A stretch of 53,935 nucleotides of DNA from an uncultured Fibrobacterota bacterium (GCA_964346405.1 CAYFVL010000003.1:1-53935), one strand, 5' to 3'. Shown: positions 1 through 53,935, counted from the first letter of the stretch. Program-made: numbers and translations. Notes: generated by a model from the letters alone, not told the origin.

Positions 1-470
1 CTCCTTTTGGATTCACCCTTAAGCCGAGACCACCTGCCCGGTAGAAGTTTACTTCGTTCACAATATGGGTCTTCCAGCAGCGCAAAAGACAATTTGTCAC
101 TTTCAATCTTCGTCGAGTAAAGCCCCGAGAGCTTTGTCCCGCAGTAATAATCGATCAGCTTGACATCCTTGCCATTCAACTCATATTCTCCCGGATAGCG
201 ACGTCCCGTGTAATCGAAAAGTAGAAGGTAGGTACCATCATCACGAAAATGCAGGGTCAAAGCCGCCCCTCCAGGCTCTTTTCCCGCGTCGCGTTCCCAA
301 ACTCCGTGTATAGTTTGAGTATTGACCGCCTTATCTTGTTGTCTATTGCATGACACAATTGACAAAAACACTAAAAAAGCAAAAAAACCGAGATGAATTT
401 TGTGGCGATTGCCTTTGAAAAGTCCCGTGGCAGTCGGTCGAGCAAAGGGTTTTTTGTATTTGTGAGTCAT
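1..470 (-). CDS. Putative lipoprotein, partial (runs off the window start)
   Basis: Not in the ORF track; translated by hand. ATG at 470 has GGAG upstream. The protein reads MTHKYKKP...LGFFAFLVFLSIVSC-NRQQ (hydrophobic stretch plus lipobox-like IVSC), then IHGVWE...LHFRDDGTY, and the frame stays open to position 1. Confidence 0.7.
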   Translation of the reverse strand, partial: MTHKYKKPFARPTATGLFKGNRHKIHLGFFAFLVFLSIVSCNRQQDKAVNTQTIHGVWERDAGKEPGGAALTLHFRDDGTYLLLFDYTGRRYPGEYELNGKDVKLIDYYCGTKLSGLYSTKIESDKLSFALLEDPYCERSKLLPGRWSRLKGESKR

Positions 471-494
471 AAGCACACTCCATTAAAATAACGA

Positions 495-1073
495 CTACAA
501 TTTTTTCCCGGATCTTCTCCTCCGGGGAAATCTCCACAACAAAGGAACAAAGATCGCGACAACGGCCCCCGCCCCACATCCTTCCTCAGAACTCCTGCTC
601 GATGTTATGCTCCGCATGGTATAGCGATTTTTCACGCCCGTGACGCCGTTTCGCCTTGCAATCATGCAGCTACCATTGGAAAAGCCTTCCAGCTCGGAGT
701 TACCATAGTCATAAACCCGAAATATGACATTATCGGACACGGATGGAACTACCTGATCTACAATGTGCAAAGAATCCGGAACGATCCATCGCACATTCCC
801 CCAATAAGGTTTCCATATTGCAACAGGACAGTATGAAGGGTCCTCAACAGGACACACCTTCGCCCAATCAACTCCAGCATTCAGTGACACTTTGATTACC
901 GTGGAAGAAGCAATGGCACGGTAGGCTGAATCGGCGTCGAACACTATCTGTATCGTGTCACCAATAAATAATGTATCCCCCTTACTTGGAGACGACACCC
1001 AGATTTCCTGTCCATAGCTACTACTCAACACTATACAAAGTAGTATCGCACTACATACAATTCTTGTTCGCAT
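495..1073 (-). CDS. Secreted Ig-like (Kre9/GPI-anchored-family-like) domain protein with a C-terminal GCGxG-hydrophobic-polyArg tail
   Basis: ATG at 1073 follows a G-rich RBS. It has a signal peptide (MRTRIVCSAILLCIVLSSSYG) and the C-terminus GCGAGAVVAIFVPLLWRFPRRRRSGKKL. Confidence 0.75.
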   Translation of the reverse strand: MRTRIVCSAILLCIVLSSSYGQEIWVSSPSKGDTLFIGDTIQIVFDADSAYRAIASSTVIKVSLNAGVDWAKVCPVEDPSYCPVAIWKPYWGNVRWIVPDSLHIVDQVVPSVSDNVIFRVYDYGNSELEGFSNGSCMIARRNGVTGVKNRYTMRSITSSRSSEEGCGAGAVVAIFVPLLWRFPRRRRSGKKL

Positions 1074-2013
1074 AGTTCCCCCATTTATCAGCATTAGGGT
1101 ATACCAACCTTGTTGATGATTGAACTCTTCGTCCCAGAAGACCAGCAATCTTCAGGACGAACCACTCCTTGGTTTATTTGGCATCCCGAGCAACTTTCTT
1201 CCAAGTTGATAGTTCCTGGAATCTGCTCGTATTGTCTCGCAATAAGGTTGTCATCTCCATCTCGAAAGCATTGTACTCCGGAGCAAGGATACCGCGAAAG
1301 TGCAGAACTACCCGGCATTGCTCCGGCAATCAAAGCTGATTCTGCATCAATCCTATTAAATAATTGGCGGACTGTAAGGTAATCGTTAGATGTTGCTTAG
1401 TAACTTGCTAGGAATATCGAAAGCCATTTTCCACTGACACTCGAGGTATCGACCCATTGTATCTGTTGAATTCCAGTACCGAACTCTGATCGCGATTCAC
1501 ATTCCATGCCGACATATGGAGTGACAATCATAAATTTCTCTCCAAACTTCATCTGATGCCACTGAACAAATAGAAAGCTATTCAAAGCCAAGCATTGCGC
1601 TAATAATTATCCTGCATATTGGGTATTCGCACTAATCACGAGTGTTCACCAAACACTCAACGTGGGTGATCGAAGGACAACTACAATCGCATTGCCGGAG
1701 CATTGGACACACAAGAACAAACCGTGGTTCAAAACGAATACCGAGACGCCATCGGAAAGGGTAACTACTCGGTGGATTTAATAAAATAGAAACACAATGC
1801 ACATACGCAGTTCACAAATAAGTACGATTTTATCCTATGCAAATTCAAAACAACATTTTGCTCACTAGGTAAGAGAGGAAGGAGGTAAAGAGAAAGAAAA
1901 CTACAATTATCATCACACTATCAGGTGTCATTCAATTTTTTCCCGGGAGATATCAACTTGTCGTTCTTCTTCCGGGGCGATAGAGACTTATAATCAAATT
2001 GGGAGGAAACTTC

Positions 2014-3729
2014 ATGAAACGGTTTCTTGCTGCTTCGCTTGTCGCCGCCGCGGCGGTGTCGACGTCCGTTGCTTATGACGAACTGCCTTACACAACTTAT
2101 TTCGACAGTGATATCCAAACAGGACAGACTGATACATTGTATCGTCTTGATCCTATTACAGGTGAACAGGTCTACTGGTCACTTCAGGAACAAGTCATCG
2201 TTGATTCCGGAGCAACCTTGGTAATAGATTCCGGTGCCCTTATCTTCGGTAACCTGGGTCCTGCCGGTCAGCCGGCAGGCGCCCTTATTTGTGCCGCAGG
2301 TGGTCAGATCATCGCCAACGGTACTGAAGAGTTTCCGATCATAATGACGGCCGTCGGTGACGATCCGGAAGACCCCTTTGATCTTGGCCCTGGCGCTCGT
2401 AACATGTGGGGTGGCCTGATTGTCCTGGGTAACGCTCAGATATCCAATCCGGACAAACCCGGTGAATCCGCCTATCCCGGTAAGCACCATATGGAAGGAA
2501 TTCCCAGTGATGATCCGCGGGCTTACTACGGGTCGGCATCCGATGCGTACAATAATGAGAGTTCGGGTATTTATCGCTATATCTCAATCCGACACGGCGG
2601 TTCCGGTGATGTGTCAAATGAGGAGGTTAACGGAATGACCTTTGGCGGTGTCGGTAGTGGAACGGTTGTTGAACACATCGAGGTGTTCGCCAATGCCGAT
2701 GATGCATTTGAGTTCTTTGGCGGAACAGTTCAAACCAAGTACCTGGTGGCTGCTTACTGTGGCGACGATCATTTCGATTATGATGAAGGTTTCCGTGGGA
2801 AAGGCCAGTTCTGGTTCGCTATCCATGAAGACAAAGATGGAGACCGCGGTGGAGAGCACGATGGCTACGACCCCGACGACGACGATACTCTCTATTCCGA
2901 GCCCACCATTTACAATGCTACCTACATTGGTTCTGGAAGATACAGTGACAACAGCAGCCAGCATGGTATTTACTTCCGAGATTATGCCGGAGGTCACTAC
3001 AATAATCTGATCATCTCAGATTTTTCCGGCAGGGCTATTCGTACCGGCGATATCCAGCCCTGGGGCGGAGCATTGACCGTGGAACACTCTATTTTCTACG
3101 ATTATGGTGATGCTTTCGCTGCCGCAGACAGTTCCTATCTCTTTGGAACAGCCCCGGGTAACCAGGTGGTGAATCCGCAAATCCGGGGTGCAGGCCGAGA
3201 AATCGGAATCAAGACTCTGGATCCCCGAGTTGCTTCTACCAGCCCGGCCCTTACGGGTGGAAAAACTCCTCCAAACGATGGTTTCTTCGATACCAGTGCA
3301 GACTTTGTCGGGGCTTTCAACAGCACCGATCTCTGGATCGATAACTGGACAGCTATTTCCGAAATGGGCATTTTGTCCACCTATCAAGGCGAAAATCCGC
3401 TTCGAATTTCTCCTAAAGGATTCATCTACGCCGATGAATACACCGTACTGAAATTCTACGTTGGAGTTAACGCTTCGGTAAAGACATCCAGTCCCGCCTT
3501 CAACATCAGCGTTGACGGGGTAGATGTAACATCTTCCTTCCTGAGCGGCATTCAAACCGCCACCCTTGCCGACGGTACCAACATCTATTACCTCATTCGT
3601 TCGAAACCCGGTCAGCTCATACCGACCGGTGGAGCGCCGGAGGATGGTCCGCATACGATCAGTGCCACCTTCCCAATGTGGAACGGCATGACATTGCGGG
3701 GTGAATCTCAGTTTGAAATCCTGAAGTAG
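2014..3729 (+). CDS. Secreted right-handed beta-helix (pectin-lyase-like fold) protein, full-length copy
   Basis: GGGAGG RBS before ATG 2014 and a signal peptide. Family motifs WGGLIVLGNA, NGMTFGGVGSGT, DDAFEFFGGTV, DDHFDYDEG and GAF...W..NWT are present. Confidence 0.8.
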   Translation: MKRFLAASLVAAAAVSTSVAYDELPYTTYFDSDIQTGQTDTLYRLDPITGEQVYWSLQEQVIVDSGATLVIDSGALIFGNLGPAGQPAGALICAAGGQIIANGTEEFPIIMTAVGDDPEDPFDLGPGARNMWGGLIVLGNAQISNPDKPGESAYPGKHHMEGIPSDDPRAYYGSASDAYNNESSGIYRYISIRHGGSGDVSNEEVNGMTFGGVGSGTVVEHIEVFANADDAFEFFGGTVQTKYLVAAYCGDDHFDYDEGFRGKGQFWFAIHEDKDGDRGGEHDGYDPDDDDTLYSEPTIYNATYIGSGRYSDNSSQHGIYFRDYAGGHYNNLIISDFSGRAIRTGDIQPWGGALTVEHSIFYDYGDAFAAADSSYLFGTAPGNQVVNPQIRGAGREIGIKTLDPRVASTSPALTGGKTPPNDGFFDTSADFVGAFNSTDLWIDNWTAISEMGILSTYQGENPLRISPKGFIYADEYTVLKFYVGVNASVKTSSPAFNISVDGVDVTSSFLSGIQTATLADGTNIYYLIRSKPGQLIPTGGAPEDGPHTISATFPMWNGMTLRGESQFEILK

Positions 3730-3893
3730 TCAATCGGCTTTCGAACTGAGTACATTTATCGAATTGATCGGACGACCGATCGACCGGGATGTGCACGCCT
3801 TGCGGTGCGCGCATCCCGAATTCATTACAAGGCATATGAGACATTTCCCGACCCTGGTTCCTTAACCGAAAGATGGATGCGTGTCGTAATCCT

Positions 3894-5222
3894 ATGAAAA
3901 TGCTTCTTATCAATGCCGGAGAACCCATTCGCCCCTCATCGAGAAAATTGATAAAACAGTGGGTCTCCCCAATGGTGGATACAATTAAGAGAATTTCCCC
4001 TCTGATTCCACGCGGGTTGACTTCACGAGTGATTACCGGCTTTGGTACGGCAGAGAAACGGTTCCCCCTGGGGCTGGGATATCTGTCTGCCATGCTTAAA
4101 GATCGGGGACATTCGCCCCTCCTCCTTGATCGATTTGCCGACTCCCGGGTGTGGCCGGATGATGTCCATACCTGTGATGGTATCGGGATCTATGCGAGTA
4201 CGCCCTGTTTCTCCGATGTTCTCTCGATTGTCGACAAGCTCAGACGACTGAACTACAAGGGTTCCATTGCCGTTGGCGGTCCACATGCCTCAGTGTTCCC
4301 AAATACTATACCAGACCGAGTCGACTATATAGTGCAGGGAGAAGCAGAGTACATTATTGCCGATCTGTTTGAGGGAGTTTACCCTTCCGGGCGAATCCTG
4401 AGCTGTCCAAGAATAGAAAATCTCGATCTCTTGCCTCGGGCCGACTATGAGATTTTCCTCGACAAACCCCGCTCATACACCAACAGCTTTTGCTTCTCCT
4501 CCGAGACGCCGATATACAATATGAATACTTCTCGCAGTTGCCCCCTGCAATGTAGTTTCTGTTCCGTACGCAACATCTGGGGCCGGCTCTGGCGTGGACA
4601 GAGTGCGGAACGGGTCTACGATGACATGATGTATCTCAGAAAGGAGTATGGAATAGCGGGGGTATACTTCCGAGAGGACTTTTTCCCCGCCAATCGAAAA
4701 CGCGTGTTTGAACTCGCCGAAATGCTGGTGAGGAGCAGGTCCAAGCTCATCTGGGCTTGTGAAACACGTGCCGATGTGACCGCCGACGAGAGTTTTGTGG
4801 AACTGATGGCGAAGAGCGGTTGCAGGGGCTTCTATATTGGTGCCGAAAGCGGCAGTCAGCGTATGCTTGACTACTACAATAAGTCCATAACCGTTGAGCA
4901 AATCATGAAAACCTGCGCTAATGCCAAAAAGTACGGGATTGGAGTTGCGATGTCTCTCATTGTGGCCCATCCGCATGAATCAATCAAGGATCAGATTGCT
5001 ACTTTCAATCTAATACGCAGAGCTAAGCCCGAAGTAGTCTTCGCCAACCCTTATCGCCCCGAAGTCGCCCGGCACGGAGAGGTGAATTTTCCGACATATC
5101 CCCCTCGTCCCATTGAGGAGGTGCATTTCGCCAACAGTACAAATCATGGACAGCATGACAGAGCTTCCCACAAATCCGAATCAAGCAAACCACTTGACAC
5201 AACAATCCCGACGCTCGGTTGA
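3894..5222 (+). CDS. Cobalamin-binding radical SAM protein (class B methyltransferase-like)
   Basis: N-terminal PLGLGYLSAML and GGPHAS...GEAE B12-binding domain, SRSCPLQCSFC (CxxxCxxC) and GAESGSQRML. Start is uncertain (3873/3894/3900). Confidence 0.9.
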   Translation: MKMLLINAGEPIRPSSRKLIKQWVSPMVDTIKRISPLIPRGLTSRVITGFGTAEKRFPLGLGYLSAMLKDRGHSPLLLDRFADSRVWPDDVHTCDGIGIYASTPCFSDVLSIVDKLRRLNYKGSIAVGGPHASVFPNTIPDRVDYIVQGEAEYIIADLFEGVYPSGRILSCPRIENLDLLPRADYEIFLDKPRSYTNSFCFSSETPIYNMNTSRSCPLQCSFCSVRNIWGRLWRGQSAERVYDDMMYLRKEYGIAGVYFREDFFPANRKRVFELAEMLVRSRSKLIWACETRADVTADESFVELMAKSGCRGFYIGAESGSQRMLDYYNKSITVEQIMKTCANAKKYGIGVAMSLIVAHPHESIKDQIATFNLIRRAKPEVVFANPYRPEVARHGEVNFPTYPPRPIEEVHFANSTNHGQHDRASHKSESSKPLDTTIPTLG

Positions 5223-5229
5223 GGCAGGA

Positions 5230-6027
5230 ATGAACCACATACCCATCCTTGGTGTCAAAGTAACTCCGGCAACCGTTGATTCCTTGCACCGTATGATATC
5301 GCAGTTGGTATGGGCTCCCGGTCACTCTTTTGTGCTGTCGGGTAATATTCATGGAATAAACATGGCGCGCAAGCACCCGTGGCTTAGGAAATTCTATTTG
5401 GAGGCGGATGTTGTTCGCGTTGACGGAGCCGGTGTTGTTCTGGCGGCTCGACTATTGGGATACAAGATACCGCCTCGGATTACCTGGGCCGACTGGGGAG
5501 AACTCCTGGCCGGGTACTGCGCTCAGATGGAGCATTCTTTGTTCTTCCTTGGGGGTCGGCCGTGGTCCGCGGAAAAAACGGTCGAAATAATGAAGGGTAG
5601 ATTTCCGACGTTGAAGATACATGGGTACCATGACGGCTATTTCACAAAATATGGCGATGAGAATGACAGAATTATCCATCTCGTAAATTCCTCGAAATCG
5701 GATATTCTCGTGGTCGGAATGGGTATGCCGCTGCAGGAAAAATGGATACTCGAGAACTACAGAAAGATGAACGTCTCCGTGATAATGACGGCGGGCGCCG
5801 CTTTCGAATATCTGTCTGATTCGATACCTCGATGTCCGGTCTGGATGGGCAATCTGGGCTGCGAGTGGCTTTTCCGATTGTACATGGAACCTTGCAGAAT
5901 GGCTCTTCGATATCTTTGGGGAAACCCTTCTTTCTTCTTTTCTCTCCTGACTGAACAACTGCTCACACAAAAAGACCGGAAATCTGCAAGCTGTTCGACA
6001 GAGACCACACCGAGGACTGAACAGTAG
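5230..6027 (+). CDS. WecB/TagA/CpsF family glycosyltransferase (GT26)
   Basis: Motifs DGAGVVLAAR, FFLGG, VGMGMPLQEKW and EWLFRL..EP.R...RY. ATG 5230 has GAGG upstream, just after the previous stop. Confidence 0.93.
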   Translation: MNHIPILGVKVTPATVDSLHRMISQLVWAPGHSFVLSGNIHGINMARKHPWLRKFYLEADVVRVDGAGVVLAARLLGYKIPPRITWADWGELLAGYCAQMEHSLFFLGGRPWSAEKTVEIMKGRFPTLKIHGYHDGYFTKYGDENDRIIHLVNSSKSDILVVGMGMPLQEKWILENYRKMNVSVIMTAGAAFEYLSDSIPRCPVWMGNLGCEWLFRLYMEPCRMALRYLWGNPSFFFSLLTEQLLTQKDRKSASCSTETTPRTEQ

Positions 6028-6237
6028 TCCGACATAAACTTTGGCGGGTAGAGATGGCCATGACACCAAGCCGAATGCCAAAAATGCATAACAGAAAGAA
6101 TGTGAAAAGAATAGAGAATGAAAATAATACGTTTCATCACACTAGCAATTGTTGCTTTGTTTTTTTTTCGGACGGTTTTCACGTATCGCTAAACCTCAGT
6201 TCGATTGTGCCACGGAACCAAACTGGGAGGATGCTCC

Positions 6238-7365
6238 ATGAAACGGTTTCTTACTGCTAGGCTAGCTGCCGCCGCGGCGGTCTCGACGTCTGTTGCTTAT
6301 GACGAACTCCCTTACAAAACCCATTTCGACAGTGATATCCAAACAGGGCAGACCGATACTTTGTATCGTCTGGATCCGATTACAGGTGAGCAGGTTTACT
6401 GGTCATTTCAGGAACAAGTCATTGTTGATTCCGGAGCAACTCTGGTCATCGATTCCGGTGCCCTTATTCTCGGTAACCTGGGTCCTGCCGGTCACCCGGC
6501 CGGTGCTCTCGTTTGTGCCGCTGGTGGTCGGATCATTGCCAACGGTACTGAAGACTATCCGATCATAATGTCTGCTGTCGGTGACGGTCCGGAAGATCCC
6601 TTTGATCTTGGTCCCGGTGCACGCAGCATGTGGGGTGGCCTTGTTGTACTGGGTAACGCTCAAATATCCAACCCGGACAAACCCAGTGAATCCGTTTATC
6701 CCGGTAAGCACCATCTGTTTGATATTCCCAATGATGATCCGCGGGCTTACTACGGGTCGGCATCCGATGCATACAATAATGAGAGTTCGGGTATTTACCG
6801 CTATATCTCAATCCGCCACGGCGGCTTTGGTGATATAGCAAATGCAGAAGTCAACGGAATGACCTTTGGTGGTGTCGGTAGTGGAACGGTCGTTGAACAC
6901 ATCGAAGTGTTCGCCAGTGGCGATGATGGATTCGAGTTCTTTGGCGGCACGGTCCAAGCCAAGTACCTTGTGGCTGCGTACTGTGGCGACGATCATTTCG
7001 ATTATGATGAAGGGTTCCGTGGAAAGGGCCAGTTCTGGTTCGCTATCCACGAAGATAAGGATGGGGATCGCGGCGGAGAACACGACGGATATGACGACGG
7101 CGACGACGACACTCTCTATTCAGAGCCTACCATTTACAATGCTGCTTACATTGGTTCGGGTCGGTACAGTGACAATAGCAGCCAGCACGGTATTTACTTT
7201 AAAGGCTATGCCGGCGGCCACTACAACAACCTGATCATCACCGAGTTTTCCGGCCAGGCTATCCGCACGGCGGAAATCCAGCCGTGGGGCGGCGCCTTGA
7301 CCGTGGACAACACGACAGCCGCGGAGGGTCCGCTTCTCCCAAAACCAATCAAAAGAGACGAGTAG
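6238..7365 (+). CDS. C-terminally truncated paralog of the beta-helix protein at 2014
   Basis: Co-linear with 2014-3083 at a constant 4224-nt offset up to GGALTV (nt 7307), followed by an unrelated tail of about 18 aa. Confidence 0.8.
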   Translation: MKRFLTARLAAAAAVSTSVAYDELPYKTHFDSDIQTGQTDTLYRLDPITGEQVYWSFQEQVIVDSGATLVIDSGALILGNLGPAGHPAGALVCAAGGRIIANGTEDYPIIMSAVGDGPEDPFDLGPGARSMWGGLVVLGNAQISNPDKPSESVYPGKHHLFDIPNDDPRAYYGSASDAYNNESSGIYRYISIRHGGFGDIANAEVNGMTFGGVGSGTVVEHIEVFASGDDGFEFFGGTVQAKYLVAAYCGDDHFDYDEGFRGKGQFWFAIHEDKDGDRGGEHDGYDDGDDDTLYSEPTIYNAAYIGSGRYSDNSSQHGIYFKGYAGGHYNNLIITEFSGQAIRTAEIQPWGGALTVDNTTAAEGPLLPKPIKRDE

Positions 7366-7368
7366 CCC

Positions 7369-9141
7369 ATGTACCTGAATGGCTTTTATTCGCAAATACT
7401 TTCACCGATGCGCTGTGGACTGCTGTTGATCACATTATTCTCCTTCTATATCGGTGCGACGCCTTCATGTCTTTCGGGCTTAGGGCAATTCAAAGGCATT
7501 CCGCATAGCGCCTATTCGCCCGGTACGGAAAACAGAAGTCCATTTGTTCGTTTGAAGTCAATCTCTGAGGGTTACGAGAACCGTTGGCTCGTGTCCCCCC
7601 GCTGGCAAACTACCTCAGATATCAGTAAAGGCGATGTACTTGAGGCCAGAGTGCGTCTTCGCCTCAGATCCGGACCAAAAGGTAAGGCGCATATTGTTTT
7701 CAGGACAAATGAACAGCCAAATGTAGTATCTCTGTACAGCACCTTCGAGCTTGATACAGCCCGACACACATTCACAATACCATTTCGTTCAATGGCTTAT
7801 ACAGAGTCGGGACAAGCCTATCTGGGACTTGGCTTTGGCTCCATGCAACAAACGGTAGAGATTGAATCGGTCGTCCTGTACAATCACGGGAGAAGTCGAA
7901 CCGTGGAAAGCTTTGATTATGACCCGTTCCATGGACAATCCAATGAAGCGTGGCGGGATAGGGCGAAGGAGAATATTGATCGTATTCGAAAGGCGAACAT
8001 GGCGATCACTGTTCGTGATTCAACAGGAGCAGCGCATCACAACTGTACAGTGTCCCTCAAAATGATACAACACCAGTTCGGATTCGGGGGCTTATTCAAC
8101 TTCCACATTTTTCGCCATCAACATAATCGCCCCGGAGATGTTGCAAAGTACCTTGCTTACTTTCCCAAATACTTCAATTACTCCACAGTCGGCTGGGGAC
8201 CAATGTGGCGCGACTGGGAAAACCAGAAATCGTTCATTACATTGCAGGGCAAAGCCGTTGAATGGCTGAACGAACGAAGAATTCCGGTGATCGCAATGTC
8301 AAATGCCCTTATTCAACCTATACGCAGATTCTATCCGGAGCGTGTTTTTGCAGCCATGGAGAGAGGTGAATACAAGAGGTATCTTGATCTGTCCTCTTCA
8401 TATTTGAAAAAGCGGGTTAGCCTGCTTTCCGACGTACAAGTCGACCATTGGATCGGAACAAATGAATACGTGAGTAGTCCTTTTTTTCCTGATAAGAAAG
8501 TGGATCTTATGCAGCATCACTTCCAAATACTTGATTCTATCGCCCCCAATGCTACTCTGGGATCTCTCGAGCACAAAATTATCGGGGAACGAAACTGCAA
8601 ATACGAAGATCAATATTTTGTGAACATCAAGAATCTTATCGATCGGGGAGTACAGCTCTCGAGAATCGGTTTCCAGGGACGATTCAAGTACCACATGCTG
8701 ACACCTCCGGACACGATACAGAGAATTCTTGATCGTTTCGCTGAATTGAACATACCCTTACAAATCCACGAATTTGAGATTGTTCATGTTTACGATTCTA
8801 CTCTTCTCTACAGATACACTAGAGACCTTCTTACTGTCACTTTCAGTCATCCCTCAATGCGGGAATTCCTTTTCTTTACCTTTTGGAGCCACATTCCGGA
8901 AGACGACCACCGGGCACTGTTTCGACATGACTGGACTCCGACACCGATGGGACGTGCATTTCTCGATTTAGTCCATGGTGAATGGAAGACAAATGTTGAG
9001 GGACCAACGGACGACCGGGGAAGATTTACAACCGATGCTTTTCTTGGCGACTATGAGATCCGTGTCTGCCATCAAGCCGACACGTTGGTTCTGCACAAAA
9101 CCCTTAACAGCTCAGGTTTAGACCTTGACATTGTTTTCTAA
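7369..9141 (+). CDS. GH10-like glycoside hydrolase with N-terminal CBM-like domain
   Basis: Signal-like N-terminus, WRDRAKENIDRIRK...HQFGFG, acid/base region WIGTNE, IGFQGRF, nucleophile region LQIHEFE and C-terminal W.T...G.TD..G....F.G.Y. Confidence 0.8.
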   Translation: MYLNGFYSQILSPMRCGLLLITLFSFYIGATPSCLSGLGQFKGIPHSAYSPGTENRSPFVRLKSISEGYENRWLVSPRWQTTSDISKGDVLEARVRLRLRSGPKGKAHIVFRTNEQPNVVSLYSTFELDTARHTFTIPFRSMAYTESGQAYLGLGFGSMQQTVEIESVVLYNHGRSRTVESFDYDPFHGQSNEAWRDRAKENIDRIRKANMAITVRDSTGAAHHNCTVSLKMIQHQFGFGGLFNFHIFRHQHNRPGDVAKYLAYFPKYFNYSTVGWGPMWRDWENQKSFITLQGKAVEWLNERRIPVIAMSNALIQPIRRFYPERVFAAMERGEYKRYLDLSSSYLKKRVSLLSDVQVDHWIGTNEYVSSPFFPDKKVDLMQHHFQILDSIAPNATLGSLEHKIIGERNCKYEDQYFVNIKNLIDRGVQLSRIGFQGRFKYHMLTPPDTIQRILDRFAELNIPLQIHEFEIVHVYDSTLLYRYTRDLLTVTFSHPSMREFLFFTFWSHIPEDDHRALFRHDWTPTPMGRAFLDLVHGEWKTNVEGPTDDRGRFTTDAFLGDYEIRVCHQADTLVLHKTLNSSGLDLDIVF

Positions 9142-9228
9142 ACCAACATAAAGGATCTTTTCCGCAGGATCCAGTAAATTATGTCTTCTCAGTACGTATG
9201 TGGTAGCAATTGCGGGATGCAGTCCAGG

Positions 9229-10155
9229 TTATCCGCCCTTGCTATTATCAATATTCTTTTCGATTCTAGGAACAAGCGTCGTGAGGATGGGAAGGTAAAA
9301 GCCCAAAATTACGAGTAGCTTTCCCAGAGGAAGTAGCATGAGAAATTCAAGCTTACCAGTTATCGCCAATGGTCCCCAGTTGGCCTGAAGGGCTTTGAGG
9401 TAGTCCCGAAATCCCACACTCGTATGAGGAGTACTCCCGGCATCCTCCATTCGGCAACGGAGAGCACGTTTTGTTACGCCGGCCAGCCACCTTTTACGCA
9501 AGAATTCATATGCGCTTCGGGGCCAATGATGATCAATGACCGCATCGGGTTCATACTCGATGCGCATCGCGTGCCTGATTATGTGATATCCAAAATACCG
9601 ATCTTCACCCCGCGGAAGCTGCTCATCGAACCAGATTCCCGCTTTGGCTACCGATTCTCTCCTGAATGCGAAATTAGCCGTACATATCATTGTCGAGGAC
9701 ACAACCGTTTGTCCCCTTCGTCCCCGCAGTTTGGGTATATCTTGACAGGTGAACTGGAAGGCGGCGGCAGCAGGTGATCGCTGAAAGACGTTTCGCATCC
9801 TCCCCTGAACGGCGATAGCTTTGGGTGATTCAGCGAACCTACTTACAATAGTTTCCAACCAGTTAACCTCCGCCACCGCATCGTCGTCAATAAATACCAC
9901 GATATCCGATTGGCAATTTCGGAGCGCACAATTCCTGGTCCGGCCAAACCCGATGCCGCCGAAAAACACATATCGGAGCCGAAGCGGACCATTGTAGGTG
10001 GTGAGATAACGTCTGGTATCGTCGGATGAATTCCCATCAACAACCACGACCTCATCGGGAAATCGTGTTTGCCGCTCAACCGACATCAGCAACTTCTTTA
10101 GTAGACCGCATCGGTTACGGGTTGCGATGGCTATGGATACTGATTCCAAAGGCAT
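9229..10155 (-). CDS. Glycosyltransferase family 2
   Basis: Motifs SIAIATRNR, VVVVDGNSSD, RN..L, FIDDD and GED. Confidence 0.92.
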   Translation of the reverse strand: MPLESVSIAIATRNRCGLLKKLLMSVERQTRFPDEVVVVDGNSSDDTRRYLTTYNGPLRLRYVFFGGIGFGRTRNCALRNCQSDIVVFIDDDAVAEVNWLETIVSRFAESPKAIAVQGRMRNVFQRSPAAAAFQFTCQDIPKLRGRRGQTVVSSTMICTANFAFRRESVAKAGIWFDEQLPRGEDRYFGYHIIRHAMRIEYEPDAVIDHHWPRSAYEFLRKRWLAGVTKRALRCRMEDAGSTPHTSVGFRDYLKALQANWGPLAITGKLEFLMLLPLGKLLVILGFYLPILTTLVPRIEKNIDNSKGG

Positions 10156-10210
10156 AATTTCTTGGTGTCCGTCTCATGCCGGTCATTCTTTATATCGGAA
10201 GAAATCGGCT

Positions 10211-11479
10211 TCAACTCCAGAAAAGCGTAGGGGCGGGGTCAATGGGCACCGATACATGTTTTCTTTTGAGGCCCGGCATCTCACACTCATCCGTCCTAAT
10301 CAGTTTTCCGTGCAATAGTAGTTTAGTTCGCTGCTGCGAGCCGGTTATGAAACTTATTCCCGAGCAGTCTTCCGGTTTCATGGGGACTATATCGCCGCCC
10401 GCGTTCCTGCATCCGATAATCTCAATTGTTTCTCCATCGTCGTCAGTTAATACGCGCCATTTCATTCCCCGCCGAATCGTATTGTACCTGAGAAGTTTCG
10501 CAGTTGGGCAAACCCAGACAACTCCCTCATGATACGCCTTGCTGAGCATCCTTAGAGCCTTCATTTCTTCCGGGGGAAACAGTTGTTCCCCTTTCGGGTG
10601 TGGGATACCTAAATGTGTGTATACCACTCCGTACCCGCCACACGCAACCAGACGATCAAGTACGTTTCTTCCAAGTGAGTATTGAAGCGTGTGCCTCGTT
10701 GGCATATGTCTGGCTTTTCTGGGACCTGGATTATACCTTGACACGGTGTACATCATTCCACCGTCCCTCAAACGAGTCGGAACACTGAGATGCGTTAGAC
10801 CGGCTGCACGGCGAACCGCATAGCTTCGACCCACCATTCTCTTTACACAATTTCGTACTAAATGCTGTAGGACAGGTCCGCATATTCGTCCAATTCTGTG
10901 TTCCGACAGAGGCCAGGTTACAATGTCCTCCGGGCAAACGTACCGGATTCCCAGCAGTCTGCACAGGTCGGCACTATAGTATTCACTTTCTGCAACGTCG
11001 CCGCCATAATGGGGATATAGCCGAGACATTAGGTTCTGTGTGTTACAGGGGGCCCCATGGTTTATCCACACTTTCACGGTAATATCATTGCCGAGGAGCA
11101 GCTCGACAACACGCATAGCCATCCGTCGTAGAGCAGAGCCAGGCACTTGTTTCCGGTTTAGGTCTGCCCAGGTATGGATCGAATCAAAAAGCCCAGCATG
11201 TAGCCCCTGGATGATGAACTCCGCGTCCTTTCCCGGTCCGGTCCCCTTATCATTCAACAGAGCAAGCTGTGCAAGTCCCATTCCACAACCGAAAAATGAA
11301 TCGGATACCGGCAGTCCCAAATTCCCATTAAGAAATTCATGGATTTTCATGAACAAAGATCTATCGCAGAGATCGATGTCGGAACAAATTGCCAGGGCAG
11401 CGCGGAATGGGTAGGGAAACGGTCGGAGTTCGACTTGGTGACTGCCGTCCATCGCTGTTTTCCATTTTAGATCTTTCAT
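10211..11479 (-). CDS. Polysaccharide deacetylase-like (NodB/CE4-type barrel) hypothetical protein
   Basis: PYPFRAALAICSDID, SIHTW, WINHG, YTHLG and VWV pattern of metal-binding deacetylase-like barrels, located in the EPS operon. Confidence 0.55.
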   Translation of the reverse strand: MKDLKWKTAMDGSHQVELRPFPYPFRAALAICSDIDLCDRSLFMKIHEFLNGNLGLPVSDSFFGCGMGLAQLALLNDKGTGPGKDAEFIIQGLHAGLFDSIHTWADLNRKQVPGSALRRMAMRVVELLLGNDITVKVWINHGAPCNTQNLMSRLYPHYGGDVAESEYYSADLCRLLGIRYVCPEDIVTWPLSEHRIGRICGPVLQHLVRNCVKRMVGRSYAVRRAAGLTHLSVPTRLRDGGMMYTVSRYNPGPRKARHMPTRHTLQYSLGRNVLDRLVACGGYGVVYTHLGIPHPKGEQLFPPEEMKALRMLSKAYHEGVVWVCPTAKLLRYNTIRRGMKWRVLTDDDGETIEIIGCRNAGGDIVPMKPEDCSGISFITGSQQRTKLLLHGKLIRTDECEMPGLKRKHVSVPIDPAPTLFWS

Positions 11480-12981
11480 GGCGAGGATTCCGCTCCCAAA
11501 TACTGTTCGGGGCCAACTCCGGACGAACCGTTGTGAATACCTCGCTTCTGTTTTGACAGGATTTCATACAGGTATCGAAAATCCTTAACAGAAACGACAC
11601 GGCTACCGACCAGAGCCACGAACAGCAAACAGAATGCAGCAATAGCACGCTGGTACGCTAACATACCGATTCGACTGCCGTAATGGAGAGACAAAAATGC
11701 ACCGAATCCACCAAGCAGGATCATAAAGGCAATCCTCACCGGCCTGGTCTCCCGTCTTACTTCAGGCCCAAGTGCAAAAGCATGCAACAAAAAAGACCCT
11801 GTGTAGGCGCAGAATGAAGCGAACGCTGCGCCTGCCGCGCCGTATCTGGGGATCAGGACGAAATTGAGGACGGTATTCAGAAGCAGCGTTGCGGTACCAA
11901 TACCAAGGCTGGCGGCGTCGCGATTACCGGCAAGAGCTGCTGAAACTACTGCCCACCCCGCAAAATTGATCACAACTATGCCGGAGGCAATCACCAGAAC
12001 CGCGCTGCCGGCAACGAATCCATCTCCGTAAATAGTCGTGACTATAATTCTTGAGAAAAATGCAAACACTGCAGAAAAAGGAAGACAAATTAGAATGTGG
12101 CACCGGTAGAACATGCCGAACATAAGAGGAAACCGTTTCGGGTCAGCATTTTTCGTACGGGCTAATACTGGGAATACTACTGCATTGAGAGCACCGGCCA
12201 CGAGCATCAGGAAGGCCGATAAGCGATTTGCTGCGCTATAGTACCCAACCTGCACATCACCAGCCAAGGCAGACAGCATGAAAACGTTGATCACCGGATG
12301 AACCGACATGAGAAGTTGTATTAAAGCCAATCTCCACGAACCACGGAATAACCTTCGGAAGGCTCCTGCAGCCGGAATGGATAATGGAAGGCCAAAACGA
12401 TGGTAAAAGAGGAGCCACGAGAAGCAAAATGTAATTCCTCTAGCAATGAATTCGATCCACAGAAGAGCAACAACTCCATACCCCCTCAGGAGCATGATTA
12501 TGCTGAAGACAGTCGTTATAGCTCGAAAGGAACTCAAACCAACCGCTTCCGGGATGCTGTTCATCCGGGCGCGAAACATTGAGTACGCGGAAAGAGTGTG
12601 CGTATGGAATAGCGTAGATCCAAATACAATGAACACCCCCACCTGCTTCAGCTTTGTGCCTGCCAGGAAAATAGCCGCAAGAGCAACCATGAGAAGAAGA
12701 ATGCCTGCAATTACGTTTTTGAAGTAGAAAATGTCCGACATGAGGGGAACCGCTTTGTCTGGATCCTTACCAACTTCCCGCATGACGTACCTGTTCAATC
12801 CGAACACAAGGATGATATTCAGGGTCGCCCCTGTTGTGGTAAGAACCACCCAAACACCCATGCTCTCCGCTCCCAATCGTCTGGCTACCACAAAAGTAAG
12901 TGCAATCGAAAACATTTTCGACAGCACCTCCGCCGCGGTGAGTACCCCCGCGCTACGAATAATCATTGTGGCGAGATGCAA
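11476..12981 (-). CDS. wzx: Wzx-type oligosaccharide flippase
   Basis: Many TM segments, ARRLG...G, VGYYSAANRL, FPVLA and LNFVLIPRYGAAGAAFAS. The TTG start is preceded by AGGAGG. Confidence 0.9.
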   Translation of the reverse strand: MHLATMIIRSAGVLTAAEVLSKMFSIALTFVVARRLGAESMGVWVVLTTTGATLNIILVFGLNRYVMREVGKDPDKAVPLMSDIFYFKNVIAGILLLMVALAAIFLAGTKLKQVGVFIVFGSTLFHTHTLSAYSMFRARMNSIPEAVGLSSFRAITTVFSIIMLLRGYGVVALLWIEFIARGITFCFSWLLFYHRFGLPLSIPAAGAFRRLFRGSWRLALIQLLMSVHPVINVFMLSALAGDVQVGYYSAANRLSAFLMLVAGALNAVVFPVLARTKNADPKRFPLMFGMFYRCHILICLPFSAVFAFFSRIIVTTIYGDGFVAGSAVLVIASGIVVINFAGWAVVSAALAGNRDAASLGIGTATLLLNTVLNFVLIPRYGAAGAAFASFCAYTGSFLLHAFALGPEVRRETRPVRIAFMILLGGFGAFLSLHYGSRIGMLAYQRAIAAFCLLFVALVGSRVVSVKDFRYLYEILSKQKRGIHNGSSGVGPEQYLGAESSP

Positions 12982-13201
12982 GGGTCCCTCCTACCTGAGC
13001 ATGAGGCACGATTGAGGAAAATGCCTGCTATCATATCACGCTCATTTCCTGACTTCCGCCTCACTGGAGTCCGAGATGCGCTTTGCGCAGCAACGCTTGA
13101 GAGAAACAGTTTTTTTTCCCTTCACGGAATGCTCCTTTAACACTAGTTTGACGGTAGACCCGGTAGTGTTGCCCTCAAAAGCCGGTTTGCATGGTTTGGT
13201 T

Positions 13202-14734
13202 TCAGGAGGACACATCACCTTCTGTCTGGATAGTATCGGAGTCGGCCCTAATTGAGGTTCTGCACAAGCGAGTAACGCAAACGCACAGAGCTATATAGGC
13301 CCAGAAGAGCGGTGAGGTGAATACATTCCCCCATTCAAAGGCACAATGCAACGACCAGGCACTTAGCCCTGAAAACATTCCAATAGCGACATAACCCATT
13401 ACTCCATTTGAACGGATGGACCTTTGCAAACCGATCAGTGTTACAAATAGAAGCAAAACAAGGAGTATGGCTATCACGACACCGCGCTCGGCGGCAAGGA
13501 GAAGATATTCATTATGGACAGGTGACAACCACCCATAAGAAATGGTTACAGGAGTATAATCGTATTGTCGAGCATAGAGAAGGTAGTTACCGGGACCTAC
13601 GCCGATACTGATATTGTCTACAATCATACCCATGGCGATCTGGACGTGAGCCCACCGACAAATGGCGGTATTCTCGCCCTGAAACAGCCGAGTGCGCACA
13701 TCCGGTCGCGCCAGGAGAACACCCATACTCAAAGCAAACACCAGCCCAATCGAGAAAACACCAGCAAACAATTTTCGATTTGTTCTTTTGGCAATTGAGT
13801 AATACATTGAGACCATTGAAAAGAAAGCGAGGGATACCCAACCTGCCCGTGAGAATGTGAACGTTTCAGCGCAGAACCCAAGAAGAAGGGATATGCCGAC
13901 TGCCAATTTTAGTCGTCTCGCAACGGGAGCGAAGAGGAGAGAGACATGTAAGGGCAGCATAAGCCCAAGATAAGCGGCTAAAACGTTTACACCTCCAAAG
14001 AAGCCCCCCCACCGAGTGATAGTTGCTCCCGCATTGGTGGTAATTTGGCTCTCGCCTTCTCCGAGAAATCTCAGCCCGAAGGAAGTGCCCGTTATGTTCT
14101 GAGCGCACGCAAAACCCGCATGTATAGCCGTTGCCGTCATTAAACCGGCAACGGCAAACAGTATCGCCCACTTACTATTCAAGACATTGCTCATTATGAG
14201 GTATACCACCATACATATCAGGCCGGAATAGAAGATGCCGGTATTATGAATCGGCGAGAGCAGGCTTTTTGACAACCCAAAAGCAGAAAGAACAAGCGCT
14301 ACGAGAATTACGAGCGTTTGGTAGGAGAAGATATGCAATTCCGCGTTCCCCGTTGCGGTTTTTGCCAAAAGAGTTAGTCCCAATATGCACAAGGGTACGA
14401 AAAACAAATCTAAGGTTATGCCTTTCACCGGCAAAAACAGGTCCAACTCCTGATAAAAAAGGTGATAATTGATGGGAAAACAAACAAAGAGGAAGAAAAG
14501 GTACACCAAGACGCCTCTACGATGAGCAATGAACGGCATTGCTAATACAAGAGGGGGAGCCAGGCTTGCCAAAACAGCCCACTTGGTGCTCACGTGTTGT
14601 GTTGCGGAAACACTCACTACGCACATCATGAGTATCCCAGTCATGATTGTCCAGGAACGGACGCCGGTCGCTCGCGGCGACCTGTCCTTAAGACCGTCGG
14701 AGCGAATCATATAATCACTACCGATTTTAAGCAT
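13202..14734 (-). CDS. O-antigen ligase/Wzy-family polymerase
   Basis: Multi-TM protein with TFSRAGW, GVGPGNY and PVHNEYLLLAAERG (Wzy_C-type motifs). Confidence 0.88.
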   Translation of the reverse strand: MLKIGSDYMIRSDGLKDRSPRATGVRSWTIMTGILMMCVVSVSATQHVSTKWAVLASLAPPLVLAMPFIAHRRGVLVYLFFLFVCFPINYHLFYQELDLFLPVKGITLDLFFVPLCILGLTLLAKTATGNAELHIFSYQTLVILVALVLSAFGLSKSLLSPIHNTGIFYSGLICMVVYLIMSNVLNSKWAILFAVAGLMTATAIHAGFACAQNITGTSFGLRFLGEGESQITTNAGATITRWGGFFGGVNVLAAYLGLMLPLHVSLLFAPVARRLKLAVGISLLLGFCAETFTFSRAGWVSLAFFSMVSMYYSIAKRTNRKLFAGVFSIGLVFALSMGVLLARPDVRTRLFQGENTAICRWAHVQIAMGMIVDNISIGVGPGNYLLYARQYDYTPVTISYGWLSPVHNEYLLLAAERGVVIAILLVLLLFVTLIGLQRSIRSNGVMGYVAIGMFSGLSAWSLHCAFEWGNVFTSPLFWAYIALCVCVTRLCRTSIRADSDTIQTEGDVSS

Positions 14735-15809
14735 AGCACACGCGATCGGGATTCGGATGATCGGAGTCGCCCATTGTCACGAAAATCTCCTTTGGATTTA
14801 TTTTCGACGCGCTGCAGAGATCTGTCTCGTAAAAACCCAGAAACGTCTTTGCTGTTTTCCAGGGCAGGAACAGACGGGCCGTAAGCGCGGCAAACCATCT
14901 CCTGCTGGGAGCGCAATACCAGCACTCACATTTCCAGACATCGTTTACCCAAAAAAAACTCATTGCTTGATTCAGAAGAACACCAAACACAGGTCCATTC
15001 GGAGGACATAGCCAGTCTACGAGTAGACCTACCCTGCCGGTTTTTGACGGCTTAATTGCCGTGACCATATAGCCTTCCAGCCTCCTGTTGCGGTATGCCC
15101 CCCAGACCTGATGTCCGGCAATTTTCCTGTCCAGGAATCTCCACGCCACATATTCCGCATCCCTGCGATGAACGTAGCTGAACATATTCTTTACAGCCGC
15201 CCACAAATCATTGAATGATTCATCCACTTCCACAACACGCACAACTTCGAAACCGTCCTGTGCAGCTTTTAACAGTCTACCCATTGCAATTCTATATGTA
15301 TATCGAGCAGGCGCCATTACCCTTGATAGTTTACCGGCGGCCTTCAGAGGATCAAGAAAGCTTATCATTTTTCGAACAGGCCTCTCAAGAAACTGTATCC
15401 TCGTTGACTCACTGAATAACTTTCTGTGATACTGTACAGAGAGATCATTGGCAAACCCGTATACGAACGTAGACCGAGACAGTTCCTTAGATATCTCGGC
15501 AAGATTGTGGTAGATACGTCCGCGCGCCTTTGGTCGCACCATAAGATCAATAGCATTCATCCCGGAGATTTCATCCGAACCTGTAACTATCTTCTTCGGC
15601 CAGTAGCCCGAAAACGCCTGCAAATCACCAACATCATCCGTTATGGTGAAGCCTGTCCCATTGCTCTGTGTTCCGTATTTCCACTCCCATAGGGCCACTG
15701 ATGACCTGTGTCCCCAAACATCCTGTTCCAATAGCGGTAACAATCGTATATCGCTCGCACACAGGGGGCGAACACAGTCCGGGAGCTTCGTTGTACTGTC
15801 AATGCACAC
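14727..15809 (-). CDS. Tandem GNAT-fold acyltransferase of polysaccharide loci
   Basis: WEWKY, DLMVRPKARGR (acyl-CoA motif A-like), YGFAN, RDAEYVAWRF and C-terminal TMGDSD. Confidence 0.75.
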   Translation of the reverse strand: MCIDSTTKLPDCVRPLCASDIRLLPLLEQDVWGHRSSVALWEWKYGTQSNGTGFTITDDVGDLQAFSGYWPKKIVTGSDEISGMNAIDLMVRPKARGRIYHNLAEISKELSRSTFVYGFANDLSVQYHRKLFSESTRIQFLERPVRKMISFLDPLKAAGKLSRVMAPARYTYRIAMGRLLKAAQDGFEVVRVVEVDESFNDLWAAVKNMFSYVHRRDAEYVAWRFLDRKIAGHQVWGAYRNRRLEGYMVTAIKPSKTGRVGLLVDWLCPPNGPVFGVLLNQAMSFFWVNDVWKCECWYCAPSRRWFAALTARLFLPWKTAKTFLGFYETDLCSASKINPKEIFVTMGDSDHPNPDRVCYA

Positions 15810-15848
15810 AATTCGGCAGAACCCTTCTCGGCAGATTTTGCAACCGAA

Positions 15849-16547
15849 TCAGTAGAGCCATTGCGGTACCACGTGTCGATACCGGTTCAGCACAATACCG
15901 CCTACCGAACACCCGTAGCTCGTCAGCATGCTATTGACCCGTTCAACAGCTCTGGCATGAAGGCACTCCGAAGCCACTATCAGAATTACGCAGTCGCTTT
16001 CCCGACAGAAGGCAAGGGATTCCGGTTGAAGTGACAGCGGAGCTAAATCTATGAAAATGTAGTCATACTTATCTCGAGCGAGTTTCATTAACTCTTTTAT
16101 CCCAGAGTAGCTAAACACCGGTCTCGACTTGGTGTATCCTGCCGGCAGAATGCCGGTTTGAGACTCCCGATCCGCTATTACAGAGGCATCGAATTGTTCT
16201 TCACCGGCCAATACATCGGCCAGACCGGGAGTGCGAGCGCAGTAGAATACCTCATGGAGTTGCGGATCTACGAAGTTGGCATCAATCATCAAGGTAGGTG
16301 AATCACTGTTTACGAGCGTACCGAAATCCCTCAGGCCTTTCAATACGGAGGTAACTCCCTGATTCGTTTCTGCACCTAAGAAAGCAAACGATCGATATCC
16401 ATTTTCCTGGTGCATTGCCGCCAACTGTTGCATGAGAAACCCGAATTCTCCAGTGGTCTCGTACACTGCCGTTCCCGATTGTCGAGGGCTCATATTCATC
16501 CCATTGTTCAAGCTGACACCATTCCTTTCCCCCGCATTGAGTTTCAT
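15849..16547 (-). CDS. CpsD/CapB (Wzc C-terminal) tyrosine-kinase-like protein with degenerate Walker A
   Basis: LMIDAN..DP.LH, GLADVL, YDYIFIDLAP and GIVLNR are present. The Walker A region reads GAETNQGVT and lacks Lys. Confidence 0.85.
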   Translation of the reverse strand: MKLNAGERNGVSLNNGMNMSPRQSGTAVYETTGEFGFLMQQLAAMHQENGYRSFAFLGAETNQGVTSVLKGLRDFGTLVNSDSPTLMIDANFVDPQLHEVFYCARTPGLADVLAGEEQFDASVIADRESQTGILPAGYTKSRPVFSYSGIKELMKLARDKYDYIFIDLAPLSLQPESLAFCRESDCVILIVASECLHARAVERVNSMLTSYGCSVGGIVLNRYRHVVPQWLY

Positions 16548-16648
16548 CGCATCGGCCCCTTTTGTACTAAGGTTTCTGTTCAGTTTTCGAATTCAAAACT
16601 GTTCCCTATATCTACCAGATACGTACTCGTTGCAGTTTTGACCAGCGA

Positions 16649-18115
16649 CTATTCACTTCTCTCACGAATACTGCAGAGCACCGGAACACGAAGGACAGTT
16701 TCAATGTCGGAAGCCGTCTTCAAACGAGTATCAAACATCTCAAGTATAAAAGGGGTAGATAGCGCGGCGATTACGGCAAGAATGAGACCAAGCAAGAGGC
16801 TCCTTCCCCTTTTCGGAGAGGACGGGTTCGCGGTCACATCCGCATAATCGGCAACGCTGACATTCGACAGGTTGCGACGCATTTTCTCTGCATTTATGCG
16901 TGCATCCTCGGTCTTCTCGGCATATAGCATATAGTTTTTCGCCTGAAGATCCACGGATCGTAGCACATTCTTTATGCCCACCCAAGTTCGATTGTCTTCG
17001 AGTACTTTTCGCCGCATCTCTTCGATCCTGCTCGATAGTGCCATTTCGCGCGCATTCAGGTTTCTCAGCTCAATCGACTCGGTCTGCAGAGCCTTTTCGA
17101 TTTCTTTATCTCGCTCCGCATTTATTGCATCAACTCGACGAACGATGTCCTGGTATTCCCTGCTCGTTGGCTTGTAACTTGCCGTCACGCGACTTTTCTC
17201 TATCAGTAACGGGACCAAGGCCCGTTCGATCTCAATGAGTGAAGGTATCGTCCGCATGCTCTCAGTTATAGCCAGTTCACTTTCACCATCCAGGGCTTCG
17301 CGAAAAAGCGCAGCTCTACTCCGAGCCTGCTCGGCTTCGACTTGTAGCCGCTTCAGCTCCTTCTCAAGCCCCGTAAGGTTTTCGAAATTCCTTGCATTCT
17401 CTATTTCGAGGTCTACGATGCTATACTCGTTCTGATACTCACTTAGCTTCTGTTCAGATGTATCTAAGCGAGCAAGAAACGAAGTAGCTTGCGATTCGAA
17501 GAACTCCTCACCTTTCTCTATGGTGAAAATTCTACCGTGGTATTCGAGATAGGTTTCCAAAAAGCGATTTAAGACATCCGCCGCCGATTCTGCGTTGGAT
17601 GTGGTCAGCGATAACTGGATCATATTTGAGGCTGCTTTGGTCTTGATTCCCAAAGCCTTCCTCAACATCTGTACCTTACGGTCGATTGGACTGAGGGGTC
17701 TGGTTAATCCGAGCTGTCGACCGGTTTCAGACACTAGGGTCACGGGCAGACGAACAAGTGAACGTATGAACGAAGGCGATGATACATTGGTAAGGAAGTT
17801 CTGAAAACGCTCATCGTAAGATTGCACTACTTCTTTCAGCAAGTCGTCACATTCCATCAACTCGACTTCAGTATTGACATCCTCGATGGTTACTCGGCTT
17901 ATATGCTTTTCATCAGTTCCGGAAGTAATCACCAGCCCTTCGCTTGTTCTTGGAAGAACAATGACTTTGGCCGTACTGGTATACCTCGGTTCGGCAAGAA
18001 AGCTTAGCATAATGATGAGCGACAATAACCCCACCGCCAAGAGGAGGGCCTGTTTCTGCCAGGAAAACCATATTCGTATGAAATCGCGCGGTGTACGGAC
18101 GTTCTTGTGTATCAT
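16649..18115 (-). CDS. GumC/Wzz-type polysaccharide co-polymerase
   Basis: Two TM helices flank a long coiled coil. Motifs PRYTSTAKV, PSSPKR and D.RL....DIE..L.VPVL..I. Confidence 0.9.
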   Translation of the reverse strand: MIHKNVRTPRDFIRIWFSWQKQALLLAVGLLSLIIMLSFLAEPRYTSTAKVIVLPRTSEGLVITSGTDEKHISRVTIEDVNTEVELMECDDLLKEVVQSYDERFQNFLTNVSSPSFIRSLVRLPVTLVSETGRQLGLTRPLSPIDRKVQMLRKALGIKTKAASNMIQLSLTTSNAESAADVLNRFLETYLEYHGRIFTIEKGEEFFESQATSFLARLDTSEQKLSEYQNEYSIVDLEIENARNFENLTGLEKELKRLQVEAEQARSRAALFREALDGESELAITESMRTIPSLIEIERALVPLLIEKSRVTASYKPTSREYQDIVRRVDAINAERDKEIEKALQTESIELRNLNAREMALSSRIEEMRRKVLEDNRTWVGIKNVLRSVDLQAKNYMLYAEKTEDARINAEKMRRNLSNVSVADYADVTANPSSPKRGRSLLLGLILAVIAALSTPFILEMFDTRLKTASDIETVLRVPVLCSIRERSE

Positions 18116-18130
18116 ACAGATTCCTTGGAT

Positions 18131-19156
18131 CTAGTTCTCGTTTACTCTGAAAGCTTCCGTTCCAAAAGTGAAATGAAGAAAATCAGGAACGATACCATTA
18201 ATGTACTGATCAACGAACTGATTTGCTTTGCTAATTCCTGATTTCGGGACATAGACAACATCATACTGGTTCAATTGCAGGTCTTTGTCAACATTCCCAA
18301 ATGCGAGCAACTTCCCGACATTCACCACTCGGCGAATCGGCCGACCATCGTCGGTGCGCGATAATACCACGACCGAGCCCAGCCTGGCGCTCTCCATTTT
18401 CAATTCGGCACTTGCCAGCACACGTAGAATCGTCATAGCCTCATCTATGGAGTACACACCGGGATTTTGCACCTCTCCCAGTACGTAAACCGAATTATTT
18501 CGGGTTTTAGTTAACATTACGGATACGTCAATTTCCGAAAACCCCTCTCGATAAAGCGAGCCTATAGTATCCCGGATTGATGCAAATCTCGCCCCGGCGG
18601 CATTGATTGTGTCGAGAAATGGAAGGAAAAGCGTTCCATCAGGTGACACCGTAACAGTCGTCCGATTGCTTCCCATTTCCTCAACAATTCCGATGAACTC
18701 CCCAGTCTTCTGTTTCACCTCAATGGGATTTATGAAAGTCAAAGGATCGTGAATGGTCTCTCGAAATGATTCGGTAACGTCCTTCGCCAGCGCCGACGCT
18801 GATTTCCCCGCTGCCGGGATTTCTCCTACCGGAGGGAGATGAATTTTTCCGTCTGGAAGTATGGTAACGGTGCGATTGAGTTCCGGATTCGAATAGAACG
18901 ATACGCCTATTCTGTCTCCAGGCTCAAGCAAATACGTCTGTTCACCATTACTATTCACCGACGAGAAGATAATAGTGATTTCATCAGACGGGCCTAAACG
19001 GTAGTCCCGGGATTGTCTTGGAATTGATTTGTCGAATACTCGCTCTCTCCTGATGATTCTGTTTCCAGCACAGCTGCATAGAACGACAACCACAATCAAA
19101 AGAATATAATGTGAACTCTTCATCATAATTCGCTTTCTACTTGGTGTTTTAGCCAT
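18131..19156 (-). CDS. wza: Wza-like polysaccharide export lipoprotein with SLBB domain
   Basis: Lipobox LCSC, Y.L.PGD.I, PDGKI.LP.VG, VYVLGEVQNPG and L...DVVYVPKS. The start may be 19126 or 19123. Confidence 0.9.
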   Translation of the reverse strand: MAKTPSRKRIMMKSSHYILLIVVVVLCSCAGNRIIRRERVFDKSIPRQSRDYRLGPSDEITIIFSSVNSNGEQTYLLEPGDRIGVSFYSNPELNRTVTILPDGKIHLPPVGEIPAAGKSASALAKDVTESFRETIHDPLTFINPIEVKQKTGEFIGIVEEMGSNRTTVTVSPDGTLFLPFLDTINAAGARFASIRDTIGSLYREGFSEIDVSVMLTKTRNNSVYVLGEVQNPGVYSIDEAMTILRVLASAELKMESARLGSVVVLSRTDDGRPIRRVVNVGKLLAFGNVDKDLQLNQYDVVYVPKSGISKANQFVDQYINGIVPDFLHFTFGTEAFRVNEN

Positions 19157-19491
19157 TAGCTATGAAAAATCCATCGAGGTTATTAGAGAACGGTTACCCC
19201 ATTGCAAGAAATGTGTTTGCCGCCATTCAATCCATGCATTTTTCCTGACAATTGTTTATCCCCAGAGGCGGATCTGTGGTACAGCGCTCCCGCCAGGGTA
19301 GTTTTCCAGCCCCCTTCCCCCCGGTAAGCAGGGTTCCTATGCCTGACAGTTCACTCATCTGTCGCATAATGCCTTATGCTTTAGGGAATCTCTCTGAGCC
19401 CTATCTGCGATTTTCGTCCTTAGACGGCCGACCTTCGTTCAAGCTTGCACTTACCGCTACTCCCGCTTTCCAAGAGGCGTGATGGTATTGA

Positions 19492-21357
19492 TCAGTCCAG
19501 GACAAATTCATCTTGCCACCAGTTATCGTTTTCCAAGACAGACTGGTCGGATTTAGACAGCAAACAATTCCCCAACACCACAAAATCCATCTCAGTTCGC
19601 ATAAAACATCTGTACGCGTCCTCCGGCGTGCAGACTATTGGCTCTCCACGCACATTGAAACTGGTGTTCACTAGTACAGGGCATCCACTGTGCTCTTTGA
19701 AAATCTCAAGCAGCCGGTAAAATCTCTCATTTGTTTCTTTATGGACAGTCTGTAATCGCGCGGTGAAATCTACATGAGTTACAGCAGGAACACTGGATCG
19801 AATGACGTATAAGCGTTCAAGCATGCTGAGATTTTCATAATTCCGGGGAAGCTCATTTCGCACCTCTTCCTTAACGCTAGCCACATACTGCATGTATGGA
19901 GAGGTTTCTATAGTATTGAAGTAGGTGGAAGCATCCTGGGCCAATACAGCAGGTGCAAATGGTCGAAATCCCTCACGGTATTTAATCTTCAGGTTCAGTT
20001 TCTTTTGCATCTCCGGGTGTCGAGGGTCTCCCAGGATGCTGCGATTACCTAAAGCCCGAGGCCCCCACTCCATTCTTCCCTGGAACCACCCTACAACGCA
20101 TCCTTTCTCGAGAAGTGATACGACGTTAGTGCACAGTTCATCGAACCCCCCAAAGCTCCGAAATGGCGCATCATACCTTCGTAAGGCGTTCTTAATGTCT
20201 CTTTCAGTGTATTCCGGCCCAAGGTATGCTCCTTTCATGCGGTCATACTTGCCGTCGCACGGAAAGCGATTTCGCCTAAATCCAATGCACGAGACGGCGT
20301 ATGCGGCTCCCAGAGCACCTCCGGCATCCCCGGCGGCAGGCTGTATCCAAATGTCCTCAAAAATACCCGACCGCAGCAATTTCCCATTTGCTACGCAGTT
20401 GAGTGCAACTCCGCCGGCCAATACGCAATTCTTCATACCGGTGAGTTCCCTTGCAGTTCTTGCGAGTCTAAGAACGGCTTCCTCCGTAAACCTCTGAATA
20501 GCAAGGGCCAGATCCATGTATTTTTGAGAAATTTCAGTTTCGGGACTCCTTTTTGAGATTCCAAACAATTTGTTCCATTTTTTATCACGACACATTCGAA
20601 GTCCCGTTGTGAAAGCAAAATAGGACATATTCAGTCCTACACTTCCATCTTCAGCCAGACACACCAGTTCTTCCCTGATTTTCCTCTCGTATTCGTCAGC
20701 CTGACCCGGTGAGCCGTACGGAGCAAGTCCCATCAATTTGTATTCTCCGCTATTCACCCTAAATCCGCAGTAATAGGTGAACGCAGAATACAACAAACCC
20801 AGCGAATGAGGAAAGTGCAATTCCTTTAGAATAGTGAGCCCCTCTGAATCTCCTTTTCCAATCGTGGTGGTTGACCACTCTCCGACGCCGTCAATCGTCA
20901 ATATGGCTGCCGAATCGAATGGAGAGGGATAGAATGCGCCCGCAGCGTGTGACAAATGATGCTCGGGGAAAAACAGAGGAGGAACCCTCCCCCCTTTGTT
21001 GGCCACTGATACAAGCTTTCTCTGAATGTTTTGCTTTGTAAACAGCTTCTCCTTAATCCAGACCGGAGCAGCTTTGAGAAAGCTTGGGTAACATCCGGGG
21101 GCAGTCGCATGAAAAGTTTCCATCAGACGTTCGAATTTCAAATAGGGCTTATCATAGAACGCTACGGCAGTGAGGTCTTCAATCCCCAAGCCGGCCTCCC
21201 GGAGAACATATTCTACCGACCGTAGAGGGAATCCGGCGTCGTGCTTCTTACGACTAAACCGTTCCTCGTGCGCCGCGGCTATAATCTCCCCATCCACCAG
21301 AAGCGTGGCTGCGCTGTCGTGATAGTATGCGGATATTCCTAAAATGGACTCTGACAT
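19492..21357 (-). CDS. CmcH/NodU-family carbamoyltransferase (SxtI-like)
   Basis: Motifs ILGISAYYHDSAA, EERFSRKKH, EHHLSHAA, DGVGE, GEYKLMGLAPYG, GGVALNC, GPRALGNRSIL and NTSFNVRGEP. No signal peptide. Confidence 0.96.
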   Translation of the reverse strand: MSESILGISAYYHDSAATLLVDGEIIAAAHEERFSRKKHDAGFPLRSVEYVLREAGLGIEDLTAVAFYDKPYLKFERLMETFHATAPGCYPSFLKAAPVWIKEKLFTKQNIQRKLVSVANKGGRVPPLFFPEHHLSHAAGAFYPSPFDSAAILTIDGVGEWSTTTIGKGDSEGLTILKELHFPHSLGLLYSAFTYYCGFRVNSGEYKLMGLAPYGSPGQADEYERKIREELVCLAEDGSVGLNMSYFAFTTGLRMCRDKKWNKLFGISKRSPETEISQKYMDLALAIQRFTEEAVLRLARTARELTGMKNCVLAGGVALNCVANGKLLRSGIFEDIWIQPAAGDAGGALGAAYAVSCIGFRRNRFPCDGKYDRMKGAYLGPEYTERDIKNALRRYDAPFRSFGGFDELCTNVVSLLEKGCVVGWFQGRMEWGPRALGNRSILGDPRHPEMQKKLNLKIKYREGFRPFAPAVLAQDASTYFNTIETSPYMQYVASVKEEVRNELPRNYENLSMLERLYVIRSSVPAVTHVDFTARLQTVHKETNERFYRLLEIFKEHSGCPVLVNTSFNVRGEPIVCTPEDAYRCFMRTEMDFVVLGNCLLSKSDQSVLENDNWWQDEFVLD

Positions 21358-21545
21358 AGTTCTGCGGTATTCTCCAAGGCCAAATCAGGCCTGATTGCAA
21401 ATCATTTTAGTATCGAACTTGAAGCGAGCAACGCCTTGAACACGTATTCTTACCTGATCGAATGGCCTCTTGCTTCCATAAGCTACACTCATCGTTTGCC
21501 ACCTTCTCGGATTAGCCTACATGACCGCCGGACAAGATCTCCCTG

Positions 21546-21695
21546 TTAGAATATAGTATAGATAAAAGGGGCCAGCGCACTTCCTCCGGCAAAAAACAAT
21601 AAGCTACCGATAAGGAGTAGCGAGACGACGGCTGGGATTAACCAGTATTTTTTTCTCACTCTCAGGAAGTTCCACAGATCGCGAATGGTTTCCAT
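21546..21695 (-). CDS. DUF5989/SxtK-like 49-aa single-pass membrane peptide
   Basis: Below the ORF-track cut-off; translated by hand as METIRDLWNFLRVRKKYWLIPAVVSLLLIGSLLFFAGGSALAPFIYTIF. GAGG RBS lies upstream. Confidence 0.9.
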   Translation of the reverse strand: METIRDLWNFLRVRKKYWLIPAVVSLLLIGSLLFFAGGSALAPFIYTIF

Positions 21696-21704
21696 ATTTC
21701 AACC

Positions 21705-22112
21705 TCAATAAGGGTTACGCAGGTCATCGATTTCAAAAAGCTTGTTCCTGTCGATGAAGAATGAATGTACATGCTTCCTGTCAAACCGTTCTCGCAACGG
21801 ATCTTCGCCGAAAAGTCTTCTCATTAGTCCAATTGGTGTAATGATCAGCATGAAAATGACCGAAAGGAGAATCCTTGATACGACCTCCCCAAGCAACCGC
21901 GACAATCCGAACCACAAGACAGCGAATGGTTTGAACACCACAGGAGCCCCCATCGCAAGCACCAGAATTATCGTAGCACTCCAAAGGAAAGTCTTTTCTT
22001 TAACCATCATGGCAAGAAGAAGACTCAAAAGTACAAGTGCGAGAGCTGAATCTTTGGCCTGCTCGGTAGATACCGGTCCTATCCTTTTGAACAACTTGTA
22101 AGCGCCCCTCAC
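21705..22112 (-). CDS. SxtJ family membrane protein
   Basis: Motifs P...KP...LW.GL...LG.VVSRILL..IF..IITPIG..RR..G.DPL, ending RNPY. The start overlaps the upstream stop. Confidence 0.88.
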   Translation of the reverse strand: MRGAYKLFKRIGPVSTEQAKDSALALVLLSLLLAMMVKEKTFLWSATIILVLAMGAPVVFKPFAVLWFGLSRLLGEVVSRILLSVIFMLIITPIGLMRRLFGEDPLRERFDRKHVHSFFIDRNKLFEIDDLRNPY

Positions 22113-23311
22113 CGGACAACCCCCTTGTACTCATCCAGACACAAATTCAGAACCCCGGATTCTTCAAGATCCCGGACAATTATCTGCCCTGCCAGCAGCG
22201 AGCCGGAATCATTCAAATGCATTATGTCGTAAAAGTAACCTTTTCTGGGGGGGACATGTCTCTCAAGATCCACACAGACGATATTGTTCATCTTGCTTTC
22301 TGTTCGGACAATTTCGTTGAATCTTTTGTGCAAATCGTAAAATGCTTCCATACTCAACCCTACTGTCTGCAAACGTTTCATATACTCCCTCGTAAAGGCA
22401 TCCGGCATCGGCGACAGACGGGTAGCCTGTGTCATCAGAACAGGCTCAATTCCGTTGCTTCGACAGACGGCGATAAACGTGCGAAGAAGCTTGGTGTATT
22501 CCTGTTCCAACATAGTTTTGTCTATATTAACAGGTTTTCCACGGGCGGCAGCAAACTCATCCGGTGTTTCTCGGCTCAGAATGGCCCTCAGCCTTAGGCT
22601 TATGTTTGGCACCACAAGCTTCATCGCACTCTTTATCAATCCAGTTGGGGAACGCATTTCCTTTAGTGAATGGACTGTCCCCCGTGCCTCGCTCCAGTAA
22701 GAATCGGTATAGAGGAGGACTATGAGATCGTTCCAGTTTTGAAGCAAAACCGCCATATCCGGACCGACGGGTAACACCTTGTTCACCAATGTGTTCAAGG
22801 AGTGAAGCGTTGTATTTCCCGAATATGCCGCATTGATTGTATTCACTTTTCGTCTCGACTTGCTCAACAACTGTCCAACCACGACATGGAACCTGAACTG
22901 TTCAGATACAAATCCACATTCAGTTGTAGACCCGCCCAGAAACGCAATTACGTAATCGGGGCTGGAGTGTGTACTTGAAGGCATGATGAACCCGTTTTCG
23001 TCTATCCTCAGTTTGTATACCTTCTTACGCAGATTGTCCGTTTGTGTCATGTATTCCTCTGGTGGACTGAGACGGAGTGTCCTTAATGGAGGATACTCAC
23101 GCAGTTCAATGTACCGTTTCTCACCGAATACAGCCTCGCCTTCAGCCATGCCCAGTACTGTTTCAATTACCCCAATCACCACAAACAGTAAAATCATGTT
23201 GATCACGACAAGTGTTGCGGCTTTGTGATTCTCAAAAAAGGTCAATGCCTCACCATCCCTCTTATGATGTACCTGAACAACAACGGAATGTTCACACTTC
23301 ACGACACCCAT
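22109..23311 (-). CDS. Membrane-anchored SGNH/GDSL-fold protein
   Basis: N-terminal TM helix; blocks FLGGSTT, NAAYSG, QNWND and DIMHLNDSG (Ser and DxxH intact). Confidence 0.88.
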   Translation of the reverse strand: MGVVKCEHSVVVQVHHKRDGEALTFFENHKAATLVVINMILLFVVIGVIETVLGMAEGEAVFGEKRYIELREYPPLRTLRLSPPEEYMTQTDNLRKKVYKLRIDENGFIMPSSTHSSPDYVIAFLGGSTTECGFVSEQFRFHVVVGQLLSKSRRKVNTINAAYSGNTTLHSLNTLVNKVLPVGPDMAVLLQNWNDLIVLLYTDSYWSEARGTVHSLKEMRSPTGLIKSAMKLVVPNISLRLRAILSRETPDEFAAARGKPVNIDKTMLEQEYTKLLRTFIAVCRSNGIEPVLMTQATRLSPMPDAFTREYMKRLQTVGLSMEAFYDLHKRFNEIVRTESKMNNIVCVDLERHVPPRKGYFYDIMHLNDSGSLLAGQIIVRDLEESGVLNLCLDEYKGVVR

Positions 23312-23364
23312 CCGCGAGAGTTAGACAGTGTTCGTTATCCCGGAATCCCTTAGTGTAAGCAGGA

Positions 23365-24450
23365 TTAAAGATTCAGCCCTACCCCCATCTTGATGTACTG
23401 AAAAGTTGAAAGGTTGTATTGATGATAGCAACAACTCCGGCATACCTCAAACAACTCTTTGTCCAAACGCGAGATAAACATTTTTCGTTTCTCTCCGGAG
23501 AGTATTTCCCTTGCGGATTCAGATCTAAGTGAACCGTAGGAATAGCTGAAGTGAGAGCAAGGAATGACATCTCCATATGGTGTAATGACCATTCGATCTC
23601 TGACAATATGGCACCTTTTGATAGGGTAAACACCATGTAAGAAGTCCCTCTCCTTCAATCGAGATATCACGGTCGCTCTGATCGGAAAAGAGTTACACTC
23701 CTTCTTCATTCTGCTTAGCGTTTCCTTGAGTGTTTTCACCTCGTCCGGTTTCAGCAGCAAGGACCCTTCTTCGGGCACAAACCTGCGGTTGGCAATTGCC
23801 CTTCCCCCAAACATTGCGGATGTCACGCTTTCGTTTGAAGTCTCCGAGATATAATTAAGGTGCAGTTCATCGACATTCATGCCTTTCGCAATACGAAATA
23901 CTTGATGCAATGCTTTAACATTCAGACTGGATATGGTGGTATGAATTCTCAATTGAGGTTTTCGTCTATCTCCAAACCTGCCCCGATGCCTGACCAGGTT
24001 TTCTATCCCCTGGGTGAGATTCTCATGGGCGGTGTGTCCTCTTCTGATGCTGTTATGCAAGTCGGGAGGTCCGTCCATGGAGAGGGTAATCCCGTCCACT
24101 CCCGATTGTACTATCCGTTTGGCAGTTTCTTCAGTCAGCAACATGCCGTTTGTGGTCAGTATGCAGCTATTCCCTGACCGTTTGATATATTCGATTATTT
24201 GGGGGGTATCCTTCCGCATGAGCGGTTCTGCTCCTATGATCGCAAAACGCCTCTTCCCAACGCCCAGAAGCTGATCGATAACGCCGAACCATTCTTCGGT
24301 AGTCAGTTCCTGCTCGATACCTCGGTGAGAGTCTCGACGCAGACCACATGTCCTGCATCTAAGATTACAACGGTATGTTACTTCTAAAGCAGCGAAATCA
24401 TGCTTCCGCTTTTGTGAAAGCTTATCAAAAAAACCGGTAAGTGATGCCAC
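23365..24450 (-). CDS. Radical SAM protein with SPASM/twitch domain
   Basis: EVTYRCNLRCRTC, GAEPLMR, TTNG and SMDG, with C-terminal C...ITPYGDVIPC...CRSCC. Confidence 0.9.
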   Translation of the reverse strand: MASLTGFFDKLSQKRKHDFAALEVTYRCNLRCRTCGLRRDSHRGIEQELTTEEWFGVIDQLLGVGKRRFAIIGAEPLMRKDTPQIIEYIKRSGNSCILTTNGMLLTEETAKRIVQSGVDGITLSMDGPPDLHNSIRRGHTAHENLTQGIENLVRHRGRFGDRRKPQLRIHTTISSLNVKALHQVFRIAKGMNVDELHLNYISETSNESVTSAMFGGRAIANRRFVPEEGSLLLKPDEVKTLKETLSRMKKECNSFPIRATVISRLKERDFLHGVYPIKRCHIVRDRMVITPYGDVIPCSHFSYSYGSLRSESAREILSGEKRKMFISRLDKELFEVCRSCCYHQYNLSTFQYIKMGVGLNL

Positions 24451-24621
24451 AGTGTTTTCTCTTATACTTAGATTGATACGCTCAACGTACGAGAACGAAA
24501 TTACCTGAGAGAATGCCTGGAGGTGAATTACTCACACTAGGACTACCGTACCGCATGAAAGGGATACCTTCGCACGCACCTCGAATTCCATACTTTTTGC
24601 CAATCGGCAATTGAACTCGAA

Positions 24622-26097
24622 TCATACCGCGCCGGTACCCCGGACAACGGTCAAGGCTGTCTGGAAAAGTATCCTGAGATCAAGAGCCAGCGACCACTTG
24701 TCTATATAGGTGAGATCCATTTCCATCCATCTTTCAAACGAAACATTGCTGCGACCACTTATCTGCCAAATGCAGGATATCCCGGGTTTTACAGACAGCC
24801 GCCTCCTGAATGCATCATTTTCGAAACCGTTGTAATCACGCAATGGAAGTGGACGGGGACCAATGAGACTCATTTCACCCCGTAATACATTTATCAATTG
24901 GGGTAATTCATCAATACTTGTTCGTCTGAGGATTCTGCCGATTTTTGTTACCCTCGGATCCTCTTTCATCTTGAATACCGGCCCCGTGACGTCATTGCAC
25001 GCCTCCAGGCTTTTCAGCATACCCTCGGCGCCGGGAATCATTGTTCTGAATTTGTACATTTTGAAGATGCGTCTATTGAGGCCTATTCGCTTTTGAGAGA
25101 AAAGTATCGGTCCATGCGAAGAAGTCTTGATTGCGGCGGCAGTAATCAATAAAATGGGTGAAAGCAATAGAAGAAGTATCGTCGCGACTGTCAAATCCAG
25201 AAGACGTTTGGCAATGGATGCCCATCCATCGATCGTTTTGGTTTGATGGAAGACGGTGGCGATGTTGCCGATCAGGTGCGATTCGGTACTGAACTTCACG
25301 GAACTAAAAAATGCTGGTTCATACCGAACACTTATCCCCTGAAGCTCGCATTGTAGTAGGAGCTTTTCGAGCCAGGAATAGTATGACCTGAGAGGTAGTG
25401 CTACGAATACCTCATCCACCACGTGTTCTCGTAAGTATCCGAACACTTCATCCAAGGAACAAACTGTCCGTCGCCCCCCTGCGCGAAAGCCTTCCGCCCT
25501 CTTCCATTCGTCATCTGCGAATCCCTTCAGGCAATACCCGAGCAATTTATTGCCCTCGATACGTTGCGCAAAATCACACGCCCGTTCATTGGTACCAATA
25601 ATCAACACCCATCGAATATTTCGATTGTGCTTGTGGAGTATACGTTGGATCCCGCGCACAATCGTCCTGCTACCCAGAAGGGCCATACTAAAGGTAATGA
25701 AGAACGAGATGCCTATCTGCGGTGTTGCGAAAGGCTTTTGTTGTAACAGCATGATAACATAAACAATAGCCGAACATGTGGCACTCGCCTTCAACGCATC
25801 GATGAGTTCGGATTTGACGGACGTAAGGCGTTTGTTATGGTACAGACCGTACGCAACAAAGGTGTAGTGCCAGGAAAGAAGGAAGACGAACACAGTTAGC
25901 ATATCCTCAACAGAAACGTTCTTCGTAAGTAAGGTACGCAGAGAAGATGTGCCTTCGCTGTATTCAACGAGCCCCAGGGATACAAGAAAGCAACCTAAAC
26001 CCAGCACAAGATCACTAATCTTGAATACATCCCAAAGTATGCTACGTATTTTTGTATTCATGAGCCTGCCGAAATCATCTTGTAAAATTATGTGCAC
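24622..26097 (-). CDS. Undecaprenyl-phosphate sugar phosphotransferase (WcaJ/WbaP type)
   Basis: N-terminal TMs, a Rossmann-like domain, KRLLDL, FKMYKFRTM, DPRVT.IG..LR.TSIDELPQL.NVL.GEMSL.GPRP and KPG. The start may be 26061. Confidence 0.95.
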   Translation of the reverse strand: MHIILQDDFGRLMNTKIRSILWDVFKISDLVLGLGCFLVSLGLVEYSEGTSSLRTLLTKNVSVEDMLTVFVFLLSWHYTFVAYGLYHNKRLTSVKSELIDALKASATCSAIVYVIMLLQQKPFATPQIGISFFITFSMALLGSRTIVRGIQRILHKHNRNIRWVLIIGTNERACDFAQRIEGNKLLGYCLKGFADDEWKRAEGFRAGGRRTVCSLDEVFGYLREHVVDEVFVALPLRSYYSWLEKLLLQCELQGISVRYEPAFFSSVKFSTESHLIGNIATVFHQTKTIDGWASIAKRLLDLTVATILLLLLSPILLITAAAIKTSSHGPILFSQKRIGLNRRIFKMYKFRTMIPGAEGMLKSLEACNDVTGPVFKMKEDPRVTKIGRILRRTSIDELPQLINVLRGEMSLIGPRPLPLRDYNGFENDAFRRRLSVKPGISCIWQISGRSNVSFERWMEMDLTYIDKWSLALDLRILFQTALTVVRGTGAV

Positions 26098-26509
26098 CTC
26101 AGTCGATCCATTCAGGTTGTGATAGAAAATCGTACCATAAAATTAGAACCATATTAGCAGATGATATGTTTTTGGTGAGCCGACCGAATCCGTTCTGATG
26201 TTCCTATCTATTTATTGTCTGCATGGTCACAACTTGCCATCACCCGACTGTGGTCCGCCCCATGTTTTTTCTCTATACTCACTCTTCCCATATAAGCATT
26301 GTTCCTAACAGGAATAGAACGTATTCCGAATGGAATTCTCGTGGTATTCGGTCTTGGCCCTAGTTATTTTTGGTGAGAATTTACAGGAAAGTGATAAGGG
26401 AAGATCGGTCCGTTACTTTTACTTTTGTGTAAATGTACCCTTCCGATCGACAGCGGTTGTCCCGGCGAAGAGCCGCAGAGCCGACCTAACAAATACTCTC
26501 CGGCAAATT

Positions 26510-27424
26510 ATGATGTCTACAGGTAAGCAGACAATTCCGATGTCGAAGTCCGAAGCTGAGAATAGGAGTCCATTCCCACAGCTATTTGTAATTGGTGCTG
26601 CAAAGGCCGGCACAACTTCTCTGTACCACTACTGTAATCAGCATCCGCACATATTCATGAGTCCAATTAAGGAAACTAATTTCTTCGCACGACCATCCAA
26701 GAGGTTTTCATCACCTGTGAAGAATATCGATGAAGCCAAGTTCCCGATAAAATCTCTGCAGCAGTATCAGAGCTTGTTCGCAGAAGCCGGAGACGCTCGG
26801 GTTTGCGGCGAGGCATCTCCATTGTACCTGGAGACGCCCCAAACTGCCCGAAGGATAAAGGAGCAAAACCCTTCAGCCAAATTTGTGGCAATTTTGCGCG
26901 ACCCGGTGGATCGCGCGTATTCCGATTATCTTATGGGCAGAAGATACGGAGAGTATAAGGGGGGACTAAATGATGCAATGCAATGGAATTCCCACTTTGT
27001 TCAGGTGGGAAGGTATGCCCACAATCTTAGGCCTTTTCTCAAAGAATTCCCTCGAAAAAATTTCCGGTTTTTTCGATATGAAAATTTGAAGAGCGACCCG
27101 GCTGGGATGATGCGGGAGCTGTACCAGTTTCTTGATGTCGACCCGACCTTCACGCCCGACTTCTCAGTGGCACACAACCCTGGCGGCACCCCAAGAAGTT
27201 CAACGGTGAATCGCCTCTTGATCAACCAAGCCCTTCGACGAACGTTCAGAAGAATGTCACCGGCATGGCTTCGTGAACTGAGGTTACTTCTCGTCAAACG
27301 CAATCTTGGCCCGGCACCAGATCTGCCGACAAGCATTCGAAACGAGCTGAGAGAATACTACAAGGACGATATTCAAGAATTGGAGAAGATACTCGAGACG
27401 GATTTGTCGGATTGGCTTGAATGA
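26510..27424 (+). CDS. PAPS-dependent sulfotransferase
   Basis: 5'-PSB motif IGAAKAGTTSL, KE.NFF, GEASP.Y and 3'-PB motif LRDPVDRAYS. Start is uncertain (26330/26510/26540). Confidence 0.93.
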   Translation: MMSTGKQTIPMSKSEAENRSPFPQLFVIGAAKAGTTSLYHYCNQHPHIFMSPIKETNFFARPSKRFSSPVKNIDEAKFPIKSLQQYQSLFAEAGDARVCGEASPLYLETPQTARRIKEQNPSAKFVAILRDPVDRAYSDYLMGRRYGEYKGGLNDAMQWNSHFVQVGRYAHNLRPFLKEFPRKNFRFFRYENLKSDPAGMMRELYQFLDVDPTFTPDFSVAHNPGGTPRSSTVNRLLINQALRRTFRRMSPAWLRELRLLLVKRNLGPAPDLPTSIRNELREYYKDDIQELEKILETDLSDWLE

Positions 27425-27520
27425 AGCATTCCCTTTTTTGCTGGGCCTCGCCAGGATGCAGTGTAAACGTTCCGATAACGTTTACCTCCAGGCTGTGGTC
27501 AAACATACCGAAAGAATCGC

Positions 27521-28678
27521 ATGAATTGCAAAAATGAATCGGAGCATCCACGATGCGTCTGTATTGTTCGTGATCGGATTCTCCCCGTATCAGAGACATT
27601 CGTAAAGAATCAGGTTCTCTTCTTGCGGCGATACCGGCCTTTTTTGGTTGGCTCACGAAGAGTTAATGGCCTCGATACAGGGAACTTGGAATGCCATGTA
27701 ATAAACCCGGGGAACATACCGGGAAAAATCCTGGAACTGCAGTATAAAGTCTTCGGGTATGCACCATCCCTCGTTGATTCTATTCTAGATAAGAAGCCGA
27801 GCCTGATTCATGTGCATTTCGGAAAAGATGCCACTCTCTTTTTACCAATTCATGCTCAAATAGGTAAGCCGATGATAGTGACATTTCACGGGCTTGATGC
27901 CTACCAGGACGATCGATGGAGAAGAGGACAACCAAATCCTACCCAACACCTTTATCTCCGCCGTCGGGATCGGCTCATTAAGGAAGCCGACCGTTTTATT
28001 GCGGTTTCAGAAATGTGCAAGAGAGGTCTGCTCAGGCAAGGATACCCCGAGGACAGAATCACAGTACACCACATAGGTATCGATACCGATGCATTCTACC
28101 CCGCCACCAAGCCAAAACCCAATAGCTATGTGCTTTTTGTTGGGAGGCTGGTGGATTACAAGGGGTGTCGGCAGTTGATTCAGGCAATGCAGCCGGTTCA
28201 AGAAATCTTTCCAGAGCTGAAACTGATCATTATTGGCGACGGCCCGGATAGGGGCTCGCTGGAAAGATTGTCTTCGAGAACTCTTCGCGAATATCAATTC
28301 TTGGGTTCGTTACCACCTTCGGATGTTGCAGTGTGGATGAGAGGATCTCATATTCTCAGCGTTCCCAGCAAGTGGGAAGGGCTTCCGACCTGCGTGATGG
28401 AAGCAATGGCTTCGGGAGTACCATGTGCCCTTTTCGATATTCCGGGAACGCGCGAGGCGCTGGGTGAAGAACTCGGCAGGTATCTGATCAGGAATGGTGA
28501 TTGGAGGGAACTGTCACAAATGATTATGAGATTAACGAAAGACCATTCGCTTTACGAGTACCTAAGCGCGGTCGGTAGAAGGCGGGCACTTGACCGTTTT
28601 AATATTAGTCGTCAAACGGCCGTCCTTGAAAGCATCTATGATGAAGTAGTGGATCGGCATCCCCTTTTGCATGCATGA
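27521..28678 (+). CDS. Glycosyltransferase family 4 (WcaL-like)
   Basis: Motifs SETFV, HVHFG, TFHGLD, FVGRLVDYKG and EGLPTCVMEAMASG (EX7E). Confidence 0.93.
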   Translation: MNCKNESEHPRCVCIVRDRILPVSETFVKNQVLFLRRYRPFLVGSRRVNGLDTGNLECHVINPGNIPGKILELQYKVFGYAPSLVDSILDKKPSLIHVHFGKDATLFLPIHAQIGKPMIVTFHGLDAYQDDRWRRGQPNPTQHLYLRRRDRLIKEADRFIAVSEMCKRGLLRQGYPEDRITVHHIGIDTDAFYPATKPKPNSYVLFVGRLVDYKGCRQLIQAMQPVQEIFPELKLIIIGDGPDRGSLERLSSRTLREYQFLGSLPPSDVAVWMRGSHILSVPSKWEGLPTCVMEAMASGVPCALFDIPGTREALGEELGRYLIRNGDWRELSQMIMRLTKDHSLYEYLSAVGRRRALDRFNISRQTAVLESIYDEVVDRHPLLHA

Positions 28679-29185
28679 AAAAGGCTTACTTTCGATTGAT
28701 ATGATGCTGGATGCTCAAAGGGTGTCGAAAAGTTGTCTTGCAACGTGTTATGCAAAAAGAAAGACTTTCAGGGACAAGCTCGCCTTGTTCCGTCACCTCT
28801 TCCTCAGAAGCTAACCACAGTCGAACAGAGCAAAAGGGTGTTCCCGAATCAGGATTACTCAGATCCGTCTTTCACATCAGGTTGAAAGTCTTGTTACAAT
28901 CATCGCCGAGATCCCACTGGATGTAGATGTTTTTCCGATGCAAAAGCCACGCAGAAGACATCGATGGGTACATCCGGCAAGATGCAAAAAGACCAAAATC
29001 GAATCCAAATACAATCGTTTTTCAATAATCAGGCACTGGTTTATTGGAATAGCGTTTGTCGGCCTGCCTTGTTGCGTTGGCGGACGTTCCCGTCAATAGT
29101 ACCAAAACATCAGTATAAGCGAGGCACTTCATTGTCATGAACCGGTTTCCCATTTAGAATAGTCTTGGAGGTAGTTCGGAAGATG

Positions 29186-29895
29186 CAACAACGATACTGC
29201 GCAATGAAGGGCTTTTCTCAGCATGTCTCCTATTCTATCTGGATTACCCTTACAATGGCACTAGCTAGGTATAATGTCGGAACCGTACATCGATGGAAAG
29301 GTCATAGATGTCTACGGTCGCCCGTTGTCTCACGGCAGAGTGGAGGTCGTCGGAACGGGGATAATCACCCATACGAATTCCGTTGGTGAGTTCCTGGTCG
29401 CCGCAGTTTCCGCGTCTCTTTTACACTCAAATGCTCCCATACCCTTCCATGACAAAGCGCGGGGAGTAGTTATATCGGAACACGCAAAATTTCCAGTTCA
29501 TGGCACGTTAGCCTTCTCACCGGCCGGAAGACTGCTCGTGCGGATTCGCCGGCAAACACGTCAGGACAGGCACTAGTTATCGTGAATAGCATCATTGCCG
29601 AGAATGAGTATTCTGATTTTTCTTTGAATGATTTCGAGAATCTTTCGGTTCGATATTGCCTTACCTCCCCACCGATTTTGACGACGCAGACACAGCCGCT
29701 CTGCTTACCGGCGACCCCATGTTCGTATCCGCTATCGATACCATCTTTTCCCTGGCACCCGCATCGCCATGCGCAGGAGTCGGCGACTTCAACTCCGTAA
29801 CCAGTGGTTTGCCCGGGTGTCCCTACACCGACTCTCCGGTTGTCGATCCGTGGGAACGAAGGGCAAACATTGGCGCCGGTTCCGTAGTACCGTAA
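29186..29895 (+). pseudogene. Fragmented remnants of secreted protein gene(s)
   Basis: A signal-like segment, an IDGKVID..G.PL...V (carboxypeptidase-regulatory-like) segment and an NSII...GDPMFV...FSL...SPC.G.G...NIGA (beta-helix C-terminal cap) segment lie in different frames. Confidence 0.55.
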
Positions 29896-30071
29896 TTGAC
29901 GCAAGATTGAAAACGCGAAACGTGCCATAATGATCCTTTTCGAGACCGTTCGCCCTCGGGACGAAGCATCTCTTGTCTATTCGTTGTCGTGCTGGGAATA
30001 CACCCAGACTTACAGAACTGAATGAATTCCAAAACAGTTCACCCTAATCAACTTGAATCAGAGGTGGTCGG

Positions 30072-31302
30072 ATGGCAAGACATAGCACGCCCAGCCCTAA
30101 TCTGGACATAAACGTTCCCATTGTTCCCACGCTGCAGGCATTTGGGTTCACTCAGCTCTGGACCGGAACGACTGATGAGCAGCAGTGGCTTAATGCGATC
30201 TCGGACCTCCACGGACACCTGGGCGAAGGGGTTTCCACGGCTGGCGGCGGTTTCTACGGTATCCAGACACGATTCGACGGTGTGAGCGGGATATCAATAG
30301 GGGCGATACCGGATTTACATAACGTCCGGAGCTTCTCAATGTGCTTTGCAATAGACACACCGGAATTGCCGACAGCCGTCTCGGGGATTCAGGCAATTGC
30401 CATTCACGGCACTTCATTGGAAGGCACAGTAGGGGCGTATCTCGACGACTACGGGCGGGGGCCGCTTAATCATTCGAGTCGGTAACGGTGACTGCTTCAT
30501 TCTCCGGGTGAACCTCAGTGATGCTCAGTTGGATCTGGACTTTTCCAATCCCCTGACGGTTGTTTTTCGGTTCGATCTGATTGAGCAGTCGGTTCGATGC
30601 TGGATCGATGGGCGGAATGCTCTGGAATACCCTTCCTGCTTCAATTTTTCCGGCACATATCCGTCACACACGCCCTCGTCGGTGGATTTTGAAGTGGGGT
30701 CGGCCGGAACGACGCACCATATTCCTCAAAACAGTACAGTTTCACATCTTGGAATCTGTCCCGACGCGCTCAGCGATGCCGACCTTCAGAGATTATCAAT
30801 TCTGCTCCGAAACCCGATTCTCATTGCGCATATCGGCGCCGGCAACGATGAAGTTGATCAGAAGCATCTTCCATATGATATTACTCGTACAGAAACTTGA
30901 AACAGGATTTTGAGGCAGTGGTTGCTTGGCAGAGGCGATTCCCATGGCTTTCCACGAATCACTCAGCTTACAGAGGGATATGCTGCTCAGCACGAATTCG
31001 AGGTGTCGGTACCACAAGGATACAGCGACTGGGAAGTAGTTTCTCAGGCATATCATTCTTACTGGGAAGGTGCAACGGAAAACGGTCATTGGATTCAGGC
31101 ATCAAGCGGTGAAAAGAATGGAGCATTTCTCCTTGTTGCATGGCCGGTATCGTTTACAGCACCTCGCTATTCGTATGGCAAGCAAACAGGACTCGCAAAG
31201 AGTTCCTCCGGCTTCATAATCTCGGCGGATTGGCGGGGAAACGGGATTATGGCGCTGTATGAAGGCGGTGTTTTTAGTGCATTGACAAGAATCGAAAGGT
31301 AG
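30072..31302 (+). pseudogene. Disrupted LamG/concanavalin-like protein gene
   Basis: GAGG RBS at 30061. Three ORF pieces join through one frameshift in the G-rich run at 30453-30461 and one in-frame TGA at 30898-30900. Confidence 0.6.
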
Positions 31303-31463
31303 GCAGTAACGGTTTTCGGGACTCTCAACAGATAAAAGGTACGCATAAACCGATACCCACAATCAACCGCCACCCCGAGTTCAACGGAGTGACGGTTGAT
31401 CTCTTGCATGCGGAGATCTTGAAAGGAACATGCATGCAAGATAAGGACAACCATATACCTGCT

Positions 31464-33314
31464 CTATTGTTTCACATTCACCGATACCACAGAGAGTTCA
31501 TCAAAAACCAGAGAATAGTGTCCTTCTCCCGGCTTGCCTGTTTTATACTGCACATGAAGCGATGAGAAATGATCGTATGAAGCATCGTGAGCTTCAATGT
31601 ACGTTTTCTTACCCTCACCGTCATTCATATCGCAGGCAACTGAAATAGTACCATCGTTTCCGATTCTCATCTCAAATACGACGAATTCAGCCCCTTCACC
31701 ATAGTGGCCTTTTCGATGTGTTTTTGCTTCTGCGATAGTGCACGCAGAGGGGCTTCCATCATTGCGCGTTAGCCACAGGTCGGGACTAGTATGCAAATCC
31801 TGAATCCGATTCGGCTTGTAACCCACGGTATACAGCTTTTCGCCCTCTGAATCACAAAGCGATACCCAGGTTTTATTGTTTTCCCTCCAACTGGAACCCA
31901 CCTCATTCGGATATTTAACCGACCACCGTACCCATAGAACACTGTCGCGCATTGCATCGAACTGAGGAGAAGTAATAACGGCCATACTATCCCACCCTCC
32001 TGATGGAAAAGCCAGGAGAGCTTCATCATCTTCATCCCCTGCAACAAAGAAGCCTCCGATATTGTCTTGAAATCCCACGGTCTCCAGGGAGGGTATACAA
32101 GTAAAGGGCTCGGAAATGTGGTAAATGTTTGATGGGGTTGCGCCATTCCGGGTGACAAATTTCCCCCCGGTTACAGCTATTGAAGCGAAATCGTTTGCCA
32201 TCAATTGCCCGGCGACGCGAACAGATCCCTCAGGATCGACATCCACTGTCGGCCATTCTTCCGGAATTATGCCGGGCAGCTCAGTCGAGGATATCGTACT
32301 GAGAGCCGAATCCAGTTTCAGCAACATGATGTGCCTGTCATTCGTACCATATGACTTTGTGGATACCGGAAGAAGTAGATTTGCTCCACAGCTATAGACC
32401 CCGGCTGCCCTATCGGTACATGGACCACCGAAATCCTTGTGCAGAACGTAATTCCCTTCTTTATCCACCTTTGCGACAAAAGACTGAATATCTTCAGTTT
32501 CAGAAACTGTGTGCTTACCGGCGACATAATAGTAATCTCCATTGGAAGATTGACAGACTCCGAATAAACGATCGTCAAGAGTTTTTCCGAAATAGCGATC
32601 CCATTCGGTCTGCCCGTTTCTGTGCATCTTTATCAGTATTCCGTCTTCACCTCCCGCACCGGAGGATTCGCTGTATCCCGCCGCTAGAAAACCACCGTCG
32701 TCTGATCGAATCAGTGCAAATAACTCATCATCCTTGTCCCCACCCTTCTCCCGAAACCATACCAGTTGCCCATTCTGAGAGCTGAACGCCGCCACAAACC
32801 CATCTTTGTCCCCATCGTCACCCAGTGATGTACCAACTGTTAGAAAGTAGCCATCCTTGTCCTCAATGATTCCACGAGGGGTGAGCCTGTTCGGCAAGGT
32901 GTAGATACGTGACCATTCCATCCGGTCATCGGCGTCTATTTTAATAAGAAACATGCTTCCCTTGTCATGACCAAAGGAATACGTCACCCCCGCGACAACG
33001 AAACCGCCGTCATCCGTAGCTTCCACAGCATAAGCATGATCATCCTTTTCTCCACCGTAGTACTGTACCCATTCATCCGCACCTACTGCGTTCACTCGGT
33101 AAACAAGTGCATCCCTGTCATCTCGTCCGGATCGAAGTGAAACTCCCACGAAGTATGAAGATCCATCCCCGGCAATGGAAACTCCGTGGAATACGTCTGT
33201 CTCACGTCCAATGAATCTCAGGTAGTCACTACTCCACTTCTCCTGAGCACCTGCCGCCGAAACTGCAACTATTACGCATACCAACCAGATACCCGACAAG
33301 ACATTTGTTTTCAT
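31464..33314 (-). CDS. Secreted beta-propeller repeat protein with an extra C-terminal beta-sandwich domain
   Basis: AAGGAG RBS and a signal peptide. Repeats of W...(Y/F)GG..DD........DGG(F/Y)..AG.S.S.G.G..D..LIK. Confidence 0.8.
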   Translation of the reverse strand: MKTNVLSGIWLVCVIVAVSAAGAQEKWSSDYLRFIGRETDVFHGVSIAGDGSSYFVGVSLRSGRDDRDALVYRVNAVGADEWVQYYGGEKDDHAYAVEATDDGGFVVAGVTYSFGHDKGSMFLIKIDADDRMEWSRIYTLPNRLTPRGIIEDKDGYFLTVGTSLGDDGDKDGFVAAFSSQNGQLVWFREKGGDKDDELFALIRSDDGGFLAAGYSESSGAGGEDGILIKMHRNGQTEWDRYFGKTLDDRLFGVCQSSNGDYYYVAGKHTVSETEDIQSFVAKVDKEGNYVLHKDFGGPCTDRAAGVYSCGANLLLPVSTKSYGTNDRHIMLLKLDSALSTISSTELPGIIPEEWPTVDVDPEGSVRVAGQLMANDFASIAVTGGKFVTRNGATPSNIYHISEPFTCIPSLETVGFQDNIGGFFVAGDEDDEALLAFPSGGWDSMAVITSPQFDAMRDSVLWVRWSVKYPNEVGSSWRENNKTWVSLCDSEGEKLYTVGYKPNRIQDLHTSPDLWLTRNDGSPSACTIAEAKTHRKGHYGEGAEFVVFEMRIGNDGTISVACDMNDGEGKKTYIEAHDASYDHFSSLHVQYKTGKPGEGHYSLVFDELSVVSVNVKQ

Positions 33315-33455
33315 TCCATACTCCTTTACACTTTAATTTGGAGAACGCGCTAAAGAAACTATGAGGCCGCTGTTTTACAATAAATATTCATTCAGAATGT
33401 CAGATGAGTAGGGCAATCGGGTTAGTTTCCGACCAGAAACGACCGCCCCAAACAC

Positions 33456-34337
33456 TCACATCCCGGGAGTACCCCCAAGTGGGTCATTATCCGGGATGCT
33501 GGAGATGTCACAGTTCAAGACTCCGTCACTCAACAGATTGGCATCCTCGGTTCCCACAGCATGTTCGGAGGCGGGCACGGCCGACTCGACTCCGGTATCG
33601 GGTTCGCTTAGCTTCTCACCTCTTGTATCCGACCGCGATAGTGAATTCATATCCAGTGTCGATTTTGATGATCGAGGTATTTCAATAGTCTCAGTGACCA
33701 TTCCGAACGCAACCGAAGAGTCGCCAAGCAAAGAATCTGAAACACTTGACTCGCCCGATATACTCCTTTCACCTGAACGGCTCTCCATTTCGCTCAAGAA
33801 CGATCGTGTTCTACGTACGTAGGCGATTGAATCTTCCAGCATTCGAGTATACACCATTTCTTCTGACGCAAATCTGAGTCTCACTGGAAAACTCTTCTTG
33901 GCGATCAAAGGCCAGTCGCGGCAATCAATAAAATCAAAACTGAAGTGTCTGATCTGCGGTAAGACAAGCCCGGCGTGACCGACACACAAAAACTCAAGCC
34001 TGAGAGTTTTGTCGCTTCCCGAATCGACCATTGCAATTGCACCAATGCTTTTCAAACATATCAACGAATCACTCCTGGGAAGTCCCGCAGAAGCATACGA
34101 GACGGAGTCATTGACGCAAAACATGCGGTTGACGGCATTGTATCCCGTTTCACCGAGTGTAATTTCGAATATCGAGTCTCTGAAGGCTACACTGTAAGCC
34201 TCACTTATATGCTCAGTAATCTCAAAGACAGTTTTTCTTACGTCGGAAATAAATACCTCATATGAAGAGGCGACAGAGGGCGGACGTATCAACAGGATGA
34301 TTACGACGGCACAAAGCTTTGGCAGTAATCGAATCAT
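33456..34337 (-). CDS. Hypothetical secreted protein with acidic Ser-rich C-terminal tail
   Basis: AAGGAG RBS, signal-like N-terminus and a 293-aa ORF. No family recognised. Confidence 0.65.
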   Translation of the reverse strand: MIRLLPKLCAVVIILLIRPPSVASSYEVFISDVRKTVFEITEHISEAYSVAFRDSIFEITLGETGYNAVNRMFCVNDSVSYASAGLPRSDSLICLKSIGAIAMVDSGSDKTLRLEFLCVGHAGLVLPQIRHFSFDFIDCRDWPLIAKKSFPVRLRFASEEMVYTRMLEDSIAYVRRTRSFLSEMESRSGERSISGESSVSDSLLGDSSVAFGMVTETIEIPRSSKSTLDMNSLSRSDTRGEKLSEPDTGVESAVPASEHAVGTEDANLLSDGVLNCDISSIPDNDPLGGTPGM

Positions 34338-34642
34338 TCCAACTCCTTTTCTGGTCGGTTTTGTTCATGCTCATAATAATAAGCAGTTTCTGTTCAAGTC
34401 ACGTTTCGTAAGTGTTAGAATTCTGCTTTTTCTAAACAGCGAATTGCTGGGATTATCGTCGATGATTGCTTTTTTCTTGGTGAGTTTCCGATAGAGAGAC
34501 AGCCTGCGTCGTCCCGAAACCGCCTGCTAACAATCACCAAACCATTTTCAAATACCAGCCTAGCAACCAAAGCCTATATTGAAACCTTATTAGTGATGTG
34601 CCGGCAAAAATTGGCGGCTTTTTCGGGAGAAAGGACTTCTCG

Positions 34643-36859
34643 ATGAAATGCATTCCATGGATGATGGCGGCGTTGCTCGTCTCCCAATTCACAGCAATCG
34701 GTGCGTTTCCTGCCGACGTGGACAGTGTGCTTGCCACAACCGACGGTCGAAATGTGCGAGCGGTATGGGTCAGGGTAGTCGATCCTGACGATGAGCAGGG
34801 GAAAAGCAAGTCCGCTCGACTACTCATCGGCTGGGATGCGGAAAGGAACCAAGAACGCGTACTGTCCTGGTCAACCAGCCATCGAATCGCATATCCTCAC
34901 TTTGTGGATAACGGGAATGGCGTTGTATACACCGATTCAGTCGGAGTGTGTCGGGTTGATTGGCGAACAGGGTCCAAAGAAACGATACTCGGCAGCCGAG
35001 TGCCCATTAGTGCGGTTTGGCGCGATTCCGAAACGGGAAAGACCTGGTTGTACGGCGCCTCATGGGGCACATACGGCTCTTCACTCAAGCGCATTTGCCT
35101 TCAGAGCCCCAATGAAGCTCCAGAGGTGATTTGGGACAGCCCACTTCCCGACAATACTCCCAACGACTTTCAGATCTTGAACGTTTCACGTAACGGCGAA
35201 TACATTGGCGGCATGTTCAACCCACATCTCATCGGTATCCTGCACATCAGTTCAGGCGCATTCCATGCCCTATGTACTCCGCAGAAAAGGTATGGCGGAG
35301 GATGCTGTGGAGGCCATATGGCTCCCGACAAAAGTCTACTCTTGATGTCCTTTACTAGTGATCACATGCATCTCAATCTTACTCAATCGGTTGAAAGCGG
35401 ACAACCATCTCTTATCACAACCCTGAGGATAGCCGAAGCGATCGCAAATGCTACCGGTAGGGATGCCTCCCCCGAAGGAATCGCTAATTGGACAAATGAC
35501 CCTGAGTACCTGATTTCCTCCGGCCCCTCCAGCACCGCCCTTATCGAGGTTACTCAACGGTCTTCAGTTCGCCTGATAAAACTTTCCAACGACCTGAGTT
35601 CCATATTGAAAGTTTTCCCTTTATCCCCAGTCGATAAGACAACCGGTGATGAACTCTACCCTTCAGGCCGAATTGAAATCCCCTTCCCAGTGAAGCATTT
35701 CCGGGTGAATACTATTTCGATGACGCTTAGATCAGCCTCAGATACCCCGGTAGACACAACCATTTCACTCTTATCTGTAGTGGACCGTAAAGATATCGTC
35801 GTCTGCAAGGTAACCGCCGGAAACGAGTGGCTTCATGCCGAACCCGTTTTCATGGATTCCAGTTGGAAACTCAATCTATCCGCCAGTGACAACACACCTT
35901 CTCCGGCCGTTCTCTATGGTAGAGTGGACGTTGTAGTTGATGGTAAGCTTGATGTTCTGACGGTCTATTATGAAAAAGATTACTCACCGGATTCAGCTTT
36001 TATGAGAATAGTACCCGACAAGATCGAAATAGCCGTTGGAGATACAGGAGTGTTCTTTCCCGACCTTCGCGACAGGAAAAATGACCCGTTGATGACCAGT
36101 TATTCATGGTCCACAAATGGCGGCGGGCATATCGACAGCCAAGGCCGTTTTGTAAGTGACGGAACACAAGGCACGTTTGAGATTACGCTGAAGCCAGAGG
36201 GGATGCAAGGTATGGCTACGGCTCAGGTAACCGTGATCGAGGACACCACCACCCATGATAGTGATATTGTCATTCTTCACCCACAGGGTGCAATGGTATT
36301 GGAAATTGGAGACACCTGTGAAATACGGTGGAAATCATATGTAGAGTTGGCATCTGGCGTTGAACTCTATATCTCACCCGATCAGGGAGTATCCTGGTGC
36401 CCCGTAAACTCCCAAGGGGCCATTCTGCCGTCGTCAGCAAATTGGGGAAAATTCAATTGGATAATTCCTGATTCAATCAGTTGCCTGGATACGAAGCTGT
36501 CGCTGTCGGATACCGAATGCCATTTAAGGGTAGCAGCCTACGACGGCACAGCATCGGCGCTTACGTCTTCACCATTTCTGGTGAATGCAAGCAGTCCGAC
36601 AAGAATGCCGGCACGAACAAGGAAAAGAGCCATCTGCCGCCTTATACAAGTAAGAGGAACAAGTATCTGTCTTGACTCTGATTCCGATCAACTTCTCAGG
36701 TATGAAGTGATCTCTGCTGTCGGCAAGAGAGTGGCCTATGGTTACACATCAGGAGACGGCCTCATCACCGGCCCACTCCCGAGCGGAATCTACTTGTCAA
36801 CCGTAAGGAATCACGCTGGCGAGGTTTTGTTTCGAGGGCGCACTCTCCTTGCACGGTGA
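34643..36859 (+). CDS. Secreted multidomain protein (propeller-like N-terminus, Ig-like domains, T9SS-like C-terminal domain)
   Basis: Signal peptide, WSTNGGGHIDSQGRF (Big_2-like), an Ig module shared with the 495-1073 protein, and the C-terminus ISAVGKRV...LPSGIYL. Confidence 0.75.
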   Translation: MKCIPWMMAALLVSQFTAIGAFPADVDSVLATTDGRNVRAVWVRVVDPDDEQGKSKSARLLIGWDAERNQERVLSWSTSHRIAYPHFVDNGNGVVYTDSVGVCRVDWRTGSKETILGSRVPISAVWRDSETGKTWLYGASWGTYGSSLKRICLQSPNEAPEVIWDSPLPDNTPNDFQILNVSRNGEYIGGMFNPHLIGILHISSGAFHALCTPQKRYGGGCCGGHMAPDKSLLLMSFTSDHMHLNLTQSVESGQPSLITTLRIAEAIANATGRDASPEGIANWTNDPEYLISSGPSSTALIEVTQRSSVRLIKLSNDLSSILKVFPLSPVDKTTGDELYPSGRIEIPFPVKHFRVNTISMTLRSASDTPVDTTISLLSVVDRKDIVVCKVTAGNEWLHAEPVFMDSSWKLNLSASDNTPSPAVLYGRVDVVVDGKLDVLTVYYEKDYSPDSAFMRIVPDKIEIAVGDTGVFFPDLRDRKNDPLMTSYSWSTNGGGHIDSQGRFVSDGTQGTFEITLKPEGMQGMATAQVTVIEDTTTHDSDIVILHPQGAMVLEIGDTCEIRWKSYVELASGVELYISPDQGVSWCPVNSQGAILPSSANWGKFNWIIPDSISCLDTKLSLSDTECHLRVAAYDGTASALTSSPFLVNASSPTRMPARTRKRAICRLIQVRGTSICLDSDSDQLLRYEVISAVGKRVAYGYTSGDGLITGPLPSGIYLSTVRNHAGEVLFRGRTLLAR

Positions 36860-36889
36860 TTCGGATTACAAAGGAGATGATTCCTCTTA

Positions 36890-37078
36890 GGGCTCGCGCA
36901 AAAACGGCCTTCGCATTTTTCGTTTGCTCTTGTTTGCACATATCTTTGGTTCGACGCGCTCACCACATCGCGTTGCATCTCTTGGGCATAGCGCCATTGC
37001 TATGGCTCTGCGAGATGCGCCTTGATATCCACAAAAATGGCTGCGCGAGTAAATGAAATCTTATTTCTACGCGAACCC
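36890..37078. mobile_element. MITE-like element, family A (complete copy)
   Basis: Imperfect TIRs GGGCTCGCGCAAAAA / TTTCTACGCGAACCC flanked by TTA on both sides. Central hairpin GCATCTC..CATAGC..GCTATG..GAGATGC. A second copy lies at 48134. Confidence 0.75.
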
Positions 37079-37357
37079 TTAAGCAAGTCGTGTATTGACA
37101 ACGTCGTCATATCGGTTCACCTCTGACGCTCTGTTATTCGGTTGGTTCCCTTCTTCAGATCTTTATCTACAAACGGTATTGTCATAAAAGTGCGGGTCGT
37201 CTCTGCGTTCATATTCTCTTCAGTCTGGAGAATATCCGCAGGACCTCCGGAGTCCGTTGATCGATGAATCCTTCATCTATCCTGCTCATCAATTCAGCGA
37301 ACCGGTCTCCAAAACTGCTAGCACTGCAGATCCTCGTGGAACTGTCAGTCAGTAATG

Positions 37358-40300
37358 TCACGGACAAGACGACGTTTGCGTCCTGCCGGCAAGATTCCAG
37401 ACCAGAGAGGTGCCGACGAATTGAACGGTAAAAACGTCATAGTGCCTGCCGGGCGGGAATACCGTTGGTTGTCCTCGATCCTGGGGTGAAGGCGAGAAGT
37501 AATTCTGGGGGGCGGTTCCGATCGGAATTACAACGGAGTAGGAATTCTCGTTGAGAAAACCGAAATGGGCCGTGCAGGTGCCGTCCCCATTATCCTCAAC
37601 GAACTCAAGTGTCGGCTTCACCGGAGATTCCGCGTTCTCACCGGCGACCGCCTTGCAGACTATTCTGATAATAGCCACACCCAAGGAATCCAGGTTTAAA
37701 TCCTTCAGCGTTATCCGTTTCGAACTTGAGTCGATTGAGAAACTGATCTGGTTTGAGACGATCTGATGATTCTGGAAATCGAAGGAGAGAGAGTCAACCG
37801 CAATCGAATCACCCCAGACTGCACCCAACCCAAGTGGATCGTTCCCATCCGGATCGTAGTTGAACTTCAGATCGAACGTTCGTGCCGTCTTCGATTCATT
37901 GTGAACCGTGAAATATATGGTGTCCATAACCGATTCCACTTCTCCGAATCGATTGACTATGATTAGATTGTCGCCGAAGAAATCGTATTGGTAGGATGAC
38001 GTATCCCAGGGACTCGATACCGATAATGAACATATCTGCGCAAAGGGGGTAGGCTCCCATCCCGCATTCCCCAGGCTTCTGAGTAGAATTGGTATTGTCT
38101 TGTACATATCCAGGCATCCCTCGTCCACCCAATGCTGCAAAGCTGAATTCATGTCGTCACCACTATCCTTGAATTCCGCAAACATCCCATACGCCAGAGA
38201 CCGATTCGCCCACCGCAGATACGCGGCACTGTCCAGATGGTACTCCGGCGTTCCGTGAGATACTTGACAGAGAGGCTTCGGACCGGCGAATGAGCGTTTG
38301 TAATTCAGGAGGAATTCCGGAAGTCGATCGCGGAATTTGATGTTCTCAAAAAATAGTATATCATAGAGATGCGCATAGTACTTGTCCACAAAACCCATAA
38401 CATTCCCACTCAATGTCTTACCGTCTTCATCGAGCAGTGTCCTGAGTGAATCCAGCCATTCATAATAAGAAAACAGCACAGGGTACACGGGACGCTTCGA
38501 GTCATACGTGTAGGTAAGGGGAAAATCAATGAAGTTGAAATGGGTACTGTCAAAATTCTCGACAAAATAGCCGTCACCCACATTGTCGGTATTCACTCCG
38601 TCAAAGGGAACACCAAAACTTTCCATGGCCCGGAAATCGTGAGCCGCAACAGCGCTGAACAGCAGGCGTCCTGCATTTGAGTCAACGAGGTCACAGTCCG
38701 GGTCGAAATTGACCACAAAGTGACTGTCAATACCATCGTGCCAGTGCATCCCACCAAGGCTGTCCAGAATCCTGCAGCGTCTCACGGCTTCACCGTAATC
38801 ATGAAACCTGGAAAATCTGTACCACGAGAACTCGTCCACACCGATGGAATCCAAATTGCCGATGTAATCCACGTTGATTACACTATCGACCGTCTGGTCG
38901 GTCGTGCACTTGAGTTTCGGGCTATTCAGCTCTCGCACAAAGAGCGTCTGAGCGTTCAGGAACATGTGCTGACGAACACCACCGTAGGTTACCGATGGAT
39001 CCCCGGAGGAAACATCAACCATAAAATCAAGCCCGTCGATATCGGCGCTGTCGAGGTCGACCGAGTTCTTATCGTTGAGCTTCAGCATCGCCCCCACAAG
39101 ACCAATCCTGTTCTTCAGGGAATCGTGAACCGAATACTGGTCCTGAAATATGGTATGGTACTGATCGAGAGCCTCAGGAAAACCCTGCCGGCGTTGTATG
39201 CCGTATAGAATAAAAGAAAAGCTTGTACTGTCCGGGCCGATCTTGTCTGTACGGTTGCTGGTTGCAAGCTCAAAATAGATATTCATGGTAGTATCGAGAG
39301 TATTGTAGTCGATACGGTAGGAACGAATGGAATCGCAGGGGACCGCGATTACCAGCCCATTGCCGGTCGATGCACTGTAAACCACGCCCAGTTGATACAT
39401 GGAAGTATAGCGCGTTGGACGGGTGTTCTGGGAGTATTGCCAGTCATCATAAATCATGAGATTTTCGTAAATATCGTTGTGACCCACCGTATCCCCGCCG
39501 GCGGTTGTATCAAAATCTCCTTCGAACCGGATTCTTCTTGCCCACCGGATATCGTCTCCCCAGACAGGGTCTTCCAGTACAAGTGGTATTTTATAACACA
39601 CCAGCAAAGCTCTGGTGTCGTCGTTTCCGTACTCGTTCCAAACTGTACCGTCCACCTGGATGTAATTTCGTCCATTCGAGCTTCTTTCGTAGTAGGACAG
39701 GTCTGCCCCAACCCATAAACTATTGGAGCCTTCGGAGTACATGACGAAATGGGCGCTGTCCTCGTCCGCAAAGGTGCAGGTATCCCACAGAAGGCGGGGA
39801 CCGATCCCGTACTCAACGTCTTTTACCCACAAGCCTCCTACCGATGCGTTATCGGGATGGCCGTCCACGGAATCCCCCGCAAGGACGACAGACTTGACCG
39901 TTCCGTAAGAGGTGAAGATTCCCAAATTCAGCGATTCCCCCGCATCCATTGTTATGGAGCCTGCTTTTGCCGCGGTCTGCCTTGGTTTGCAGAAAATAGG
40001 GAGATGCTCGGAGCGGCGGGACGTGTCAAGGTTTGAAGAGGGTCGGAATACATGTGGAAGAATTGAGTCGAGAAAAGCACATGCCCTCATGGTGTCGGCC
40101 GAATCCTGATACGCTATGTATGTTCGGGCACTGTCCCAATACCGATCATAGCTGGTCGTGTCATACCCTTGGGCGCGTCGCAACTCTTGAAAGTGATTCG
40201 TTACGTTCAGTTTGTTTCTGAAGTAGCTGTAGAGTTCTTCTCTTGGCAGATCAGCCCCAGTGGCCGAAAGTGATAGTGCCATGAATAGGAGAATGGTGCG

Positions 40301-40387
40301 AAACCCAAAAGGTAAAACGATATTGCGACAATTCGAAACACGACACATCTTCTTTCTCCTCCGTATGGATTGTGAGCATTGCCGCAT
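37358..40387 (-). CDS. Large secreted protein, putative glycoside-hydrolase-like barrel with a small C-terminal beta domain
   Basis: Signal peptide ending SATGA, with FDGVNTDN, DILFFE and AGWEP...RFG...YFTVHN. C-terminal DNGDGTCTAHFG...RGQPTVF.PGR module. The true start is probably near 40348. Confidence 0.65.
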   Translation of the reverse strand: MRQCSQSIRRRKKMCRVSNCRNIVLPFGFRTILLFMALSLSATGADLPREELYSYFRNKLNVTNHFQELRRAQGYDTTSYDRYWDSARTYIAYQDSADTMRACAFLDSILPHVFRPSSNLDTSRRSEHLPIFCKPRQTAAKAGSITMDAGESLNLGIFTSYGTVKSVVLAGDSVDGHPDNASVGGLWVKDVEYGIGPRLLWDTCTFADEDSAHFVMYSEGSNSLWVGADLSYYERSSNGRNYIQVDGTVWNEYGNDDTRALLVCYKIPLVLEDPVWGDDIRWARRIRFEGDFDTTAGGDTVGHNDIYENLMIYDDWQYSQNTRPTRYTSMYQLGVVYSASTGNGLVIAVPCDSIRSYRIDYNTLDTTMNIYFELATSNRTDKIGPDSTSFSFILYGIQRRQGFPEALDQYHTIFQDQYSVHDSLKNRIGLVGAMLKLNDKNSVDLDSADIDGLDFMVDVSSGDPSVTYGGVRQHMFLNAQTLFVRELNSPKLKCTTDQTVDSVINVDYIGNLDSIGVDEFSWYRFSRFHDYGEAVRRCRILDSLGGMHWHDGIDSHFVVNFDPDCDLVDSNAGRLLFSAVAAHDFRAMESFGVPFDGVNTDNVGDGYFVENFDSTHFNFIDFPLTYTYDSKRPVYPVLFSYYEWLDSLRTLLDEDGKTLSGNVMGFVDKYYAHLYDILFFENIKFRDRLPEFLLNYKRSFAGPKPLCQVSHGTPEYHLDSAAYLRWANRSLAYGMFAEFKDSGDDMNSALQHWVDEGCLDMYKTIPILLRSLGNAGWEPTPFAQICSLSVSSPWDTSSYQYDFFGDNLIIVNRFGEVESVMDTIYFTVHNESKTARTFDLKFNYDPDGNDPLGLGAVWGDSIAVDSLSFDFQNHQIVSNQISFSIDSSSKRITLKDLNLDSLGVAIIRIVCKAVAGENAESPVKPTLEFVEDNGDGTCTAHFGFLNENSYSVVIPIGTAPQNYFSPSPQDRGQPTVFPPGRHYDVFTVQFVGTSLVWNLAGRTQTSSCP

Positions 40388-40515
40388 TGTTACAGACTAA
40401 ATGCGACGTTCAGGATTCAGGAATATGGTATCAAGGAATGGTGGACTGGAACACAACAGTCCAAAAGCAATACTGAAAGGGAAAAAACGGCTCAGCCGTC
40501 GGGTGATTCGTCTCG

Positions 40516-41949
40516 TTATTTCTCCCGCACCTCAAACGAACTGAACCCGATATCCAACCCTTCATCTTCCTCCCCGGTACTTTCCCAGGTTGTCACAAAG
40601 TGGTATGCGCCTCCGACAGTCCTCCAGGCCTGTGCGGGTCTGATCTGATCCCCTTGTGTGGTGTCCTCATGGAGACGCAAAATGTATTCGTCGGAATAGT
40701 TTCTGCTCGCTATATCAAGAGAGATCGGGACATCCATCGAATCATAAAATTTCATTACCGTCTCGGCGCCATAACTGCCGGAACCGTGGTATTCGGTCCA
40801 GGAGACAAAAACTCTCCCGACCTCGTCCAGTTGAGCCACAATACGAGTCTTTTTGCCGGAAAACCCGGGGTGAGGGCAAATCGGAATTCCAAGAGTAGAC
40901 AAGTTCAGACGGCGAAAGTGAACATCCTGACTGTTGGGATCGTCGGCAGGATGCTGCACCCACGCAAGGACTGCACCGACACTGTTCACATCGACCATCG
41001 GGCGACGAATATAATCGTTTTCTGAACACTCTTCACAGATCTCTTGTTCAACGGGATCAATCCAGAAATCATTGTGGACTACATCGAACCGCCGGAACAC
41101 TGAACGGATGCTCAATGAAGGATCAACACAGTCGTCGGGGTTTTCACAGTCACAGGTTACCTGCTCCCACACCACAACACCCTTTCCACTGGTCAACACG
41201 TCCACATCGGGAAGACCGTAAAACCCAAGGCCAAGATTTGCGGGCGAAACGGTGTCACAGTTGTCACCATGGACGGCAAATCCCGGTTCAGTATTCATCT
41301 GTCGAGTTGCGCCAAACCCTTCACCGTTTGCTGCGAATATACGACCGTAGTGATTCAAAACCTTGTTGCCGGTTTCCGTCAACTGTTTTGCGCCCCAGGT
41401 GACAAAGAAATGGGCATTGGTTGTAGCCGGATCAAGTGCGGTAACATCTGGAAAAGACATCAATTTCGACTCGAAGCCCTGCGTGGTGACTTTCGTTCTT
41501 TCGAGACCAAGCCGGGGAGACATGGTTCCGTCGAGGCAACTCACATAGACATGAAAATCGTTTTGGCCCGCGTCTCTCTGCGCCCACGTCACAACCGCGC
41601 AGTGCCTGCCATCTACATATATAGTCACAACGTCTGGCGGACTTACGTCCTCGGCATCGCCGCTGATATCGATCTCAGTTCCGAGAGTATCATTGGGATC
41701 AATAAGACGGCCGTGAATGCTGCATGATCCCGAAACGCTTCCCTCCTGCTGCCAGACGACAAAGGAGTATCCCGAAGATGTCATTGCTACCGTTGCGTGG
41801 TGCTGATCTCCGGAAAGGATGCTATTGACGACTTGTCCGCTATCCAACCATTTGATATCCAGATCGGCCAACGAAACAGCGGACAGGGATAGGCATGCGG
41901 TGAGGCAAAGCAGAGACCGCGAAATGCCTGATCTGAAGTTCGACGCCAT
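40516..41949 (-). CDS. Secreted repeat protein (probable beta-propeller)
   Basis: Signal peptide from ATG 41949 and repeated P.V......(F/G)VV(T/V)W units; Cys-rich. Confidence 0.7.
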   Translation of the reverse strand: MASNFRSGISRSLLCLTACLSLSAVSLADLDIKWLDSGQVVNSILSGDQHHATVAMTSSGYSFVVWQQEGSVSGSCSIHGRLIDPNDTLGTEIDISGDAEDVSPPDVVTIYVDGRHCAVVTWAQRDAGQNDFHVYVSCLDGTMSPRLGLERTKVTTQGFESKLMSFPDVTALDPATTNAHFFVTWGAKQLTETGNKVLNHYGRIFAANGEGFGATRQMNTEPGFAVHGDNCDTVSPANLGLGFYGLPDVDVLTSGKGVVVWEQVTCDCENPDDCVDPSLSIRSVFRRFDVVHNDFWIDPVEQEICEECSENDYIRRPMVDVNSVGAVLAWVQHPADDPNSQDVHFRRLNLSTLGIPICPHPGFSGKKTRIVAQLDEVGRVFVSWTEYHGSGSYGAETVMKFYDSMDVPISLDIASRNYSDEYILRLHEDTTQGDQIRPAQAWRTVGGAYHFVTTWESTGEEDEGLDIGFSSFEVREK

Positions 41950-42115
41950 AGGTGATTCAGTCCGCTGTGTACAACATCGGTAATGTAAATGCAACAAGAT
42001 TCCCTCCCTGGTTCGACCTGGTGGCAAGGCACGGGGTTCGAAGCTAATGATTCGGTTGTTTCAAGATAGCCAAACTACATTTGTCTTTCAATTGCTCCGC
42101 GTTAGTTTTGTGCTA

Positions 42116-42255
42116 GCCCAGGTTTCGCAGTCGAGAACGAGCTGTTATGCGCAAGATGTTGTTCGAGATTATCTTGTCCCTCCGGGCGGGATAAGATCGT
42201 GCAACAGCTCACGGTCCCAAATGGCGGGACCGTGGGTTGGTTGCAAAACCTGGGC
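42116..42255. mobile_element. MITE-like element, family B
   Basis: TIRs GCCCAGGTTTCGCA / TGCAAAACCTGGGC flanked by TA on both sides, with internal palindromes. Homologous to 51478-51650. Confidence 0.75.
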
Positions 42256-42350
42256 TAAAGGTCTCCTTTTTCTAAAGGAATATTTCACTAAATGAGCGTT
42301 CCTCTCGCAAAAAACAGCATGATTTGCCTGCCGAGCAGTAATTTTCTATT

Positions 42351-43355
42351 ATGAGCACATCCTCCTTCTACCGACTCCTCAAGCTTAACAGTGTCATCCG
42401 AAACCACAGGATAAAGCTCCTGGGTATTCTGGCTCTTGATCTGCTCGGGAAACGGTACTTCGGTGTCCGCCTGGATCCGATCTACGCCTGTAACCTTCGA
42501 TGCAAGACGTGTCCGCTCTATACCGATCGACCTCGGGCGCGCCGTTTCAGTGAGGAAGATTTGCAGCGTATCGCGAAGCTCTTTTTCAGGCGAACATTGC
42601 AGTTATACATCGGTTGCGTGGCCGAACCCACCCTGTACCCGAACTATGCAGAAATCGTACGGATGGGCAAGGAGGCGGGAGTGCCTTTCGTGGGTCTGGT
42701 CACCAACGGACAGTTGGTCAAACCTACCGATATCGAGAAACTGATCACCTACGATCTCGACGAGCTTACCGTATCGACTCACGGCGTACACAAACAAACA
42801 TATGAGTATTTCATGGAAGGAGCTTCCTACTCGAGACATCATGAGTTCCTCTCAACTCTGCACGATCTCAAGAAAAGGCATAGTACCCCAAAACCGCAGC
42901 TCAGGATAAATCTCACCATAAATGCGGACAATCTCGAAGAAGCCTTTGAATTCTATGATCACTACAATGATTATGGCGTAGCGGTACTCCAAATCCGCCC
43001 GATTATGGCTTATTCCTCCGCCGGCTACAAAAACGATCTCGCCGGTGTCATTTCAAGGTATAACGGACTGGTAGACCACCTCAGAACCGAATCGCACGCG
43101 CGAGGAGTGAGGCTTTTGTCTAACAAGATGGATCCTACCCACCGTCGCCCCGGCTTCGGTGCTCTTCTGATCGAATACGCCGCCCGTCATATCAATCCGT
43201 ACAAAGTGTGGCGAGAGGATTTCGACTGGAAAAACGAGGACTACGACACCTACGTTAAGCGGAGCGGATTCAGGAGAAAACTTCTGAAAGATGTTTTCAC
43301 TCCCTCAAGCCGGTTAGCCTCCCGCCTGAACAGCCTCGAGTACGATGTCGACTGA
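42351..43355 (+). CDS. Radical SAM protein (MoaA/NifB/PqqE-like fold, function unknown)
   Basis: Motifs DPIYACNLRCKTC, AEPTL, VTNG and STHG...TY. Confidence 0.88.
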   Translation: MSTSSFYRLLKLNSVIRNHRIKLLGILALDLLGKRYFGVRLDPIYACNLRCKTCPLYTDRPRARRFSEEDLQRIAKLFFRRTLQLYIGCVAEPTLYPNYAEIVRMGKEAGVPFVGLVTNGQLVKPTDIEKLITYDLDELTVSTHGVHKQTYEYFMEGASYSRHHEFLSTLHDLKKRHSTPKPQLRINLTINADNLEEAFEFYDHYNDYGVAVLQIRPIMAYSSAGYKNDLAGVISRYNGLVDHLRTESHARGVRLLSNKMDPTHRRPGFGALLIEYAARHINPYKVWREDFDWKNEDYDTYVKRSGFRRKLLKDVFTPSSRLASRLNSLEYDVD

Positions 43356-43574
43356 GATTGGTATGCGGCAACGCACTCTTCCCGGGGCTCGAATGCCCCA
43401 GTCTGCATTGCTCATTTGTTGGATACACTCAGTATGGTGTCTCTCGACTGTCGAAATCGGATCGACGAATTTCTTTCGGGCACCTGTTCTTCAGATCAAG
43501 AATGGCCGAATTGTATCTTCATAGGGTATTCAAAACCGAAAAAGCCTTCTATTTGAACGACAACGGAATCCATC

Positions 43575-44537
43575 GTGTATTCTGAAACTGAAAACCTGCT
43601 CGACAAAGCGGCTGCCGCCATCCGCGAAGGCGGCCTGGTGGCCTTTCCAACGGAAACGGTGTACGGTCTGGGCGCCGATGCGCTTAATCCTCAGGCCGTT
43701 GCGAAGATATTCGATGCCAAGGAGCGTCCCCGGTTCAACCCTTTGATCGTTCACATAAATTCCCTGAGCATGCTGAATTCCCTTGTTGATGCCGTGCCTC
43801 GCGAAGCGCAGCAATTGATCGATAGTTTCTGGCCGGGGCCCCTGACGCTGGTTTTGCCCAAAAAAGACGCAGTTCCCGATCTGGTTAGCGCGGGGCTTCC
43901 ATCGGTGGGAATTCGAATGCCGGATAACCCCATCGCTCTGGAATTGATTGATCGGGCGGGAAAACCCATTGCCGCTCCGAGTGCCAACAAGTTCGGGCAG
44001 ATCAGTCCCACAACCGTGGAACACGTTCGGGAACAGCTCGAGGGTGTTGTGGATGTGATTCTCGACGGGGGGGCGTGCATGGTCGGGGTGGAATCCACCA
44101 TTGTATCACTAGCGCACAAGCGTCCGTTGCTTCTCCGCCCCGGCGGATTGGCCCCGGAGGTGATCGAGGAAGTTATTGGTCCGCTCGAGATTCCTGATCC
44201 GGCTTCCATGCAAAATGCGAGTCCCGGCAGATCGCTTCGTCATTATGCGCCGAAAACCCGTCTTGTTCTCGGCAATCCCACGGCACGGCTCGAAACCGGG
44301 CGCAAGGCACTTCTCACCTGTGGCCCATTACCCGGGGAAATTACGAGTGCTTACGATATGGTCGAGATCCTGTCGGAGACTGGGAATCTCACTGAGGCGG
44401 CGTGCAAACTGTTTGCGACTCTTCGAAAACTCGACTCGCGGGGATTGGACCTCATAGTCGCCATACCGGCGCCGAACCGAGGGCTTGGGTTCGCGATAAA
44501 CGACCGTCTCAGTCGAGCCGCGGTTTCCCGCACCTGA
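43575..44537 (+). CDS. sua5: L-threonylcarbamoyladenylate synthase (Sua5/TsaC2)
   Basis: VAFPTETVYGLGAD, KERP.FNPLIVH, AAPSAN, GVESTI and the C-terminal SUA5 domain (PG...HYAP). Confidence 0.96.
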   Translation: MYSETENLLDKAAAAIREGGLVAFPTETVYGLGADALNPQAVAKIFDAKERPRFNPLIVHINSLSMLNSLVDAVPREAQQLIDSFWPGPLTLVLPKKDAVPDLVSAGLPSVGIRMPDNPIALELIDRAGKPIAAPSANKFGQISPTTVEHVREQLEGVVDVILDGGACMVGVESTIVSLAHKRPLLLRPGGLAPEVIEEVIGPLEIPDPASMQNASPGRSLRHYAPKTRLVLGNPTARLETGRKALLTCGPLPGEITSAYDMVEILSETGNLTEAACKLFATLRKLDSRGLDLIVAIPAPNRGLGFAINDRLSRAAVSRT

Positions 44538-44623
44538 TCACCGGGCGGACTTGGCGCATAGCTACTACTGCTGTCATACCACACCGCCCGAATGACCCCA
44601 ACGATATTGCCGGAATCGCCGGA

Positions 44624-45784
44624 TTACCACTCGTGTTTCGGTGGATTCGGCCATGTCTTTTTCGCGAACTCCATTTCCGCCGGAATATCCAGGTGCTGAG
44701 TGCACTTTTCGACACAGACCCCGCAGCCGGTGCAAGCGAAAGCGTTTTTGTGTTTGATCCAGCGATCGCCGATACTGTTGTAAGTTTTCTTCGCTTCGCG
44801 GGCAAATCCAAGATACCGTTGAAGGTAGACGGCCTCCATGGTACGCATTATATGGACATCGTTCGGACAAGGGGAGCAGTAGCCGCATTTCGTGCAAAAT
44901 CCGACTTTTTCCGGAGAAGCCGAATCGATAAAATCGTTTACGTGTTGCACTTGCTCGGGGCTTAACAGGTCCTTCTCCGCGCTTTTTATGGAACTGTCGA
45001 CATCCGACTTTTTGCCCACTCCACTAATGATGGTATCAACCGATGGATTTGAGAGTATCCATCTGATAGCCAGATCGGCCAGAGAGGCACACCCCATTTC
45101 TTGAACAAGATCTCTGAAGACGGCGGAATCGGCTGCGAGCTTCCCTCCTCCCACCGGGTTCATAACAATGGTCCCGATTCCCTTCTGCTTCGCTTTCTTT
45201 ATGACCGGCTCATACGTGCGGTTCATCATATTATAGGTAAGAAGCAATACCTCGCACCACTCGGCATCATCCAGATACTTCAGAAGGTTCTCAACCGAAT
45301 CGTGCGAAGTGAATCCGATATGCCCGACAAGCCCTCGGTCCCTCGCCTTTTTGATACCGTCGACAAAACCACCCTTTCTTGTTGCGATTTCCCAATGTTC
45401 CGGCTTGTGGATATTCCAGACCTGATAAAAATCCAGATAGTCGATATCCATGCGCTTCATTGATTCCTCAATCCGTCTCAGCACGCTGTCCTCAGAGCCG
45501 TCGTCGGTGTCTTCGATCTTCTTCACCCATGGCGCCGATTTTGTCGAAATGAGAGCTTTCTTACGATAGCCGTCTTTCATGGCCTTCCCGATTTTGATTT
45601 CCGAAGCGCCATAGCCACGGGAAGTATCGATATAGGTCAAACCCGCATCGAGAGCATACCGTATTAGCTCAACCGCTTCACCTTCATCCCGGGGGAATCG
45701 CATTCCACCCATGTTTACGCGTGGAATGCGAAACCCGCTCTTTGTGCCGAAATCAATCATTTTCAAGATCCAGTATCCTTTCAA
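44624..45784 (-). CDS. Aldo/keto reductase with C-terminal Fe-S dicluster domain
   Basis: YIDTSRGYG.SE, ISTK, HIGFTSH, CTKCGYCSPCP and CTGCGVCVEKC. The start is probably 45766 or 45760. Confidence 0.92.
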   Translation of the reverse strand: MKGYWILKMIDFGTKSGFRIPRVNMGGMRFPRDEGEAVELIRYALDAGLTYIDTSRGYGASEIKIGKAMKDGYRKKALISTKSAPWVKKIEDTDDGSEDSVLRRIEESMKRMDIDYLDFYQVWNIHKPEHWEIATRKGGFVDGIKKARDRGLVGHIGFTSHDSVENLLKYLDDAEWCEVLLLTYNMMNRTYEPVIKKAKQKGIGTIVMNPVGGGKLAADSAVFRDLVQEMGCASLADLAIRWILSNPSVDTIISGVGKKSDVDSSIKSAEKDLLSPEQVQHVNDFIDSASPEKVGFCTKCGYCSPCPNDVHIMRTMEAVYLQRYLGFAREAKKTYNSIGDRWIKHKNAFACTGCGVCVEKCTQHLDIPAEMEFAKKTWPNPPKHEW

Positions 45785-46075
45785 CTACAGTAAAACTCAG
45801 CCTGAGGACCTCCATTAAAAATGAAAGATGCCCAAATCATTATTCCATGTTGGATCAGAGGGACGTCCGGGAAGACTTTTCGGGCGTGGCTTTGACGAAG
45901 AACATACGATTCTGACGATCCTGTTGGCTTCAGAGTGTATTTTCTGACAGGGATTTAATCAATTTAATTTGAAAAACCCAGCCTCTGCCGCATTGAACTC
46001 GTGCAACCACGACCCGGATTTTACAATTGTTGGGCGAGTGGAAAGCAGAAAGTTCGGTAACCGAAACAGTAGACA

Positions 46076-47005
46076 ATGGAATCAGACATACTCAAAACTG
46101 CTTACAGCAAACACGAGAAAGAGCGGCGAAAACAGACCGGCATGGTGGTAAACCTCGGGCTGACGGCAAATATCGTGCTTGCGGCGACCAAACTGACCGG
46201 CGGAATTCTCGGCCACAGTCAGGCACTTCTTGCCGACGGTATCAATTCAATTTCCGACGTCGTTTACTTTATTGTGGTACGTGTCTTTGTGGGGCTGTCG
46301 GGAAAACCGGCCGATCAGGAGCACCCCTATGGCCACCATCAGTTCGAAAGCATTGCCGCTCTGGTGGTCGGTGCTTTCGTGATAACTACCGGGCTTACCA
46401 TTTTCTGGGATTCGGTGAATTCGGCCTTCGATCTCTTCACCGGACAGATAGAACGAAAACCTCTTCGATTCTACACACTTCTTCTGGCCGGCGGTACGAT
46501 AGTGATCAAAGTGGCGCTTATGTTTCACGCGTTCGCCATGGCAAAGAAGACGGAAAGCATCACCGTCTCGGCGCTTGCGACCGATCATCGCAACGATATA
46601 TTCTCCTCCTTTGGAGCCTCCGTCGGGATCGTATTCGGTCTCATGGGATACTACTGGCTCGACCCATTCGCCGGCGCGCTCGTCGCAATAGTAGTGACGA
46701 AAGCCGGGTTCAGTATCCTCGGGGAATCATCGGCTGAGCTTATGGATTCGGTCCCCAGTCGCGAAATTGACGCAAAAGTCAGGACAATTCTGTCGGGCAT
46801 GGAGGATGTGCGTACCATAGAGAGCATTCATGCCCATCGATTCGGGCCGTACTATGTTGTGAATATCACAATCGGTATCGATGGAAACCTGCGGGTGAAC
46901 GAGGGAGATAAGGTTGCCGACCGTGTAGAAGCCCGTCTATATGAGAGAATCGAGATGCTTCGGAAAGTGTACGTGCACTATCATCCGGCGAATCGCGGGA
47001 AGTGA
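46076..47005 (+). CDS. Cation diffusion facilitator (FieF-like) transporter
   Basis: SQALLADGINSISD, KPAD.EHPYGH..FE, DHRND and LDP, plus a C-terminal dimerisation domain. Confidence 0.95.
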   Translation: MESDILKTAYSKHEKERRKQTGMVVNLGLTANIVLAATKLTGGILGHSQALLADGINSISDVVYFIVVRVFVGLSGKPADQEHPYGHHQFESIAALVVGAFVITTGLTIFWDSVNSAFDLFTGQIERKPLRFYTLLLAGGTIVIKVALMFHAFAMAKKTESITVSALATDHRNDIFSSFGASVGIVFGLMGYYWLDPFAGALVAIVVTKAGFSILGESSAELMDSVPSREIDAKVRTILSGMEDVRTIESIHAHRFGPYYVVNITIGIDGNLRVNEGDKVADRVEARLYERIEMLRKVYVHYHPANRGK

Positions 47006-47069
47006 TCGAGAGTTTAACCCGGGTTCGCAATCAACTCACGGCATTCTGCGTAACCTGTTGCCCGACCGC

Positions 47070-47870
47070 TTATCGAGGATATTTGAAAAAGCGAACCGCC
47101 TCCTCCACGAGCCCCATATCGACTTCGGTGTTGAAACACGGGCCGTTGGGACGGTCGTTTATCACACCGTAAACGGGTATAGGATGAACATCCTGAATGC
47201 CGAACGTCAGGTCTCTTTCGCACGCAACCGCAACGATACCGTCGGGGCGGAATGTAGCGACCCTTTTCCGGGCAAGAGTACCACCGTTCACAACTTCGAG
47301 CCGAAGACCGTATTTCTCACCAAGATGCCGTAAATCGCCCACCGGACAGCGGCCACATTGAACGCAATTATCGACGGTTCCGGTAATTTTGCGGTTACAA
47401 ACATCCACCTGCAAACAGTGTGGGAGGAGAACCAGCACTCGATCGCCTCGAATACGCTTTCGTTGTGCCTTGGTGAGAGCGTTATTGACCTTGACGAACG
47501 AAGTGCGTAAAAAGTTCCGTTTCACGCCTACCAGTTGACTTAGCCCGGCAGCTATCGGGAACAGTACTTTGACCGTAACCGACTGTTTGCGATGCGGGTA
47601 CAGGACATCGATTCCCGTCAGGGCGGCAAACGTGATCAAGAACAGGCCGGCTCCGACAAGAAAAACTCCCACTCCGACGACCACAATTACCAGAACGGCA
47701 AGCCAAGGCGCAATTTGCACAAGCCGAGGATGTACCAAATAATAGATAAGGCCGGCGATTCCGGCGAAAAGAAAATAGCTCAACCAGCAAAAGGAAAGGA
47801 AAATGGCTTTAGTCCATGCCGATCTCCACATGGACTCATCGGATTTCTTCTTAGTTTCTGAATTTGTCAT
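47070..47870 (-). CDS. DUF116 family membrane-anchored protein
   Basis: Motifs LLPHCLQ...C, C..CG.C, GGTLAR, AVACERDL and GPC.NT. Confidence 0.9.
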   Translation of the reverse strand: MTNSETKKKSDESMWRSAWTKAIFLSFCWLSYFLFAGIAGLIYYLVHPRLVQIAPWLAVLVIVVVGVGVFLVGAGLFLITFAALTGIDVLYPHRKQSVTVKVLFPIAAGLSQLVGVKRNFLRTSFVKVNNALTKAQRKRIRGDRVLVLLPHCLQVDVCNRKITGTVDNCVQCGRCPVGDLRHLGEKYGLRLEVVNGGTLARKRVATFRPDGIVAVACERDLTFGIQDVHPIPVYGVINDRPNGPCFNTEVDMGLVEEAVRFFKYPR

Positions 47871-48133
47871 CTAAACCTGTTTTGCTCGATCGGCGAAGTC
47901 GAACTGCAGCATTTGCCGAACATCGAAAAAAATGGCTGTTTGCGCGCCACACACTGCAAATGCCGCTCCAAAACAGTCCGGTCTTTGAAACCGAAAACTG
48001 GAGCTGGGCTTTTGCGATCGGTGTCGCAACCGATTTGCTTGCGATACCTGAATGCTCGATTCCGATTCCGGGATATGCAACATTCCCTTTCCGGGCACGA
48101 ACGGAAAGGGGATGCAAAATTAATTAAAATTAA

Positions 48134-48285
48134 GGGTTCGCGCAGAAATAAATCTGCATTTTCTCGTGCAGATATTTCTTGTGGATATCGAGGGGCATCT
48201 CGCAGAGCCATAGAAACGGCGCTATGCTCAAGAGATGCAACCCGATGTGGTGAGCTTGTCGAACCAAAAATACCCGCAAACAAGA
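48134..48285. mobile_element. MITE-like element, family A (inverted, one end lost)
   Basis: Aligns with the reverse complement of about 36927-37078 and is preceded by TAA. Confidence 0.7.
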
Positions 48286-48416
48286 AGGAGTCGTCACGCA
48301 CGGGAAGGCAGGATCGGGAACGTTTCGCCGCGGAGCCGTTCCGCATGCCGAGAACGTTTGCTTCCCCCGTTGTGGCCCACCGCACTTAGTGCCGGGAAAC
48401 ATCTGTATCGTGTCTA

Positions 48417-48641
48417 TTATCCTACATTCTCAACCGATTTCACTTCGGGAATACGCTCCTTCAAAAGGCGCTCAACTCCCATTTTAAGCGTCATCACCGC
48501 TCCGGGACATCCGCGGCAGGCACCCTGAAGACGAACCTGAACGACATTGTCCTCGGTGATATCGACCAACTCTATATCCCCTCCGTCCGCCTGAAGATTC
48601 GGGCGAATTTCATCGATAACGCTTTGCACTTTCTCTTTCAT
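48417..48641 (-). CDS. NifU/NfuA C-terminal domain Fe-S carrier protein
   Basis: IRP.LQADGGDIELV and RLQGACRGCP...TLK.G.E. AGGAG RBS before ATG 48641. Confidence 0.95.
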   Translation of the reverse strand: MKEKVQSVIDEIRPNLQADGGDIELVDITEDNVVQVRLQGACRGCPGAVMTLKMGVERLLKERIPEVKSVENVG

Positions 48642-48865
48642 GAAAAGACTCCTTTCCTGGATACACATTCTACGATAAGCAGCTCACGATTGTTTTCGCT
48701 TACTGCTAAAAAAATACACCGTGCCCGAGTCCCGAGTTCGATACCGGTATATGCGCGGTGGGAGAGCGGGGCCACTTCGTCCCGCCTGACGGGGTCAGTG
48801 CATCGCGGGACAGACTGAATCGAATTCGACGGTGCCCGGTTTGGAAATCTACCAAAAAAAAACGC

Positions 48866-48893
48866 TAAAGCTCAAGGGTATGCCGTCCGATAC
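48866..48893 (+). promoter_or_regulatory. Possible sigma-28 (FliA/SigD) promoter upstream of flgM
   Basis: TAAA-N16-TCCGATAC resembles the consensus TAAA-N15/16-GCCGATAA. It lies about 260 nt upstream of flgM. Confidence 0.4.
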
Positions 48894-49154
48894 ACATATC
48901 AGGGGATACTAGAAACGGATTTACAGGGAACGCAAGGATGCGGAACAAATGCTCACAACCGGTACGAACGCACACAAAACCATGCCCGCAGTTCTCGCAT
49001 CAGCCGACAAAAGCTCCCTGCACCGATAAAAAAAAGACAAAGATCGGCAAATCTTTGTCTTTTAAGGTATCAGCAAGACAGAGGAGAAACGGCACATATC
49101 CTGCGTATCTATGCAGTGTATCGGCCGAAACCCGAAACGGCTTGAGCGAAAAGT

Positions 49155-49427
49155 ATGCAAATCAACGGAATTCAGAGTAAAAGCTACACGATGCAAACCG
49201 GGAAGAAGCGTTCGGGGGGAAAATCGTCCCCTTCGAAGAAGGCCGGCGAAACCCGTTCGAAACGCGACAGGCTGGAACTCTCCAGCGCTTCGGAAACCGC
49301 AAAAAACCGCGAGGCGCATCTTGCCGCAATTCGTAAGAGAATTGCCGGAGGATTCTACAGTTCGGGAGAAGTGGTCGACGACCTCTCCGATTCCTTTGCC
49401 AAAGCGTTTGATCAAGCTCTCAAGTAG
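49155..49427 (+). CDS. flgM: Flagellar anti-sigma-28 factor FlgM
   Basis: MQING start, low-complexity basic N-terminus, DRLELSS and RE..LAAIRKRIAGGFY. Confidence 0.8.
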   Translation: MQINGIQSKSYTMQTGKKRSGGKSSPSKKAGETRSKRDRLELSSASETAKNREAHLAAIRKRIAGGFYSSGEVVDDLSDSFAKAFDQALK

Positions 49428-49501
49428 AGAGTACCTGGCCCAGGTTCCGCAGCCAACTCACGGCTCTTTGCGGCGTTGCTCCTTCGTTGAATACGCCCAG
49501 C

Positions 49502-51145
49502 CTATTCCTCGTTCTGAACTCGGCGACCCGTGGCCTGTGCATCTGTATCTGAAGACCGAACTCTCCGAATGGCGTACAAGAAAGCCGACAACACAATCAG
49601 CAAAATCGATGCATACACAGGCCAGTCACCTAACCGATTATAGGGACCGGGAAGCACCGTTCGGGAAACAGTACGATTTCGAATCGTACGCGTATACAAC
49701 GGGGTTTCGTCGTATGTTCTCCCGTATTGATCGGCAAACATACTTATTCCCGTATTGGCCGACCTGGCCATTGACACACCATTTTCGATACACCGCATTG
49801 TTGCCATTGCGGCATGGTGATACGGAGCAGTCGATCTGCCGAACCAGCCATCGTTGGTAACATTTACCAGAAGATTAGCCCCCCGCCGCACCCGTTGCCG
49901 AACAAGGCCGGGGAAAATCATTTCATAGCAGATGAATGGAGCAACTTTGAGCATTTCATTAATAGAAAAGACGGTGTGCTTTCTGCCTTTGGCAAAATTA
50001 GCGCTGCCGAGATTGAGACGACTGAGAATTGGAAACACACCGCTGAACGGCATGTATTCGCTTCCGGGTACCAATCGCATTTTGAAATACTTTCCAAATT
50101 CGCTTGAATCGGGACGAACCAGAAACGAAGTATTATACACCCGATACTTTCCCCAGGTGGTGTCTTCACTCCGTTCCCAGTGTAATGAACCGAGGATTAT
50201 GGGCACTCCAGCCGAATCGGCCCATCCTTGCACCTCTTGTCGAACGCTTAGTTTTCTCGCAAGATACGCAAATACCGCACTTTCGGGCAGAACGATCAAA
50301 TCGGGAGAGAACTCGGCGGCCTCGATAATGAGAGATTTGTCGATCGCCAGCGCACTATCCAGGATGCTCGCCCCCCATCGGTTCGGGTCAAAATTGGGCT
50401 GCACCACCGAAACCCTTGACTGGGAATCCTGTTCGGGTATCGGATTCTGCAACCGAGCCCATCCCCATATACCGAACCCGAGCAGAAACACTCCCAAAAC
50501 CGCCACATGAATCCACTTCTGTGTTATATCATGATCTTGCACATAACTCTGAATAAGTTCCAGGAAGAGCATATTTCCCAAAACGATAAGGTAAGAAATC
50601 CCAAAAACTCCCCAGATCCAGGCGGTTTGTGCCAGTGGCAAAATCGGAGTCATGGAATAGCCAAGATGAGCCCATGGGAAGGCGATATCGCTAAACCCCC
50701 GAAGGTACTCGGCCGTGATCCATACGGCGGGAAAGACGAGGATATACATTCGCGGCAGGATTCTGCGAGTGAGTCGAAACAGAAGACCCAGTACTAAATA
50801 GTAGGCTCCGAATACCGCCACCGTTATTCCCAGGCCGATCATGATCATGTGCCAGAGCCCTTCGGCAACAACATTGGAAATCCAGTAGTACTGAGAAAGC
50901 GCGGCCGCAATGCCGAACAGATACAGACGCCCGACGGCCCGTTTCAGGGGCTGTTCCAGGGCGATAACGCACAACGGAATCACAACAAAAAACGAAAGGA
51001 ACGGAAACGGGAACAACAAAGGGTGAGTCCGGTGGTTGAACGGGGGAAGAGACAGGGCAAAAAGTAGCCCAAGCACGGGAACCGGCCACCATGGTCGTTT
51101 TTTCGTATACCAGGTATACAGGTCTCGGATTGTCTTTTTCAACAT
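49502..51145 (-). CDS. lnt: Apolipoprotein N-acyltransferase
   Basis: TM domain, FPW..LGY, VQPN, PES, YN, K.RLVPG.E, ICYE, N.TNDGWFG and RSANTGIS. The start is inferred at 51145; the ORF extends to 51289. Confidence 0.95.
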   Translation of the reverse strand: MLKKTIRDLYTWYTKKRPWWPVPVLGLLFALSLPPFNHRTHPLLFPFPFLSFFVVIPLCVIALEQPLKRAVGRLYLFGIAAALSQYYWISNVVAEGLWHMIMIGLGITVAVFGAYYLVLGLLFRLTRRILPRMYILVFPAVWITAEYLRGFSDIAFPWAHLGYSMTPILPLAQTAWIWGVFGISYLIVLGNMLFLELIQSYVQDHDITQKWIHVAVLGVFLLGFGIWGWARLQNPIPEQDSQSRVSVVQPNFDPNRWGASILDSALAIDKSLIIEAAEFSPDLIVLPESAVFAYLARKLSVRQEVQGWADSAGVPIILGSLHWERSEDTTWGKYRVYNTSFLVRPDSSEFGKYFKMRLVPGSEYMPFSGVFPILSRLNLGSANFAKGRKHTVFSINEMLKVAPFICYEMIFPGLVRQRVRRGANLLVNVTNDGWFGRSTAPYHHAAMATMRCIENGVSMARSANTGISMFADQYGRTYDETPLYTRTIRNRTVSRTVLPGPYNRLGDWPVYASILLIVLSAFLYAIRRVRSSDTDAQATGRRVQNEE

Positions 51146-51477
51146 GTAACGGGTATCCTGTTTGAATTCATGTACAGAGGCAAAAAATACGCTGGGCGCG
51201 CGATGGTTGGTAAAAAGGAAAAGGGTATTGCCCAAATTCATAAAATCTCTCTGCCGTTCCCCGGCCGGTGGAGTCGGCCGGGAATGCATGATACCGGCTT
51301 CTCGGCCGACGGGATTGAATACTGCTTATTACGATCCGAGGAGTGGTAACAGTCGCGGGCAGGCGAGTTTCACACCTGCTTTGAGTGCGGAGACTTAGTG
51401 CGGTGCGAAGCTCCCAAACCTACCGTATGCGGCATACGGACGCCAAACCAGGATCGATGCCATTCCGGACAAAGTTA

Positions 51478-51650
51478 GCCCAGATTTCGCAGTCGAGAGC
51501 CCAGCATTATGCGTAAGATGTTGTGCGAGATTGACTTAGAAAAAGCGCAGGGGTATCCGGGGAGATACCTTGAGCGTTTTTCTACAATGAATCGCGCGCC
51601 GGCTTGCGTCCCGCCCGGCGGGACCGTGAGTTGATTACGAAACCTGGGTC
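51478..51650. mobile_element. MITE-like element, family B (longer internal hairpin)
   Basis: GCCCAGATTTCGCAGTC...GATTACGAAACCTGGGTC. Both arms are homologous to 42116-42255. Internal hairpin TAGAAAAAGCGCAGGGGTATC / GATACCTTGAGCGTTTTTCTA. Confidence 0.7.
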
Positions 51651-51869
51651 AGGAATCGTTACGAATTAACGACTCCCTGATCAAGCTGCCCACGCCACTC
51701 AACCCGAGTGATATATTTTGGCTATTCGACAAGATCTGTGGGCGGTTTTTGTAGCGATTCCTAAGCAGCCGGAATCGGTGTCGGGATCGGAATCGATTTG
51801 CTTGCGGATATCCAAAGGCTCGAGTCCGAGTCCGAATTGCGAATCCGAATCCGATTTCCCTTTAGATAT

Positions 51870-53888
51870 ATGACCCAACTAACAAAAGGGCTGAATGCCA
51901 GTCAAAAAAAAGCCGTTCTTCACAACGACGGGCCCCTTCTGGTGCTCGCAGGGGCGGGAAGCGGCAAGACACGGGTTCTCACTCATAGAATCGCCCGCCT
52001 CGTTGCCGAAAAACGATGTCGTCCCTCGGAAATTCTTGCGGTGACTTTCACCAATAAAGCTGCCCGTGAGATGCAGGAGCGTATTGCGAAACTGGTCTCG
52101 AAGAAGGCAGCCGAGGAGATGACGATTGCAACGTTTCACAGCTTTGGCGCCAGGATTCTCCGCGAGTACGGGGAGCATATCGGTCTCCACAAGAACTTTT
52201 CGATCATTGACGACACCCAGCGCAAGAGTACTCTTCGAGAGATCATGCGGTCTTCACGTGGAGGCGGCAAGCAGAGCAAGACTGAAAACGACGAATTCGC
52301 CGTGAGAATCAGTCTCGCGAAAAATGCATCTCTCGACCCTGAAAGTTTCGCAAAGGAAAACCCTTCGGACAGAAAACTGAATCGAATTTACAAGGCATAC
52401 CATACCCGTCTTCTAAAAACCCAGTCCGTCGATTTTGATGATCTGCTCCTTCTGCCCCTTCGCCTGTTCCAGAATCACCCCGCTGTGCTTGACGATTGTC
52501 GGAACAAGTATCAATATGTCTCTATCGATGAGTTCCAGGATACGAACGGGGTTCAGATGAAGCTTGCGAAGTTCCTCTCGGCCACGCATCGGAATATTAT
52601 GGTGGTAGGTGACGACGATCAGGGGATTTATTCATGGCGCGGAGCGGAAATAGAGAACATCATTTCATTTCCCAGACGATTCAAAGGGTGTACGACGATC
52701 ATTCTTGATGTAAACTACCGCAGCACTCAGCAGATTCTCGAAGCGGCTCACGCGGTGGTATCCCGAAACCAGAAACGTCGGAAAAAGCAGATCAGAGCCG
52801 CCGCGGGAGAAGGAGAACAGATCCTCACCTATCGCGCAGACGACGAGATCGAAGAGGCCGAATGGATCGCCCGTGCCATACAGGAGAATGTTCGGCGGGA
52901 GATCTCCGGGTACAATGGTCACGCACTCCTGTTTCGTACCAATGTCATGATGCGTCGGTTCGAAGAAGAGCTTCGACGGCAACAGATTCCGTATCAGGTA
53001 ATCGGGGCTACCAGTTTTTTTGAACGGCGGGAGATCAAGGATGTCTTCGCCTATCTCAGATTCTTCTCCAACAAGCAGGATGAATTGAGTCTGATGCGAG
53101 TCCTGAAAGTACCCAACAAAGGGGTAACGCCCACGATCATCGAGAAACTGGAGGACCTTGCGGGGCTTCGCCGCATGTCGCTCTACGATGCCATGGAACG
53201 TCATACTTCAATCGAGAGAATGAGCGACCTTCAGCGTGCCGCGGTCGCCGATTTCGTTGCATTTGTTCACAAGTATGATGTCGGCTTCCAGAAGGGCGAA
53301 CTCTCGACAACTCTTCGGACAATGCTTTCCGAATGCGGCTACCTCGAGCACCTCCGCCGTGCATCAAAAGAGGATGACAAACCGGAAGCTCGCCTCGAAA
53401 ATGTAGAGGAGATCATTCGCGGTCTCGAGATATACGAGAAGCGAAAGAAATCAAAAGCTTCTCTGGCAGGCTATGTGCAGGAGTTGTCTCTGACACTAGG
53501 CGACAATGGTCGGGAGGACGCAAATTCTCGACGGGGTGTTGCCCTGATGACGCTTCATAAATCAAAGGGTCTCGAATTCCCGATTGTTTTCATGTGTAAC
53601 CTCGATGACGCAGCCATTCCGTCTCCCAAGGCCATTGTCGAAGGGGGTATAGAAGAGGAACGCCGATTGTTTTACGTAGGTATGACGCGGGCCCAGCGAC
53701 GGCTCTATCTCACCTGGCCGAAAACGAAAGTGGTTCGCAAACGCACTGTCGAAGTGGCTCACTGCCGGTTTCTCAATGAGATCCCGGTGGAATTTCTCGA
53801 TGCCGCAATCGGAGAAAAGGAAGATAAGGAGCTTGAGGAGTTCTCGGCGGGCTTTTTCGACCAGATGCGGAAGAAATTCGGGGATTAG
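51870..53888 (+). CDS. UvrD/Rep/PcrA family ATP-dependent DNA helicase
   Basis: Motifs LN..Q..AV, AGAGSGKT, TFTNKAA, DEFQDTN, VGDDDQ.IY.WRGA, NYRS, TLHKSKGLEF and EERRLFYVGMTRA. Confidence 0.97.
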   Translation: MTQLTKGLNASQKKAVLHNDGPLLVLAGAGSGKTRVLTHRIARLVAEKRCRPSEILAVTFTNKAAREMQERIAKLVSKKAAEEMTIATFHSFGARILREYGEHIGLHKNFSIIDDTQRKSTLREIMRSSRGGGKQSKTENDEFAVRISLAKNASLDPESFAKENPSDRKLNRIYKAYHTRLLKTQSVDFDDLLLLPLRLFQNHPAVLDDCRNKYQYVSIDEFQDTNGVQMKLAKFLSATHRNIMVVGDDDQGIYSWRGAEIENIISFPRRFKGCTTIILDVNYRSTQQILEAAHAVVSRNQKRRKKQIRAAAGEGEQILTYRADDEIEEAEWIARAIQENVRREISGYNGHALLFRTNVMMRRFEEELRRQQIPYQVIGATSFFERREIKDVFAYLRFFSNKQDELSLMRVLKVPNKGVTPTIIEKLEDLAGLRRMSLYDAMERHTSIERMSDLQRAAVADFVAFVHKYDVGFQKGELSTTLRTMLSECGYLEHLRRASKEDDKPEARLENVEEIIRGLEIYEKRKKSKASLAGYVQELSLTLGDNGREDANSRRGVALMTLHKSKGLEFPIVFMCNLDDAAIPSPKAIVEGGIEEERRLFYVGMTRAQRRLYLTWPKTKVVRKRTVEVAHCRFLNEIPVEFLDAAIGEKEDKELEEFSAGFFDQMRKKFGD

Positions 53889-53900
53889 CCGAGAAGGTTC

Positions 53901-53935
53901 GGGTTAACGGGTTAACGGGTTAACGGGTTAACGGG
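53901..53935 (+). repeat. Tandem octamer repeat (GGGTTAAC)n running off the window end
   Basis: Four perfect units plus GGG, starting 12 nt after the helicase stop. Confidence 0.95.

Follow-up and report, generated by a model that had tools for sequence, protein, structure and literature searches.

A candidate MBOAT-independent carbamoyl-tyrosine relay encoded in an exopolysaccharide locus of an uncultured Fibrobacterota bacterium

Introduction

The locus described here raises the question of why a cytoplasmic-type O-carbamoyltransferase (CT) is encoded together with two small membrane proteins and an SGNH-family protein within an exopolysaccharide locus, and whether these four proteins could deliver carbamoyl groups across the membrane to an exported polysaccharide. 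The window, i.e., the whole stretch of DNA that was analysed, comprises 53,935 nucleotides from an uncultured Fibrobacterota bacterium (GCA_964346405.1, CAYFVL010000003.1:1-53935).

Organization of the cassette and its surrounding locus

The cassette consists of four co-oriented ORFs on the minus strand, encoding an SGNH protein, an SxtJ-family protein, a DUF5989 peptide, and the CT. The features are as follows.

22109..23311, minus strand, SGNH/GDSL-family protein, 400 aa (Pfam Lipase_GDSL_2 PF13472, E = 9.2e-9)
21705..22112, minus strand, SxtJ-family small membrane protein, 135 aa (Pfam PF19588, E = 3.9e-8)
21546..21695, minus strand, DUF5989 microprotein, 49 aa (Pfam PF19451, E = 5.1e-24)
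21549..21566, minus strand, codons for F-I-Y-T-I-F at the C-terminus of the peptide, with Tyr46 as the proposed carbamoyl acceptor (homologue tails, hhalign)
19492..21357, minus strand, O-carbamoyltransferase of the NodU/CmcH/TobZ (NovN) type, 621 aa (Pfam Carbam_trans_N PF02543, E = 5e-86; Carbam_trans_C PF16861, E = 9.2e-74)
9229..28678, no strand assigned, Wzx/Wzy-type exopolysaccharide locus around the cassette (Pfam scans)
11476-12981, Polysacc_synt (Pfam scan)
13202-14734, Wzy_C (Pfam scan)
16649-18115, Wzz/GNVR (Pfam scan)
18131-19156, Poly_export (Pfam scan)
24622-26097, Bac_transf (Pfam scan)

The start of the sxtJ-type gene overlaps the stop of the SGNH gene by 4 nt, and a GAGG Shine-Dalgarno-like site is located about 7 nt upstream of the ATG of the peptide gene. 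According to Pfam, the locus encodes GT2, Wzx, Wzy, Wzc-like, and Wza proteins, the cassette, a radical SAM/SPASM protein, an initiating phosphoglycosyl transferase, a sulfotransferase, and GT4. The ORFs and Pfam matches agree with the initial annotation, which had placed the four co-oriented genes inside a Wzx/Wzy locus without an MBOAT; no MBOAT or AT3 gene was found on the contig of the window. The two MBOATs of this genome are encoded on contigs C161 and C6, and its two AT3 genes are on C247 and C128.

Conservation and predicted topology of the DUF5989 peptide

The DUF5989 peptide (METIRDLWNFLRVRKKYWLIPAVVSLLLIGSLLFFAGGSALAPFIYTIF) has a basic N-terminus (RVRKK), one transmembrane (TM) helix corresponding to its single hydrophobic stretch, a GGSA linker, and the tail APFIYTIF-COOH. 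All of the peptide features noted earlier, including FIYTIF immediately before the stop, are thus present in the translation, and positions 21546-21566 correspond to the stop codon and the six tail codons. The peptide matched the family profile with 84.5 bits against a gathering cut-off of 27, with residues 1-49 aligned on profile positions 1-49 of 49.

Nine residues were invariant in 54 DUF5989 homologues (K15, W18, P21, A42, P43, F44, I45, Y46, and F49), and the most conserved region in this set was the C-terminal tail APFIYxxF-COOH. The tail Tyr was kept in 201/201 homologues and the terminal Phe in 197/201, with the exact FxYxxF ending in 179/201 and the consensus G-S-A-[LVI]-A-P-F-I-Y-[TSA]-[LI]-F-COOH. 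The conservation of these C-termini, which the initial annotation had put forward as a check of its proposal, therefore held. The N-terminal segment, predicted to be cytoplasmic, was also conserved (F10, R14, K15, K16, W18, L19, and P21). In 190 homologues, the mean net charge was +2.6 for the N-terminal 18 residues and 0 for the tail; from this charge bias only, an N-in/C-out orientation is predicted for the peptide.

Comparison of the tail with MBOAT and DltX tails

The Tyr of the FXYXXF motif in DltX and PatA is described as carrying the acyl group to the Ser of an SGNH protein, and an FIYANF peptide alone is described as a sufficient donor (both in PMC12148441). MBOATs from the same genomes as the DUF5989 homologues end in [GS]..[SNA][PEA]F[IL]YF[QNR]F-COOH, and all 22 MBOAT loci (22/22) have an ORF of at least 350 aa ending in [FY]xYxxF. 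When the DUF5989 family was aligned with the last 49 residues of the MBOATs by hhalign, a match in register to the C-terminus was obtained over only 20 columns (Prob 86.3, P = 4.7e-6). The proposed likeness to DltX and MBOAT tails was thus upheld for the motif, which lies at the extreme C-terminus behind one TM helix and a Gly/Ser linker. It failed at the profile level: 0/54 DUF5989 homologues showed similarity to the DltX profile at E ≤ 10, and the DUF5989 tail may therefore be convergent. The DltX profile PF12459 also had no match in the genome of the window, with B. subtilis and L. lactis matching as controls. In form, the peptide is of the DltX functional type, with 49 aa, one hydrophobic stretch, and the FIYTIF end.

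Only three of the 79,710 stop-to-stop frames (≥40 aa) in the genome end in F[ILV]YxxF, namely the DUF5989 peptide and the two MBOATs, and the occurrence of this tail on the peptide is far beyond chance. All three genes adjoin an SGNH-family gene on the same strand, with only SxtJ intervening in the window, and the SGNH-family genes beside them account for four of the seven SGNH HMM matches in the 5.56-Mb genome.

Characteristics of the SGNH protein

The SGNH protein has an N-terminal hydrophobic anchor (residues 31-56), and its AF2 model (mean pLDDT 72.0) contains a helix at residues 24-62. A strongly hydrophobic N-terminal segment was found in 34/39 members of the SGNH cluster, and the protein is predicted to be anchored with its catalytic part outside the cytoplasm. 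The catalytic residues comprise Ser128 (GGSTT, block I), Asn160, Asp195 (block III Asn/Asp), and D362-I-M-H365 (block V), so that the Ser and DxxH described earlier are indeed intact. G126, S128, and N160 were invariant in 28/28 rows of the SGNH family alignment (A3), and the Asp and His of block V were kept in most rows. The source names of the SGNH homologues were generic.

Foldseek yielded 146 matches of the model to the PDB at E ≤ 0.001, and those listed were all SGNH/GDSL folds. Among the matches listed, the top structural match was CgnD (8a2n; Z 21.0, rmsd 3.3, 238 aligned residues), which, among the solved proteins, was also the only one that the SGNH family profile matched over its full length in a single stretch (E = 1e-12). 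Over its C-terminal half, the profile also matched the transferases AlgX (E = 3.9e-7 and 2e-6) and AlgJ (E = 3.3e-4). Neither DltD nor PatB was among the profile or structure matches listed.

Characteristics of SxtJ and the carbamoyltransferase

The AF2 model of SxtJ (pLDDT 88.5) contains helices at residues 16-37, 41-55, and 57-100, and it had no fold match in the PDB at E ≤ 0.001. The only conserved residues were W67, P93, and R99, and no conserved His, Ser, Asp, or Cys candidate was found in the family alignment. SxtJ does not look like an MBOAT-type catalyst. That it replaces the MBOAT as a membrane conduit, as suggested in the initial annotation, is a conjecture from co-occurrence.

The CT consists of a Kae1-like N domain and a YrdC-like C domain, with no apparent signal peptide. 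By phmmer, residues 10-602 aligned with NovN (9s2t, E = 2.1e-85), GdmN, and another carbamoyltransferase, and TobZ aligned in three stretches. The enzyme contains GPRALGNRS, which is the putative catalytic site of SxtI according to a preprint.

Occurrence of the cassette across genomes

In 80 foreign loci, SxtJ was present adjacent to DUF5989 in 78 and CT was present in 76; the misses are explained by three contig ends and one transposase insertion. Across many phyla, CT, SxtJ, and DUF5989 thus occur as a nearly obligate triad. A CarB-like carbamoyl-phosphate synthase is encoded directly upstream of the cassette in one locus. Among 149 ORFs immediately flanking the cassettes, SGNH was the most frequent Pfam family (PF13472 in 18 and ALGX in 4), and no other conserved partner appeared. 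An SGNH gene detected by the family HMM lay within 300 nt of the cassette in 31/80 loci. As the HMM background is about one match per Mb, SGNH genes are enriched near the cassette by roughly two orders of magnitude, a rough figure since the thresholds differ.

Counting only loci with at least 3 kb of flank on both sides, a TM-anchored SGNH protein was encoded within 3 kb in 29/52, and no SGNH gene of this family was found within this distance in the other 23/52. Linkage of the SGNH step is therefore not universal. For example, one triad (L013) lies between lysA and dapF with no SGNH gene nearby. Unlinked, near-full-length SGNH candidates, which could serve other systems, were found in 16/19 genomes without a linked SGNH gene. 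MBOATs were absent from 29/50 carrier genomes, one of which is a complete Prochlorococcus chromosome of 1.75 Mb with an SGNH gene adjacent to the cassette. In one locus (L058), an MBOAT is encoded beside the cassette, and some SGNH neighbours may therefore belong to MBOATs. The co-occurrence expected in the initial annotation was thus confirmed for CT, SxtJ, and independence from MBOATs, but only in part for SGNH.

Comparison with known systems

D-alanylation of teichoic acid by DltX-DltB-DltD likewise involves a small membrane protein (about 45-50 aa) whose C-terminus is FxYxxF, together with an activating enzyme in the cytoplasm and an SGNH-like partner anchored in the membrane; the Tyr hands the group on to the SGNH Ser (PMC12148441). 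However, the cassette has neither an MBOAT nor a carrier protein, with SxtJ as the small partner; an O-carbamoyltransferase using ATP and carbamoyl phosphate serves as the donor enzyme, and carbamoyl instead of D-alanyl would be transferred. The O-acetylation pairs PatA/PatB and AlgI/AlgJ/AlgX share the TM helix, the Gly/Ser linker, [SA]PF[IL]YxxF-COOH, and the adjacent SGNH protein, but their tail is fused to an MBOAT of 8-11 TM helices with a catalytic His and acetyl-CoA as the donor, whereas the cassette has a free 49-aa peptide. In AT3-SGNH proteins of the OatA type, an acyl-Tyr intermediate on the membrane domain is described as feeding the extracytoplasmic SGNH domain (PMC12148441); these are single fused polypeptides using acetyl-CoA, in contrast to the window's contig, which lacks AT3.

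The same four gene types are adjacent as sxtI-sxtJ-sxtK-sxtL in cyanobacterial saxitoxin clusters, the likeness being one of type, order, and size (1839, 405, 165, and 1281 bp according to PMC2679770, versus 1866, 408, 150, and 1203 bp in the cassette). The synteny put forward in the initial annotation holds, and the window protein matches the Pfam family SxtJ. The acceptor in the sxt clusters is a small alkaloid, whereas that of the cassette would be a polysaccharide. SxtJ and SxtK are listed as "unknown" or with a hypothesised joint action, and SxtL is assigned "decarbamoylation" by hypothesis, in the accounts in PMC2679770, PMC2885083, and a preprint.

The crocagin cluster, which encodes CgnD, also has a carbamoyltransferase, CgnI; CgnD is described as a very slow leader peptidase and was studied as a soluble protein (PMC10070186), in contrast to the TM-anchored SGNH protein of the cassette. 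TobZ, NovN, GdmN, NodU, and CmcH are the same type of two-domain enzyme as the CT, with alignments at E = 1e-76 to 1e-85. They modify the final acceptor in the cytoplasm by themselves, and we know of no need for J/K-type membrane partners.

Proposed relay and alternative explanations

By analogy with these systems, we propose, with a probability of about 0.5, that the cassette encodes a relay of the DltX kind, in which carbamoyl-Tyr supplies an extracytoplasmic SGNH transferase that would O-carbamoylate the exported polysaccharide. The invariant tail of the peptide matches a tyrosine acyl shuttle, and the peptide may therefore bring carbamoyl groups through the membrane for attachment to sugars. 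The overall design would resemble MBOAT/DltX-SGNH acylation with a different donor module. As judged from family membership only, the cytoplasmic TobZ/NovN-type enzyme would convert carbamoyl phosphate and ATP into carbamoyl-AMP. In a membrane complex with SxtJ and DUF5989, the carbamoyl group would then pass to the phenol of Tyr46 in APFIYTIF-COOH; that the CT performs this loading is something we purely infer. The resulting O-carbamoyl-Tyr, an aryl carbamate, might carbamoylate Ser128 of the SGNH protein at the outer face, as in DltX-DltD and PatA-PatB, and the SGNH protein might in turn transfer it to a hydroxyl on the exported polysaccharide. Serine hydrolases are classically carbamoylated by aryl carbamates. 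What was observed in favour of the proposal is the tail motif, which is conserved and unique in the genome, together with the CT-SxtJ-DUF5989 triad, the enrichment of SGNH neighbours, and the MBOAT independence. Against it, we know of no route for a cytoplasmic ATP-dependent enzyme to reach a Tyr on the outer face, and SxtJ has neither catalytic-type residues nor a known fold.

The characterised CT relatives NovN, GdmN, and TobZ all carbamoylate the final acceptor directly, which also counts against the relay and favours a rather unlikely alternative, in which SxtJ and DUF5989 are non-covalent subunits that tether the CT or present its substrate. The CT would then carbamoylate the undecaprenyl-linked repeat unit on the cytoplasmic face before the Wzx flip. 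The tail would serve for structure or docking, and the SGNH protein would be a separate tailoring enzyme. The lack of catalytic-type conserved residues in SxtJ, the conserved N-terminal cytoplasmic segment of the peptide, and the 23/52 well-flanked loci with a triad but no nearby SGNH gene, such as L013, are consistent with this explanation. However, it offers no reason for the predicted extracytoplasmic tail to be more conserved than the rest of the peptide, for this tail to be a genome-unique MBOAT acyl-shuttle motif at the exact C-terminus, or for SGNH to be the most enriched neighbour.

The nearest solved relatives of the SGNH protein among the matches listed, esterases and the slow hydrolase CgnD rather than DltD or PatB, are a further point against the relay as proposed. 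They would fit an improbable variant in which carbamoyl is relayed to the peptide Tyr, the SGNH protein acts as a decarbamoylase or esterase for editing or recycling, as hypothesised for SxtL (PMC2679770, PMC2885083), and SxtJ or another protein transfers the group to the glycan. About 44% of loci do without a neighbouring SGNH gene. However, the flanks show no alternative conserved partner, the SGNH family profile matches AlgX and AlgJ, and the SGNH partner of the motif is a transferase in the solved MBOAT systems described in PMC12148441. The least probable explanation is that the tail resembles those of MBOATs and DltX by convergence or coincidence and that the peptide has some unrelated function, for example in CT regulation or assembly or as a small export component. 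The shortness and hydrophobicity of the motif, the lack of HMM similarity to DltX, and a protein-feature search that yielded no usable neighbour speak for this view. This explanation is at odds with the specificity of the motif (3/79,710 frames), its Tyr kept across 201 sequences, the in-register profile alignment, and the linked SGNH genes.

No published proposal of this carbamoyl-Tyr relay was found in the literature, in agreement with the initial annotation. If the relay exists, sxtJ/K/L of the saxitoxin clusters would gain a role that can be tested. Slightly more tentative is the generalization that DUF5989, SxtJ, and the NodU-type enzyme form a widespread MBOAT-independent machine, which would use O-carbamoyl-tyrosine on a microprotein to move carbamoyl through the cytoplasmic membrane to SGNH transferases. 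Periplasmic O-carbamoylation would then be a third class of envelope-polymer acylation besides those of MBOAT and AT3, and SxtJ/K/L, and perhaps CgnD-like enzymes, would become relay parts, with the last transfer made by the SGNH protein instead of the carbamoyltransferase. The DUF5989 family comprises at least 2518 cluster representatives at E ≤ 0.001, and its clusters range from Prochlorococcus and SAR11 to Gemmatimonadota and Desulfobacterota.

Organization of the cassette and its locus

The initial annotation had described four co-oriented genes within a Wzx/Wzy polysaccharide locus free of MBOAT genes, including one for a short peptide with an RVRKK patch, a GGSA linker, and an FIYTIF-stop end. 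All of these features were borne out. The ORF listing and Pfam assignments placed the four genes on the minus strand, the peptide sequence matched that wording throughout, and the locus contained the Pfam families Bac_transf, Poly_export, Wzz/GNVR, Wzy_C, and Polysacc_synt. The two MBOAT genes of the genome, as well as its two AT3 genes, were located on contigs other than C3, the contig constituting the window. The cassette consisted of the following genes:

19492-21357, minus strand: two-domain O-carbamoyltransferase (CT), 621 aa; alignment to the solved NovN, GdmN, and TobZ
21546-21695, minus strand: DUF5989 peptide, 49 aa; PF19451, E 5.1e-24, full profile
21705-22112, minus strand: SxtJ, 135 aa; PF19588, E 3.9e-8
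22109-23311, minus strand: SGNH/GDSL protein, 400 aa; PF13472, E 9.2e-9

The SxtJ gene overlapped the stop of the SGNH gene by 4 nt, and the peptide gene started 9 nt past the SxtJ stop, with a GAGG ribosome-binding-like site upstream. Residues 10-602 of CT aligned with NovN and GdmN, and TobZ aligned in three stretches (E 1e-76 to 1e-85). A promoter and terminator scan of 19000-24700 gave no signal above that of shuffled sequences.

Conservation of the DUF5989 tail and its likeness to the shuttle motif

A word-indexed search yielded 54 close DUF5989 homologues. An exhaustive search retrieved 2518 cluster representatives (E≤0.001), and the best 150 of these were used. K15, W18, P21, A42, P43, F44, I45, Y46, and F49 were invariant in the 54-sequence alignment; since these columns gather in the tail, conservation along the peptide is highest there. 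Tail endings were counted in 201 distinct DUF5989 sequences, which represent the nearer part of the family (at least 48% identity). An exact FxYxxF end was present in 179 of them, and in 18 others the intact motif was followed by an unrelated-looking extension, likely due to a miscalled stop. Two sequences had FIYTL followed by S or N and then an extension, and two ended in FVYMMS or FIYVIG. Thus, the Tyr was retained in 201/201 sequences and the last Phe in 197/201. The mean net charge over 190 homologues was +2.6 for the N-terminal 18 residues and 0 for the tail, a bias that predicts an N-in/C-out orientation.

The tail was compared with 22 MBOAT loci, consisting of 20 places in carrier genomes and two in the window's own genome. 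An ORF of at least 350 aa ending in [FY]xYxxF was found in all 22, with SPFIYFQF, NPFIYFRF, and SEFLYFQF as typical endings. The 12 C-terminal residues of DUF5989 are G-S-A-[LVI]-A-P-F-I-Y-[TSA]-[LI]-F, and the MBOAT tails read [GS]-x-x-[SNA]-[PEA]-F-[IL]-Y-F-[QNR]-F; hhalign of the two 49-column profiles gave a probability of 86.3 (P 4.7e-6) over 20 columns with a shared end position. Among the 79,710 stop-to-stop frames of at least 40 aa in the window's genome, three ended in F[ILV]YxxF, namely the peptide and the two MBOATs. According to the accessible text of PMC12148441, the FXYXXF-type hexapeptide is the "acyl shuttle" of DltX/PatA systems. DltB or PatA places the acyl group on the Tyr of this hexapeptide, from which it passes to the catalytic Ser of DltD or PatB, and a bare acetyl-FIYANF peptide works as a PatB donor. 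The likeness of the DUF5989 tail to the MBOAT/DltX shuttle motif, which may reflect homology or convergence, is well supported at the motif level, because the tail match, its rarity in the genome, and this acyl-shuttle role agree. That DUF5989 carries a DltX/MBOAT-type tail is a solid new observation.

The comparison with DltX put forward in the initial annotation held for the conserved, shuttle-type tail but did not extend to profile similarity, as none of the 54 homologues matched the DltX profile PF12459 at E≤10. The DUF5989 profile matched PDB sequences only through chance transmembrane hits (E≥0.5), with no DltX chain, and an Atlas feature search with the peptide gave no usable match.

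There were hints of single-ORF SxtJ-DUF5989 or CT-SxtJ forms in the DUF5989 homologues P0161 and P0178, in L044:8316-9092, and in a 185-aa Atlas cluster with DUF5989 on 11% of its members. P0161 and P0178 were rejected as true SxtJ-DUF5989 fusions, as their sequences depart from the SxtJ consensus ahead of the junction and resemble products of frameshift errors. The CT-SxtJ single frames in L054 and L044 are probably frame artefacts of high-GC DNA and were left out of account. None of 76 candidates for longer, fused peptide forms scored, which constitutes weak evidence.

Distribution of the CT-SxtJ-DUF5989 triad

A scan of one genome per species identified more than 572 confirmed loci, and the best 80 of these were analyzed. 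They came from Gemmatimonadota, cyanobacteria (Prochlorococcus and Crocosphaera), Pelagibacteraceae, Bacteroidota, Desulfobacterota, Acidobacteriota, Omnitrophota, and others. These loci are unfit for measuring tail conservation because the tail itself served as a pattern in the search, alongside one other. When the proteins of the window were used as queries in iterated searches, CT was detected in 76 and SxtJ in 78 of the 80 loci, almost always touching the peptide gene; thus, CT, SxtJ, and DUF5989 form a near-obligate triad. The four loci lacking CT were three contig ends and one with a DDE transposase in the place of CT. The cassette is real, conserved, and widespread.

In the last of these four (L006:8065-9435), the sole well-flanked locus without CT, the transposase gene lies directly upstream of the peptide gene, and the cassette has probably been disrupted. 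At L003:5558-9469, a gene for a 1303-aa CarB-like carbamoyl-phosphate synthase large chain is located directly upstream of SxtJ-DUF5989-CT, which suggests a dedicated carbamoyl-phosphate supply.

Linkage of the SGNH protein to the triad

Lipase_GDSL_2 was the commonest Pfam family among the 149 ORFs directly flanking triads (18 ORFs; ALGX, 4), followed by assorted methyltransferases (7 ORFs). Upon phmmer clustering, the window's SGNH protein fell into the largest neighbour cluster, whose 41 members represented 35 of the 80 foreign loci. Of 39 cluster members, the window's own protein being left out, 34 began with a strongly hydrophobic segment at the N-terminus, and the five exceptions were fragments. 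An HMM of this cluster located SGNH within 300 nt of the triad in 31/80 loci. The co-occurrence that the initial annotation had proposed to count was near-obligate for CT and SxtJ but partial for SGNH: of 52 loci flanked by 3 kb or more on either side, 29 had an SGNH match to the cluster HMM within 3 kb (24 of them within 300 nt), and 23 had none within 3 kb. In 16 of 19 genomes with such SGNH-less loci, a near-full-length match (E≤1e-20) occurred elsewhere, which could serve another system.

The background frequency was about one per Mb (77 matches in 84.5 Mb at 1e-10) with the profile of A3, the alignment of SGNH neighbours, and seven matches in 5.56 Mb in the window's genome with the cluster HMM at 1e-5. 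By this rough comparison, the SGNH-triad linkage was roughly hundred-fold above chance. Four of the seven HMM matches in the window's genome adjoined the three genes ending in the shuttle motif. Both MBOATs of this genome (C161:115-2650 and C6:392-5900) end in SPF[IL]YFQF and are followed by SGNH-family genes on the same strand; with the cassette, this makes three separate shuttle-motif/SGNH sets in the genome.

G126, S128, and N160 were invariant in 28/28 aligned SGNH members, and the Asp and His of block V were kept, save in a few broken rows. The block V spacing is Asp-x-His in most SGNH proteins beside DUF5989 (A3) and Asp-x-x-His in the window's protein. The one-residue Asp-x-His spacing also occurs in AlgJ and AlgX.

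Independence from MBOAT

PF03062 (MBOAT) was absent from 29 of 50 carrier genomes, many of which are incomplete MAGs. The MBOAT-free set includes a complete 1.75-Mb Prochlorococcus chromosome, in whose cassette SGNH directly follows the peptide, and two other complete chromosomes had their nearest MBOAT 0.48 and 1.5 Mb from the cassette. In L058, a locus of an alphaproteobacterial MAG, an MBOAT gene flanked by two SGNH genes comes directly after the cassette. Here, the carbamoyl cassette has an MBOAT-SGNH cassette as its direct neighbour (L058:9489-15750), in the order SxtJ, DUF5989, CT, SGNH, MBOAT (ending in FIYFDF), and a second SGNH on the opposite strand. The SGNH matches in L103 (E 1e-79 and 3e-64) were not counted; they are self-hits, because L103 is part of the L058 DNA, whose SGNH proteins were in the HMM. 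The remaining SGNH matches in MBOAT flanks were on truncated ORFs and were not subfamily-specific.

Structure models

The SGNH model (mean pLDDT 72.0, pTM 0.68) had a long N-terminal helix (residues 24-62) and a confident SGNH core. Among the matches listed, those by Foldseek were esterases, and the best by VIA-align was CgnD of the crocagin cluster (8a2n; Z 21.0, rmsd 3.3, 238 aligned), which led the next by three Z units. CgnD was also the sole solved protein among the matches listed whose alignment to the SGNH family profile was full-length and unbroken (E 1e-12); AlgX and AlgJ aligned with the C-terminal half of the profile (E 3.9e-7 to 3.3e-4). DltD and PatB were not among the SGNH matches listed, which carries no weight either way. 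As described in the available portion of PMC10070186, CgnD is a very slow leader peptidase, and the crocagin cluster also has a carbamoyltransferase, CgnI. The product of the CgnD pathway is carbamoylated. As a lead only, CgnD-like proteins may be carbamoyl-handling enzymes.

The SxtJ model (pLDDT 88.5) consisted of three helices, the last one of 44 residues. It matched no solved fold at a Foldseek E≤0.001, and an Atlas feature search gave only sub-threshold leads (0.83 and 0.76). Only W67, P93, and R99 were conserved over 58-68 homologues, with no catalytic-looking residue among them. Complex prediction for the SGNH protein and SxtJ with the peptide as partner, run without controls, gave ipSAE values of 0.07 and 0.06, where the mark is 0.32, and counts neither way.

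A candidate carbamoyl relay

Envelope polymers are acylated outside the cytoplasm by two known routes, MBOAT-SGNH and AT3-SGNH, both via acyl-tyrosine. The cassette shares with the MBOAT-SGNH route the Tyr shuttle motif and the SGNH partner, whereas its donor is a carbamoyl-phosphate/ATP enzyme and the small SxtJ stands in the place of MBOAT. It is best filed among the acyl-tyrosine/SGNH envelope acylation systems, as a new form. In the proposed relay, Tyr46 of the peptide would carry the carbamoyl group, and the SGNH protein would act as an outer-face transferase that takes the group from this Tyr onto Ser128. Such a relay would account for the motif with its placement and conservation, for the linkage to SGNH, and for the absence of MBOAT. 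Serine hydrolases are classically carbamoylated by phenyl carbamates, and the chemistry is therefore plausible.

The weak point of the relay is the loading of the Tyr. To our knowledge, every known CT relative is a cytoplasmic enzyme that modifies the final acceptor; the predicted location of the Tyr is outside, and SxtJ has no obvious catalytic residue or known channel fold. As the main rival, CT may modify the lipid-linked repeat unit on the inside, with SxtJ and the peptide as its non-covalent subunits in the membrane, a reading that we consider less probable than the relay. Transfer through the peptide Tyr and the SGNH protein is given a probability of about 0.5 because of the weak loading step, and, one unexplained step apart, the hypothesis is well motivated. 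If true, it would provide a mechanism for O-carbamoylation of glycans after export, a function for DUF5989, SxtJ, and SxtK, which the literature consulted, from 2009 to a 2026 preprint, leaves unexplained, and a new chemistry in which a protein-bound aryl carbamate donates the group. It would also allow carbamoylated surface glycans of abundant marine and soil bacteria to be recognized by a clear genomic marker.

No mention of DUF5989, and no combination of "acyl shuttle" with "carbamoyl", was found in the searched literature, and carbamoyltransferase with SGNH and polysaccharide gave nothing relevant as judged by title and abstract. The view that such a pathway had not been described was upheld: no Tyr shuttle for carbamoyl groups was found in the literature searched, subscription-only papers and supplements being outside its scope. 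The statement that SxtJ and SxtK lack a defined mechanism likewise agreed with the accessible saxitoxin literature up to a June 2026 preprint, in which they are unknown or "hypothesised to work in conjunction" with the carbamoyltransferase SxtI. The GDSL protein SxtL appears as a hypothetical decarbamoylase in the accessible text of PMC2679770 and PMC2885083.

Other genes of the window

Five long ORFs of the window had no Pfam family at E≤0.001:

1999-3729: 576 aa
31464-33314: 616 aa
34598-36859: 753 aa
37358-40387: 1009 aa
40516-42027: 503 aa

According to Pfam, the polysaccharide locus also holds a radical SAM/SPASM gene, GT2 and GT4 genes, and a sulfotransferase gene. The radical SAM/SPASM gene (23365-24450) lies between those for the initiating phosphoglycosyl transferase and the SGNH protein, on the same strand; further radical SAM genes are located at 3873-5222 (B12-binding) and 42351-43355. 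The sulfotransferase-family gene is located at 26330-27424, and because it shares the locus, the polysaccharide may bear sulfate in addition to carbamoyl groups.
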